From Lama glama (Eukaryota): DNA of 64,000 nucleotides. Each line of letters opens with the position of its first letter. Positions within the stretch are counted from its first letter, which is position 1. The DNA is taken from contig CM052816.1 in NCBI GenBank assembly GCA_028534125.1, forward strand, positions 55,368,001 through 55,432,000, read 5' to 3'. The position numbers and the translations under genes are program-made. Below, one piece after another: positions 1 through 64,000 of this stretch. Below the pieces are notes generated by a model, which had not been told where the DNA came from, did not search any database, and worked only from the letters and a program-made list of their open reading frames with translations.

Positions 1-129
1 GTTGTGAACCAAGAGGACCAATAACTGCTACGAAACAATTTTAGTCCCATCAAAGCAAAGGTATCATATATTAAGAAAAACAATGCCTGAAGGCACAGAT
101 GAATGAAAGAACCAGACATTACTTCAATG

Positions 130-560
130 GTGCCTGTTAAACATATATAGAACGTGTTAAGCACAGTACTGGTACTAGAAATCACACAGCTGAAAAAGTG
201 AGGTTTCTTTCTCTAGGGAACTTACAGTCTTGAGGGGAGACATCCTTGTACATGTAATTTCAGCACAGGATGATAATTACAGGACTAAAGTTCACTTCCC
301 TGGGAAGAGACCTTAGGAGGAAGTAGGGCAGGGGCATGGGAAGGTTTGCTGGAATACACAGGGCTGAATTCAGACTTGAACTAAAAGACAAAGGAAGGCA
401 GGCGAAGAAGAGGAGGAAAGACATTCAAGCTAGAAGGGACAGTTGAGTGAAGGCATGGAGACCTGAAAAGACATGGTGCAGGCTGTGTGCGACTGCCAGA
501 GCAGGGCAGAGGTCAGGCTTGGAAGGGAGAGATTTGGGAGTCAACTGCGTTTTAAGTAGT
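130..560 (-). mobile_element. L2 LINE 3' fragment (old)
   Basis: Degenerate L2-like motifs (tagggaacttacagtct...ggggagaca; ggcatggagacctgaaaagacatgg). Confidence 0.5.
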
Positions 561-604
561 GTGATACTTCTGGGATTTTGTTCCACCTGACCTATTAAAA
601 TCAC

Positions 605-2118
605 TGGACAGAGCTATATGCTCTAGGGGTGTCCCGTACGAGGGCTGCATGGGTCCTCCTGTTGCGGCAGGTTGATGCTGTGGGTGGTCTGGCAGGTGTG
701 GCTGGCACCCTGTCCTGTTGGTTGCCAGGCTCTGCTTTGTGCAGGTGCTGTGGCTGCTGGTGGGCTGGACTCGGTCAGGAGGCAGCTGACCCAGGGGGTC
801 CCAGGCCTAGTGCTGGCCCACTGGTGGGTGGAGCCAGGTTCTGTGGTGGGTGGCTGCAGGTCCAGGGGTCCTAGATCTAGTCGTGGCCCGGTCATCGGTG
901 GGGCTAGTTGCTGACATAGCTGGTTGCAGGATCTGGTAGGTCCCCAAACTGGTGACAGCCTGCTGGTGGGTGGGTACAGATCCTGGGCAGGCTGGATGAG
1001 GGGCCCTGGTGTAGGCTTGCTGCGGGCAGGGCCAAGGCCCAGGGGGTTCTGAGGCTGGTGCTGGCCTGCTGGTAGGTGAAGGTGGGTCCTGACACGACAG
1101 ACTACAGGGCTGCAGAGTCGTGGGGGTGATGTTTGCCTGCTGGTGGGCAGTCGGGTCCTAGGGTCTCTGGCTGCAGAACCTGGTGGTCCTGGAGTTGGTG
1201 TGTCAGCCCAGGGCCCATGGGGTCCCAGGGCTGATGCCTGCCTATTGGTGGGTGAGGCTGGTCCTGGGGCAAGTGCCAGCCCACTGGTGTGTAGGGCCGT
1301 GTCCTGGGTCCTCTGGCGGACAGGACCAGGTTTCAAGGCAGCTGTGGGCTCAGAGGGTCTTAAGGCAGCCAACCTGCTGGTGGATGGGGCTCTGTTTCTG
1401 CAGGGCTAACTGCCTAGCCTGAGACTAAGTACTGGTGTTGACAGGCAGGGCAGGGCCAGGTCCTGGTGCCAGTGAGCTAGAGGGAAGACTACAAAATGGT
1501 GCTTGTCAGGACCAATGCCCTCATGGCAGAACGACCTCCCAAACAACTGCCACCAGTGTCTATGTCCCCAGGGTGTCTCCAGTTGTCTCCTGCCTCTCCG
1601 AGAGACTCCAAAATCAGCAGGTGGGTCTGACCCAGGCTCCTTTCAAATTACTGCTTCTGTCTTGGGTCTTGGAGCATCTGAGATTTTGCGTGCGCTCTTT
1701 AAAAACTGGAGTCTCTATTTCTTACCACCCTCTGGCTCTTCTAAAATAAGCTCCACTGGTCTTCAAAGCCAAATGTTCTGGGAGCTCATCCTCCTGGTCC
1801 AGGACCCCCAGGCTGGGGAACCCAATGTGGGGCTCAGACTCCTGGGTCCTTGGGGAAAACCTCTGCAACTGGAATTATGTTCCTGTTTTCGGGTCGCCCT
1901 CCTGGGGTGTGGATAGTGACTCTACTGCCTCTCTCACCCCTCCTGCCCACCTCATTGTGGTTCCTTCTTTATATCGTCAGTTGTAGAAGAGCTTTTCTGC
2001 TAGTCTTCCCGTCTTCCGCGTCCATATGTGCTCTGTAAATAGCTGTAGTTCTGGCCTGTCTGCGGGAGGAGGTGAGCTCGGGATTTGCCTGCTCGCCCAC
2101 CTTGGCCACTCGCTTCCA
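605..2118 (-). mobile_element. L1 5' UTR (artiodactyl-type), isolated
   Basis: GC-rich, internally repetitive ctggtgggt/gggtcct tract. Minus strand begins ...CCAAGGTGGGCGAGCAGGCAAATCCCGAGCTCACCTCCTCC...GAAGACTAGCAGAAAAGCTCTTCTACAACT...GATATAAAGAAGGAACCACA, typical of ungulate L1 5' ends. Explains the ORF cluster at 623-2209. Confidence 0.8.
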
Positions 2119-2178
2119 CTATGAACATTCTTAAGCATGTTTTCTTTTGGTGAATGCCTTTCTGTTTAGCATATAATA

Positions 2179-3219
2179 CAGGCTGTTCCCAACTTGCACA
2201 GTACCACATAAATATGCATAAATTTCAGTTGCCACAGGTTAGTTAAATAACACCAGTTCCCCAGTAACACAATTTGAATTTCAGTTAACAATGTATATTA
2301 ATTGTGAGCAACTGCAGAAAGTACAAACTTCACTACTAACCCTTCAGTTCAGAAGTCACTATCTAAAAAACGAGATGGACATCATGATCAGAGGTCAGCC
2401 ACGGGTTCTGAAGGAAGCCTATAATCTGTTATTCAGTCCACTCACAGCAAAGCCTATCACAGTGTTACCTCTTTGTTTCCCAGTAATAAACCCATGCAAC
2501 GTTTTATAAAAATGGATAACTGGAAAAGGGAATTGGCCAATGAAGGGGAAAGTGCAAAAAAATCAACAAGTGGTAACGCTAGAGGTGAAATATGAATCAA
2601 AAATAAACGAGGAAATAGCTGATCATGGGAATGTTGACACTGCCAATATCTGAGGCACTAGATATGCAACCAGAGGAACTCAGCAAGGGTGAACTCATCT
2701 ACAAAAATGAAGAAACGGACTATGATAAAAAGGAGGAAGATGTCTCAAGGAAGTGACACCAGCAAAAACCTTTACAGTAAATGGACTCTCAGAGATGTTT
2801 CACAACATTGAAAGCATAAAGAATGAAATGTTGGGAGCCAGACTTTGGAAGGAGAATGACAGCCACTAAGGCAGAGAAAAGATGCTCACTCCATATACTC
2901 CGTACACGCAATATGACAAGAAGACAATTATTCTTCAAGCTATACTTAATAACTTTCTTACAAAGAAACAAAATGCTTTAATTCTCAATGTTTCTTATGT
3001 AAGAATTTACAGTGTACTGAATACATGTTAGTTTTACTGTCTTTTTCATTTCCCTATACAAATGTGACAGGAAGAGAGTTTTTAATGTTTTGATGAAGTT
3101 TTTGAAAGATCACAGAACAATCATCATTTCCCCATTGATTATTAAGATCATTTTGCATAGTGTCAGCTTGCATGGGCAAACTTGTATCCCACACTACTGT
3201 GCAAGGCAAGGACTGCCTG
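2179..3219 (+). mobile_element. Tigger (Tc1/mariner-pogo) non-autonomous DNA transposon, Tigger6-like
   Basis: Degenerate TIRs caggctgttcccaacttgcacagta ... tactgtgcaaggcaaggactgcctg, TA on the left, inserted into an old L1 fragment. Confidence 0.75.
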
Positions 3220-3930
3220 TCTTAAGGAGTGTAACTGACAGGGTAACGCACATTTGACACGCTGCTCAACTAGCAATCAATTCCTGTCATAAACCCCTGT
3301 CCTAGTGTGGCAGCCTTAAAGACTATGTTCCAATGAGGATCAGTAGAAGTGTAAGTCAACTTACGTCCTTGTGAATTAGTAAAGGTAAAGCAAAACGAAG
3401 AGTGAGTAACTATTAGGCACTAGCTCAGAATCTCAACATCAGTAAGCCTGTCGCTCTGCTCATAACATGATGTCTGCCTTTAACTATATGAACTAAGGCT
3501 TTGCCGAAATAATGCATCTTTTCACTTTGCCTGGTCCCATCCCATATGTCACTGCCCACAAACTTCTGACTAGACTAGTCCTTTCTATATAAAACTGGGC
3601 CGTACTTTATAGCAGGACCTACGCCAAAAACAATGACTACATGTCAGTGAACTTTTAAATACTATTAATAGTTAGAAATTAATTTCAAAAAGCAAAAAGC
3701 AAATATTAGATACAGTCAACTAGCAGAATCAAAATCTTTATTGAAAGTGTTTCCCAGAATTTCCTCTGCCCAAAATGGCAGTGGGCCTGTAAAACCATAG
3801 GATGACTGAAAACAAACAAACCAAAAAACAGAGGTCGGTCTGCAAAGGAGAATTGTGCAGATGTGCAAAAAGAAGCCGATGTAAGACACCCTGGGGCTCT
3901 GGAAAGAGAGAGAGAGAAAGAGAAGCTTCA

Positions 3931-4098
3931 GGGGAGGGGGAAGGTGTAGTGTAGCTCAGTGGTAGAGTACCCACTTAGCATGCACAGCATGCATGAGGTC
4001 CTGGGTTCAATCCCTAGTACCAGCCTTGAAAGGAAGGAAGGAAGGAAGAAAGAGAGAGAGACAAAGAAAGAAAGGAAGGAAGGAAAAGAAAAGAGAAG
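3931..4098 (+). mobile_element. Camelid Vic-1-type tRNA-derived SINE with GA-rich tail
   Basis: A box tagctcagtggtagag, B box gggttcaatccc, cttagcatgcac core. Confidence 0.85.
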
Positions 4099-4329
4099 CA
4101 AAGCTTTAGACCTTCCCTGTTCCCTAAAGGCTGAATTGTATGAGTTTTCTAACTCCTAGGGGGTTTTCAATAAATCCCCTCAATTCTACTCATGCTTTTG
4201 TAACAAGTTTCTGTTCCTTGTAACAAAACATACTCCAAGGTCACACTGCAATAATATCTAAATAATGTAGCGTAATTCAAACGCCACATGCACCATGCAT
4301 AAAGCTCAGTTTTTAATAAATAGCTATAA

Positions 4330-5000
4330 TTTTAATCTAACCCAAAATTTTTCATTTCTAAGTTACAAAGGTATATCATGTATGGATAGTCAGTGCAAAG
4401 AAACTAAAAGATACAGAAATGTACAGAAAAACTGTGAATGTGAAAATTCCTATACTTCTTCACCAAAGACTGACTCTCCCCATGCCCTCCCTGGAATAAA
4501 CACTAGTAACAGCCTTTCAGATCCTTTGTACGTCTCTATGTATATAATGTCACATATGTTTTAACATAAGAAAGATAATACTGTATTTACTCTTTATAAT
4601 AACTTGCTTTTGAAATCATTAATATGTCTTAAATATATGTCAGTCAATTAAGACCTTCTTGATGGCTTTTAACAGCATCTCTTATGTTAATAATTATACC
4701 CTTAATTATACCAATAATCATTACCCTTTCCTTATTGATAGTTGTTTCTAACTTTACAGTATTTAAAATTATGCTGCAGTGGTTTATACATCAATTACTG
4801 TGCACATGATTTAGTATTTCTGGAGTGTAGATTCTAAGAAATGGAATTGCTGAGTCAACTTTCACAGAAATTTCCCTCCTATTCCAGTATATAAGAGAAC
4901 ATATTTCTTCTACATTCTAACCAGTATCAGACACTAAATATTATCAATTTTTGATGAAAAAAGCTGATAAAATTTTTACCAATATGGTAGGTTAAAAAGT
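4330..5000 (-). mobile_element. Old L1 (L1ME-like) 3' fragment
   Basis: AT-rich, motifs such as tagattctaagaaatggaattgctgagtcaa. Confidence 0.55.
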
Positions 5001-5699
5001 TCACTTTTGTTTTTTTAATTCTTATAATTCAAAGAGCAAGCACAAAATAAAGGGTTTTTTTTTACTTAATTCACTTTTGAGTGTCACATTTGAATACATG
5101 GTTTCATATTGTGAAGCCGAATATGAAATTTCAACCATGTCTAAGAAAAATCAGTATATACACTATTACATTATAGGTAAGATATTTAAAAAGTAATGAA
5201 CCTATGGGCATTTCTTGTAAGAAAACTTGCCACATAGTTAAATATGTTGGTAACATTTCTATATGTCAGTATTTTATAAGCATTGACTATTTTTCCATAA
5301 TGTAACAAAGGTTAGTACACAAGATATAGAGCACAAGATAACTGAAAATGAAAAAAATTTATTTTCCTTAGTCTGCTCCTGTCCATCATTCCAGCACCAG
5401 TGTACTCCCACTGCTTCTTCCCTGATCCTCTCCACCCTCGAGGAGGGGAGAACACAAGTACAAGTGGCCTCCCAGTGATCACGGATCCTCCCCAACTCCC
5501 CATTACTATGGACTAGGACTCAAAAGCAAAATTAATAAGACAATGACACAATGAAACTGATTTCTATAAGGTCTAAGTCATTCCAATTTCCTTTCTCAAA
5601 ATTTCTTTATGTTTTAAAACAAGGAAAGAAAGAAACCAAAGGGAAATTTAAAGCAAACTCTTACAAACATTAGCCACTATATATAAAAATAGATTTTTA

Positions 5700-5790
5700 A
5701 AAAACTTTCTGCTGTATAGCACAGAGAACTATGTTCAATATCTTGTAATACCTTTAATGAAAAAATATGAAAATAAAAAATAAAAAGAAG
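5700..5790 (+). mobile_element. Short artiodactyl L1 3' UTR fragment
   Basis: ctgtatagcacagagaactatgttcaatatcttgtaata...gaaaaaatatgaaaat. Confidence 0.7.
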
Positions 5791-5859
5791 CAAACTCTGT
5801 TTACTAGGAAATAAAGCAATGTCCTTTGGTCTCAATGGACTGTTATACAACCAGAGCCT

Positions 5860-6075
5860 AATGAAGTGGAGGATTAAGAGTATTGGTTGGCCTGTAATCA
5901 GACCATTTGAGTTTGAATCCCAGTGTCCCCTCTTACCTTGAACAAATCACTTTCATCATCTAAGCTTCATAAAATGGAGATAATAACAGTAAGTACTCAA
6001 TAGAATGGTTGGGATCGAATGAAAATTGAATGCAGTCATCCTTGTAAAATTCTTAGCCTCTGTCTGATATACTAC
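5860..6075 (+). mobile_element. MIR SINE
   Basis: gagtttgaatcccag...taaaatggagataataacagta core. Confidence 0.7.
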
Positions 6076-6559
6076 CTACATGCTAAATAACAGTACCTAA
6101 GTTTCACTAGAATCGAATAGTGATCCTGTGTTTTATAGGAAGGCTGTATGTGGCCCAAGGTGAGAGGGTCTTCCCAAAGGGCTATGAAAGTACAGGGGAA
6201 TGAGGTGCCCTCACTGACGCTGGACACAGTGGTATGAGCAAAGCGAGGTAGGCAAGGTGAGACTGTAAAGCATAAAGAGATCACAGACAGAAACTGGAGC
6301 AGACTGCTGTAGAAGAAAGGAGGTGACTGAGACAGGAAAGGAGGCAGGCACAGCAGCAGATGGCCTGGAACCCAGACAGTTCCCCACTAGACATAGAAGG
6401 TACTTGCCTGTATCAAAATATTCAGCTGAGTAACTGGCAGTGGTGGTGTTGGTCCTGCCCCCAGGGCAGCCCTGCCCAGTCTAGATCCCTGAATGGTGAT
6501 CTCAGGGTAAGTGGCCATGGGCTAGAGGTACTCAGGTCTTCCCTTAAGCATTCTCCAGT

Positions 6560-7680
6560 CCATTCACTCATTCAGCCATTATTTACTGAACATCTATGAA
6601 GGGCCAAGCACTGGGCTAAATGTGGAGGAAACACTGAGTATATACTGGTGAACAGACAAGTAAATACATAATCACAAACTGTGAACAGTTTTATGGAATA
6701 AAAGAACAGAATAAGAGGAAAAATCTAATTTATATTGTTAGGTTAATGATGATGGTGGGAGCAGGCCAAGGGAAGGCTTCTCTAAGGAAGTGATACTCAA
6801 GCTGAGAACAGAATAGCAAGAATTAGACAGAACTGGAAGAAGAGCTTTCATGAAGAGGAAGCGTCAGGTGCAAAGATCCTGAGGTAGGAACGAACGCCCA
6901 AGAACCGAAAGTAGACTCGTGTGTGGTGCTGAAGGGCACCAGTGGCATGAGAAGAAGTTGGAGAAGTAGGTAAGGACCAGGTAACAAAGGGCATTATAAT
7001 TCACTGTTGCAGGATGGGTTCTGAGATGGAGTTTAGCTTGTAGGATGTTTATTAAAGGGTTCCCTCTGGATCAACATCTGCAGAAGAGGGGAAGGAAGTA
7101 AGCAAGATGGGCAGAGCAAGATGTGAGCTGAGGTTCAGGCCCAGATGACAGCTGCAGCCAATCCCATGTTCAGGTAGAATGGTCCTTCAAGCTAAGGTTC
7201 CCAAGACTTTACACCACTGCATTGACCCGTGATTGGATGTGGGCCACCTTGGGAAGGGTAGGACCTGGGGCAAGGGAGCTCCCTGCCACTAAAGCGGCTG
7301 ACAGTTAAAGGCATCTACTGACAGCATTCCCACTAGCCAGAGCAAAATGTCCTTTTTTGAAGGGAAATCTGGCAGGACAACACAGTGTTTACCACAGACA
7401 TAGTCTTGGAAGTTGGGATTTTATTTCTGCGCAATGGGAAAGCTGCCAAAGGATGGGAGTAAAGTGAGTAACATGACAACACCATGTCCAGCAGCATGAG
7501 CAGTATGGCCGCGGTATGGAGAACGGATCAGAGAGGGTAGGCTTGCAAGCAGAGAGACCAGTCAGGAGGCTGTTGTCCAAGCAGGAGGTGATGAAAGCTG
7601 GGAGTAGGATGGAAGAAGTGGAGACAGAGACAAGTGGAGGGATCCAAGGCGAATGGAAGGAAGAAAGGAATTGGTGAGGG
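6560..7680 (-). mobile_element. L2 3' region, split by an LTR33-like insertion
   Basis: cattcactcattcagccattatttactgaacatcta end; resumes after ~7390 (gagagaccagtcaggaggctgttgtccaag). Confidence 0.65.
7005..7388 (-). mobile_element. ERVL solo LTR, LTR33-like
   Basis: ctgagatggagtttagcttgtaggatgtttattaaagggttccctctggatcaacatctg matches the reverse complement of the LTR33 3' end as I recall it. Confidence 0.7.
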
Positions 7681-8360
7681 CTTACATGAGTGAGGAAGGG
7701 CAGGAGCAAGAATGCCTGGATGGAGCCTGCTCCCTCAGAGGCCTGGGAAGTGTCACTGCAGCCCTGGAGGTAGGGATTCTTCCAAGAAGTCAGCCAGTGA
7801 GGGACTGATACAAGCACTGCCCTGGGGAAAGGAAGTGATAAGCAGCAATGATGTGTTAAATGAAAAAGAGAAGTTAGCACTCAAAGACTTACTTCAATTT
7901 GCCTTGGAAAAAGTAAAGAAATCTGGAAAGCCATAATCAATTCAAATTTAGAAAAGATGAGAGAATTAAATTCTTCTATCCAATATGAAATCCACTGACA
8001 TATTATGGGAGGAGATACGCAAAATCAAAGGTTACGCAAAAGAACCTAATATTCTTTAAAACATAAATTTGATCCATCTAAGCAGTGTTCGCAGGGTATT
8101 GCAAAGAGAATTTAATTGTTTGGGGACACAGCTTTGAACTTGCTTTCTTTCAACAACAAATTAGGCTGAATGCAGCCTCAGCCTCCTTTTGACACTAATA
8201 TAATGGGCCAGCAATGAACTGGCCCTCCAACAAAGGAGCAGAGCAGCATCTGTGGAAAAAACAGCGCTGCTTTTGAAACAAAACTCTGCCAGACAAAGGT
8301 TTGCTCATGCACTACAGCCTACAAAAGTGAGAACAACATTACATGCTGTTATCAGGGTAC

Positions 8361-8492
8361 TTTTTCTTTTTTATTTTTTGGGGGGGGAGGTAATTAGGTT
8401 TATTTATTTATTATTTAATGGAGGTACTGGAGACTGAACCCAAGATCGCATACGTGCTAAGCATGCGCTCTACCACTGAGCTATACCCTCAC
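8361..8492 (-). mobile_element. Camelid Vic-1-type SINE
   Basis: gggaggtaattaggtttatttattt...gaggtactgg...tgaaccc...gtgctaagcatgcgctctaccactgagctataccc. Confidence 0.9.
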
Positions 8493-8529
8493 TCTTTTAG
8501 GGTACTTTCAATCATCGCCACTTTGAACC

Positions 8530-8705
8530 ATAGCATTTTAGAGCAGGAAGGGATCGTTAAAGAACGTATGATTCAACTATTCCATATTATAGATGGAAAG
8601 ACGGAGACTCAGAGGAGTTGACTGTTACGACCACATAGATTTGTGACAGGACATGAACTAGAATCCAGCTTTCTTACCCTCCGCACTTTCCACTACACCC
8701 ACTGC
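8530..8705 (-). mobile_element. MIR SINE
   Basis: tatagatggaaagacggagactcagagg...gaactagaatccag...ctttccactacaccc. Confidence 0.6.
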
Positions 8706-9424
8706 CCTTCCAATGATTAGAGATGTAAGAAAAGCTGCAGAGAAGCGCCTCTCTTAGCCAGTTACTCCTAAAACAAGAATTCTCTTAGGACACGACAAAG
8801 AGGGTTTGCTTATTGTGACTCTTCACCAAAAGAAACATTGTCAAATCAATATAAACGGTCCACAAGTATTTAACATTCCATTCTCAAATGTGTCTTTCTC
8901 TTGAATGTAGATTCTATTTTCATTTTTAAATTTTCCTGAAATCTCCCCCAGGAGAGAGCTCACACCCATGAATTTCCAACTTTCATATCATCAATTTGTA
9001 GTGTCTTTCTTTTTCATAAAGGTCAGTGAACAAAAATTGCATTCTGAAATGCAATCCCCTGGATTACAAACCTTCCGGAGAATTCTGTCTGGTGTTCAAG
9101 CCATCACACACGCTGCAGAACCAACTGCTGACCCATAAAGGAAGTACCATGCTGTAGAGACCTTTTGTACTGTTCTTTTTGTTAATAGACCCAGTGAGCC
9201 TCAACTGAATTCAGTCACAAATTTCCAGTGCACCATAGCTGGATGTCCACAGAGGAATACATGCCCTTCTAGGATATTGTAAAACTTAAAATTGGTAACT
9301 TTTGTCCTTTTCCAGAATAACATGAGGAAGCGTGAAACGTTTCTGCTTGCATTTACAGATTGTCCCCTTCCCGAAAGTCTCCACACCGCACCTGAGAGTA
9401 TTTTAATGGGTGTTGCCAGATCTG

Positions 9425-9607
9425 GCAGGGAGAGAGGAGACAGACAGAGTGGGGGGGGGCGGGAAGAGGGGGATGGAAGAGAGTAGAATAGAGGTGAGGG
9501 GAGGAGTGGGGAGGAGAATAAAGAGAAGGAGGGCAAAGGAGGAGCAGAATAGAGGGAGTGGGAGGGAGGGGAGTAGGAGGTTGGAGGGAGAAAGGAGGGA
9601 AGAGGGA
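9425..9607. repeat. Polypurine (GA-rich) low-complexity tract
   Basis: About 180 bp almost entirely G/A with many G3+ runs. Confidence 0.9.
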
Positions 9608-10191
9608 ATGCTTATGAAGAACAACTCTCATCAAGCTTTTTCTTTCCTTGTTTTCTCCTAGAGGCTAAGAAGAATTGGCGGAAATTCCCATAAAAATATG
9701 TTTTTGTTGGTATGACATACAGAATTTTGATGGTAAAAGTTCTGATAAATACCAAACATACACAATTGGTCTGTCCTCAGGACTTCTACGGTTTTTAGGA
9801 TCTAGTCAATATTTTACAAAATGTAATTTGCTTCTCTTAAAATAAAAAAGATAATGACCATGTTCAGTGAGCACCCGAAGACTGAGAGCAGAGTACTAGT
9901 CTAAATAAAATAATTTATATAAAGTGATTAGCATGGTACCTGGCACTTAGAATGAGCTAAGCAAATAAAAACTTATCATTATTTGTGTAATGGTGCAACC
10001 CAGTAAAACTTACAACAAAATTAATTGGACACAAATGACCTGTATATGTAAATATTAGGGCACGTGGTAATTAACCATAAATGAAAAGTTCTCATTACGT
10101 TCTTGAAATTAATATTACCTTTACAAAACCAGACCCAGTTTTTTCTATTTTAGAACTCTGCATCTTCATTATGTCCCATTATTTACATTAC

Positions 10192-10716
10192 AGACCTAGA
10201 GATTATTACTAACTGAAATATCATATGATATCACTTATACGTGAACTCTTTAAAAAATGATACAAACGAACTTATTTAAAACACAGAAACAGACTCATAG
10301 ACATTGAAAATAAATTTATAGTTACTAAAGGGGAATAGAGGGAGAGGGATAAATCAGGAGTTTGGGATTAACGTACACACACTACTACATGTAAAATAGA
10401 CAAACAAGGTCCTATCGTATAGCACAGGGAACCAGTTATATTCAACATCTTATGAGAATCTATAATGGAAAAGAACCTGAAAAACAATATACATAAGTAT
10501 ATGTTTATATACATGTATAAGCATAACTGAATCACTTTGCTCTACACCTGAAACTAGTACAACATTGTAAATCAACTATATTTCAATTTACAAAAAATAG
10601 AACTACCTTATGATCCAGCAATTCCACTTCAGGGTATATATCTAGAAGAAACAAAATCCTATGTGGAAGAGATGTCTGCATGCCCAGGTTCACTGCAGCA
10701 TTATTCACGACAGTCA
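10192..10716 (+). mobile_element. Artiodactyl L1 3' end plus adjacent L1 ORF2-end fragment
   Basis: atcatatgatatcacttatac...aaacagactcatagacattgaaaa...aacattgtaaatcaactata A-tail; then gaactaccttatgatccagcaattccactt. Confidence 0.85.
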
Positions 10717-13700
10717 AAGGGGCCTCTGGGGCTCTCTCAGACCGTCTGCCCAGATGCCTCGTGCTCTATTTCTGTTCTATTGCTTTGCTGGATCCTAGGA
10801 CTCCTCTAGGTGCTTGACACATGGCCTGGCTTCATTTAGAAAGCAAAGCACTGCCTTTGGAAACTCACAACTGTATGTGGTTTGGAACACACACATGCCT
10901 CTGATCTTCCACACTGGGTTCAGCTCCATTTGGGAGTCAAAGCACAAGACCCTTCCTCAGAGATACTCACTGGTATCAAACTCTTTTGCTCTGCAACTCT
11001 CATCTCCTACCTCAAACTGCAGGACCCGTAACTCCTCTCCAACAGGAAAAACAAGCTCTGACATCCACATGAATTCTTTCTGTGTTAATGATAAGACTTT
11101 TATGCACCGAGTCCTTCAGAATCTTAGCTCTTGATATTCAAAAATCAGGATTTTGAAATCAAAACTTTTTCTTCAAACTGACTCAAGTTCATTTTGAACC
11201 TCAAACCTGAGAATTGATTCCTTTTTTTTCCTCTCTACTATAACACTGCTTCCCAGAAGAAACTGATGCCTCTGGTCTACTGTAATTTAGGGGCGAAGGG
11301 AGGCAAAGGGATGAAAAGGAACTACTAAAAGGAATTTTTTAATGATTAACATATTAAAATGTTGTGTCTTATTCCTCAACTGTGAGGACTGCTTACCAAA
11401 GAATTTTGGTCCTTTATGGCCATACACACATTTAGTCTGACAGGAATGCAGCTTATAAGTACTGCTTTGACTCACATCAGCCTTTTTTTCCCTTACTTGT
11501 TGGCAATATCTGGCTATACATAATGTATGTTCATCAGAAACATTTGGTCTTCAATATTATTCATGTGACTTGGATTCAGAGCCACCAGATCTACGGAATA
11601 CGCAGATAAAAAGTAGAGCCAGCCTATTCAGCATATTCCAGTACTAGCCAGGAAAACTCTGGCACTAAGCAAGAAAAACAAAAATGGGAAAGATGTATGT
11701 GTTTAAGAATTATGAATTGGGTATCATTCTTTGAAGCAAATATGAAAGCAAAAATTACCAGTAGCAAAGCTCATTAGTTCTTTCAATGTCAACTGAAGTG
11801 CCATGAATCCCTTCTGTCTTCCCAAGAATGTTTTGTTACACTTGATAATTTTATCTTATTGAAATTAACTAAAATAACTCTGAAAGAAACTTCTATTATA
11901 CAGCTGCAAGCCTTGGAGCAGATGTAAATTTGGGAAAGCTCAGTGAGGATAATTTATCCGTGTCAAGCTACCCTGGCCTGTAATTCTTTTTTTAAATTAC
12001 ATATAACTTTGATCAAAGTGAATATTGCTATTTTCTATCAAGCACAGTTAAATGGGACCTATATGGGAGACATTTCAACCTGAAACTCAAAGAAGCCCTG
12101 ATGTTAGTGTTTCAATAATTTCAATGTTCAGTAATTTTGTACAGAGTCCTACTGTCTCTGGCTTAGATATGAGTCAAAGAAAGAAAAAAGAAACCCAAGT
12201 GGTTCATAGAAACCTAAGATTGAGAAGTCATCCAGTTCATAAGAAGGGTCATATTTCAAACCAACCCAGGGGATGATAAATCATCCTGGTTTTTTTTTTT
12301 AAAATAACCTTCTCAAATTGCTTATTCTTAAGAGTCTATGTTCTTTGTGTTTAAAAAAAATCTTTCCTATTCATAAAATCAATATACATGTTTTTAAAAT
12401 GTACATAATATTGCAACTCATAAGGAGGAACTCTCCTTCTCCACCCCTATGATACTGGCACCCACTGCTAATAAGTGAAATATAAGCAGAGTTTGACCCT
12501 TGAGTCCATGGGTGTACCTGGGGTTCATCTGTTCAACTTCAGGGGCTGCCCTCCGGCACCCTGTTTGTGGAAGACTGGGAAGCCCGCAGGACGGAATGCT
12601 CCACGATGAGACTGATCTGCTGAGAAAAGCCTTCGTTGCTGGAGGGAAGGAGTGGTTCCAGGTGCTGCGTACGTGGTGTACAGGACTTGTGCGTTTGATC
12701 GCTCTCAGCCCTGGGAGTGGATGGGGGCACGCTGTGAGCAGGAACTGTAAAAGCAATTTCTCTAAACTCTGACACACTGGGGCCCAGGCAACACCGCTTT
12801 GAAACCCTTTTAGAGATTATGACAAAGGAGAGCATTCTGTCCTGGGGCCCTAAGGTGGCTTGAGGACATCTGTGATGGGCCTGGTGGAACAGAGGTCTGG
12901 CCTCAGTGCCCACTGGGCCAGCCTCCCTGGTGAGCACATGTGAAAACCTCCCACCTCCAGAAGTCTGAGGTTTATTTGGAACTTTGTTTTTTCACCCCCA
13001 CCCTGGAACACGTCTCATAAAAAGCTTAAGTTCTGTTTATTGCAGGAAAGCGGTAGAGCCAGGGAAATAAGAGTTTTTACTATTAGTGAAAACTCATTAG
13101 TCTCTACAGGCAGGCGAGAGCTATGAAAACTCATCAAATCATCATGATTTTTCATGTTACAGGAATTTCATTTTCTGGGGTGCTTTGTACCTTGCTTTCT
13201 TCATTTCACACTATGCAATGAAGTTTCCTATTTCATTAAATATTTTCCCTCAAAATGTGTTTTGGTTTTCTCCCAACTCGCAGATTTCCAGTTCTGATTC
13301 AGGTTGACCCTCCTCCTAAGTGAAGTAGCTTGATAAACTGGGGGGCAAACAACCAGACTTTGAATTAGAATATTTAGCTCTGAGTACCAGATCTATCACT
13401 TACTGCCTGTGTTATCTAGCCCTTCAGTTATTTAATGTATAAGTGGGAAAAATAATAGTATTTCACAGGACAAAATGGGGATTAGTGAAATATATATAAA
13501 GTACAAATATTTTAAACATCTATTATTTATCTATGTTTTTATAAGACTTCACACAATCCTTTTCCATGGCACACATTCTGTTTTTCAGTGATCTGTTCTC
13601 ATGTCCGCTTCTTCCACTAGACTGTGAACTTTCTGAAGGGATGAAGGACTTGCGTTTGTATGCCTGGAGCCTACCACAATTTCTGACCCACAGCCAACAC

Positions 13701-15266
13701 TAGATGATTACTTCTTGAATAAATGGATAAATAAATGAACGGTACCAGATACCATCTTATACTTTACAGATTTAAAAAATAACCTCCTATATGTTATCTT
13801 ATCGAATGCTCACAGCAATCTTTGGCACAAGCTTGGTAGATACATGAGCCTCTGAAACAAAATGCTGGGGGAGCCCCAAACATCTGACACCCTCTGTTCT
13901 TTGCTGGTGGTGTCTTCGCTGTTGACAGATAAAAGTGGGCCCAATCTTTAAACCATGGTGTTAGTACCACATCTTTGTTCTCAGTGCCTCGATATGCTCT
14001 CCTCCTTCAGAGCTCTGGAAGTCTGCTCTCAGGATGCCTGCTCTGCCCTCAGCCCCTTTCTAAAGAGTCCAAGGATTTTTGCTTAAGAAAGTGGCTATAG
14101 CTAATTCCTTATACTTGTAAGCCTACATCTTGTACTACATATATCCATCACTTGACTATATGTTTTGGACCAGGAGAGGGACCTAATCGCAGCAGTCTGA
14201 GTGGTAGATGAGGAGCCAAGAAGAGGCACTCGGAAAGGGCAGCCTATAGCTCCTCACACACAAAATGATACCAAGAGCTGTCCTGCATCAGACATTTCTG
14301 TGATGATCAAGTTCTTCCTCTAATTTCTCAAAATTAGCTTTTTTTCCCCTTAGAGTCTCCATTTTCACCAAGATGCAACATTTGCTTAATTAAAAAGCCA
14401 CAGAAAGTTATTTGTCATTGAAGTGACAATAAATATGTCACTAGCATTCTGTTCATCTTCCTATAAATTACAGAATACAAAGGAAAAAGAATATAAAGCT
14501 GCAGCTTTTACTTCTTCTAGAGACATGGAGAAGAAATTTGTTTGGGTTTACTGCCTTCATCCAAGTGTCGGAGTGTTTTTTGGGGCAATTGTTAGAAGGC
14601 TACTGTTCTCCGAGTAGCACAACATGGTACAATCCCAGCTCCCACAAGTAACTGGCTCTGTGACCTTGCATAAGCCACTTAGAATATCACTATGTCTTCA
14701 TTAAACAAATATTTTTTTCCAGTTTTACTATGTCCCAGGCTGTGTGCTAAGATCTGGATATAGTGGCAAGTAAGATACAATCATTCCCTTCTTTGGCCTT
14801 ATGATGTAGTAATGTCTTCAGCCTCAGAATAAGGCAGTAATAGCTACTTTCCAAGGTTGTGATGTTTATTACATGTAGAAAGTTCCTGATTCGGTGCCAG
14901 CTCTGTGGTAAATATCCCTTTAATGTTATTTCTCTTCTCATTTCTCTTTTAACAGCGTTCCAGCTATATTTCACTCTGGATATGGCTCAGCATTTCAGAG
15001 TTTATATACAGACAGACAAAAATGCTATGCATACCTGTCACATACTCATGCTACCTTCTAGTGGCTAAGTTTTCTACTTTTTTTGTTTTTTAATTTTGGA
15101 TAGTAGCAGGGAGTAAGGTATTGTCCTGGACATCTTTAAAAGAATCTTTTTAGATTTAGCACTTAAAATATGCTATTTTTAAAGTCTACCTTAATCTTTA
15201 TCTTAAGCAGATGTTGAAACAAGGATGGAAGTGCCAATAGTTTCATTGGGAGGTTAAAGAAAAACC

Positions 15267-15965
15267 TGTTTCTCTACGCACAACACTTCTGACACCAAAT
15301 GTGTGGGTTTTCCAAACCAAGCAATTCTCCAATTTTCTGCAACCACCAACTGCATGTTCTATAATTTAATTCATTCTAAAACTCTACCTGGAGTTAATGC
15401 AGACACCACTGGTGAAGAGCTGAGTCCCACAAGTCTGCCCCTCACCCCCATGTCAGGTGCCAGTTGCAAGTCTGGGCCTCCCATTCTTCTGACTGACTGG
15501 TTATAAATTGGGAGTTCCCATGACTCCCTCCTCCAGTTCAATAATTTGCTAGAATGGGTCACAGAACTTGGAAAACACTTTACCTACTATAAATTTATCA
15601 GTTTATTATAAGAGAAGTAACTCAGAAAGAGCCAGATGGCAGAGATGTATAGTGCAAGGTCTGGTGAAAGGGCACAGAGCTTCCAGGCCCTCTCCAGGCA
15701 CCATCTTCCCAGTACCTCCACGTGTTCACCAACCTGGAAGCTCCTGAAACTCTTAATTTAGGGGGTTTTTATGGAGGCTTCTTCACATAGGCATGACCGA
15801 TTACTGACTCAGTCTCCTCCCCTTCTACCCTCCCCAGAGGACGGGGGTTAGGGCTAAAATTCCAAACTTCCAATCAAGATTTGGTCTTTCTGGTGACCAG
15901 CAGGTATCCTAAAGCTCCCAGGAGCCCACCCAGAGTCACCTCATCAGAATAAAAGATGCTTTGTC
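15267..15965 (-). mobile_element. ERV solo LTR, MER21-like
   Basis: cacaacacttctgacaccaaatgtgtggg...gtcccacaagtctgcccc...ttcaataatttgctagaatgg...ttggtctttctggtgaccagc. Confidence 0.75.
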
Positions 15966-18900
15966 ACAACAGCAAGATTTCTCCCATGTTGTATATCTCA
16001 GAGGTATGTAATCTCCAGGTTTTGTTCGAATCCTCAGGACTATTTCTGAGGAGAATCCAGGATCTTTTTTTTTTTCTCCCGGATGTTCAGATGAGGGATG
16101 GTATTTCTAAGAGCTCTGTTCCTGAGACACAGGGCAGGGAAGGTTCACCAATCTTGGTTTCCTCCAACTACTTTTCAACACATACAACCTGCAGTTCTGG
16201 AGCCCAGGAAGTCTCCAGGAAGTTCAGTGGAACCATTCCCACTAGAAGATGGAGTCTGGGATCAGTCTTGCCATGCTACATATATGCATGTGCATGCAGC
16301 GAACTTGGACACTCACAAGCTTCCAGAACTACAGCCCTCTGCCACCCCACAAATGCCCTCGTGTCTGTCCTTCCGGTCTTTCTGATTATCTCCCCATCTT
16401 CCAGCACCTTGACCTAAGCCATTTATGAGCGCACTTGCCTCAGACCTGAGATTGTTTTGCTCTAATTTATACCATCCAGTGTAGGTTGGATCTTTTCTCC
16501 CAAATGCAGTAGATTATGTAGAAGCATGATAACTTCCCTACCTGATTTCAAACATGGTCAATTTCTGGAGACTCCAGAGTTATGTCCCACTCACTGGATC
16601 AGATACTGGGGTCTTCAACACTGATCAAATACATTTTCACCCTGCTCCTTAAGACACTGTCATTTGGGAAACCCTACCGAACTGAATTCCTGGGCTGGGT
16701 CCAAATACCTGATATCTTTCTCTTCCACCAACCTGCTCCTATGGTCCAGCATGTCTCACAGAAAACCTGGTTTGAATTGACTAGGAGTGGACAGAAGCCT
16801 GGTTCGGACTGACCTAAAGCGGATCAGGGCCATTCTTGGATTCTCACCTTCATGGCTTCCACTATATCCTAAATCAAATGTACTCTCTCGCCATATGGGA
16901 AAGAGAGAATTTGGCCAATACAGAATTTACTCCAGTCCACCTGGCTTGATCTTCCTCTTGGGTAATGTAATTCTGGAATATAGTCCAAAATCTATTAAGC
17001 TAAAGTATATTACTTTGGCTTTATTCTGAAATAATTCTGCAGAAATTTTCTGCAGAAAACTTTTTAAAACATCTGCCTTTTTCAGTTTGTTTTCTCTCTT
17101 CTACTTGGCTGAATGTTACTTAAGGATGAGAAGGGAAATAGTGGGGCCTTGCAGTTTCCATCCAAGGACTTCCATTGAATAAAGTCTAATGAAATGATAT
17201 GAACAAAAACAAGGTCACAGTTGATCATATTCCATACACTGGATACACCTGATCCAACAGTATCATAGTTTTTGACATTTTTCACAGCCAATGGATATGT
17301 TCTTTTTTCCACTCAGTAAGGAAATGAAACTACTTGAGAAACATGAGAAAAGATGGAATCAATCAAGTATTTGCTGAGCCTGCTGTGTGCATTTGTTCAC
17401 TCATTCCACAAATATTTATGGAGTGCCTGCTCTGTGACAGTCACCGTCAGAGATGCAGCAACAAGTAATAGGGCATAATCCTACAGCTGTGGGGTGGCCT
17501 GGGCAGGACACACTTAGATTAAACAGGGGTAATTCTTGTGTCTGTGGATGGACCATCCAGGCTCCATGGTACTCTGGTGGTGGTGGTGGTGGTGATAGTA
17601 TGATTCTTTGTGATTTTATGTCTTTTGTGAGGGGTGTGGTGAAATAGGTCTAATTTTACCAACTGTTATGTTGGGAAGTCAAGGAGGATAAATGAAAGTG
17701 ATAAGAGAGAAAATAATTAGTTTACACATTTAGGAGAGTGACATCACAAAGATGGTAGCATTGGTCATTCCCAACTTAGCTTCCCCTCACAAGAAGAACA
17801 ACTAACAACTAACATGGACAAGACACCACTGAGAAAACCCTAGAACATACTTAACAGTGGCTTGGGCTTAGAGGAAAAAACAGGCTACAACTAAAGGTCA
17901 AAACGTGTATTTATTGCTATGTGTGCTCTCCTAGGGTCCCAGTGGTGACTTAATGGAAAGAGACTGAAATCCGAAACAATTTTACCACTCAACAGCAATG
18001 CTAAACCAACAAAATGCCTCTGAGAACAAACCCTCCTCCTCTACCTTTAGCCCACTTGTTGTCTCCCTCTTGCAGATGACTCTCTCCCACAGGCATACCA
18101 TTTTCCAGTCCTCACACTCCCACAGCACATCAGCAGAAATGAGTGTGCACTCCGCAACTGCAATTAGCCAGTCGCTGAGACCGTGCAGATCCACTCACCT
18201 CCCCCGTTCAGACTAAGTGACATTATAATAGCATCTGTGGGACCAGAGAAGAGGCAAGCAGAAACACAGATGCTTCTGCCGCCTCCAGATAAGAAGAGCA
18301 GTCCTTAATGTCTTACCAGGGAAACAGGGAGAGCATTCAGGACCCTGACACACACAGATGGGCCATCATTTCCAGTCCAATCTGGCCACATCTTGCTGTG
18401 GTCAGCACTGCACTGTGGAACAGTGTGGGCCTTCAGGAAAGAGGAGTAGAGGGTTGGTCAGCAAAACCAATTTTGGAGCCAATGCTGCTGCCTCCAGCTT
18501 CTGAGTTTCTACATCTCTGCCCAGGAGGGACAGTATCATCCACCTTCTTACTTCCCAGCACAGGAATAAAATCACATGGCATAATATGTCAGTGTGTTTT
18601 TGCAAATCGAAAAGCATGATGCCTATAGGAACCACTAACACTGAATGACATTGTTTAATATCAAAGGGGATTTTAAGTACAAAATGACGGAACTTTGCAG
18701 CACTTAATTATACAAGATGATACTGAAAATCTCTGCACTGCTGGAGAAGTTATCTAGCACCTGAAGAAGGATTGTCAGAGGCTGACTACTGACAATGATG
18801 GATCTACAGAGTTGGAGGAGCAGATAAAACAGGGACAGACAGAATTATGGAAAAGGCTCAGTGGTTGGCATAACCAAATCCAGATGTCCATGGAAGGAGA

Positions 18901-19079
18901 GGAAGGGAAATTGTTGGGATTAAAATCCTCTAACAAGCCCTGAGTTGCTAGTCAGGTAAGAGTTCTCTTCCCAACCCTGCAGCCAGAGCAACTCACAGGT
19001 AACCAAATCAAGGGGCAGGTTGGGTCTCACCATTTCCCTTTTCACCTGGCCCATACAACCAATTCATGTAAATTATTAC

Positions 19080-19485
19080 TGGAAACACCCCAAACATCTG
19101 CCAACTGATGAATGGATACAATGGAATATTATTCAGCTATAAAAAGAAATGAGGTACTGATACCTGCTACAATGTGCATGAACCTTGAAAACATGCTAAG
19201 TGAAAGAACTCAAACCAAAGGGCCACACAGTATATGATTCCATCTGTATGAAAAGTCCAGAACAGGCGAATTCATGAGACAGAAAGTATATAAGAGGTTG
19301 CCTTGTGCTGGAGGAAGACGGGAATGAGGAGTGACTGTTAATAGGTAGTCTTCTAAAGGTGATGAAAATCCTCTCAAATCAACTGTGGTGATAGTTACAC
19401 ATAATCTGTGACTATACTAAAAACTACTGAATTGTATATTTTAGATGAATTGTATGGTATATCCCAAAGAGCTCCATAAAGCTGT
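19080..19485 (+). mobile_element. L1 (L1MB/MC-like) 3' end
   Basis: caatggaatattattcagctataaaaagaaatgaggtactgatacctgctacaatg...gaaccttgaaaacatgctaagtgaaaga. Confidence 0.85.
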
Positions 19486-20511
19486 GATACAAGTCATGCT
19501 CCTTCCTGACTCATTCCCAGCTAACACTAGCACTCTCCAGTTGAGGCCAAGAGCATCACACAGTTAAATCCCTCTTTCCCAGGAACGTACCTACTAAGAG
19601 AGGAAAAGGAGCAGGAACAAGGCAGGGATAGGGCTCAGAGACCTTACTGAAGGTCCATGGTGGTGGTTCTAGGTTTTGGCTTCCTCAAGGCATAAGTTTA
19701 ATATTCTGCCTTCCTTCAAGCCTTTATTAAATTACAGCAATTTAGATATTTTGCTTCATCTGTTTTCTTTCCTGGTTTCTCAGAATCAGACTTAAAAAAA
19801 CAAAAATGAACCATCCACCTGACTTCCAAAATCTATGATGGTTAAAAGAGGCTCCGTCTCAGCTAGGGCCAACCCTGGTCCCCAGCAGCAACGACGAGCT
19901 GACATTTCTGCACAAACCCACAGCTATGTCACCTTTGCTCTCACATACGTCAGATAACAAGTGTCCCACCTACCGAAGGGGAGTCATTCCTATTACGCTC
20001 TCTCACAGGGCTCTCTTCCTTCTTAGCACTCATCTCAGTTTTCTATGGGTGTTTGCTTATCTCCGCCTCCTCCATTAGCCTGCAGGTGTCACCACAGTGT
20101 AGAAACCTGACAGTGAAGCCCACCTTGGCCACTGCACACTGCACCTGGCACAGAGCCTGGCAGAGGCCAGACTTTCTGTGAGCATTTGCTGAAGAATAAT
20201 TGAACCCTGGTGTGCCGCTTTGGAGGCGCACCAGTATCGAGAGCACTTGGTTTCTCTTAAGTAAGATTTCATAGTCAAGAGTCAGAGCGCCTCCACTTGT
20301 CTCCTTAATGAGAATGCATTTCCCCCAAGCATTCCTCCCCTTGGGTACTACTCTTCTTTTACGTGATATAGATAGGGTTAACCATACAGGCTTTGGGGTT
20401 GTTATTATGGCCACTTTGACTGGTTCAAGGTTGAGCACATGACCAAAACTGAGCCAGTCAGAGTCTTCCTGCAACTTCTCCACCAGCACTTTCTGGAAAG
20501 ATGCTCTCAGA

Positions 20512-20703
20512 CAGATTTTTTCAATATCAGCCCTGTTCAATTTTTGGTCAAGATAACTGTCTGCCTTATGCATTCTAGGACATATATCAGCATCCCAAAT
20601 AGATTCCAATAACATACCCTAGTTGTGATAACCAAAAAACGTTTCCAGAGATTGTCAAAAATCCCTTGGGGAGGGAAAAATTAACCCCAGTGAAGAACCA
20701 CTG
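20512..20703 (-). mobile_element. MER20 (hAT) MITE
   Basis: agttgtgataaccaaaaacgtttccagagattgtcaaaaatccc...gaagaaccactg. Confidence 0.75.
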
Positions 20704-21173
20704 CTGTAAGACGTGCCTGTGCAAACAAAATAAACTGGCTTTGCCTGCATTCATGTCCCCAGGGGCTCCTGGGAAGGAAGTGTCCAGGGAGAAGCCGTCA
20801 GCAAGAGGAGAGGATGAGGTCAAGAGAAAAAGAGAAGGAAAGCTGAGGGATGGGAAGAGACCTAATGGCATCTTCTAAATCTCACTTGGATGTGAGTTTT
20901 AGGTTATCTCTAACTAAGCAGACTCCTGACACGTATGTCGACATGTAACTACCTTCTCTGAAGCCAAGTATGACACCAGCATCTCTTCCAGAGTCACATT
21001 TGCCTATCCTAAGTGCAGGTGAGCTGGTTAAAAAGGCTCATGATCAGCCACAAACAGACACAAAAAAATGCTATCCACACGGGCATCTTTAACAATTTTT
21101 GTATTCTTCGTATCTTTTTGTACAATGTGGTACACAAAGTCACTGTTATCCAAAAGTAATTGAAGGATAACAT

Positions 21174-21619
21174 GTATGTTAGTTTCTAAGAGCTGCCTTC
21201 ACAATTTACCACAAACTAGGTAGCTTAAGAAGTGGAAATTTCTTCTCTCACAAGCCTAAAGGCCAGAAGTCTGAAATCAGGGTGTTGGCAGAATTGGTTC
21301 CTTCTGGAAGCTCTAAGGGAAAATCTGTTCCATGCCTCTCTCCTAGCTTCTGGCAGCTGCCAGCAACCCTTGGCATTCCTGGACTTGCAGCTGTATCACT
21401 CCAATCTCTGCCTCACATGGCCTTCTTCCCTGAGTGTCTGTGCATATGAGGTCTTCTCTTCTCATAAGAACATCAGTCATTGGATTTCAGGTCTACTCTG
21501 ATCCTGTATGACCACATCTTAACTAATTATATCTGCAAAGACCCTAATTCCAAATGAAGTCACATTCTGAGGTCCCAAGTGGATGTGAATTTGTGGAGGA
21601 CACTATTCAATTCACTACA
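21174..21619 (-). mobile_element. MaLR LTR, MLT1C-like
   Basis: ttaccacaaactagg...ggccagaagtctgaaatcagggtgttggcag...gtcacattctgagg...gacactattcaattcactaca. Confidence 0.85.
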
Positions 21620-23050
21620 GATGGCATAACAATACCTTATGTTAGAAAACTTTACAGCTAGCATTTTAAGAAAAGACATAGAGCAGGAAGGCACATGTTA
21701 CCTTTTTTTCAAGGATGCCTGAAGTGAAGAACTCTGAGCTCCACAGAGTAAGTTAGAGAACCACCTTACAGCGTCAGCTGGGAGACTGGAGACAGGTTGG
21801 ATTGCCTATCTGCAAATCACTGTGCCTTTCTTTGCCTCTCTTTAGTAGTCTGCCTCAAATTTTATCTGCAGCCTTAGCACGAGGGGCAAAATGCTGGTTA
21901 TATTGTCTCAAGAACCATCTTAATTTCCATTTGGAATTCTATCCAAAGCAATATAACACCACAGCCAGTCAAGAGAGTTGTTATTTCTTTTTCAAGTTTA
22001 TTTTGCAACATGGGTATGCATTTTTAAATGCATGTATTAATAAAACTGCCTACAAGATGATTTGTCCCAGAGGATAAGAACAAGGACTCCAGCAGAGTAC
22101 TAGCAGCCAAAAGCTTGGCATTTAAAAGTCAGTATGACCAGAAATTGACACAACATTGTAAACTGACTATACTTCAATTAAATAAATATATAGTATATAT
22201 AACCAAGCAATTGACAATTGAAAGTCTCCATAGATAAACATGTTTCTGATTTCTTGGCTCAAAAGCTACTACTGAGAAGCTTCAGCTTCTGATTCAATAT
22301 CCAGGCTACATAGGAGAATAATACATGTATCATTTGGAGTTTTCAGCCTCTTGAGATCTAGGTAAAATTGCGTCGTCTAATACAGTTCCTGGCCTTCAGG
22401 ACTCCAATACTTCTCCAAGGCAAGTGGATCTGAGAATCCCTGGTGTGTTTCCTCCATCTCCCAGGGAACTTTCTCACCTGACACCTCAATATACTCAATC
22501 AACTGAGACATGAAATCAGTTCACCTGTAGTTTTTCATAAACAAAATCTACATATTCTTACCCAAAATATTCTTAGTTTTTTAAGTATCTGGGATTCCTA
22601 GAAAGGGTTCTGATTGTGGATAGCGCAAGAAAGTGTTCCAGAAACCTCTATGAGCCATTCCTACTCCCCACAGTTTTTGTGCTCACCTTGCCTCTAAGAG
22701 CTCATCTTTTGTACCCTCCCCTCTCAGAGACCAGGCCCTTATCCTCCATCCTTCCCTTCTCTTCACCTCTTCTGTCACAAAAATGACCAATACAGCCCTC
22801 GCCTCATTCAAGTGAGTCCGCCATCTTTCCTCAAGTTCTGTCACCTGCTGATACCTATGCCTCTGGTCTCTAACCTTCTACTCCAAGTACTTATCCAGGC
22901 ATTTTTCCAAATATAATCCCCTCCCTGAGAGAAATTATCTTGCCAGATTTATTAAAAAAGTACAAGCTTTTTTACCAAGAGAAAAGAAAAGAATTATAAA
23001 TCTGACTGTCTAAGTACCTAAACCACATAAGGAGCCCATAGTATGTCCCA

Positions 23051-23144
23051 GGATGAAAGAGGGACAGTGTTGCAGGGTGGATTTAAAGTAGTCACTTGGA
23101 TGGAAGAGGGACGGTGTTGCAGGGTGGATTTAAAGTAGTCACTG
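23051..23144. repeat. 47-bp tandem duplication (2 copies)
   Basis: ggatgaaagagggacagtgttgcagggtggatttaaagtagtcactt / ggatggaagagggacggtgttgcagggtggatttaaagtagtcactg. Confidence 0.95.
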
Positions 23145-25704
23145 TCTATGGAACTCTCCCCTGTAAGATCTTGGCTACCAAGAGAGCTCGCCACAGTTCA
23201 CCTGAGTAGCCTCTTTTAGAGATCTTCCCATCAAGCAGGTCAGTAAAAAGGATAGTGACTGACATGACATAAACCACAGCAAGACCCAAACCAGGGGCAC
23301 TGGACAATACACGACACCAAAGAAGAAACAGAGCCCACTAGCCCCTGAGGTAAGGACTGGCATGTTAGTGCAAGGCCAAAATCAAGTCGGAAGAATAAAA
23401 GAGGTCAAATGTTACAAAAGGCAGGTAAAAGAGTTTTAACTTGGAGGCCAAAGTTTAAATCTGGGAAGCAGCTCAAGCAGTAAAACAGGTGATCAAATTT
23501 TATTGTGGGGGTCAGAGTTTATCTGGCTAAACTAGTTCTAATGGGCCAGCATGCCCAAGCCATTCTGGGCCTGTGACTTATCAGAGTTACCTCCTGGCAC
23601 CAGACAGATCTCTACAACACAAAATGGGTGGTGCCAACTCACAGTCTAGACACAGCCCTAATAAAGACAAAAAGGGAGAAGAAAATTTATTCTACAATTC
23701 AATTATGCCAGTCGATGGCACATTTCTTTCCCAAGTCACAAACACATTTACATAGTCTGAGACTGCGAGGCAGATACCTCAAAAATGAACTTCTGGATAA
23801 AAGAAAATGGATTTTAAATTGCAGAGGTAACATTTCTATTTCATGCCATCTGTTATAACTCAAGTTTCCAGCAAACAGATTATTCACCAGAAATGATGCA
23901 AAACAATGGAGGTCAAAATTATGTTATAAGAAACAAAGATATTAAAAAATGATGATAAATAGATAACTTTAAAAGTAATGAATCAATTTTTTTAACTTAA
24001 AATGTACTTAGAGATTATTGATTATGCATCAGTGTCCTTGGATGGGCTGAAATGATGATAAATTGAACATTTTCCTGAAATAAACCTAGAAATATGACTG
24101 CACATTGTACCTATTTTACAATTTTTCTAGCACTAGTACTAAAGTATGGGCATTTGCCTTAAGAATGCTCTACTCTGCAGAGTCCCTTTGAAATCCGAGA
24201 TGGTGGATAGAGGACAAAGGCTAAGGATTAGGAATCCTGGACATTTTGTGTTTCCTCCTTGCAGGCACTAGTCTTTGAATCTGATCGATACCCAGAATCT
24301 CAAAGTCCCTAGTTTTAATTACAATCAATTCCAGTTGCTGATTTGTGTCAGAAAACAATTAGGACTCCCTAAATTAGGGCTGGTACAAGTACCTCAGAAT
24401 CAAAAAGAATCAAAACATTCAGTCGACCATTCGGTGTGGTTAGGAACAAGAAAAAACAAAGCAAATAGGGTGAGATGCCTACCATTCATCCACTCAGCAA
24501 TGTTGTCCAGAGAAGGAAAGAATATTTCAGTAACATCTCGACTCTAATCTCTACACATGCCCAACCAAACACAAAATGGTAAGGGAAGCTTTCTTAACAT
24601 GACAGAAGCGGTCCTTGGGTGTCCTCATTCACCTGCACTGACAGTGATGCAGACGTCTAGCCCATGTCAGCAACAAGCCTTGTCCCACCCACACAGTGAG
24701 CAGGTCCCAGAGTCCAGAGAAATGAGTACCAGTGGCATCCTCGCTTAGGCAATTCCTATGCTTGTTTTATTAAACATCACAAGGGTCTCATCACAGGGGA
24801 GACTAAGCAAAGTGGCATATACTCTGCAGACCCCCAATTCAGGGGACAGCACATATATTCTCCAAGCAGGGGATCAACCTGGTGGCATCTTCCCAAGTGT
24901 TATCATGACATCACTTTTTCCACCTTCTCCTTTCTTTTATCAGTGGTGGAATAATGGAAACAAAAACAAGAAGTGTGAGCATTTGGAATTGTATGAAGGT
25001 AAGCATCGCCTTTGAAGGCTGCTAGGCTATTGCCACCTACTCCCAAAAGCAAGGCTGTTCCCACATACTTCCCCCACTCTGTCTAACCCAGGAGGAGAAC
25101 AAAGGTGACTGCACACTATCCTATGACTTCAACGCTGAATTCTGTATATAATACAGATTTGCTGCATGGGAGGATGTCTGCTAACATTCGCTCCTCTTCT
25201 GAACAAGCCTGCTTTGCACCTGCTTCGCAAAACATTGACCTAGGCAGACGGAGGAACAGTGGCACACTCCTTGAGTTCTGACTTCATTTTCATGCGTAAC
25301 TTAAAGCCTAACTTGTGTATGATTTTCATTAGCCAGGAACATGTGGCTCTCTTTAAATGCAACACGTTAGACAGCTCATAGGAAGTCAGGCGTCTCAGTT
25401 TACATATAAATCTGCAGTTCCTTAACTGTATAACCCCTAAACTTTCTAGGCCTTTCTTTCCTCAAAATTAGGGGGACTGGAATGCATTAGTGATACTCAA
25501 GATTAACCAGGCATTAGAAGCATGTGTGGAGCTTACAGAAACCCAGATGCCACTGGCCAATCCACTTAACCCAGCATCTCTCCAGCAGGACCCTCAGACG
25601 AGCGTCAAGCTTCCTTTCTGTTTTTCAATCCTTGAATGCTATGGCAATTGTGAAATGATTTATTCATTCAGAGTATACTTACGCAGTGTCTACTATGTGC
25701 CCAG

Positions 25705-26384
25705 GTTTTACAGGCTGAGTTGTGTCCCCACAAAAGTAATGTGTTGAAGTCCTATGCTCTGGTACCTCAGAATGTGACTGTATTTGTATTGTATTTAGAG
25801 ATTGGGGTTTTTTTTTAATTGAAGTAAAATCAGTTTACAATGTGTGTCAGTTTCTGGTGTATAGCATAATGCTTCAGTCATACATATACATACATATATT
25901 CCTTTCCATATTATTTTTCATTATAGGTTACTGTAAGATACTGAATATAGTTCCCTGTACTATACAGAAGAAACTTGTTGTTTATCTATCTTATATATAG
26001 TAGTTAGTATCTGCAAATCTCACTCAACTTATCCCTTCCAATCTTCTTTCCCCCCAGTAACCGTAAGTTTATTTTCTATGTCTGTGAGTCTGTTCTTGTT
26101 TTATAAATAAATTCATGGGACATTAGGGTGAGTCCTAATCCAATATGATAGTGTCCTTATAAGAAGAAGAAATTAAGGACACAGGTAAGCACAGAGCAAA
26201 GACCCCGTGAAGACACGGGAAGAAGACGGCCATCTACAAGCCAAGGAGAGGGGTTCAGAAGAAAGCAACCCAGCTGACACCTCGATCTCAGACTCTCAGG
26301 CTCCAGAATTGTGAAGAAATAAATTTGTGTTGTTTGTTACCCAATCTGTGGTACTTTGTTATGGAAGCCCCAGGAAACTAATAC
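25705..26384 (+). mobile_element. MaLR LTR (MLT1A/B-like) with a nested artiodactyl L1 3' end (minus, ~25808-26113)
   Basis: ggctgagttgtgtcccc...cctcagaatgtgactgtatttg | L1 | tagggtgagtcctaatccaatatga...ggaaactaataca. Confidence 0.85.
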
Positions 26385-27531
26385 ACCGGGTAATATGCAA
26401 GATTCTGGGTGCCACACAGGGCAAAACACAGAAATGGCCCCAGTCCCTGGAGTTTAAGGTCTAATGGAGAGTCAGATAAGAAATAATCACATGTTACAGT
26501 AGGTCCTAGGATGCTCACATCCTGGCTGCTGTAATTGAGAAGAAGACAGGTGCAAGTTAACTTACTTTAGAAAACTCACTTTAGATAAAGAAGGACTCTC
26601 TGAAGCACTGACATTGAAGCTGTCAAACTGACACCTGCAGGAGGAGAAGGAGGCAGTCACGTGAAAGCTAAGGAAAGAGGCTTCCACTCTGAGGAAGCAG
26701 CAGGTGCAAAAACCCACAGAGGAGAAGGAAATATGCTTATTTGGCTACAAATGCCTAGTGGCCAGAATGGAGTTCATGAAGAAGGAAGGAAATGACATGA
26801 AATGGGGCTGGGTTAGTGGATGGTGATGGGTGGGCAGTGCATTAAAATCCATAGTAGAGATCTTGGATTTTATTCCAAGTACAAAAAAAAAAAGCGATTG
26901 AATTCTGAAAAAATGTACAAGTGCATTCAGCTCAGGCTCAGATAAGCCATGCCTATAGAATAATCTTTTTATTGGAATCACAAGGTTGTGACCAAAGCTT
27001 TGCTACCCTGGGTTGCAGTGCTCAAAAGTGCCCCTTTAGTTCTTAAGAGTGATAAATGACCCTCCTTTGACAGGTTCGAAATGTACACAATGGACTGAAA
27101 TGAAATGTTAAAAGTAAAAAGAAATGTACTTTTTAAATTTGCTATAGCCAAACACAACTTATGAGATCCTTTTTCAATAATGATAGAACAAAAGTATATT
27201 TTATTTTTCAAAAAAAAACACAACTGAATGCTTTTAAGCAGAGAATTGACATTTATGGGTAATGGAAAGTAAAATAAGGCTCTTGCTATCTCAGTTTTGG
27301 CTGCAGCACAAAGGCAAGAGACATCACATTCTTAAGTCAGATCCACACTGATATTTCAAAGTAGGGGTCTAAAAACTGGTTAGATGACACCTAAGGTCTT
27401 CTCCCACATTTTGTATATAAAGAGATGAGGAGCTGGAGATTAAAGAAGAGGGTTTTTTTTTAAAAGGATTTTTGGAGAGAGCTGTAGGAATGTCCTAAGC
27501 CCAATCATATACTGCCCAAAACACTACATGA

Positions 27532-27782
27532 GTCCACTATATTAGTGATGTTACTTTGCTTGGGTGAGCAAGAAGCAACAAGTATATTGGAGGCCTTCTT
27601 AAAGTACTGAACTCCAGAGGATGGGAGATAAACTGAGATGATGCAGAGTCCTGCCCCATCTGTGAAGATTTTAGGGGTCCAGTGGTCTCAGGCATGCCAG
27701 GATATCCCCTCAAAAGCAAAGGACAAATTACTACATCTTATACTTCCCACCACCAAGAAGGAAGCACCGTGCCTGGTAGGCC
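27532..27782 (+). mobile_element. ERVL pol (reverse transcriptase) fragment
   Basis: VHYISDVTL/EQEATSILEA/SRGWEIN/MQSPAPSVKILGVQWSQACQDIPSKAKDKLLHLILPTTKKEAPCLVG, the ERVL RT segment following the YIDD motif. Confidence 0.8.
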
Positions 27783-27784
27783 GA

Positions 27785-27888
27785 GGCTGACTAACCATCT
27801 CGGTTTGTCCAGTTCTGGGTCATTTCCTGAGGTGCAGGACTTTCAGCACTAAAACTGAACAGTGCCAGGCAAACTTGGATGGTTAGCC
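27785..27888. mobile_element. MER81-like hAT MITE
   Basis: Degenerate inverted ends ggctgactaaccatctcggtttgtcc ... ggcaaacttggatggttagcc; core ggactttcagcactaaaact. Confidence 0.65.
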
Positions 27889-28519
27889 TTAAAGGCCTCT
27901 TACTTTTTAAAAGCCACCCTGCGTCAAGTCTCTGTTCATGCAGCTAAAAGCATTCTACCTTATAGTACCTCCAAAGTTTCAGAGAGACCCTGGCACAAAG
28001 TAGAACCTCTGCAAATGTCTGCTGAGTTGAGCTGAGCTGAACTGTTCATCGAGCAAACAGGAAGAGCACCTCCATCTTTTATATCCTAAGTGTCTAGCAC
28101 AATCCCCAGACCAGAGAAGGTGTTCGGCAAATATCTGCTTAAAGCCAGAATGGCTTCAGAATCTTCACAGGCAAAAGAGAAACTTTCGGAGTCTGCATGG
28201 AAGGCTGAAAATGAGAAAAATTAGCTCAGCGAAAACTGAAGTTCTGGAAGAATCTTTCTGCTAAAATGAACAAGGAAGGAGCTGGCTCAGGTAGGGCCAG
28301 GAAGAGAGGAGCTGAAGAGGTCTCTAGCCTCCTTTGGTGGCTCAGAAGGGACGGCAGTGTGTCACTTCGGCACCTGGGGGAGGGTGGAGAAGGGGAAAGG
28401 AGCAGAAATGCCCACAAGAGACTTCCCTTGGTAAAAAGAGGCAGAATCTGTTATTTGGTAACTTTCTTAGAAAGAAGAGGGATGAATCAAAGGAAACTCC
28501 AAACTACCCTGCCTGTACC

Positions 28520-28900
28520 CATTCCATTAGCTCGTGGGAGTGATGGCAGCTGAGAGCTCTCAGCCAGGTCTCTCTCCGGGACTTGGTCTCAGCTAACTAC
28601 AGCTGACTTACTCAAGGTCAATCCCCGTTTCTGGGAGCCGCGTGAATACAAAGACTTGTCCACGCAAACAGCTCTAGGCCCAAGCCTCTGTCTCCAACTG
28701 GGAACAACTCTGACAGGCCATCCTGGCTTCAGAACTGCTCGTAGGATTGACTGAGGCTTGTGGCTGCACTGCAGTTCAACACATTAACTTCTCCCTCTTT
28801 CCTTTGTTCCCACAATGGTGTTGCTCTCAAGAGCGTCTCCCATTGACTACGTGCACGCAAATCTCCTCCAAGTTTGCCTCTTGGGGTCCAAAACTAAAGG
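28520..28900 (+). mobile_element. ERVL solo LTR, LTR33-like
   Basis: caactctgacaggccatcctggcttcagaact...gtaggattgactgaggc...gtgttgctctcaagagc...tgcacgcaaatctcc. Confidence 0.6.
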
Positions 28901-28941
28901 GTCTGAGATTTCCAGTCTATCTGCAAGCTAACAAATGAATC

Positions 28942-29369
28942 TGCGACAGGCTCACAGATTCTGGAAAAAGACGTGAAACTCGGGCCGAGGGCAAAGAACG
29001 TTATTATGACTCATGGCACAGTAGCCAGCATGAACTTCATGTTCAGATTGATTTTCCTTGCTCTCCAAGTCCCACAGGGTGATACAGAACACAGAGTACA
29101 TTTGTGTCCCTGCCGAGGAACCCTAGCTTAGGAAACCCTCCTATGTAAATGGGGTAACTAGCAAGTCTGCCTACCCTTTATCCTGGAGGGAGACATTATA
29201 TTTATTCTGCTGGTCAGGAAACAAATCTGCCTTCTGTCCTAGAGGCAGACACACTCTCTAGCTTCTAAACCTGTTTGCCATATAAACATCCTTGAAGAGA
29301 TAGTTTAGAACAGTAACTGACAAAGATGTGCAGAAATGAGAGATAACCAGGGACAGCTGTCCCCCAGCA
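28942..29369 (-). mobile_element. ERV-type solo LTR (family not assigned)
   Basis: TG...CA-bounded ~430 bp with LTR-like internal repeats (ggagggagacatta / gaggcagacacact; aatctgcc / aagtctgcc). Confidence 0.5.
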
Positions 29370-29539
29370 CTTGGGAAACCCACCTTGTGCTACACACACA
29401 TACGTACACATGCTCGTGAAGCTATTATAATTTCAGCACTCATGTAAATGTTGTCTCTATTAATTTTCAGAGTAGTGGTTTTTTTTTTCATTTTCAATTA
29501 TGTATTTGAGGGACACTATAGACTTTTTTCTTTTTAATT

Positions 29540-31920
29540 TAATTTTACTTTTGTCTATATGTACATAGTTTTAAAAATCAAATAGAACCGAAGAACTCAT
29601 AATGAAAAAGTTGTTTCCTACTCAATCCCCCTCACTACTATTTCCTGTTCTCAAAAGTTAACAACTTTCAATTACCGTAGCCAATAACTCTGGTATTACC
29701 TTCATAATTTTAAAAAATACTGATCATGTCATTTTTGTCTATTATTCTTAAATAGAATCTATTGCTTTCTTACAGAAGTCAAGGATTTAACTCATATCAA
29801 TTGTCATATACACAAATTTTTGTCTTCCATCCTCTTAGTATGAATGTATTAAGTAATATTTTTAGTTACACCCACACACAATTTTTATATTTTCAGGATT
29901 AAATACTATTTACCAGAGATTCAAGGAAATATGACCATAATCCATAATCATATGACCATATTTCCTTCCTTACTGACATCTTTCTTGGAATTAATTACTT
30001 TTTTTTCCCCCATTTGGCCTAAATTTCCAAGTGCTTCCACTGCCTCCGAACAGCTCCATAAAATGTCTCTCAGCTTTTTTCCATGTGGTCAAAGCCGTCC
30101 AATAATCTACCAGTCCAATTATTGCTGAAGGCATCCTTCCTGCAATGTCCTTTTCCAGTCTGGGCAGGTTGCTCTCTAGGCCAGCTAAGCCACTGCTCTC
30201 CATGGACTCCAGGTGTATTACCTAGGAGAATTTCCTCTACTTCTCTTCCTCATTTTGGTAAAGTAATTATCCTCCAGTATTTGCCTGGAAAACACACACA
30301 GGAGGAAATTTTGTAGTCCCTGGAGGCGTGAACGTGGCTTTTTCTTTTTCCTCTCCTTATATTTGAGTAACCATTTGGATATTAAATTTTTAAGAAATTA
30401 TTACATCAAATTCTAGCCCCTAGAGATCCCTTTAAGAAATCTGACATCTTCCTACTTCTTAATCTTTTATGTGCCGTCTGTTTTACATCTCTGGGAGAAT
30501 TTAGTATCTCTTCTATCTAAAGAGTATCTTCATTCACGTAGTGGGCCCTTTCAATCTTGAAATGAGTCTTTCAGTTCCAAGAAATTCACCTTGATCATAT
30601 TCTCCATTTAATTTCTCTGTTCTCTAGTATCAAAATTCTGTTAATTAAATATTGTACCTCCTGAACATATCCTTTAATTTTCTTATCTTTTCTTGACTAT
30701 TTGTATTTTCTATCTTTTTTTATCTTTTGTTCCTTCTAGAAATGTCATTTTTATCTTCTAATCCCTGTCCTGAAATTTAACTCTTTGCTCTTATATTTTT
30801 AAGTCCCAAGAGTTTTTCCCTCATTCTCTGATAGTACTTTTTCTTTCTTTTTCTTTCTTTTCTCTTTCTTTCTTTCTTTCTTTCTTTCTCTTTTGTTTGT
30901 TTGTTTTTTACAGCATCTTATTCTTACTTCATGAATCATTTCCTTTAATCTTCCTGGAATGATTATCAGTTACAGGTTTCTTTCATTCCTCCTGCATTTA
31001 CACTGCCTCTTTTTCTGGTATGTTTGGGCTTTGTATTTCATGTTGGAGGGGATCTTCAAATGCTGGATGATCCTACACTGTCTATTATGATTAACAGTAA
31101 GACTTAAAATGCCAATTGGGAGCTTTATATGAATGAGCCAGACATGCCAATACGAAGGTTTTAATACTGTTGCATGAGGGGAGTCCTAGCTTCTCTTAAA
31201 AGGAACTCTAAAGTGTCAGTATCTGTAGGTATTTTTTGTGATTTGTTTTCAGGCTGGCAAGTTTCCCCAAATGGAACTGCTCTAGTCTCCTGCCTGAGAG
31301 GCTCAGCATTCTAGGAGCCAAGACGACGAAGGGATTGGGGATGAGTCTCACCCTTCAGTTTATGGACTTTCACTTAATCCCCTCACCCTATTATTAGTAC
31401 AGTGCCACACCACCACAGCCATCTGCATTTAGTATCCCTGAGACCTGATCTTATATGGCTCATGATCACTGGACAGTGACCCTCCAGCCTTCTGCTACGG
31501 GCTGAATTGGCTTGTTGACTAGTTGAGTGAGGTAGGAGAAGGAATCTGGAAATCCAGCTGATGCTTCTAAAGGCTTTCAACTAGTTTTCTGTTTGGGCTC
31601 TTGCCCTGTAATTGTGCCTTTGGAATATCTGGTGTCTTCAGTTCCTGAACCTTTTTAGGGTTCTGTGATGCAAAAATTCCTTTCTCCTTATTGATTTCTC
31701 CTTTACCGGCACTTAAGTTTCAGCTCTCTCTAGCATGCTAACTTATTTACATTTATCCATTTGCTTTCCATACTCCGAAGTTGTGTTCATTATCTCTCAC
31801 CGCTGCCATCCTTCCATTCTCATTGTCTTTGTGGCTTTTCACCTTTGTCCTTTGACTGTTACTTGAGTAGGATTGGGGAGGGAGTCGAGAAAAACAAATG
31901 TGTTCATTCTATCATGTTTA
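29540..31920 (-). mobile_element. Highly degenerate old L1 fragments, including (TTTC)n at ~30840-30905
   Basis: T-rich strand bias and antisense L1 ORF1/5'-type motifs (gggccctttcaatcttgaaatgagtctttcagttcc). Confidence 0.45.
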
Positions 31921-34729
31921 ATAGGAAGGCCTGGCATGCCATCACCTTTTCATGCTTATGATCTCTAAGGTTTGTGATCTAGGCTTGAAGAGATTTCAAG
32001 GCAAAAAACTACTCCTTAAACTCCTACAACTTACCAAAGATTCAAAGTAATCTTGTCTGGTTCAGAACACATACATATTCATGGCTTATACAGAGGACAC
32101 AACTAAAGATTACATAAACTAGGAAATAACAGTAACAAACTCAACCGCATGATGCAAATAAGGACAAAACTAAGGGCCTCCCTTATTCTCTGTCTCCCAG
32201 GGGATCAATGTGTGGTACTTGCTGTGAGTTCGCTGGAGGTGGTAGGAAACCAGTCCTAAAGATTTGTGGAGCAGACTTGAAAGCTCTATCTTGCTGGGAG
32301 ATATGTGGGAAATGAAATAAATTTTGAAGAGTTAAAACCTTCAAAGACTTAGAAACAGAAGCATTTGATAAGATAACCTACATATGTAAATGTTGTAAAG
32401 AACTGACTAAATAAATAAATAGTATAACTGTAGAAATGCTGGCCCCCCAGAGAAGGAAGGCCTTCAGTGAGAATTTTCATCTTCCAGCAACGATTTGCTC
32501 ACTTGTATCTTTTTTTCTCTTGTTCAGATTCACTAACTTAGAGAGCTCTACTCCCTCCCTCCTCAATACATGTCACTAAAGAAAATCATATTTCTTTAAA
32601 TACGTTGTACCAGTCAGACTGCTTGTTAGTTCAGGGTGACTTTCTCTGCTCTTCCAGTTCCTGCCGGATAATAACCTTAAAGCCAGAAACAGGAGTGGAA
32701 TTGCCAGGGGCGATGGGCAAAGGTCAAGAAGTAGGGAATGGTAGGCTAGAAAGTGACAAGGACACATGGAATAAAAAAGGACTCAGAAGGTGACTGATGT
32801 ACGGGGAGAAGGTGGGGGCTGCAAGAAAAGGGCGATACAAGGAAGGGGGTGGAACGAGCAGAGAGACCACACAACAGGGCAGGGAGCTGGTGCAACGTGA
32901 GTAGAGGGAAGACCTCAGAGCAGTTCCAGAAAGGAAACACAAATACGCCCAGCTCTGTTTGTCAATGTCTGTGGGCTGTCAGGGTTCCAGGGATTCAGAT
33001 TTGAGGAACACTGACTCATGGACCTCAATTCTCATGAAAATGCCTCTTAATCATGAATTACCTTTGCAAAACAAAAAGGTGTTGACTTTCATCTGGTTAA
33101 AAAAAATTTTTTTAACTTATGTAAAAATACGAAGTTTAAAGAAACATAGAACTTGAGAACCTAAACACTAGTTTGAAAGCTATTGTCATAGGAAGCCAGG
33201 GAGAGGGTCCACAGAAGTGTCGCCTAAGAAAGGCTCAAGTGTGATGGGCAGAGGACAAAGCACACACTGATGTTCCAATGAAAATAGGTCGCTGGTGTTT
33301 CCTGCCTGACTTGTTAATCAAAAAAGTAGGGGTGTAGGAACAGTGATGACAGGGGACAAGGCAGGGAACAGTAGTAGACATAAAGAAAAGGAGTGTGACA
33401 TTCTTTCATGATTTAGCAGTCTCCAAAAAAGTTGCCAGTAATCCTTAGAGTCATAGGCCAGAAAGGACTCTTCAAGGTCATTTAACCTGGTCTTTTACTT
33501 CAGATAACCTGGTAGTCAAACTATCAGGGGGAAAAAAAAGCCAAGTCACATTTAAGTTCCAACCTTCCTTTGATCAGCAATGGAAAAAACCAGTTGTCAC
33601 AGAGTGTCAGTTATCCAAATGGCAAATTCAGCTTTCTCTACCACTGAGCAAACATTATTATAAATATAGCTTGTCTAAACACCTCTGCTGAGGATGCCTT
33701 GCAGTAAAGAAAAGAAATTCTGCAGCCCAGGGCATTGAGTCAGAATTTGTACACTGTACTATCTAACTGCAAACAGAAGCAAGACTGGGAGTTGCAGCAC
33801 TGTTTGGCCACCAACCATTCCACAGCCACGCTCTCACCTGCTTTGATCATGGAGCAGAGACCACTCACTACGCATAGACGCCCATGGGATACTGTGCCAA
33901 GGACACGTGCGATGGCTCTAGGGCGAACTGGGCCTGAGAGCCGTGCCTGGAGTCTGACAGGCCTTTGCTTGAGCCCTTTCTCGGCAACTTAGAGCTTTAT
34001 GATTCCAGAAGAATCGGGAAGAGAGAGAAGAGGGTCTTAAACAGGAAATAATAGTACCTGCCTCATAGGGCTACTGTAAAGGTAAAATAAAGAAATAAAC
34101 ATAAAATACTTAGTAGAATGCCTGGCAACTCCTCCAAAAATTGTTCGAATGCCATTAACAGCCACAGTAGCAGCACCAATACCAGCAATGGCTTTAGAAT
34201 CCCTATACTGTAAGAATTTGTGTTTTATGTAAGGCTTACAGGGGCAATTGCATTAGAAAAGGGAGTTTGGTGGGGTGGGGTCTTAAGCTGTACCTATGTA
34301 GCAAGAAGATTTATAAGGCAGGTTTATGTGGAATGGTTTAGCAGGAGGCGAGCCTCTCTTGGCACTGCCACTTACCATTACATTATTGCTTTGTCCTTGT
34401 AATTACTATGATGACTACTACAATGTCTGATACTGGAGGAGACATTTCTGGGTGCTATGCCTGGAGAGAAACAGCTTCTGAGGACTGGCACTTTACATCA
34501 AAGTCCCCCGTGGTCAGTGATGGGACACAGGGCAAGAGAACTAAAAGGAAATAAACAACGAGGCACGGCACTTCACAAGAAATACAGGAACATCGTAGAG
34601 CAGAAGTATGGGTGGCATTAAAACAAACCCGATCAACAGGACTCCTCCAGAGTCCCAGGAGCTTTCCATACAATATCTTATTTAATTCTCTCAACAATTC
34701 TGTGCTGCAAGTATTCTCAGCCTCATCTT

Positions 34730-34925
34730 TAGAGAGCCAGACTTCTGGCTCTGCTAATTATCAGCCATTTAATCTCAGCAAACCATGTACCAACCTTCTC
34801 CCTCAGTTTCCTCATATTTAAAATGGGGACAATAATTTACCTATTTTGTAGGGTCCTTATAAGACTAAGTGAGTTAACGAATGTAAAGCATCCAGATAGC
34901 GTCTGGCACATAATAAATGCTATAA
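34730..34925 (+). mobile_element. MIR SINE
   Basis: cctcagtttcctcatatttaaaatggggacaataat...gtaaagca...ctggcacataataaatgct. Confidence 0.75.
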
Positions 34926-35041
34926 AAACTGAGGTGAATATCATCTTGTAGATGAGTAACTTGACATAGAGAAGTTGAGGAATGTCCCATCAGTGCAAAA
35001 CATTAGGCATCCCTAGAGTCTAACTAGAGTGAGGTGGGGGA

Positions 35042-35051
35042 GGGGCGGGGC
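35042..35051 (+). promoter_or_regulatory. GC box (Sp1/KLF consensus) ~160 bp upstream of the pseudogene leader
   Basis: Exact GGGGCGGGGC in otherwise CpG-poor DNA; function unproven. Confidence 0.25.
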
Positions 35052-35199
35052 GATGGGATGATGAAGGGGGGTATTTACTTGGTAATCCCTATAATTTGTT
35101 TTGCCACAAAGAGTCACACTTTGGAACAATGAGCACTTAATTTCTTGTCTGTATCACATCCCTAGGATAAACAATTTCTATAAAATTTTCACATGCTGA

Positions 35200-36180
35200 C
35201 TCATAAATGCATTACAGGCATTCAAAATAGCCTTTGTTCTATTGTTCACTTGCTTTTGTTGCCTTGAATTTCAAGTATTATTTAGCATCTTAAATGTCAC
35301 AAAGGTTTTTACTATTATCACTAATTGTACTGAGAAGACCCAATACCACTTGCACACTGGAATGAAGCACGCTGTTACTGAGTACTAGACAATATGTTTT
35401 AAATTCATCACTTAGGTAAGTTTGCAACACAGTCAACAAGCACACCTCAACGCAGTTTTACATTATGAAATAAGAATAACCAAGTCCATCAACCCTGTCT
35501 AGGAACAATCAAAAAAGACAGGTCTTTCATGAATGGATATATTGAGCCATTATTCTATGACCTAAGGATGTTGCTTCTGTAGGGTATTATTCAGCTATGT
35601 AAAAACAAAGTGTATTATTTATTATTAGAGTTAAAATAGTCTCTAATTATACCCAGTTTGAGATCAATGACATAAAGGCAATTATGGTGCAATCAAGCAA
35701 AATGGCATTGTTGTCAGGTTCCACTTACCATTTCAAAATTACCACATTAGCAAAAGTCAAGCATTTGTTAGTGCTGCTGCAAAGCCAAGCAGATAGTTCA
35801 TTCACACGGGCTCCTTTGGAGTTTCTAAAGTTATGCTCATACCTGGGGAGCATGATTATTCATGGTGTTATAAACACCGTGAATTTTCTGTCTGCCCTCC
35901 CCCCACAAAACCTCAAGACTGGAGTTTACCTTCTCAAGTTTAATAGAACCTAAACTCACTTTTGTTGAGCCCCAGTCTTTATTAATTTCTTTATCAATCA
36001 GAATTTGCATTTTCTTGCATCTTCTTCAACTATCAGAGTGACTGTGAACATGCCATTGAAGAGAATGTTCAGACAATGGTTGGCTCTAGTTAATGCTATT
36101 TCCCAGTTAGCAAGATAAACCAGAAATATATCTGAAAAAATTCCATTGGTTGAAAACCTTTCTAAAATATATTGTGTACT
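35200..36180 (+). pseudogene. Decayed signal peptide + LRRNT + LRR array + LRRCT block
   Basis: One frame from 35221 gives FKIAFVLLFTCFCCLEF...ITNCTEKTQYHLHTGMKHAVTE (hydrophobic leader, then LRRNT-like NC..K....L..G....VTE). LRR-like pieces: KNNQVHQ, PLFYDLRMLLL*G, IQLCKNKVYFI, INDIKAI, NFLSALPPQ, QNLHFL. Then FNYQSDCEHAIEENVQTMVGSS*CYFPVSKINQK/SEKIPLV..C, comparable to the PKD1 LRRCT (NPFECDC...EEQQVRVV...CAGPGSLAGQ...IPLL..GC). Confidence 0.65.
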
Positions 36181-36204
36181 TTCAAGATTTAATAAGTACA
36201 CTAA

Positions 36205-36420
36205 TAAAAATAGCTAACACTATGTAGTACTTACCAGGGACCAGTCACTGTGCCTTACATATATTAACTCATTTAATCTTCACTGCAAACAAGAAGGAAG
36301 CTACCATTCTTCTCTTCATTTTGCTGAGAAAATGATTCATTTCCTCAGATTAGTTGGCTTACCCAAAGTAAAATAAATTGTAAGTCAAGTGAGGATTTGA
36401 ACCCGGCACTGGCTCCACTC
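36205..36420 (-). mobile_element. MIR SINE
   Basis: aatagctaacac...tattaactcatttaatcttcac...ggatttgaacccgg. Confidence 0.7.
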
Positions 36421-36475
36421 ATTTAAGCAGGACAGTATATGGTACGGCCAGTGGAGGGTTTATGTTTACTTGTAG

Positions 36476-36600
36476 TAGCTCCTTGGGGATTTAATATCTT
36501 ATACTGTGTCAAGACCACCATTGTGGACATGAATTCTCATTGAGGAAAATGTAAATAAAGTAGGTGTAAGACCTGTGTAAACTGTGGGTGCTGGGGAAGG
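36476..36600 (+). pseudogene. Possible decayed cysteine-rich exon (position where PKD1 has its WSC domain)
   Basis: tttacttgtag acceptor; reads APWGFNILYCVKTTIVDMNSH*GKCK*SRCKTCVNCGCWG. Cys-rich but motif match is weak. Confidence 0.2.
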
Positions 36601-37219
36601 GAGGAGGTGCTATAGGGCTTGAGCTAAATTAATTTGGGGGCTTTAAAAATTGTTACAGTTTTCCCTCTGAAATCAAGTCAGTTCATATTAACTGGAAGAA
36701 ATAATAAAAGTATTAAAAAAGAATAAATATTACCAATTGTTCTTGCCATTAGTAACGTGTTAAATGATGTTTTAACAGTCTTTTTCTATACCGTATGGAT
36801 GCATTTAAAAAAATTAAAGGCAGTTTATAGTACAGTGGTTAAGTGGATTCTCAGAAAGAGACCACTGAACCTCACATCTCTAGACTTCAGCTTCATCTGC
36901 AAAATGGGTATAAGACTAAACTAACACCCACTGAAGGATAGGCAGATGTTCCATATGAAATACTGAGCACGACGCTTGGCAGAGAGCAAGCACTCAACAA
37001 AAGTTAGATATTGTTTTAATATCAGCAATACAAAGCGTTTTCAACTTGCCTTCCTACCCAAGTCTAGATTATGCTGCAATAAATTTCCTCCTAAATACCT
37101 CCTTTGTGATCATTTGATTTTTTCCCTTAGGATAAAATTTCAAAAGTGAAATGGCTGTTTCCAAAGATATAAAATAAATATTCTGAGATTTTGTATATTT
37201 CCAAATTGATTTCCAGAAA

Positions 37220-37319
37220 NNNNNNNNNNNNNNNNNNNNNNNNNNNNNNNNNNNNNNNNNNNNNNNNNNNNNNNNNNNNNNNNNNNNNNNNNNNNNNNNN
37301 NNNNNNNNNNNNNNNNNNN
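37220..37319. other. Assembly gap (100 N)
   Basis: Run of N. Confidence 1.
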
Positions 37320-37440
37320 AAAAAAAAAGTGTGACAATGAATATATGTATGTTCATGTATAACTGAAAAATTGTGCTCTACACTGGAATTTGGCACAACA
37401 ATGTAAAATGACTATAACTCAATAAAAAATGTTTAAAAAA
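37320..37440 (+). mobile_element. Young camelid L1 3' terminus next to the gap
   Basis: gtgacaatgaatatatgtatgttcatgtataactgaaaaattgtgctctacactggaattt...gactataactcaataaaaaa; near-identical inverted copy at 43997-44152. Confidence 0.75.
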
Positions 37441-37454
37441 TTATGATCATTTCT

Positions 37455-37600
37455 CTTTTTTTTTTTTTTGAGAGGGGAGGGAGGTAATTAAGTTTACTCA
37501 TTTATTTACTTTTTTTTTTAGAGGAGGTACTGGGGATTGAACCCAGGATCCTGTGCATATTAAGCATGCACTCCACCACTTTGAGCTATACCCTCCCCCC
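37455..37600 (-). mobile_element. Camelid Vic-1-type SINE
   Basis: gaggtactggggattgaacccagga...taagcatgcactccaccactttgagctataccctcccc; flanked by direct repeat aattatgatcatttct. Confidence 0.9.
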
Positions 37601-40600
37601 TAAATTATGATCATTTCTAATATTTGCCAACTGACTTAGTTAAAAAATGGTGACACTTTAGATTTATTTTATACTAATGCAATTGAATTTTTATGTGTAT
37701 GTTGAGCATCTATACTTCTGTGAAATTGCTGTTCATGCCCTTTGTCCTCGTTTCCACTGGGGCCTTAGTGTCTTTCTCATTGCTTCATAAGAGTGCTTTC
37801 TGTTTTCACTTATTGATTCATGTATTCAACCAATATTTATTATTGGCACCTACTCTAGGCCAGTTTTATAACCTTTGTTTCACAGATTATGACATATTTT
37901 GTTTTCATCTGCTTTCATATTTTGTACATAATGACTTTGATGTACAGGTAATTTTAAATTTTAAGTAGTTAAAGTCTATCAATGATCTCCTCTGGCTTTT
38001 GACTTTGGTACTAAAAGGCCTTATCTAGAGGCCATATGTAAAATCTGTGTATAATTTTCTTAATGATTTTATTTTTCATATTTAAATATTTTAACTATCT
38101 GGAATTTATTTCATGGTAAGTTATGAAGTAGAAATCTAATGTAATCATTTTTTCTTTTTAAATAGCCAGTTGTTTGAAATCTATAAGCTTTATTTCGCTA
38201 AAATACTTATATCAAATATAATATTCTTCCATTTACTAGGATATTTTTCTAGTTTGCCAATTCTCTTCTATGAATCTATCTATACTTTCTCATTCTAGGG
38301 TCCTACTGTTTTAATTATTTCTTTTGAGAATTACATTTCAATGTCTGGTCTCCTCTATTATATTGTTTTTCCCCAAAGACACTCTTCCAGGGGAACTTTA
38401 GAGTAATTTTGTTTGGGTATAAAAATAATAAAATTAGGATTTTAATTGGAATTAGTTTAAGGAGTTATACATTAATTTGGAAAGAACGTATATCTTTGTA
38501 ATTTTTATTCTTCCTAGTACCAAACATGATGTCTATTTACTCAGATCATTTTAATATTATTGAATAAATTTAGTATATGTTCTCATATTGGCCCTACACA
38601 TTTATTATTAAGCTTCATCCAAGTTATTTGGTGTTTTTGTTCTATCACAAATGAGATTCTCCCTTTGTAATTTCTACTTACTTGTTGCTAGCATGTAACA
38701 GAACAATCTTACCTTTATATTTATTTTTTAACTGGCAACCATCAGTTTCTCCCTTACTTTGGGGATTTCCTAGGTAATAGTATTATCATTTGCAAAGATC
38801 ATAAAAATAATTTTTATTTCTCTTTTCCAGTATTTATACTTAATTTTTTTCTCACATAATTGTAACAAAAACTTCTTCAAACCAACAGTGGTAATATCAG
38901 GATTTTTTTGTCTTCATCTTCTCATTAATTGCAATCTCTTCATTGCTTCAGTATCGACCATGATAGTAGACATGGAATTTTTTACTAAAAAAAAAAAAAC
39001 TCCCTCCCATTTCTACTTTCATTAAAATGCCTTTTCTGTATCTATCTGGATGATCATATACCTTTCTTCCTTTGGCCACTGATGGCATATTGCATGAATA
39101 GATTTCCTAATATTAAAGCATCCTTTCAATTCTGAAATAAACTCCACCTAATCTTGGCATATTATTTTCATATTTTGCTGTAGAATCAATTTTTTCTACC
39201 ACTTTAAAATCTGTATTTATATGAAGTTATTTTGTCATTTCTTCTGTCATATCCGCCAGATTTTGACATGAGGCTCATGTAAAGCTTGTTTAAGTAAGTG
39301 GAAAAGATTTCCGTCTTTTCTGTGCTCTACCACAGAATGAACAGAAGGAAAAAACTCTTCTCTAGATATTTAATAGAACTTGCTAACAACATTTATGTAC
39401 GTGTGACCTTTCCATCTTCTTAAGATATAACATTTTATTTTAAATTCCTCTCTCAATGCCTGTGTAGTAAAATTTTTCCATCACAATCTTTCTTCCTCAG
39501 ATATCTGTAATGGTTACTCTTTTATCCTCAGGCTTTTGATAGTAGAGAAACCCTGGTGCTTTTCTTTCCTGGTAGATAATGTTTTTAAATGCCTATGTAT
39601 AGATTTTTTTTTAATTTTTGAAAGTCAAAATATTTGCCATAGATGTGTCTAGGTGTTGATCTTATTTAATATTACCAGAACTTGTAGATCTCTTAATATG
39701 AAAACATTTAATGTTTAGTATTTGTTCAGCTCCAGAAAGTTTTTTAATCTTTTTATTTCCTGATTGTTTCTTTTTCTACATATGATCTGTTCTCTTTTCC
39801 TGAAATTCCTATTAACGTATATTAGATCTCCTGGCTCAGTCTTTCATTACTTACCTTTAAAATTTTTTCACATTGTTTTCATCTCTTTATTCCTCTGAAT
39901 CCTGGGTGGAATCAGGGGTTATCATTTACTTTATTGATTGAATTTTCTGCAACAGCAAATCTGATCTTCATTTAGGTTTTAAATATGACAATCAATTGTT
40001 TTTCTTCTGTGCTCTTCTTTCTGACCTCAGATGGCTTTTCATGATCACTGTATTTTTGTAGCTGGAACAGCCTCTTCTCTTTCATGTTAAGATCATAAAT
40101 TAAAAACTTGAACTTTTCCCCTCTATTCTGAACAGTAACTGAACTTCATAAGAAGACATCTGCACTTCAGCACAGCCCCCTCCTTTTAAACAACAGTATC
40201 TTTTTCTACATGTGATGGCTTTTGCCTGATTGCTCATCCTTAAAGAGGGATCTGTACTTGTTCAGTACTTGGAAGTGAGATGGATTCTGTCAAAGATCAT
40301 TTAGGTCTTCGTCCAAATCTTTCAGATTCAGATTAAAAATGAAGCGAAAGATTGAGACAATGTAATTTTCCGTTCTGAGCATAATACTGATCCGCCTGGG
40401 TCACTAAGCCAGAGCTAAAGCCAGAGGCGGTCACAGCAGGAAGAATAGTCCTCAGGCTGGCGCTGAGCTCGTGTCTATTGGACAGCCAGGAATCCGCTGC
40501 AGCAATGCCCCAGTTCCTTGTTTGGCACGTTTGTCCTCAGGAGGAGCCAGATGAGCCTCTTTGGGACAGATGTCCGTGTTTAGTGTTAAGCCAGGACCAA

Positions 40601-41169
40601 AATCATTCCCAGCCCCACCAAGTGTGGCAGGTCCCAGGGGCACATGCCCTCTCCCTGTTACCCAGTGCCAGGCCACCTCCCCACGAGTCCCCCTAAATAA
40701 GGGATGGAGAGGAGGTTCTACTGAGAACTATGTTCCCTGACATCCCAGTCAGCTAGCAGAAAGCCTTGATTCACATTAGCCCATCCTTCACTTCAGTCTC
40801 CTCTGCCCTACAGCTGACAAACTTCCTGGCAAATGGGGCCATCCTTGCATATTTTCCATCATCAGTCTCTAATATTTCTGTTTGACTATTTTATAAGAGT
40901 GTAAGTGGAAATCTAAGGAAGCAGGAGGCTTTTTGTCTGTGCTCCGTGAGTTTCTTATCCAGGAATCCCTCAGTTTCTTTCTAATCTGCACTTAGGAAAG
41001 TGGTAGTGTACATTGCTAATGGGGATGAGGGGAAAGCCACATCAAGTTTCTCTAAGAACATAAGGGAAAGTTATCTTCTTTACTAAAGGAAACCAGACAG
41101 ACAATTTTTCTACTCAGCCTGGTGATCTTCACAAGCAGTTTGTTTTCCTCCTCTCTCTTCTTGATTTAG

Positions 41170-41327
41170 AGAAACAATGCAGAGAAACTCAGATAAAGGG
41201 TGTAGTGGTAACTGCACATGGATTTTTCTAATAGACTGGACTTGCTAACGATCGAAATTTAGTTCTTTTTTTCAGCCTAAGCTGGCAGGACATATTTCTT
41301 CTGGCTGAGACAAAAGGTTACCACTAG
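41170..41327 (+). pseudogene. Decayed exon, N-terminal half of C-type lectin domain 1
   Basis: Strong pyrimidine tract + AG at 41168-41169, GT at 41328. Reads EKQCRETQIK/GCSGNCTW.../LDLLTIE/FFQPKLAG/TYFFWLR with frameshifts; compare PKD1 EPLCPSDTEIFPGNGHCY...RFLVSRV...VWIG. Confidence 0.5.
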
Positions 41328-41554
41328 GTACTGAAAAAACACAAATCTGATTTTTGATAGAATTCAGGCTGAATTAAAAAGAAACATTATTAAAGCAGTC
41401 CAAGTATAAAATTATTAGAGATACGAATGATTAAAGAGGAACATACCCAAATGTGTTTGGCATTTCTTTCTAACTAAAACTTGCAAGAAAATAAGTATTT
41501 ACTTTCTTGGTTGCTCTTTTTAGGTTTAACTGTTTTAATAAAATACTATTTCAG

Positions 41555-41702
41555 GTAAATAAAGAAGGCAAACTCACAATTGTGATAGGAATCTCTCAAG
41601 CAAAGTCTGCACCACGCGATTCATGCCAGGAACCAGAGAAGGCTCTTCAGGAGAGTGCTGCCAACAATCGTGGCCATGGAGTAGTGGTGGGAAGCAAGTA
41701 TG
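41555..41702 (+). pseudogene. Decayed exon, probable C-terminal half of C-type lectin domain 1
   Basis: ctatttcag acceptor, G|gtgagt donor at 41703. Reads GK*RRQTHNCDRNLSSKVCTTRFMPGTREGSSGECCQQSWPWSSGGKQVW (PG.....GE.C......SG...W pattern). Confidence 0.45.
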
Positions 41703-42300
41703 GTGAGTGGGTGCTCTGGAGCAGAAAGATGGTCTCTTGGCTCCATTATAACTTCCCTTTGATGTCACCACAACCCAGTCCTGGGACTCTGTGTCCTCAC
41801 CTCCAATTCCCTTCTCAACCCTCAGCACCATGACTTTCAACTCTCAACTCATGACATAACAGCTTTTTATTGGTGGGCACAGTGAAGAGAAAGTTTTTAA
41901 ATGAGTCTTGATGAACAAACTGTTTCAGTTAGTTCATTATCTCCTCTTCCAGGACCAAGTATTTTCTGAAGCCAGCAGCTAGGTTTCTTTAAGTCTGATC
42001 CCAGTACCATTTAACACAAGACTCCCTCCAGTCTTGCCCACTTCTGACCCGCCTAACGTACTGTAATCAAGTGCTCACTTCAGAGAACAAATGTCTTCAT
42101 GTTAATCTCCTGCTTTTATTTTTAAACACTCCTTCATAAATGGCAGAGGAAAAAAGTCTAGTCCCTAAAGAGTTTTATATTCAAGTATTTTATGAATTGG
42201 CTCAACCTCATCATTCCTGGGGGACTTCCCTGGGCCCTGCTGGCACAGGCTAGCTAATTCTCACTGCTCCTTCAGAATGTTATTTCTTACCCTCTAACAG

Positions 42301-42640
42301 ACCCAGCACACCCCCAGCTGGGTTATGCTGGGATTTAACTGTGGTTATCAGCCTGGCTGCTAGCAGAGGAAGTGGGTGGGCTCTTGAGGTGAGCACTGCC
42401 ACCATGCTGGACGGGACTTGGGCAGTGTGGATATGCTGCCCCTGCAGCTCTGAGATTTCAAAGGGGGCCACAGAGCCAAATTTCCCAGGGACATCCACCC
42501 AGATAACATCATCCTTATTTCAAGGTCCCAGGTTCGCCAGCCAGGGAAAGTCAGTGTAAAAGATCTGCCTTGGCTGGCAGTTTCTGTCTCTCTGAGGATC
42601 TTGATTCTAACCAACCAGCCTGGTATCTGCTCCTCATCTG
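42301..42640 (+). pseudogene. Decayed exon: start of C-type lectin domain 2, followed by PKD1-like linker sequence
   Basis: ttcttaccctctaacag acceptor. Reads DPAHPQ/SWVMLGFNCGYQPGC*QRKWVGS*GEHCHHAGRDLGSVDMLPLQ (cf. PKD1 AWLQAQEQCQAWAGAALAMVDSPAVQ), then SLFQGPRFASQG.../VSLRILIL..P..C (cf. PKD1 MVFPGLRLS...QLRLQVYR). Confidence 0.6.
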
Positions 42641-43292
42641 TGCCGGCTTTCACTGCAAGAGGCCACAGCAGATACACATAGATACTATTGTTAAATAAAT
42701 GAATAAATGAATAGCACTGAACTAGCAGTGGTTTGGGATTCCACCACAGAGGTCATTAAAAAACTTAAGTTTTGTATTACTTCTAAACAAAGCAGAGAAT
42801 ACAGATGAAAATATTAGAATCAATTTTTCTAGAAAAATATTCTCATTATCTGATAAATCATAACCATGAAGTATCAAACAAAGTATGTTTTTATAGTACT
42901 TCTCATGTCTTTTGTAAAACAAGAAACTGTAAATAGTATGTATAGATTACTACATTAGAATTATTTCACATAGAATAAAATAATGGGGAAATTCAAAGTT
43001 ACATTGTTTAGGGCTAATTATAAACCATTTTTAATGTAATGGGCAGAAAGCTGAATATGCCCAAATTTATATTTATCATGCATTGAAAACTAGAAGCTTG
43101 ATACACTTTAAAGAATCTTTAGTAAGCAAATTGAATTAGCAGAATAAAGTAACAGAAAACATAATGTGGGGTTCTGGAAAGCAATAGGAAGACATGACAT
43201 TTAACGTACCTAGAAAACTTGGGCACAAAATCTTGTTTGGTAAATGAACTATAATTTCACTATCAGAATGTTTGTCTTTAAAAATATCTCAG

Positions 43293-43396
43293 GCGTTAAT
43301 ATCACCAAGTGAATCAGAACCAAATAGTTGAGCAAAACCTCAAAATGTGAAGTCAAGACATTGCATAAAAACCTTTCTGACCCAGAGTAGCTGAAG
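43293..43396 (+). pseudogene. Possible decayed exon of the PKD1-like cysteine-containing linker
   Basis: AG at 43291-43292, AAG|gtaaaa donor. Fragments SPSESEPNS and KCEVK/HCIK, collinear with PKD1 GSEPES...WCPGANICLP. Weak. Confidence 0.3.
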
Positions 43397-43489
43397 GTAA
43401 AAAGGAGAAGTGAAAAAGCCACAAGTGAAAAATAAATGGCCCAAAACCTCTTAAATGTTCTATACAAATAATCAGATTATTTGCAAATA

Positions 43490-43798
43490 TAAGACCCCTA
43501 CATTTCCAATGTTAAAAGCAAAGGTAATAAGTACTCAAAAATTATGCCTTTCTAATTTCACAATTTTCTGTTATCTATGCCCCTAAGACAATACCTGCTG
43601 TGTCTCTACGGTGGAAATGCTGTTTAATGTTGTGCTACTATGCATCTCTACCCAACTCCGCAGTCAGTAACATCACGTTGGTAGCTTGAATTCCACCATG
43701 GAGAGAGTATCTACAACACAGAAACTGGAGAACACTATAAATCAGAGTTTTTTCTTCCTTCAGAGACCTGGTTGTTAAACATTTACCAGCACACCCTG
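43490..43798 (-). mobile_element. MER33-like hAT element
   Basis: cagtaacatcacgttggtagcttgaa...ggttgttaaacatttaccagcacacc. Confidence 0.65.
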
Positions 43799-43996
43799 GC
43801 AACACTCTTTCAGGCCCTAAAAATTTAAGAAAGGTCTCAGTCTTCCCTGACTCAGGACCGAAATCCTGAATATTCTGGAATCCACACCAGCTGACAGGTG
43901 AGGTCTGAGTCCACACTAACAGTGTTCGGTATGCCTGCTCTTTTACTGTTCCTGGAGCCAAGCACTGCATGGTGCCAACATCATAAAGAGTGAAAA

Positions 43997-44152
43997 AAAA
44001 TTTTTTAACATTTTTTATTGATTTATAATCGTTTTACAATGTTGCGTCAAATTCCAATGTAGAGCACAATTTTTCAGTTATACATGAACATATATATATT
44101 CATTGTCACATTTTTTTCTCTGTGAGCTACCATAAGATCTTGTGTATATTTC
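43997..44152 (-). mobile_element. Young camelid L1 3' terminus next to the gap
   Basis: Reverse complement of the 37320-37440 sequence type. Confidence 0.75.
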
Positions 44153-44652
44153 NNNNNNNNNNNNNNNNNNNNNNNNNNNNNNNNNNNNNNNNNNNNNNNN
44201 NNNNNNNNNNNNNNNNNNNNNNNNNNNNNNNNNNNNNNNNNNNNNNNNNNNNNNNNNNNNNNNNNNNNNNNNNNNNNNNNNNNNNNNNNNNNNNNNNNNN
44301 NNNNNNNNNNNNNNNNNNNNNNNNNNNNNNNNNNNNNNNNNNNNNNNNNNNNNNNNNNNNNNNNNNNNNNNNNNNNNNNNNNNNNNNNNNNNNNNNNNNN
44401 NNNNNNNNNNNNNNNNNNNNNNNNNNNNNNNNNNNNNNNNNNNNNNNNNNNNNNNNNNNNNNNNNNNNNNNNNNNNNNNNNNNNNNNNNNNNNNNNNNNN
44501 NNNNNNNNNNNNNNNNNNNNNNNNNNNNNNNNNNNNNNNNNNNNNNNNNNNNNNNNNNNNNNNNNNNNNNNNNNNNNNNNNNNNNNNNNNNNNNNNNNNN
44601 NNNNNNNNNNNNNNNNNNNNNNNNNNNNNNNNNNNNNNNNNNNNNNNNNNNN
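44153..44652. other. Assembly gap (500 N)
   Basis: Run of N. Confidence 1.
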
Positions 44653-44852
44653 CAACTGCAAGGTTTAGAACACCTGGAGCTTGTATTTTGTAACCATATT
44701 CCTCACATTACCTACTACGTGGTAATTCTTTTTTAGCTAAGAGTAGTACATGCTGAAGAAACTAAACAGAGAAATTAATGTAGAAATGAATGGTGGGGCA
44801 GCTCTCTATTCAATATTTTACTGTTAATTATAAATTTGCTGCATAATTTCAG

Positions 44853-44970
44853 TTCCTAAGGAAGCTTAAATTTTGTTCTAATTATGGGAGACGAGTGGTG
44901 TGTATCAGAAGCAGCTGCTGCAGAGAGAGTTTTTGCTAACAGTCATTTCCAAATTATATACACACAAATG
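44853..44970 (+). pseudogene. Decayed exon with PKD1-like REFL motif
   Basis: aatttcag acceptor. FCSNYG/...YQKQLLQREFLLTV versus PKD1 ACANG...YALWREFLFSV. Confidence 0.45.
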
Positions 44971-45559
44971 ATTCAGCTTTTTCTTTTCACTTCAACTTTG
45001 ATGTGTGTGGGTTTGTAATTTCTTCACCTACAATGTAAAGAGAACTCAGTTAATCTCTCAAGATTTTATCATGCCTAGTCACTTCATTTTCTCTAATCTA
45101 TGAATAGCTGTGCAAGATAACCCAGCTTAAAATCACTTTTTAAAATATAGGCATAGAAGGAAGGACAGAGAAGGGAAAAAGGGACTGAGGGAGAGGAAAG
45201 AGGGAAGAAAAAAGATGAAAAAGGAAACAAGGAAGGGATAAAAAAAAAGATGACTAGAGGAATGGAAAGAAGTTTGGACAGAGAGTAGACTACTAGAAGA
45301 GTACAGAAGGAAGAGAAAAATGCAACTTCCTGGGTTGTTTCTGCATTAAAACAACACATATTGACCTAACAATGAAGTGTTAGCTAAAATGTTATAGCTT
45401 GCAGTTAGACTTTCCAGGACCATTCCTGATTTCCTGTCCCCTAGTAACTGTGAGGCCTTGGACAAATTATTTTCCAAGCCTTAGATGCCCCATCTGTAAA
45501 ATGGAGTTAATGGTAATACCTGCCACCTAAGTCTGACATCAGCGAGAGGAAAATAAGAA

Positions 45560-45975
45560 ATATAATGGGATACCATCACACCTAGCAGATAAGCAAAAAT
45601 GTTATTACCCAATAACAGCAAGTGTTGTTGAGGAGGTCAGGAAAAAAAATTCTCATATAGTTGATGGGAATATAAAGTGGAGAGCAATTTAACAAGAGGA
45701 AAAGTTGGAAATGCACAAACTCTGACTCAGCTATTCCTCTCCTAGGATGTCCCCTAGAAAAACTCTTGTACATGTGAACAAAGAGACACGTACAAGAATG
45801 TTTACCACTGCATTATTTATAATTGCCCAAAATAGAAAAACTCCAACATCCCTTAACAGAAAAATTGATAAATGATAATATATCCATATAGTAGTGAAAA
45901 TGGATGGTGTAGAGCCACTTGTATCAATTTAGATGATTTTCTTGCACAAATTGTTAAGTAAGAAAAAAAAAGAAT
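45560..45975 (+). mobile_element. Old L1 3' fragment
   Basis: gactcagctattcctctcctagga...gaaaaactcttgtacatgtgaacaaagagacacgtacaagaatgttta. Confidence 0.7.
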
Positions 45976-46194
45976 CAAGTTTCAGGTTTTAGAATGTCAA
46001 GGCAGAATCATAATGGAATCAGAAGAGGAATGAATTTCACCCAGGGGCCTGAATATGAAGCTGGATACAATAACTAATGTAATCTTGGTCATACATAAGA
46101 TAGAAATTTTTTTTAATATTAGGATGAGGCATTTAAAATTCCACATGAAAATCCATGTGTGATATGGGAGGAGGGAAGTGAGCCTCAAAGCAGT

Positions 46195-47200
46195 AGAATG
46201 TGGTATTCGTTCTTTTTGTCTGCCCAGCATCCCTATCCTTTAATTTGTTAACCATAATTTTTGTTTCTGTCAATCATAATCCCCCTTGAACCTCTATCTC
46301 TGACCAGTGACTGAACGTAAAATCCAATCTAAATCAGACACCCTCTGTCTCCTAGGAGTTTGAGCCTCGGGTGGAATTGCAAAAAGATACAAAGTGACGC
46401 CAATATCCCCCAAGAGCGCACGACTGATCTGGTCACAGGCTGATTACACTGGACTTTCTCTTTCTAAAAGGAGTAGCAATTTAAAATCACTATAATTGAC
46501 ACTTATTTTGGATCTGGATTTGCCATGCCTGCCTGCTATGCTTTGCCAGTGAAACCATCCATGGTCTTACTCACCATCATGGTGTCCCATAAAATGTTGC
46601 TTCTGGTCAAGGAACTCCACCTACAAGGGAGGAGAGGCAATGGGACTCACTATTCTATACTCCACGTTGATGGTGGTTAATTCTGCATTACAGGATATAA
46701 CCTGCAGAACACTGCTGTGGAGCCGTGCAGAGCTAGATGCAGCTGGATTTGGAAATGTAGCAGTAACTGAAGAGATTTGGCCTATCTTTGGGAAGGCACG
46801 TGCATGCTTTCAGGTGTACAAAGAAAAGAGTTGCATTAAGTGTTTTTCCTTTCTTTCCTTCTCTTTATCAGAAGTAAACATGGGAAGTAAAGTGTGCTTT
46901 GATATTGGGCAGCCAATAAAATGGATTGTAGTCAAGCTTTTTTGGCTGCTGAACATTATCCCCTTCCCAGTGGGTCTCAGTGGGAGGCACATCACCTAGA
47001 GCATTTAGCTTCGGGGAAGGGAATCAGATGCTGAAACTGAAATTTTGGATGTGAAGCTAGAGATGCAGTGGTGAAATTTAGGTGGTGACAATGGCAACAA
47101 CACACTCTAAAATCTAAGGCCAGCAAAAGTTGGAAAGAGTCACTACTTACATTAATTCTGTCATGGACCCTATGGTGATGTCTTCAAATTATCTGGCCTA
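46195..47200 (+). mobile_element. Deleted ERVL/MaLR-type provirus remnant with integrase fragment (~46400-46650)
   Basis: WSQADYTG/ITIIDTYFGSGFAMPA/TIHGLTHHHGVP*NVASGQGT..REERQW corresponds to ERVL integrase (WQVDYIG...IDTYSGYGFA...HGIPHSIASDQGT...RQW). Outer boundaries approximate. Confidence 0.7.
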
Positions 47201-47540
47201 GGATTGATACATGTCACTTTCCAAAACTAGGCATAACTACATCTGGTATTTTTCAAAAAAGCACTTGATTGTAGAATAGTAACTGCACAACATGCGGCCC
47301 ATTCTCCCTGTAAGCTGCCATGCTTTTTATACGCACTTGACTATGAGGGAGCCTCAGGCATAATACTTTAAGCTGAGCCTAGAGGCTGAGCTGTACGGGA
47401 CTCTCATAGCCCTCCTGGCTACAGTTTAGCAACTCTGACCCCCGCACTCCCTGAGTTCTGCACCAAAGAACGAGTTATGCAGTCCCTACGGAAGTCTCTA
47501 TCTTATCATGTACATAACCTGCTGTGTGGCGCATTCTCAG

Positions 47541-47761
47541 GGAAGCTGTCACAGCCACGCTCCAGGGCTTAAGCATCACGGCTTCTCTGGAACTGTCGAT
47601 GAGGAGACAATCACGGCACAAGGATGGAATCAAAGGCTCACCAATTATCCCAAGAAAAAACACTGTCTCCCCACCCCGACCCATTCCTTGTGTTCAGATT
47701 TGGTTGTGGCCAAGGGTCAGAATGTGAGATGCCTGCTGTGGACATTACTACATAATAAAAG
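47541..47761 (+). pseudogene. Decayed kringle-domain exon (kringle 1)
   Basis: cattctcag acceptor. GSCHSHAPGLKHHGFSGTVDEETITAQGWNQRLTNYPKKKHCL/HPDPF...SECEMPA/CGHYYIIK fits kringle C....G..YRG.....CQ.W...YP...HC..PD...EC..P.C. Confidence 0.55.
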
Positions 47762-48839
47762 GTAAAATTTTTACATTTTGATTCAGCAACTTTGACTCTA
47801 TGCTTGAAAACAGCTGCATCATGATGGCATCATCAAAACGCCCCTGGGGTCCAAATAGCTGAGCCAAAACCATAGGTGAAGCCCTCTGCTTCACTTCCGT
47901 GTCTGTATGGCTCATGAACGTTGTGGGTGGCACGTCGGTTAGAAGCAGTCTCCTTGGATCCGCTTTCTGCTTTGCAGTGGCCTCAATGCCTTAAGTTACC
48001 CTTGGGGAGGGCAATGTCAGGGACTTTCTCCTTCCCAAACTGGCTTGCCACTTGAAGGAGGAGATGATCCTTGCTGTCTAGTGACCCACATAGGGATGCC
48101 ACTGTGGTTGCTTATTGACAACAGGTGTGTGGTAGGGTGGAAACTGAGGGCCCCCAACTCTAATTCCTTACTCCCACATCAGAGGGAAGACCTCACCAAG
48201 GGGCTGCGGTTGGAACAGAGCGGGTGTTGGGAGACTGTCTGAGTGTTTGCTTCTTTCCTAACTCTCTCACAGCCCTCTTCCTTTAACCTTTCCTCTTCTG
48301 CTAGCCCTGCTCCAGCCTCTGCCAGCTTCTCCCCTGGGGTCTACCACAATGCCCCATGAAAACAGTCAAGTCTCAATCCTTATCATTTCTCTCCAAGTCT
48401 TGCAGATTCTAGAACTCCAGGTGTTTAATGCCAGAAGGTTTCTACTGTGCACTGCTCGGCCAAGGGGAAGGGTGGGTTCTGTTGGCTCTGGGCTCGGGGA
48501 GGGGAGAGTGAGAGATGGAAGGTATCCTCTACTTTGGGCTCTAACACATTCCCTCTAAAAGGCTCTGAAACATTAAACACATTTTGTCATCATAACAATT
48601 AATTTTCACCCATAAACCCATATGATAAATTCATAGCATAACTTTGATGTTATTTTACACTAAAAAATATCACAGCCTTATTATGACTAGAATATTTGAT
48701 CCTTCTTGTGCTGGGTTACATGACAAAGCATCCTACATTAACTGACGATAAAACCTGCCATGCCCAAATTGACTCTGTTACTTGATTTCCCTCCTAACTA
48801 TGGGAGATAAGTGATGAGTATCTTTTGCCCCACTACACA

Positions 48840-48985
48840 TGTTATGGCTGTCTGACTGACCATGACTTTTTGATGAGCTATTATAAATGTCAAATTTGGT
48901 AAAATGGTAAAAGGTGCTGCTGGAAGTATGCATATGAAGTGAACATTCACAATTTTATCGTGGGTTATCATATAAGAAATCACCT
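48840..48985 (+). pseudogene. Possible decayed WSC-domain segment after kringle 1
   Basis: YGCLTDHDF.../KMVK/C/LEVC...QFYRGLSY resembles WSC Y.GC..D...MTV..C...C....YAGL.Y; needs several frameshifts. Confidence 0.3.
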
Positions 48986-49104
48986 GAATGGGCTGCTGTC
49001 TCACCCCCAGTATTTTCACATTTGCCAATGAGGAGCTGGTGTTCTCTACGATTTTATATGTGCCAGTCTGCTTTCCATCCCCTGACCTCCTACATGATTT
49101 TTTT

Positions 49105-49735
49105 CTAATTCTTATACATTAAGGTTCACTTTTTGTGCTGCAAAAGTTCTATGAGTTTTGACGAATGCACAATGGCATGTATCCACTATTACAGTACCAC
49201 ACAGAATAGTTTCACCACCCTAGCATCTCCTGCTCTTCACCTGTTCACCCCTCACTCCTCCTTTGAATCCATGGCAACCACTAATCTTTTCACTCTCTGT
49301 ATAGTTTTGCCTTTTCAAACTGTCATGTAGTTGGAATTAACATAGGATGTAGCATTTTCAGACTGGCTTCTTTCACTTGACAATATGCATTTACGTTTCC
49401 TCCGTGTCTTTTTATGGCTTACTCCTTAATAGCCCATTTCTTTCCATCACTGAATAATATTCTATTGTTTGAATATACCACCATTTGTTTATCCATTTAT
49501 ACATTGAAGGACATCTTAGATGCACACAGCTTTTAGAGACTATGAATAGAGCTGTTATAAACATTCATATGCAGGGTTTTGTATGGACGGAAATTTTCAA
49601 CTCATTTGGAGAAACATCTGAGAGAGTGATTTTTGGACGATATAGTAAGACTATGTTTGGCTTTTAAGAAACTACCAAACTGTTTTCCAATTAACTGGCT
49701 GTACCATTTTGCAATACTACCAGCAACAAATGATA
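49105..49735 (-). mobile_element. L1 (L1MC/MB-like) 3' end
   Basis: gttctatgagttttgacgaatgcacaatggcatgtatccac...cagactggcttctttcactt...tttatccattt. Confidence 0.85.
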
Positions 49736-49814
49736 GCTGAAAAAACAGATTTTTTTAAACTGCAAGAACAAATAACCTTCAATTACACAGAATCTCATTT
49801 CTATAAAACAGCTC

Positions 49815-49990
49815 TGTCATGAGAATTAGGTAGACACTCAAGTTTCCAAAGTTCATACTTTCTTGGGGGTAAATCATGAAATTCAATAACTCTGTGGAGA
49901 CAGGACTTATGCTTGAGGGAACAGAAGAGTATAATTCTTTGCCTTCCCTGCACAGCAAACACATTCTATGCACATTTACATTCACAGTTT
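49815..49990 (+). pseudogene. Possible decayed copy of the PKD1-like linker domain (N part)
   Basis: FPKFILSWG*IMKF/ITLWRQDLCLREQKSIILCLPC; same FP....G.I..F / WR / CLP order as the PKD1 linker. Confidence 0.25.
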
Positions 49991-50364
49991 TCAAAAAAAC
50001 TGCCATAGCAGCATGCGCCTGCCAGCTTCTTACTGTGAAAGGTTACTGGGAGACCTGAGCAAATAAATGTATACTTAATCCCTTGCACACTGATATTTTA
50101 CCTATTTTAAATGTAAGGAATTTCAGGAATTAAAAAGATTGAATGATTATCTCCAGGAGACTAAACGCAACACAAAGAGAGAAGGGTGTTATAATTATGG
50201 CCCTTTACCTGAGCCCTGGGTTCAAAATTTGCCTGTTATATACTAGCCAGGTGCCACTAGGCAAGTTTCTTAATTTCACTGGATCCTGATTTCCTAACTG
50301 CAAAATGGGAAAAACAATAGTAATACTCTCCTTATAGGGTAGTTGTAATCAAGCAGTATATAAT

Positions 50365-50590
50365 GACTATCAATGCCCAGCTCCCTTTCTCAATTCAAGA
50401 CAACTCTGAAGGGTCATCCCAGCTCCAGAGCTCTAAGTAGAACCAGCAGGATCTTCTGTTGCAATTGCATCTTATTTCAACTTTTCCCTCTGCCCAATCC
50501 TGCCACCCTCAATCCCTTACAAGTGTTATTTCCAAGAGCTCTTCCTAATGAACTTCTGCACACAAATCTCCATCTAGGGAAATCTGACCG
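50365..50590 (+). mobile_element. LTR33-like fragment
   Basis: caactctgaagggtcatcccagctccagagctc...ctctgcccaatcctgc...ctaatgaacttctgcacacaaatctccatct. Confidence 0.6.
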
Positions 50591-50660
50591 AAGCAGCTGG
50601 CATCACCATCATGACCACTATTACTGTTGCTGTTGTTTATTCCAAGCCCCACGTCCCTAG

Positions 50661-50800
50661 CTGTATGTGTGCTGCACCAGTATAGCCCTCAGGCCTTCGT
50701 CTGAAGGACGACTTCTTCCCTGTGGACAGAGTGGTCCTCAACCTCCCCAAAGTGATGACCCACCTGAATTGTTCAACCTATTCTTAAGTGTTGGTCACCT
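50661..50800 (+). pseudogene. Possible decayed exon, C part of repeated linker domain
   Basis: gtccctag acceptor. QAF(V)/LKDDFFPVD parallels EPLFVLKGEIL at 61351. Confidence 0.3.
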
Positions 50801-51523
50801 CCTGAGCCTAGCTAGTAACGGTGGAGTATGAGGGGCAAGGATGAGCAAAAAGAGCAGGAAAAAAACTTTCAGCTGATGAAAGTTCCCCAGTACAACCTAG
50901 GCAAAATCAACAGAATAAAATAGAATGTGAGATTTCAAGAAAGTTTTAATGCAGAAGGCAATTTATCAGAAATAAGTCCCTTACCATGAAAGCTGGGATG
51001 ACTGGAAGTTAGTTATACAAAGAGAGATTTAATAATAGGCTCCAGAATGGTGGAATTTTCAAAGCTGTGTTGATTTGTACACAGCCAAAGGCCTACAAAA
51101 GAACCCCAGAGTATAGAACCCATGCCTTAGAATGGCAGCAACCTTGAGCAGGGAAATAAAATGATACCTAATGGCACTGGGGTCCAAATGGGCGATAAAG
51201 AGAAGAAATTGTGTTATTAAATATCAAAGTTCAGTGGTTCCCTTTGCTTCCATTTAGCAATTTACAGAATATACACATATTTGTATATATAAATATGCAG
51301 AACAGGTATGTTTTCTTTGAAAACATTCAGAGATATTTATAGTAAACATACCCATGGCTCTCCTGTTTTGCGTGTTTCCCCAAAAACTATGTGTTCACTC
51401 TTCCTGCCAACTTAAAACTTGGATCTTTAAAAGCAGTAATAAAAGGGGCCTCAACACTAATAGTCAACCTGTCAAGAAATTTTTCTTATTAAAACTGGGA
51501 TCTCAGTGTCTCCTTTCCTGCAG

Positions 51524-51790
51524 ACAGCTTTAATTATCTGATGACTGCAGTTTTCAGAATTATTCTAAACAGCTTTCTGGAATAGTGGCTATGAGGGCAC
51601 AAACAGCGGGCACCAGGAAAAGCTGTCCAACAAAATGAACATATTTGGTGACCTCTAGGAGTATACCACTTGCAGTGAATCAATTCCAAATGTATAAAAC
51701 ATGCACTCATTTCAAATTTCCATCTCATAGCTCATTACAAAATACACTTATGTTTAAACTACTTATGAACAAAGGAATTACAAGAAAGTG
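51524..51790 (+). pseudogene. Decayed exon, repeated linker domain with IW(R)P motif
   Basis: Strong acceptor tctcctttcctgcag. att tgg TGA cct at 51643-51654 reads IW*P (CGA>TGA would restore IWRP), followed in frame by NFHLIAHYKI. Confidence 0.4.
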
Positions 51791-52349
51791 TAGAGACAGA
51801 TAAGAGATTCAATTAAGCCAGCTCTGCTACTGTTGAATTCACCAAGACACGAAAATTATCCCTTCTCAGTTAGCCCATGTGCTAAAAGCCCAGGTCATAA
51901 ACTGGGCCATCTCTACTAATGAACTAAACCTACTCTGGCCAAGTTCAAATCTCTCTGTGGAGACCATGGGGAGGGTCATGGCTAAGAGCAACCAGATACA
52001 TAAAAGTTTTGTTCACTGACTCCTAGGGACCTAGCAGAAGTGATGAATGTCCCATTACCTTGAATACCAATGGGGACTGTGAGACAAATGGATAAGGAGA
52101 TGTGATCCTGAGTTTGAGACCATCCAGAGATTCAGGCAGAATACTGGGTATCTTAAGTGGAAACCAAATTAAGTTTGATGTGACTTAAATTTGAGAGGGA
52201 AGGTGCTAAAGACAGAGTGACACACGATAATATTTGGTATCCACCACACAAAAGCCAACCGAGAGAGAATAAATATTAAAGAATTTGTTTGTGACTTTAA
52301 AAGAAAAATAGCTAGAAATCTTTAATTCTATGACACCTCTTCCACTGAA

Positions 52350-52444
52350 GAGGTCAGAACAATTAATACGCACATCTAATGCGTTCTCACAGTTTGAGTT
52401 TCCTAATAATTGAGATTTTTCCAGGGATATGACTCATGATTCAC
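52350..52444 (+). pseudogene. Possible decayed exon, C part of linker domain
   Basis: IIEIFPG(D) versus PKD1 VLMLPGD; donor cac|gtaaga at 52445. Confidence 0.25.
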
Positions 52445-53154
52445 GTAAGAGATTTTGAAGGAGTATTTTTAAAAAGGAAAGAAACACTGATAAATCTAAT
52501 CAGGTCATTTCTGTCCACTGTTTAGTGGGAGAAATACAGCCAGTCTGGAGTCATTGTGACTGCTCTCTGGCCCAACACACCATTAGGACTGGAGTTGAAA
52601 AACCTCTTGCTAGAGCCATGTCCCTCATTTGGCAGTAGCCACTGGGAGGTCTGTATTGAGAAGCATTCAGAGATCCAGTGCCAGGTGGGTGTGGAAGGAT
52701 GCTATGATAGATTTATGTCTCACATGCATAAAGGAACGTAACAAATATCTGACAACAAACTTTCCCTAAGAGGTATTCCTAGAGAAGGCTGTCCGCCCAG
52801 AACTGACAGCCTCTCCATGTTGCCAAGCTGCTGACTAGAGCAGATTAGATGGTTATGTCACATTACCCTTACCTGGCTCTCAGAAACTGGGCCAGGACCA
52901 ACATTAATGTATAGAAGAGAGACATGGGATGATTGGTGTTCAGCTCACCTTGATGCAGGGTGGAGTCTTCAGGCCCCTTCACCTGTCTCATTCCTTCCCA
53001 GGGAGCTGGAAGTCTTAGTAAAACTGTTAAGCCATGAAGATTAATCCTTGTTAACAAAAGAAAAGTTTGCTTGCATTTGGGTACTCCTATTGCAATGAAG
53101 GACTTGAGGAAGCTGCTGACACCAAGAGCCCACTACTGCCCATTCAGGATATGA

Positions 53155-53582
53155 CCAGTGGATTCACTTCCTGTGGCTGTAACAATCACCACAAATTGGT
53201 GGCTCAAAGCAACACACATTTATTCTCTTAGAGCTTACAGTTCCAGAGGTCGGAAGTCCAAAATCAGTTTCACTGGGCTGATATTAAGGTGTCACAGGGT
53301 TGCTCTCCCCTCATTGGCTCTAAGGAAGAACCCATTTCCCTGCCTTTTCTGGCCTCTAGAGCTGCATTCCCTGCCTCATGGCCCTTTCCTTCATCTTCAA
53401 AGCCAGCAGAGTAGTGTCTTGCTTTAGCCTTCACACTGCCTTCTTCCGTACTCAAATTTCTCCCTGCCTCCCTCTTAGAAGAACACTAGTGATTACATTT
53501 ACACCAGATAATCCAGGATAATCACCCCATCTCAACATCCTTAATTTAATCAAATCTGCAAAATCCTTTCTGCCCTATAAAG
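53155..53582 (-). mobile_element. MaLR LTR, MLT1C/D-like
   Basis: gctgtaacaatcaccacaaattggtggctcaaagcaacacacatttattctc...ataatccaggataatcaccccatctcaa. Confidence 0.8.
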
Positions 53583-53599
53583 ACAAAAAAGGGGAACAA

Positions 53600-54172
53600 A
53601 AGGAATAGAATATGAGTATGATTTTATATGGTTAGAACATCTCTGGACTACACACACAAGTGCAACATAAGTTAACCCTAGAGAAGGTACCTGGGGGCTG
53701 AGGGTCAAGGGTATGAGAATCAATTTCCTCTGGGTACTCTTCAAATATTTTGAATTTTCTACCATATGACTATTTTACTTCTTTAAAAAATAATGAAAAT
53801 CACAAACTGGACAACTTGGAAAGGCCAGTCTAGCTCCATAGTTCTTTGTGAAGTCAGCAGACACAGCTCAGCTTCTCTTTCTGTTCAATCTTGCTTTCTT
53901 TCATTTTCATCCAGAAGTACTGACCTCAAGGGTGCTCGCTAATAAACACGCTGCCTTCTAAACTTCTTCTCAGGGTGTGCTTCCCAGGGAAGGAATCTTA
54001 CAGCTACTCTTTCAGCAAATTCATAAAATTTTCAAAAGTAAGATATTTTAGCTGTAATTGGTTAAGATTACTGACTCCACCTCAACTTCTGCTCCTTCCT
54101 GCTCCCCATCCCATTGTGTACTGCTGGAGTGGCAACGGCATTTGGGGTGTGGTTAAGTTTAGTTGGGAATAT
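53600..54172 (+). repeat. Local duplication copy A (old L1 3' piece + LTR33 piece + Arthur1 5' piece)
   Basis: Collinear with 62940-63465 over ~520 bp, including the inter-element junctions. Confidence 0.9.
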
Positions 54173-54179
54173 AACCAAT

Positions 54180-55750
54180 GAGGTTAAAGTCCATTGTTCT
54201 TGTCTAAATTACATACATTAACTTGTCCTAATTATAACATCAATACCTATTCATAGCAGAATTTTGCAGAAAATAAAAATCATCTCTGAAACCTCCACTG
54301 TTAATAGTTCGGTATATTCCCATACCATCTGACTCCGTTGTCCTTGAACTAACTCCTTGGGACATTCCCAGTTCAGTCCTGTCAAGAAATCTTTACTCAG
54401 AAAGTCAGACACAATCTTTAAATACCTGTTTTTTTGGATGAAAAGACCAAGATAACAAAAAATCGAAGTGCTGCATCTACAATCATTCATTAGAGTCAAT
54501 ACTAAACAGTGAGACTTTGGCCTCTTCCTTCTCATCACTGTCTTCCAGTTATCATCGAAGACTTCTTGGTATTCCACATCCAATTAGACACACACAAATT
54601 CCTAGTCGGGATCTCAATGATTCATTTGTTACATATGTTGATGGCACATCAATATCTGACCATTTTTCCAAGTCATAAATCAACATCTTCCTTTCCCTAG
54701 TCAAAAGCTCCAATGCTATTATACATCATAAATTGGAATACAAATTGATCAATTATTTAGTCTGTCAAATCCCTAAGAGAAAGAGCAAGAATAAGCCTAA
54801 TGCAATTATTTTTTTATTACCAAGCATGCTTTTGATGGTGAGAAAACTAACAGGTGTTTTTCCTCACTGTTGGTCAATTTGAATCTCACCCACAAAGTAA
54901 AATCAACTTTAGTTATTACACAACGAATCAATAACCACAGCGCTGTTACACTTCAGGGTGGATTTTTTTTCTTTATTGACCTAACAGAGACTCATGACCA
55001 AGTGGAAGAGTGTTTAATGAGCTTGAAAATGAAGCCATTCATTTGAACTGAAGAGAACAACACATTCTCCCGTCACCTCATATTAACCCACTGTTCCTGT
55101 TATGGAGAAAACTAGAGGTACTAATAATGTCGAGGGCCCAGGTACAAACACTCCAAGTGCAGTACCTTTCAGGTCTTCAGCACTGCTGATAAACACTAAG
55201 CAAATTTTTCCTCAGTGACTCCTCAGTTTCTAGCCTCTTCACAGATTTCAGTACTGCTGGACCTCCTGAATTACGGTCTTACTCCATCCTATTTCACTGA
55301 GCATAATTCTGATCCAGCTGTTAGGATTTGGATATTCCCAGAACTGGATTCAGACATGAGATAGCAAGCAGTAGCCAGCTATATTAAGCATTAAAACAAT
55401 TCTGGGGTAAACCAGAAATATAATGCCACAAACTCGGGTTTCCAGAATCGATCCTTTATATAACTGGCAAAATGTAATTTTGCTGATGTAGAAAAGTCTT
55501 GAGTGATGGAAAAAATACTCCTTGCCAGAGTCAACCCATACCCTTTGAGTGTTTTTCTGTGACACACAAGTTACATGGCCCAACAGTCTATCTCAGCAAC
55601 ACTGAGACCAGTCATCTCACAGAAGCAAAGCAGTTGATGAAATTACTGAGCTAAAGAACGCACAGCATAGTGCATTTATTGAGAAGAAAGAAAGTCTGAG
55701 TTCTGTAATGTACCTGCCAAGAATTTGTCTGAGTTCTTGTTTATCCAAGA
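54180..55750 (+). pseudogene. Possible decayed large Ser/Thr/Pro-rich (mucin-like spacer) exon
   Basis: About 1.5 kb with no repeat I recognise. Successive + frames give S/T/P-rich peptides: PSDSVVLELTPWDIPSSVLS, SLESILNSETLASSFSSLSSS, PTVPVMEKTRGTNNVEGPGTNTPSAVP, DSSVSSLFTDFSTAGPP. Confidence 0.3.
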
Positions 55751-56189
55751 AAACAAGAGAACAAAATGCACAGACAAGTGGGAAAAAATAGCTTTTAAAC
55801 AGAACAAGACTTCCTCACCAAATTTCTATTACCTCTATCATTAGGAAATTGGTTGTAAGGCTCAATAGGAAAAAACTGGTAGATGAAAGAGAACTTCAAG
55901 CTAGTAAGAATTTTTCTGAACAGTCAATATTTGTTTAGAACATTAAAAATATTGTAAGATTATTATTAATAGAAAAATCAGTTCCTTTCTAACCTCAAAA
56001 AAAGCTTAAATATTTAAATACTATTGACTTGAAGAGGCCACAGAGGTATCAGGTAGCCTGGGATACTGATACATCTCACTCCAGAGTAGCTATATATCTC
56101 TGGATCTTTCCTCTGCCCCATATTTAAACATCCTCTCTCAGTTTTCATCTATAAATGACTAATCCTACAAGCACAATTTCTATACCCGC

Positions 56190-56390
56190 AATGGGCTCAG
56201 ATCCTGACTCTGCCACTTTTTTACATGATCTTGGTTAAATTTCCTAACCTCTGTATGCTTCAGTCTCTTCAGCTGTAAAATCTGATAATCATAGTACTAC
56301 CTCACATGGTTAGTGTGGTGACTAAATGTTCAAATACACGTAAAGTGCTTAGAATGCCTGGGGGACAGTAATCACTCAATAAATTATAAT
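56190..56390 (+). mobile_element. MIR SINE
   Basis: atcctgactctgccactt...cttcagtctcttcagctgtaaaat...gtaaagtgcttagaa. Confidence 0.7.
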
Positions 56391-56467
56391 GTTGATCATT
56401 ATCATAACTTCGGTGAAGATACATGGATTTAATTCAGTATTATTTTACTTGATTTAGGTGTTGCTGT

Positions 56468-58430
56468 TTTAAAATAGCTTTACTGGGGTATAATTGACAT
56501 AAAACACACTACACACATTTTAAGCATACAATTTGAGTTCTGACATATATACTCATCTCAGAATCATGACCACAATCAAGATAGTGAACATATTTATCAT
56601 CTCAAATTTTCCATGTGTTCTTTGGAATCTCCCTCCTGCATCCAAATTGCCCCACCCTAGGCCCCTCCACCACAAGGCAATCACTATTCTGCTGTCACTA
56701 TAGATTAGTTTGCATTTTCCTCAAATTTTATGTAAATGTAATCATATCATATGCACTCTTTTTTGTCTAGTTTATTTCACTCAGCATTATTAATTTGCAA
56801 TTAATCCATGTCACCACATGATTCAATAGTTTATTCCTTTCTAATTGCCCGGTAGTATTTCACTGCATGGATGTATCACAATTTGTTTATCCATCCACAT
56901 ATTGATGAACATTTAGGATGTTTGTAGTTTTCAACTATTACAAATAAAACTGCTATGAACATTTGTATTCAAGTCTTTGTACAGAAATAGACTTATATTT
57001 TACCTGAATAAATATCTAGGGATAGAATGGCTAGATCACATGCTGGGTAAATATTTAACTTTTTCAGAAACTGCCAAATGGTTTTTCTAAGTGGTTGTTC
57101 TATTTTACATTCCCACCAGTACTGTATGAGAGTTCTAATTCCTTCATATCTTTGTCAACACTTGGTATGTTCAGTCTTTTTGATTTTAGCCATTCTACAA
57201 GGTATGTAGTTTTATCTCATTGTAATTTAATTTCCATTTCCCAATGATGGTGACCATTTTTTCAGGTACTTATTTGCCATCTGTATGTATTCACTGGTAA
57301 AGTGTCTATTCAACTCTTTTGCCCATTTTTCTAATTGGAAAGTTTGTTCTGATTGATTTAGTGTTCTTTATGTATTCTATATACAAGTCCTTTAGCAGAA
57401 ACATAATTTGTTAAATTTTTCTCACCATGTGTGGTTTATTTTTTCATTCTCTCAACAGTGTTCCTCAAAAAGCAGGTTTCAATTGGGATGAATTTCAACT
57501 TATCAATATTTCATTTTGTGAGTCATGCTTTTAGTGTCATATCTAAGAATATGACCAAAAACTCCAAAGATCTTTCTTTTTGTTCCAGCAGTTTTACAGT
57601 ATACATTTTATATTTAAGTCTATGATCCCTGATTTTGAGTTAATTTTTGTATATGGTGTGAGGTATGGATTAAAATTCTTTTTTTACATATGAACATCTA
57701 ATTACTCCAATACTATTTTTTTTAAGATTATACTTTCTCCACTGAATTGCCTGAGAACCTTTTTCAAAATTCAATTGTCATTATATGTGTATCCATTTCT
57801 GAACTCACTCTTTGGTTCCACTGATCTATTTGCTTATCTGTATGCCAATACCATACTGTCTTGATTAGCGTAGAGTTATAAAATTTTGAAATCTAGTAGG
57901 GTTAGTCCTCCACATTTGTTCTTCTTTATGAAAGATTTTTGGGCTATTCTAAGTATTTTACATTTTCATGTAAATTTTAATAGCTTTACTGAACTGTATG
58001 TAACTTGCATACTGCAAAGTTTACCCATCTTAAGTGTTTAATTCTATGGTGATTACCATGTTTACAGAGTGGTAACACCACAATCTAATTTTAGAACACT
58101 TTTCTTACCTGAAAACCAAAACTTACGCCTATTAGTAGTCACTCCATCCTCCTCCACCAACCACTGATCAGTTTGCTTTCTCTATATATTTTCCTACTCC
58201 AGACATTTCATATGAATGGAATCATATAACATGTGGCCTTTTATGTCTGGATTATTTAATTTAGCATAATATTTTTTAAGTATTTGTTTAAACTGACTAA
58301 CTTGTATTAATATCTCATTTCTTTTAATAGCCAAATAATATTCCATCATATGGAAATACCACATTTTGTTTATCCATTTATCAGTTGGTGGATATTTGCA
58401 TTGAACTATTTCCACCTTATGGCTAACATG
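56468..58430 (-). mobile_element. L1 (L1MB/MC-like) 3' regions, two adjacent minus-strand pieces
   Basis: gggtataattgacataaaac...ttacattcccaccagtactgtatgagagttc...ttgagttaatttttgtatatggtgtgagg. Confidence 0.85.
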
Positions 58431-59220
58431 AACAATGGGAATGTAAAACGGTATAGCCACTTTGGAAAAATAGCTTGGCAGTTTCTTATAATGTTAAACA
58501 TTCACTTAACTTACAACCCAACAATCATATTCCTAGGATTTATCTTAGGAAAATTAAAAATTATGTTCACACAAAAATCTGTATATGAATGTTTAAAGTA
58601 GCTTTATTTGTAATATTCAAAACCTGGAAACAATTCAAATGTTCTACATGGAGTGAGTGGATAAACAAACTGTGGCATATCCATACAATGGAATATTACT
58701 CAGCATAGGAATGAACTTTTGATACATTCAAAATTTGGATGGATCTCAAGGACATTATGCTAAGTGAAAAAAAGTCAATCTCAAAGGGCTACGTAATTTG
58801 TTATTTCATTTATACATAACATTCTCAAAGTGAAAAAAATTTTAGTGATAAGAGAACAAAGAAGTAGTTGTTAAGGAGTTGAGGAAGAGTGTGACTATTA
58901 AGGGATAACACGAGGGAGTCTGTGGTGATGGAACATTCCTATCCCTATTGTGGTAATGGTTACTTAAATCTAAACATGCAACAAAATATCACAGTATCAT
59001 ACACCAAAAGGTGAGGAGGACTGCATACAAAACTGGTGAAATTCAAACATGGTCTGTACCTGAATTAATGGAATTGTACCAACATCAATTTCCTGGTTAT
59101 GACAATATACTGCTCTTATGTAACATATTATCATTGGGGGAAGCTGAATAAAGGGTATGCAGGACCTGTATCTCCATTTTTGCAACTCCTTGTGAATTTT
59201 TAACTATTTCAAAATAAGAG
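58431..59220 (+). mobile_element. L1 (L1MC-like) 3' end
   Basis: tgggaatgtaaaacggtatagccactttggaaaa...ggataaacaaactgtggcatatccatacaatggaatattactcagc...ccaacatcaatttcctgg. Confidence 0.85.
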
Positions 59221-59656
59221 AGTTCTTTTTTAAAAGTTAAGCCTAGTCTCTACTATACTTTGGGGAATTTAGGAGAAGGAACTGTCCTATTAATAGGATG
59301 AAGTAAACAAGAAGTTAAGAATTCAGTACAGGTTGGCTAACCCAACTACTACTTTACTGAGGCTATTAAAAATATATACATATAGTGTTAAGCACATTTG
59401 ACTGTCCTTTACGATTGGATTACTGCAGTCTGTTGATTATTTTCAAAATTTTGCAAAAAAAGAAAGAACCCACCTAATTACTATCCTCCTCAGTGGAACC
59501 ATGTCTAGATCACCTGATTCTTACAATCCTTCGTTATTCTTCTTTGAGCATTCCCCCTTTCTGCCAAGGTGTGGTCAGTAGGAAGTTAAGTGTACTGACC
59601 ATCCCTGGCCAATTAAACCAGTAAAGCCTCAAAAAAAAAGATATGCACTTAAAAAG

Positions 59657-59728
59657 CATATATATATATATATATATATATAATATACACTTGTATATAT
59701 AGAAGTGTATATTATATATATACATATA
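59657..59728. repeat. (TA)n microsatellite / AT-rich tract
   Basis: atatatatat run. Confidence 0.9.
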
Positions 59729-60753
59729 AATTTCTCCGGTGTTACGGCAACTGTATATGGCCATTTGACAGAGTTCTGGCCAAAAATATGTAAGCAGAAG
59801 CCTGCTGGTGCCTGCTCTTTTTGCCTTGTTCCTGCCTGGTCTGTGGATATGATATGGAGGTAAAAGCAACCAATTTGCAACCGTTAGGATAAAAACCATG
59901 GACTAAGCACGGTGGCACAAAAGGAGTCTGGACTATACACCTCCAAATTTGTTTTATGACAAAAATAGGTCTGTATCCATTTAAGTCACTACAGTTTAGT
60001 CAAAGCTGAATGCCATCTCTACGAGGAGGAAAATATACCCATTCTCCTAGAGCAGTGGGTCACCAGCACCAGCAGAGGGACAACTGTGCCGTGCAAAGCA
60101 TTAGGGGACTCAGCCAGAGAGGCACCGCTGTGCAGATGTGACAGGGAGGGTGGAGGACAAGAGGGTGGGGACGTGGGGTTTACCATGAGGCAGCACTGCA
60201 GGACCTCTCCAACATTTCTGAGCACACCTTTGGGAGGGTAAATAAAGCCAGTAGGTCTTGGGTCATGATAATTTGGGTTACATACGGGCAACCTAGTTTC
60301 TATGCTGGCCCCCAGGATCACCACTGTGGGAAGGGCAGGATGAGACCAACTAGAAACCACTCACTACACACCAAGCTAAGTTTATCTTAGTAGTCATTCC
60401 CTCCCTAGGTACCTAAGGAAGTAAGGTCCTTTCTCCTGGGGGTTCTGACATTGAGACGAGTCTGCAATCCAAGCTTCAGGAAACATACCTAGTCCCCACT
60501 CACCATCAGCACCCTCTGAATTCTTTTCCCTCTTGCCTTGAGGGGGCAGAGGCTGCTCTGTTATAATCTAACTTGGTCTCTTCTCACTTCTTTCCACCAG
60601 CTTTGAAAACTTTTATGACATTATTTCAGATTTTCTCTATCTACATTGGGTTTTTTGGTTTTTGTTATTTTTTTTTTTTTTTGCCATTTTTAAGGTGTGA
60701 TTTCCATGCTTTTGTAACATGCTTTTTATAAATCTTCCTGTATCTCCTTGCAG

Positions 60754-61150
60754 TTATGCCTTGGACTCTGAGGTTCTGGTGCAACACTTCCTATGGCTGT
60801 CCTATGTATCATATAGGCCATGGGTCAGCAAATTGGTGAACAGTTTTATTGGTTCACTGCCAAACCCACTGTTTACTCATTGCCTATGTATGGCTGCTTT
60901 TGCACTAAAATGGCAGAGTTGAGTAGTTGCAACAGAGACCCAGTGGTCCCACAAAAACCAAAATATGTCCTATTGGTCCTTTCCAGAAAAAGTCTGTCAA
61001 TCCCTGACATAGGCACTCAAATATTCTGAATCGATATAAAACATCAGCATATCCAAACTCCAATTTGTATTGTTCACATACTGGCCAGTGAGAGAAAACT
61101 CTAAATCTACCTGTTTGGTGATTGGTTTTTGCCATATTTTCTCTAAAAAG
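60754..61150 (+). pseudogene. Decayed kringle-domain exon (kringle 2) interrupted by MER58A
   Basis: tctccttgcag acceptor. After removing 60819-61014 the frame is continuous: SGAT/FLWLSYVSYRHSNILNRYKTSAYPNSNLYCSHTGQ*/ENSKSTCLVIGFCHI (kringle SG.TC..W.....YP..NL..YC.....P.C....YC.I). Confidence 0.5.
60819..61006 (+). mobile_element. MER58A (hAT-Charlie MITE) with 8-bp TSD
   Basis: catgggtcagcaaa...ggcagagttgagtagttgcaacagagacc...cagaaaaagtctgtcaatccctg; TSD atataggc (60811-60818) / acataggc (61007-61014). Confidence 0.9.
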
Positions 61151-61350
61151 AACACTTATTCTCTTAATGACTCCCCTCAACTGCTATATGATATAGTGAA
61201 TTAAGAACCTGATATTAAAATATAGTTTATTATTTGCAATATACGGTATGGCTTTCGCACATAAAGCGTAAGATACATGTGAAGTATCATTTGTGGATTT
61301 GTTATACTAGTCTTTCTGAATTGTTACTGTTAATATTGGCTTCTTTTTAG

Positions 61351-61566
61351 AGCCACTTTTTGTTTTGAAAGGAGAAATTCTCCTAAATTATTTATATAAA
61401 ATGTATTATCACCCTTTTGTTAGATCAGTGAACTAGATGACAGCTCAATTTAAGGCATTACAAAAGGGGAATCATTTGTGGGTTTGGAGGAAAAAAATGC
61501 CTTTCAGTATAGAGATCATGTGATACTGAATAAGAAAACTGTAAGCAAATAAATAATTGTGTGACA
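61351..61566 (+). pseudogene. Decayed exon: end of linker domain + N-terminal half of a WSC-like domain
   Basis: ttctttttag acceptor. EPLFVLKGEILLNY.../GESFVGLEEKNAFQYRDHVILNKKTVSK*IIV*Q, with two stops at the C-x3-C positions of WSC TV..C...C. Confidence 0.4.
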
Positions 61567-61639
61567 GTAACATGTCTACTCACCGAAATGAGATTTAAAA
61601 AGAAAAAAACAAGCAGTCAACAGAAGAAATAAAAAGGGA

Positions 61640-61965
61640 ATGCAAATACATTTTCAATCGATTCAAAATAAAGTTGCAGAATTCAGGAAGCCTGAAAACA
61701 ACGCTCCCCGAAGTTAATTGTTTCCTCGTCAGGATGCAGAAAGACCACACTAATGGTATGAGTAGAAACTGGAACAATTGCTAGAAAGCAATTTTGCAAT
61801 GTATATATTTACAGTCTTGAAAATATTCATACCTTTAAACCCAATCCGTTTCCTGAGGAAATAGCCTGAAATATGGATGGAGATATGTGCACAATGATGT
61901 TAATTGTAACATTACTCATCAGCAAAAATAGAAATAATAGAAATTAATTAAATGTCTATTATAGC
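61640..61965 (+). mobile_element. Old L1 ORF2-end/3' UTR fragment
   Basis: gaaagcaattttgcaatgtatat...cttgaaaatattcatacctttaaaccca. Confidence 0.55.
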
Positions 61966-62939
61966 TCAGGCATTGGACTGAATGCTGGTGATTGAATAAA
62001 AGGCTTTTGGCGAGGGAGTAAAATTTCATCTGAGACCCAAAATAACTGAAAATTAACCACCCAAGAGAGCTAGAGAGAAAATGTGTGTCTCTGTGCAGCA
62101 TGGGAGGGGAAGGAGAGAGAGAAGGGAGAGGCTGGGGGCCGGTGATAGTTCTGATGATGCGGGCAGGGGAGTGTCTTGTAAGAACATTCCAGACACAGGG
62201 ACCAGGAATATTTGGAATATAAATACCAAACTAACAAGTTAAAGTGCAGGCATCCAATATAGCAGACAACTGTTTATGGGTCTAATCTTTTTTTAAAAAA
62301 ATACTTGATTTTTATCACACGTACAACTGGTAAAAATGTAGTATATGGGGATCTGTCCACCCTAGATATATCCCTGGGAAGAGGGATGGGCTGTTGTATT
62401 TTCTAAAACTATTTAACTGGAGCCCCAAAGTATTTTCTGAACTAAATCTATTCCTAGAGTTATTTTATGAGCTAAAATTCAGAAGCAAAGTGTTTCACTT
62501 TCAGAATGAGTAGCAATGCAAGAATCAGGAAAAAATATGCCTCATATTCAAGTCTATAGTTGCTCACATAAAAACCAACCATCAGTAGTGTTAATCCTGG
62601 CCCTATTTTTTTTTAAACAGATTTGATGGAATGGGAACATCTGGGGATATAAAACATCTTTCTCTAGATGCTTTACTTAATTACTCCCTCCCTACTCCCC
62701 AAGGCTTGCTGTTTCTCTTCAGTACTGATAGGTCTGGTTAGTGTATTCAGGACTGACAGATGTTAACATAAGGGGAAGCTGAGTGAAACGTATATGGGAA
62801 CTCTCTGTACTATTTCTGAAACTCTTCTGTAAGTCTGAGATTGACTCAAAATAAGTATTTTTAAAAACAACAACAATGAAGAACCTATGTATATACTATG
62901 CTGCCATTTGTATAACAGGGAGAGAAATGAAATAAAGAA

Positions 62940-63465
62940 ACAGACATATGAACATGATTTTACGTGGTTAGAATATCCCTGGAAGTACAGAACTGGTAAT
63001 GTAGGTTAACTCGGGAGAAGGCACCTGGGGGCTGAGCGTCTAGGGTAAGAGAATCAATTTCCTCTGGATATTCTTTTTGAATATTTTGAATTTTCTACCA
63101 TTTGATTATTTTACTTCTTTAAAAAATAATGAAAATCAAAAACCAGACAACGTGGAAAGGCCAGTCTAGCTCCAGAGTTCTTCGCCAAGTCAACTGCTCT
63201 TTCTGTCCAATCCTGCTTTCTCCCATTTTCATCCATAGGTATTGACCCCAAGGGCACTCAATAATAAACACGCTGCCTGCTCAACTTCTCAGCGTGCTTC
63301 CCAGGGAAGGAGTCTTACAGCTATTCTTTCAGCAAATTTATGAAATTTGCGAAAGTAAGATATTTTAGCTGTAACTGGTTAAGATTACTGTCTCTATCTC
63401 AACTTATGCTCCCTCTTGCTCCCCATCACATTGTGTGGTGCTGGAGTGGCTATGGCATTTGGGAA
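62940..63465 (+). repeat. Local duplication copy B
   Basis: Matches 53600-54147 (gaaggcacctgggggctgag...gaatcaatttcctctgg...ggaaaggccagtctagctcca...aaagtaagatattttagctgtaa). Confidence 0.9.
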
Positions 63466-64000
63466 TAAATTTCATCTGAGTTGATGGGATACATTTATGT
63501 AGTTTACAGAAGCTTCCTGTATAATCAACAGTTATGGATCGCTGTCCTATTGTGGGAATGGTTTCCAGGAATATTACTCGCACCCACTGTGCCAATTCAG
63601 TGTCAGGACACAATGGTGCAAGGCGAGGTGTCGTACTGAGATGTGAATGTGTCCTATAGCACCAGATACTGGGATTTTGCGGGGAGTGGTGAGAAAACAC
63701 TATGAAAATGTAAGGAGTCAGATGCTAATCTCTGGAAAATCCTTTCACCATCAGACGTATAAAATGATAGGTAAAAGGTACGGTTCTCAACAATGCCTAC
63801 TCAAAATGGAATTTCTCCTGTCAGATAACATAAAACTCATAATATGCCATGATAATGAGGATAACCCATGAGGCCTGGTAAATGACTGTCATCAGTTCAA
63901 AAAGTACTTAAGATTAGTTACTGCACAAGAAAACTTGAAATGCCCAGAGATCTTATAGCTCACATATAAAAGAAATTTAACAGGAATTTTCCAAAATTTG
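63335..64000 (+). mobile_element. Arthur1-like hAT (Tip100 group) deletion derivative: 5' non-coding region joined to transposase C-terminal region
   Basis: aaagtaagatatttt...ggaatggtttccaggaata...cccactgtgcc...catcagacgtataaaat follows the Arthur1 5' sequence as I recall it; from ~63826 NIKLII...LVNDCHQFKKYLRLVTAQENLKCPEIL..Y.RNL..IF.NL is hAT transposase. Confidence 0.8.

What the first reader, a model, noticed from the sequence alone, without database searches (positions are those of the whole stretch)
35200..36180. Apparently intronless ~1 kb signal peptide + LRR cassette with a PKD1-type LRRCT
Seen: hydrophobic KIAFVLLFTCFCC and LRRNT-like NCTEK....L..G....VTE in one frame, several L..N.I/L..L remnants, and YQSDC...EENV...CYFPVSKINQ...IPLV..C at the end. 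Known: PKD1 has only two LRRs encoded on small exons. Inference: this gene had a longer LRR array in one large first coding exon, so it would be a distinct paralog rather than a PKD1 copy.
Basis: partly seen in the sequence, partly recalled or inferred. Interest (0 to 1): 0.7.

Follow-up and report, generated by a model that had tools for sequence, protein, structure and literature searches.

The report
Decayed polycystin-1-like gene relic, unproven
This stretch is not a working gene; it most likely is the badly eroded first exon of a long-dead relative of the kidney-disease gene PKD1, but its supposed long leucine-rich-repeat array could not be told apart from chance.

Summary
The quoted motifs are present at the stated place, but no frame is open (13-22 stops each), the strict LRRCT pattern is not met, and three generic frameshift-aware LRR tests put the block at background. 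Pfam, PDB, a 1.84-billion-protein phmmer scan and word searches gave no relative. The best support lies outside the finding: 10 kb downstream, on the same strand, WSC-like, PKD-like and C-type-lectin-like motifs follow in PKD1 order and spacing (1 chain here, 0 in 40 simulated 128-kb sequences; motifs chosen after looking), without room for small introns. Further PKD-like blocks follow, by eye only. Most likely this is the first coding exon of an anciently dead PKD1-family gene away from the PKD1 locus. Its front module spans 323 codons against 176 residues in PKD1. Whether the extra ~150 codons were LRRs, an intron or an insertion is open; the window's strongest + strand splice donor lies inside the block. 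No PKD1 or Pkd1b sequence could be fetched, so homology was never aligned. I found no earlier scan note and no paper on this relic.

The parts
35207..35209 (+). Candidate start codon; one base out of frame with the hydrophobic stretch, across a run of four A
   Evidence: Seen in sequence; role inferred
35224..35262 (+). Hydrophobic, signal-peptide-like stretch KIAFVLLFTCFCC
   Evidence: one of 16 equally hydrophobic stretches in six frames
35323..35382 (+). LRRNT-like segment NCTEK...AVTE, same frame as the hydrophobic stretch
   Evidence: by-eye resemblance; my pattern for it did not match
35383..36027 (+). Middle part: putative decayed LRRs, intron or insertion. By-eye cores in changing frames near 35475, 35562, 35636, 35737, 35952
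   Evidence: Positions; not above background
35416..35421 (+). Consensus splice donor (tag|gtaagt), best-scoring of 3132 + strand GT sites
   Evidence: approximate, recalled weight matrix
36028..36175 (+). LRRCT-like remnant: first Cys position is Ser, one stop, one frame change, last Cys codon at 36173
   Evidence: loose pattern only
36176..46122 (+). Putative ancestral intron between the LRR block and the WSC block; holds repeats and two assembly gaps
   Evidence: Acceptor-like AG before 46123, rank 213 of 4444; no intact donor at 36176; match to a PKD1 intron position is recalled
46123..48124 (+). Block B: decayed WSC-like (46199-46270), PKD-like (YFGSG 46504, YALP 46537), lectin-start-like (46756-46830) and further PKD1-like segments, with no room for small introns
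   Evidence: Motif chain 1 here, 0 in 40 x 128 kb simulated (post hoc); donor-like site at 48125, rank 27 of 3132; no Pfam or PDB hit
54128..55600 (+). Block C: PKD-repeat-like remnants (FSPV 54372, FESHP 54878, RVFNEL 55007)
   Evidence: By eye against recalled PKD1 only; no peak with a viral PKD-domain profile, no PDB hit of meaning
53599..54146 (+). First copy of a local ~550-base duplicate, overlapping the start of block C
   Evidence: 82.4% over 552 columns, E 2e-155 (pieces)
62934..63463 (+). Second copy of the duplicate, directly before block D
63464..64000 (+). Block D: weak PKD-repeat-like remnants (ANSVS 63591, YWDF 63667), running off the window
   Evidence: By eye only; least certain block

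Best explanation
35207-36175 is the eroded first coding exon of a PKD1-family gene that died long ago at a locus other than PKD1. In life it encoded a signal peptide, an LRR module longer than PKD1's (up to about 8 repeats) and an LRR C-terminal cap. It was spliced across about 10 kb to a 2-kb exon for WSC, PKD and C-type lectin domains, then to PKD-repeat exons, giving a PKD1-like surface receptor ectodomain. Today it makes no protein. Shown: motifs, stops, positions, spacing. Inferred: homology to PKD1, exon limits, number of LRRs, age.
For: Motif chain WSC-like -> FG.G -> Y..P -> lectin-start-like once on the + strand at 46262, 0 on the - strand, 0 in 40 x 128 kb of order-3 Markov sequence (post hoc). 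Block start to lectin Cys is 227 codons (46123 to 46805); published WSC-start to lectin-start distances in four teleost Pkd1 proteins are 228-256 residues (PMC5318412 Table 1). The same paper calls PKD1 the only family member with LRR plus WSC in human, mouse and zebrafish, so an LRR exon is expected just upstream on this strand, which is where the block lies. Hydrophobic -> NC[ST] -> loose LRRCT chain once here, 0 of 40 simulations (post hoc). 323 codons against residues 1-176 (PMC10932423). The DNA is real: 5 runs not flagged as possible source, from 4 studies, hold 0.93-0.95 of its words.
Against: No LRR periodicity above background. A real 990-nt LRR array decayed in silico scored 17.7 or more in 25 of 25 runs at 0.25 substitutions per site and 13.4-40.5 in 20 more, against 10.4 for the block; only at 0.35-0.45 do the ranges approach or reach it. 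No relative in Pfam, PDB, 1.84 billion representatives or word searches. Strict LRRCT not met. Strongest donor of the window lies inside the block. Stop density in blocks A-D (2.8-8.4 per 100 codons) is like that of the gaps (5.1-6.1). A viral PKD-domain profile shows no peak at blocks B-D. The PKD1 resemblance rests on recalled sequence.
Confidence: 0.43

Rival explanations
1. Same dead PKD1-family gene, but with a PKD1-sized LRR module. The extra ~450 bases in the middle of the block are one or more short introns or an old insertion, so there was no long array and no single exon.
For: Explains the missing LRR periodicity. Best + strand donor of 3132 lies at 35416. 323 codons minus 176 residues leaves about 440 bases.
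Against: No acceptor scoring above 4 in the block (best printed 3.0 at 36037). The donor is about 30 bases downstream of where PKD1's first intron would fall (recalled). By-eye LRR cores lie inside the middle part. Block B lacks small introns, so short introns in A would be out of pattern.
Confidence: 0.2
2. Chance. The block is ordinary AT-rich non-coding DNA in which T-rich codons mimic a signal peptide and leucine repeats, and the cap motifs were picked by eye.
For: All database searches negative. LRR scores at or below the median of the window. 16 equally hydrophobic stretches. A second loose LRRCT hit elsewhere in the same window. Atlas recognition low for a natural ORF of the block.
Against: Does not explain the downstream WSC-PKD-lectin chain in PKD1 order and spacing on the same strand (88, 78), nor that most quoted motifs share one frame across 870 bases. 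Both chain tests gave 0 of 40, though post hoc.
Confidence: 0.22
3. An ancient processed or partly processed copy of a PKD1-type mRNA, dead on arrival or soon after. The gaps between blocks are later insertions, not introns.
For: Block B runs through several domains without room for small introns. Location away from PKD1 (19, inferred). Gaps are rich in repeats.
Against: The A|B gap begins right after the last Cys codon and ends at an acceptor-like AG, where PKD1 has an intron (recalled). The front module is too long for a plain PKD1 copy (79, 90). By-eye likeness to PKD1 is low, as for an old paralog.
Confidence: 0.08
4. A dead LRR gene unrelated to PKD1 (TLR-like or LRRC-like single-exon type) that happens to lie upstream of block B.
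For: Single-exon LRR ectodomains of about 330 residues are common in vertebrates (own knowledge). No alignment ties A to B.
Against: No transmembrane or TIR-like segment was seen after the cap. No hit to any LRR family (9, 11, 21). Strand, order and boundary fit with block B.
Confidence: 0.07

Closest known systems
Polycystin-1 (PKD1) of vertebrates
   Same: Order of motifs signal - LRR caps - WSC - PKD - C-type lectin - PKD repeats, and WSC-to-lectin spacing (227 codons here; 228-256 residues in teleost Pkd1, PMC5318412 Table 1). Resemblance of single motifs is recalled, not aligned.
   Different: No open frame. Front module 323 codons against 176 residues. Domains of block B sit in one uninterrupted stretch, whereas PKD1 has many small exons there (recalled). 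No TSC2 or NTHL1 neighbours (PKD1 synteny) were recognised; no intact gene was seen in the window.
Pkd1b (elephant shark, gar, several teleosts; absent from mouse and human; PMC5318412)
   Same: An ancient PKD1 paralog lost on the way to mammals, so a mammalian relic would be expected somewhere.
   Different: Zebrafish Pkd1b is listed without LRR, WSC or lectin domains. Gar pkd1b is on LG10; I recall that as matching human chromosome 17, whereas unchecked notes put this window on a scaffold with human 5q31 genes. Neither synteny was tested.
PKDREJ
   Same: An intron-poor PKD1-family gene present from shark to mammals (presence; intronless state recalled).
   Different: PKDREJ is intact in mammals and lacks the LRR-WSC front part (only PKD1 has it).
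Host-gene protein fossils and genes lost before mammals (PMC9004415; PMC5577775)
   Same: Old, frameshifted relics that BLAST-type searches miss; genes kept in opossum, chicken, lizard, frog or coelacanth and lost in eutherians.
   Different: No PKD or polycystin mention in the main text of PMC9004415 or in the four supplement files of PMC5577775; lists there may use identifiers I did not search.

Membership tests
PKD1 family (polycystin-1-like) | Significant sequence alignment to PKD1-family proteins | not testable with these tools
   No PKD1 or Pkd1b sequence could be fetched; single-frame searches found nothing, two of them outside the length of full PKD1
PKD1 family (polycystin-1-like) | WSC, PKD and C-type lectin domains in order behind the LRR module | tested here: inconclusive
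   Loose motif chain present, 0 in 40 simulations, post hoc; Pfam 0 families
PKD1 family (polycystin-1-like) | Run of PKD repeats | tested here: inconclusive
   Profile from 23 viral PKD domains shows no peak at blocks B-D, power unknown; low-confidence model of one candidate is all-beta but matches nothing
PKD1 family (polycystin-1-like) | REJ, GPS/GAIN, PLAT and polycystin channel domains | not testable with these tools
   Would lie beyond base 64000; no genome is held
Pkd1b orthologs | Grouping with gar and shark Pkd1b and shared neighbours | not testable with these tools
   No sequences, no neighbours in the window; gar LG10 location
Extracellular LRR module (LRRNT-LRR-LRRCT) | Tandem ~24-residue repeats with LxxLxLxxN core | tested here: inconclusive
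   At background; test excludes a regular array decayed by 0.25 substitutions per site or less, not one decayed by 0.4 or more
Extracellular LRR module (LRRNT-LRR-LRRCT) | Four-cysteine LRRCT cap | tested here: not met
   Strict pattern 0 hits; first Cys position reads Ser; only a loosened pattern matches at 36028; no Pfam hit for 35992-36171. Decay could explain this
Extracellular LRR module (LRRNT-LRR-LRRCT) | Signal peptide after a start codon | tested here: inconclusive
   Hydrophobic stretch at 35224 is 1 of 16; nearest ATG is one base out of frame; no SignalP available
Unitary pseudogene | Disabled reading frame | tested here: met
   13-22 stops per frame; motifs spread over frames
Unitary pseudogene | Intact ortholog at the syntenic place in another species | not testable with these tools
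   No vertebrate genomes or alignments on hand

The most novel reading that the evidence does not exclude
Early vertebrates had a further full LRR-WSC-PKD-lectin polycystin, neither PKD1 nor Pkd1b, with about 8 LRRs and a few very large exons. It survives unnamed in some non-placental vertebrates and was lost before the placental radiation, leaving this relic in mammals.
Probability: 0.28. Interest if true: 0.62.

Novelty: new member of a known kind. Interest (0 to 1): 0.36.

Why it matters
PKD1 is described as the only family member with an LRR plus WSC front end in human, mouse and zebrafish (PMC5318412). A second such gene, with a longer LRR module and a different exon plan, would change the history of the family, point to an intact ortholog in non-placental vertebrates, and give a natural comparison for the short PKD1 LRR module, which suppresses cysts in zebrafish (PMC10932423). 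As DNA in this genome it is a dead relic with no shown function, and the LRR claim itself is unproven.

Tried and rejected
Family and structure searches with single frames read through stops as X: Pfam 0 families for 6 and 8 queries; PDB 0 hits or unrelated hits at E 0.74-1.8; phmmer on 1,835,955,588 representatives, 0 at E <= 0.001, one frame of block A only; word searches 0 of 2200 and 0 of 2247 candidates, limited to 588-2000 and 1050-2995 residues; metagenome scan, 107 pattern matches, none confirmed. Atlas on two natural ORFs: only bacterial clusters under 0.9, low recognition. AlphaFold on single frames: pLDDT 49 and 35, best Z 3.8, no Foldseek match; uninformative. Attempts to fetch PKD1: a short cap motif gave 9 metagenome loci, all other LRR genes, none PKD1; 42 genome and 16 viral loci held no long ORF with the motif; a homolog search with one such ORF gave 2 rotifer proteins among 3 candidates. 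LRR core-chain test was dropped: codon-shuffled controls scored nearly as high as real arrays, so it measures composition. Four LRR scorers were tried in all; none favoured the block. RNA: four RNA rows and two guessed ones hold 0.09-0.34 of the words of 34900-36500; no reads were laid, so this is no evidence of expression. An LTR-internal-LTR reading of the 550-base duplicate was considered and not favoured: no TG...CA ends seen, and an LTR-like end lies inside the copies (67, by eye). A by-eye likeness of one short peptide to TLR5 was rejected as chance. Pkd1b identity is not favoured but not tested.

Full report
Setting. The window is mammalian DNA of 39% G+C with 600 N, two tRNA-derived SINE heads and no intact multi-exon gene that I could recognise with a crude exon scan. 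Unchecked notes of this scan call the genome camelid and place SLC22A4, CD14, TAF7 and TRIM52 33.8, 40.1, 40.5 and 54.5 Mb before the window on the same piece. If gene order is kept, that points to the equivalent of human 5q14-15 (my extrapolation), not to the PKD1 locus, which is flanked by TSC2 and NTHL1 (PMC5318412). No genome is held. The stretch is real: 14 of 24 listed runs hold at least 0.93 of its words; 9 are flagged as possible source, the other 5 come from 4 studies.

Observation. The quoted motifs are there. KIAFVLLFTCFCC (35224), NCTEK (35323), AVTE (35371), YQSDC (36031), EENV (36058) and CYFPVSKINQ (36094) share one frame; IPLV (36140) and a last Cys codon (36173) are in another. 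The three frames hold 19, 13 and 22 stops, so nothing here is translated as described. The hydrophobic stretch is one of 16 as strong in the six frames. The strict LRRCT pattern is not met; a loosened one matches 36028 and one unrelated place on the other strand; my LRRNT-like pattern did not match. A chain of hydrophobic stretch, NC[ST] and loose cap occurs once here and in 0 of 40 simulated 128-kb sequences, but I wrote it after seeing the sequence.

Is there an LRR array? Not demonstrably. With a hand-made generic profile that allows frameshifts and stops, the block scored 11.1 against best bins of 14.2-22.0, at most 8.7 at sampled points against a median near 10 over 128 bins, and 7.5 against 10.0 with nucleotide-level decay. 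Nine of 30 triplet shuffles of the block matched its score of 10.4. For power I decayed a real 990-base LRR array from locus L003: medians were 39, 26, 16 and 13 at 0.15, 0.25, 0.35 and 0.45 substitutions per site, minimum 17.7 of 25 at 0.25 and 9.1 at 0.45; a repeat gave 13.4-40.5 at 0.25 and 8.9-19.1 at 0.45, with codon-shuffled medians of 11-12.5. So a regular array that died recently is excluded; a very old or irregular one is not. A fourth scorer was dropped because its shuffled controls scored almost as high as real arrays. By eye there are LRR-like cores near 35475, 35562, 35636, 35737 and 35952 in changing frames, but such cores are common in T-rich DNA. 'Intronless' is also open: the best of 3132 + strand donor-like sites lies at 35416, inside the block, though no acceptor above 4 accompanies it.

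Searches. Pfam gave 0 families, PDB nothing of meaning, phmmer over 1.84 billion representatives 0 hits for one frame of the block, word searches 0 of 2200 and 0 of 2247 candidates (both length windows exclude a 4300-residue protein), a metagenome scan 0 confirmed of 107 (31). Atlas and AlphaFold on single frames were uninformative. All these read one frame of DNA whose frame seems to change every 30-60 codons, so they are weak tests, but they argue against a close intact relative in the libraries. I could not fetch any PKD1 or Pkd1b sequence, so no alignment to the family was made.

Surroundings. The best evidence is downstream. On the + strand, 46123-48124 carries a WSC-like Cys pattern (46199-46270), YFGSG (46504), YALP (46537) and a lectin-start-like segment (46756-46830). 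A loose four-motif chain is found once on +, never on -, and 0 times in 40 x 128 kb of order-3 Markov sequence; the WSC-like and lectin-like patterns each occur once in the window against simulated means of 0.125 and 0.4. These patterns too were written after looking and lean on recalled PKD1 features. From the acceptor-like AG before 46123 (rank 213 of 4444) to the lectin Cys at 46805 is 227 codons; four teleost Pkd1 proteins have 228-256 residues from WSC start to lectin start (PMC5318412 Table 1). That leaves no room for small introns. Blocks at 54128-55600 and 63464-64000 resemble PKD1's later PKD repeats by eye against recalled sequence only; a profile from 23 viral PKD domains did not pick them out, and their stop density is like that of the gaps. 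The LRR block ends at a Cys codon and block B starts after an AG at what I recall as a PKD1 intron position; no intact donor remains there.

How it most likely worked. Inferred: a first coding exon for signal peptide and LRR module, a 10-kb intron, a 2-kb exon for WSC, PKD and lectin domains, then PKD-repeat exons, making the ectodomain of a PKD1-like surface receptor. The front module spans 323 codons against residues 1-176 in PKD1 (PMC10932423). The gene died long ago; the weak LRR signal would need about 0.4 substitutions per site, which suggests a loss before the placental radiation (inference). I give 0.43 to a single long LRR exon, 0.20 to a PKD1-sized module with an intron or insertion, 0.08 to an old processed copy, 0.07 to an unrelated LRR gene and 0.22 to chance. 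About 0.7 in all goes to the block being the LRR part of a PKD1-like relic.

Known systems. It works like PKD1's front end if the reading holds; membership was not established. PMC5318412 (passages, section 21, supplement passages) reports pkd1b in shark, gar and several teleosts and not in mouse or human, and lists zebrafish Pkd1b without LRR, WSC or lectin domains; gar pkd1b is on LG10. That and the inferred location make Pkd1b the less likely identity, untested. PMC10932423 (passages) gave the LRR module size. PMC9004415 (passages) and PMC5577775 (passages 105; supplement searches) describe the class of old protein fossils and name no polycystin under the terms searched; the one supplement of PMC10195156 had no hit. 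Passages of PMC12344233 and PMC13197933 added nothing. Eight full-text searches showed no report of this relic; the library lacks most subscription journals, figures are not held, and gene-loss tables may list it under a bare identifier. Earlier scan notes hold nothing like it; one search returned giant-virus and protist proteins only among the 8 of 35 shown.

Verdict. Observation partly confirmed, interpretation partly supported. A probable dead PKD1-family gene, new member of a known kind; the long intronless LRR array remains a hypothesis. Whether the region is transcribed is left open. Interest 0.36.

Noticed in passing
window 53599-54146 and 62934-63463: Local duplicate of about 550 bases, 82.4% identical, 9.3 kb apart, holding an old LTR-like end; one copy overlaps the start of block C, the other ends where block D begins.
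   Followed up: partly
window 35416-35421: The strongest + strand splice donor of the window sits inside the finding; it could serve a present-day non-coding transcript. Not checked against reads.
   Followed up: partly
window 24944-24998 (+) and 26566-26634 (-): Two short open stretches with strong acceptor and donor scores (15.7 and 16.3); no gene assigned.
   Followed up: no
window 37323-37449 and 43991-44117: Inverted repeat of 127 bases, 89% complementary, each arm next to an assembly gap; probably ends of young repeats that were not assembled.
   Followed up: no
window 8419-8490 and 37522-37595 (-): tRNA-like matches in Rfam, most likely heads of tRNA-derived SINEs.
   Followed up: no
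window 23051-23143: Two tandem copies of 46 bases, 96% identical.
   Followed up: no
L008 and L009 (one contig), L001-L003, L005-L007: Animal LRR genes in metagenome contigs: an LRR-Ig-transmembrane type (closest hits rotifer proteins) and a long-exon LRR-transmembrane type of about 620 codons.
   Followed up: partly

Follow-up and report, generated by a model that had tools for sequence, protein, structure and literature searches.

Does a transposon copy in the llama genome mark the time at which a gene was lost? The locus considered here lies in a 64,000-nucleotide stretch of Lama glama DNA (the window), which is mammalian DNA of about 40% GC. The original prediction saw in it a miniature transposon of the MER58A family inserted into an exon encoding a kringle domain, and read the insertion as a timestamp: the gene would have been dead, or killed, before or around the placental radiation. 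The answer depends on what the element is, on how old it is, and on what kind of DNA it entered. The features on which the argument turns are collected in Table 1.

Table 1. Features of the element, of its target and of the exon proposed around it (positions are those of the window).
Feature	Position	Strand	Remark
Non-autonomous hAT-type miniature DNA transposon, very probably MER58A	60819..61006	+	188 bp
Target-site duplication, left 8-bp copy ATATAGGC	60811..60818	+	
Target-site duplication, right 8-bp copy ACATAGGC	61007..61014	+	
Left terminal inverted repeat, decayed (9/16 complementary to right end)	60819..60834	+	
Right terminal inverted repeat	60991..61006	+	10 of 14 protein alignments stop at 61004
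Internal deletion site, about 38 bp relative to another copy	60833..60842	+	one protein (P0007)
Left flank (start of the proposed exon; protein searches gave no homologue)	60754..60810	+	
Right flank (remainder of the proposed exon; protein searches gave no homologue)	61015..61087	+	
Splice-acceptor-like site (pyrimidine tract and CAG)	60734..60753	+	our own weight-matrix scorer
Weak splice-donor-like GT	61088..61093	+	weight matrix
Element-supplied acceptor-like site, first exon base 60987, score 9.1	60967..60986	+	weight matrix
YPNSNLYC, the eight codons that suggested a kringle	61050..61073	+	chance-level motif window-wide

The element itself is sharply delimited. Tested as an 8-bp duplication, the two flanking copies agree at seven of eight bases, and a target duplication of this length is a hallmark of hAT transposons. 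The sequence between them begins with CA and ends with TG, and its worn 16-bp ends are complementary at nine of 16 positions. These boundaries outscore every alternative tried, with a score of 16 against 13 for the runner-up. A scan of all 6,431,680 start and end pairs lying 150-250 bp apart found 32,334 with CA..TG ends, of which 31 also carry a duplication matching at 7/8 or better; among these 31, only the pair 60819-61006 has ends that are at least 9/16 complementary, the two thresholds (7/8 and 9/16) being the values observed at that pair. The predicted miniature element with its 8-bp target-site duplication is thus borne out, as the best of the boundaries tried and the only such pair in the scan.

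Its repetitive nature emerges from the protein collections. When the region 60753-61148 was read through its stops and compared by HMMER with 1.84 billion representative sequences, nine matches were found at E ≤ 0.001, eight of them on the element. These eight belong to separate 50%-identity clusters, none has a Pfam family at the cut-off, and they have the appearance of other copies of the repeat translated by chance. Fourteen of the 16 proteins that were fetched align to the element, 12 beginning at 60843 and ten ending at 61004, only two bases inside the right end, so that the right edge is fixed independently. One copy (P0007) is longer by 38 bases close to its left end, from which a complete element of about 226 bp (188 + 38) can be reconstructed. 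For comparison, the supplement to PMC1914374 gives MER58A as 224 bp and MER58B as about 341 bp. The element contains no CpG dinucleotide, and 37 TpG or CpA. Its sequence also appears to resemble the MER58A consensus, and the name was assigned from this resemblance and from the test of length (226 against 224 bp).

The element is very probably, then, a hAT-type miniature transposon of the MER58A family. MER58A is classed as hAT in Repbase, as given in PMC5753468, and appears as DNA/hAT-Charlie in the carnivore annotation of PMC3088541. The copy has in common with the family its 8-bp duplication, its short terminal inverted repeats, its lack of coding capacity and a reconstructed length within about 2 bp of the published one; it differs in the loss of some 38 bp near the left end and in the wear of its ends (9/16). 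Pattern scans of viral, metagenome and prokaryote collections (all of them non-mammalian) gave no match to other MER58A copies or to an orthologue of this one.

How old is such an insertion likely to be? The supplement to PMC1914374 records 12,325 human copies of MER58A with a median divergence of 22.8%, and Giordano et al. (PMC1914374) put the family at rank 116 in their human chronology, between L1MB7 (113) and L1MB8 (122), making it older than L1MB4 (127), L1MB5 (133) and L1MB3 (143). Among the markers reported by Kriegs et al. (PMC1395351), insertions of L1MB7 and L1MB8 occur in every placental tested and are absent from opossum; some of the insertions of L1MB3, L1MB4 and L1MB5 mark later placental splits. 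The published chronologies thus put MER58A before the placental radiation, and its rank close to L1MB7 and L1MB8 makes it likely, judging from the family, that this copy is common to all placentals. For the prediction of an old hAT miniature element of the MER58A family, the hAT type, the length and the family age all fit, and the name itself is very probable.

The case for an exon begins with the flanks. Excision of the element together with one copy of the duplication (196 bp) leaves a plus-strand frame open for 46 codons from 60755, with a stop at codon 47. Excision does therefore rejoin one frame, as had been noticed, though chance can do as much: when 196 bp were excised at random places in the window 5,000 times, with excisions touching N scored as failures, at least one plus-strand frame stayed open over 138 nt in 23.6% of cases. 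The rejoined stretch is also bounded by splice-like signals. The AG at 60753 has a score reached by 41 of the 4,446 plus-strand AGs, the GT at 61088 one reached by 249 of the 3,133 plus-strand GTs, and the candidate exon that they enclose is 138 nt long and symmetric in phase. The surrounding region is pyrimidine-rich, and acceptors at 60601 and 60695 outscore that at 60753.

An AG...GT exon-like frame with scores as high as those observed arose in eight of 4,889 random excisions, the scores having been set after the fact; at generic scores it arose in 96 of 4,875 when the length had to be a multiple of three and in 229 of 4,846 when any length was allowed. This configuration, expected by chance in 0.2-5% of cases, is the best evidence for an exon. 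Simulations of neutral decay, with assumed rates of 0.20-0.25 substitutions per site, bear on it in two ways. Some frame stays open in 46-50% of dead exons, against the background of 23.6%, a roughly twofold preference for an exon. Frame, AG and GT together are retained by a dead 138-nt exon in only 4-7% of runs, however, so that so clean a frame is unexpected for an exon that has been dead since the insertion. The minus strand of 60740-61150, with the element removed, has a frame open for 77 codons and an acceptor-like site at 61080, which illustrates how readily such frames arise.

For a coding exon as target, the insertion would have been null by both of the routes tested. Read through in the proposed frame, it leads to a stop at 60920. 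If instead the element's internal GT...AG segment (163 nt) is spliced out, the frame is kept and a stop falls at codon 30, formed where the right end of the element meets the duplication.

Is the rejoined frame that of a kringle? The loose word YP-x(3,9)-YC, of which the suggestive eight codons are an instance, occurs once in the window, compared with a mean of 0.8 in 40 shuffles. That it should fall within this short frame is less likely, yet it is one of very many motifs that might have been recognised. Over 83 codons the rejoined frame contains two Cys (codons 41 and 78), two Trp (14 and 56) and two stops (47 and 57). The kringle fold has six conserved cysteines (PMC9669250, PMC10341603), paired in three disulfides, so that the frame offers two of the six; decay could have removed some, Cys codons surviving in 57-65% of cases in the decay model. 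No motif of the YCRNP type is present in the six frames of the window, and the Tyr-Cys at the locus is followed by Ser-His; the kringle signature is Tyr/Phe-Cys-Arg-Asn-Pro ... Trp-Cys. Looser kringle and protease patterns likewise have no match at the locus or downstream of it within the window.

Searches with the flanks agree. Each flank, taken in six frames, matched no Pfam family at E ≤ 10, with filters that hide matches above about 0.1, and the flanks matched no PDB sequence at E ≤ 10, the halves being searched separately and without a positive control. A word-indexed homologue search with the left open reading frame returned one candidate, which received no score, and the same kind of search returned nothing for the right flank read through its stops or for the minus-strand frame. 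In the ESM Atlas the best value for the left flank, 0.76, was at chance level. The sole flank match among the representative sequences, P0003, is a tandem-repeat protein that aligns to 21 residues of the right flank through ten summed repeats; it gave no tblastn match in the window at E ≤ 1 and was rejected as chance. These negatives are of limited power, since the halves are short (21 and 27 residues) and were searched separately with no positive control, and since only about 60% of Cys codons would be expected to survive. The claim of a kringle exon around the element finds no support in this evidence: Pfam, PDB and the 1.84 billion representatives gave no kringle match to the flanks, and two of six cysteines are there. 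With the kringle family (PF00051) the frame shares only the loose order Trp, Tyr-Pro, Tyr-Cys, and it differs not only in its cysteines and in the want of a profile or structure-library match for its two halves but also in having no neighbouring domain.

This last point rests on a search of the window for a host gene. On a rough estimate, the window would correspond to human 5q13, at some 72-76 Mb. Read through stops and compared with Pfam, positions 52,001-64,000 in six frames and 38,001-52,303 on the plus strand gave nothing at the cut-off. Among 99 of the 170 long open reading frames the best E value was 0.001, and among 98 further candidates (96 of the 177 predicted exons and two minus-strand open reading frames) it was 0.009, both short of the cut-off. 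Positions 1-38,000 on both strands and the minus strand of 38,001-52,000 were covered as selected open reading frames only, and the window extends just 2.9 kb downstream of the locus. In the parts scanned, none of the partner domains sought (protease, PAN, EGF, WSC/CUB, kinase) was found and no further disabled exon of the same gene was recognised. An exon-like stretch at 62621-62736 (+), CUB-looking by eye and compatible in phase with the candidate exon, was set aside when it found nothing in Pfam, the Atlas or PDB.

Several other features of the window were noted in passing. A 23-nt stretch at 61733-61755 (+) resembles a micro-exon (acceptor 8.6, donor 6.3). The predicted exon that scores highest in the window, well ahead of all others, is at 24944-24998 (+), 55 nt long with an acceptor of 14.3 and a donor of 11.2; it has two open frames, one of which gave no Pfam match. 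The segments 53599-54146 and 62934-63463 form a local duplication, 9.3 kb apart and 82% identical over 552 columns, and both of these copies of about 550 bp hold a small AG...GT exon-like stretch that has no Pfam match and in which, by eye, conservation is not concentrated. The only two matches from Rfam are tRNA-like, at 8418-8491 and 37521-37595 (-), within a pair of repeats that are 76% identical; they are probably tRNA-derived camelid SINEs rather than genes. Positions 1-2000 are GC-rich (0.54) with long overlapping open reading frames, presumably a LINE-1 5' region, and a two-copy tandem repeat of 47 bp with 95% matches lies at 23051-23143.

What, then, did the element enter? We think it probable that this was an ordinary MER58A-type insertion into non-coding, perhaps transcribed DNA, and that the kringle-like word is a chance reading; the judgement takes in two narrower versions, a living non-coding exon and the tail of an L2 element, each considered below. 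Movement by cut and paste, driven by an autonomous hAT transposase whose staggered cut leaves an 8-bp duplication, is established for the family. On this model, and with an age taken from the family, a non-autonomous element of about 224 bp would have been cut out of another site some 100 million years ago by a hAT/Charlie-type transposase whose gene lay elsewhere. The element would have been pasted at this locus, and repair of the 8-bp staggered cut would have duplicated the target. Neutral decay since then could account for the loss of CpGs, the one substitution in the duplication, the worn ends and the deletion of about 38 bp. We infer that the target DNA was non-coding when the element arrived, lying either between genes or within a non-coding transcript, in an intron or an exon.

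In the first of the narrower versions the locus would today be a living exon in a non-coding RNA of reproductive tissue, and the element would lie inside that exon or supply its acceptor. The preserved splice-like sites would then need no protein to account for them, and we regard this version as possible, although not probable. Four RNA runs from one reproductive-tissue study (X1-X4, 780-847 million letters each) contain 0.32-0.39 of 103 words sampled from 60400-61400, a share corresponding to an exon of some 330-480 nt, and an ATTAAA lies at 61214. A share of about 0.39 would also result, however, from full coverage by a relative differing by about 3% (0.97 to the power 31), and the figures come from a single study as word shares only, which carry no strand, boundaries or junctions. 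Seven runs from three more studies (X5-X11) have shares of 0.07-0.17, which are no evidence of expression; the best datasets, which are DNA-like and of unstated kind, contain 0.91 of the 60400-61400 words. The locus may thus be transcribed today. A transposon within a non-coding exon is itself ordinary (PMC3636048), and 3' splice sites can come from MER58A copies, as in the COL4A5 pseudoexon of Alport syndrome (PMC7951965). The present element, too, has a predicted acceptor-like site, with its first exon base at 60987. The COL4A5 site was activated by mutation inside a known gene (PMC7951965), whereas no host gene was recognised around the llama locus in the parts of the window scanned.

In the second version the target is the decayed 3' tail of an L2 retroposon, so that the flanks themselves derive from a repeat. 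We consider this rather unlikely. Five L2-like tails were picked from the window by motif, and for two of them the end can be aligned in register with the rejoined target; in one case the score exceeds that of 477 of 485 random segments. Older elements are known to be interrupted by MER58A copies, as described in PMC7951965. The better alignment is driven in part by a T-rich stretch, however, and for the other 81 of 490 random segments do as well or better. Built from the five tails, a profile finds other tails at 9-23 bits and gives no score of zero or above at the junction.

If the target was instead a coding exon, it need not have encoded a kringle. That the flanks are a fossil exon of some other gene would be consistent with the exon-like configuration, with its 0.2-5% chance expectation, and with stop positions that would make the insertion null either way. 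According to PMC5577775, up to 5% of conserved mammalian lncRNAs come from lost coding genes and similarity is rarely left. We nevertheless hold this reading to be decidedly improbable, for no homologue appeared in the searches, no neighbouring coding exon was recognised, and the candidate acceptor stands in a pyrimidine-rich region where two acceptors up to 160 nt further upstream score higher. The lncRNAs that PMC5577775 lists as syntenic to lost genes include none at 72-76 Mb, the human pseudogene rows covered being the first 30 of 78; the same human list has rows at chr5:67.7-68.1 Mb that are syntenic to a lost coelacanth gene. Were the exon real and transcribed, the locus would join the class of lncRNA fossils described by Hezroni et al. 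2017 (PMC5577775).

That the flanks are the fossil of a kringle exon, from a gene or domain lost on the placental stem, with the insertion as its killer or a soon follower of its death, is in our view very improbable. It would account for a 138-nt rejoined frame lying open between AG and GT and for the roughly kringle-like order of Trp, Tyr-Pro and Tyr-Cys, with the motif in the right frame and 27 codons past the Trp. A Trp-TGA 15-16 codons after the motif is one base from Trp-Cys, the family age of MER58A fits the placental stem, and some loss of Cys codons is to be expected at their modelled survival. Kringle spacing would, however, demand several in-frame insertions and deletions, which are unlikely under neutral decay, and the survival of frame, AG and GT together would be a rare outcome. 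To these are added the shortfall of cysteines (two in 83 codons), the silence of Pfam, PDB and the representative library, and the lack of a YCRNP-type motif in the window. No literature on this locus or on the loss of a placental kringle gene was found in a search that left most subscription journals outside its scope; the supplements of PMC5577775 name lost genes by Ensembl identifier only, and a kringle gene could be among them.

Even a disrupted kringle exon would not make the insertion a timestamp of gene loss. An exon of 138 nt that is symmetric in phase can be skipped in frame, so that its disruption does not imply the loss of the gene. The mammalian MuSK gene offers a precedent, having lost its kringle and survived (PMC3927609). 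It demonstrates that kringle loss does happen in mammals, and that what went in MuSK was a domain and not the gene. MuSK lies on human chromosome 9. As no search lent support to a kringle gene, the element cannot yet date the loss of one, and this part of the original prediction is as unsupported as the kringle identity on which it depended. Very improbable, too, is a more elaborate reading, in which the flanks would be the last readable exon of an undescribed kringle gene, or the kringle exon of a larger one, kept at the equivalent of 5q13 in monotremes, marsupials or birds, disabled by MER58A on the placental stem, and surviving within a non-coding RNA of reproductive tissue, which would explain why its splice sites are still legible.

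We conclude that the locus holds a new copy of a known element and that the kringle story is unsupported. As it stands this matters little, for it is one camelid copy, with a well-kept duplication, of a common family that has about 12,000 copies in human. Should an intact exon be found in a marsupial, a monotreme or a bird, the locus would reveal that a kringle gene or domain had disappeared, an event so far unrecorded, and would set a minimum age on it; even then the insertion would put a 'no later than' limit on the disappearance of one exon only, since a gene can survive the skipping of an exon that is symmetric in phase. Should orthologues confirm the insertion across placentals, its presence or absence could be used as a marker of the placental stem.
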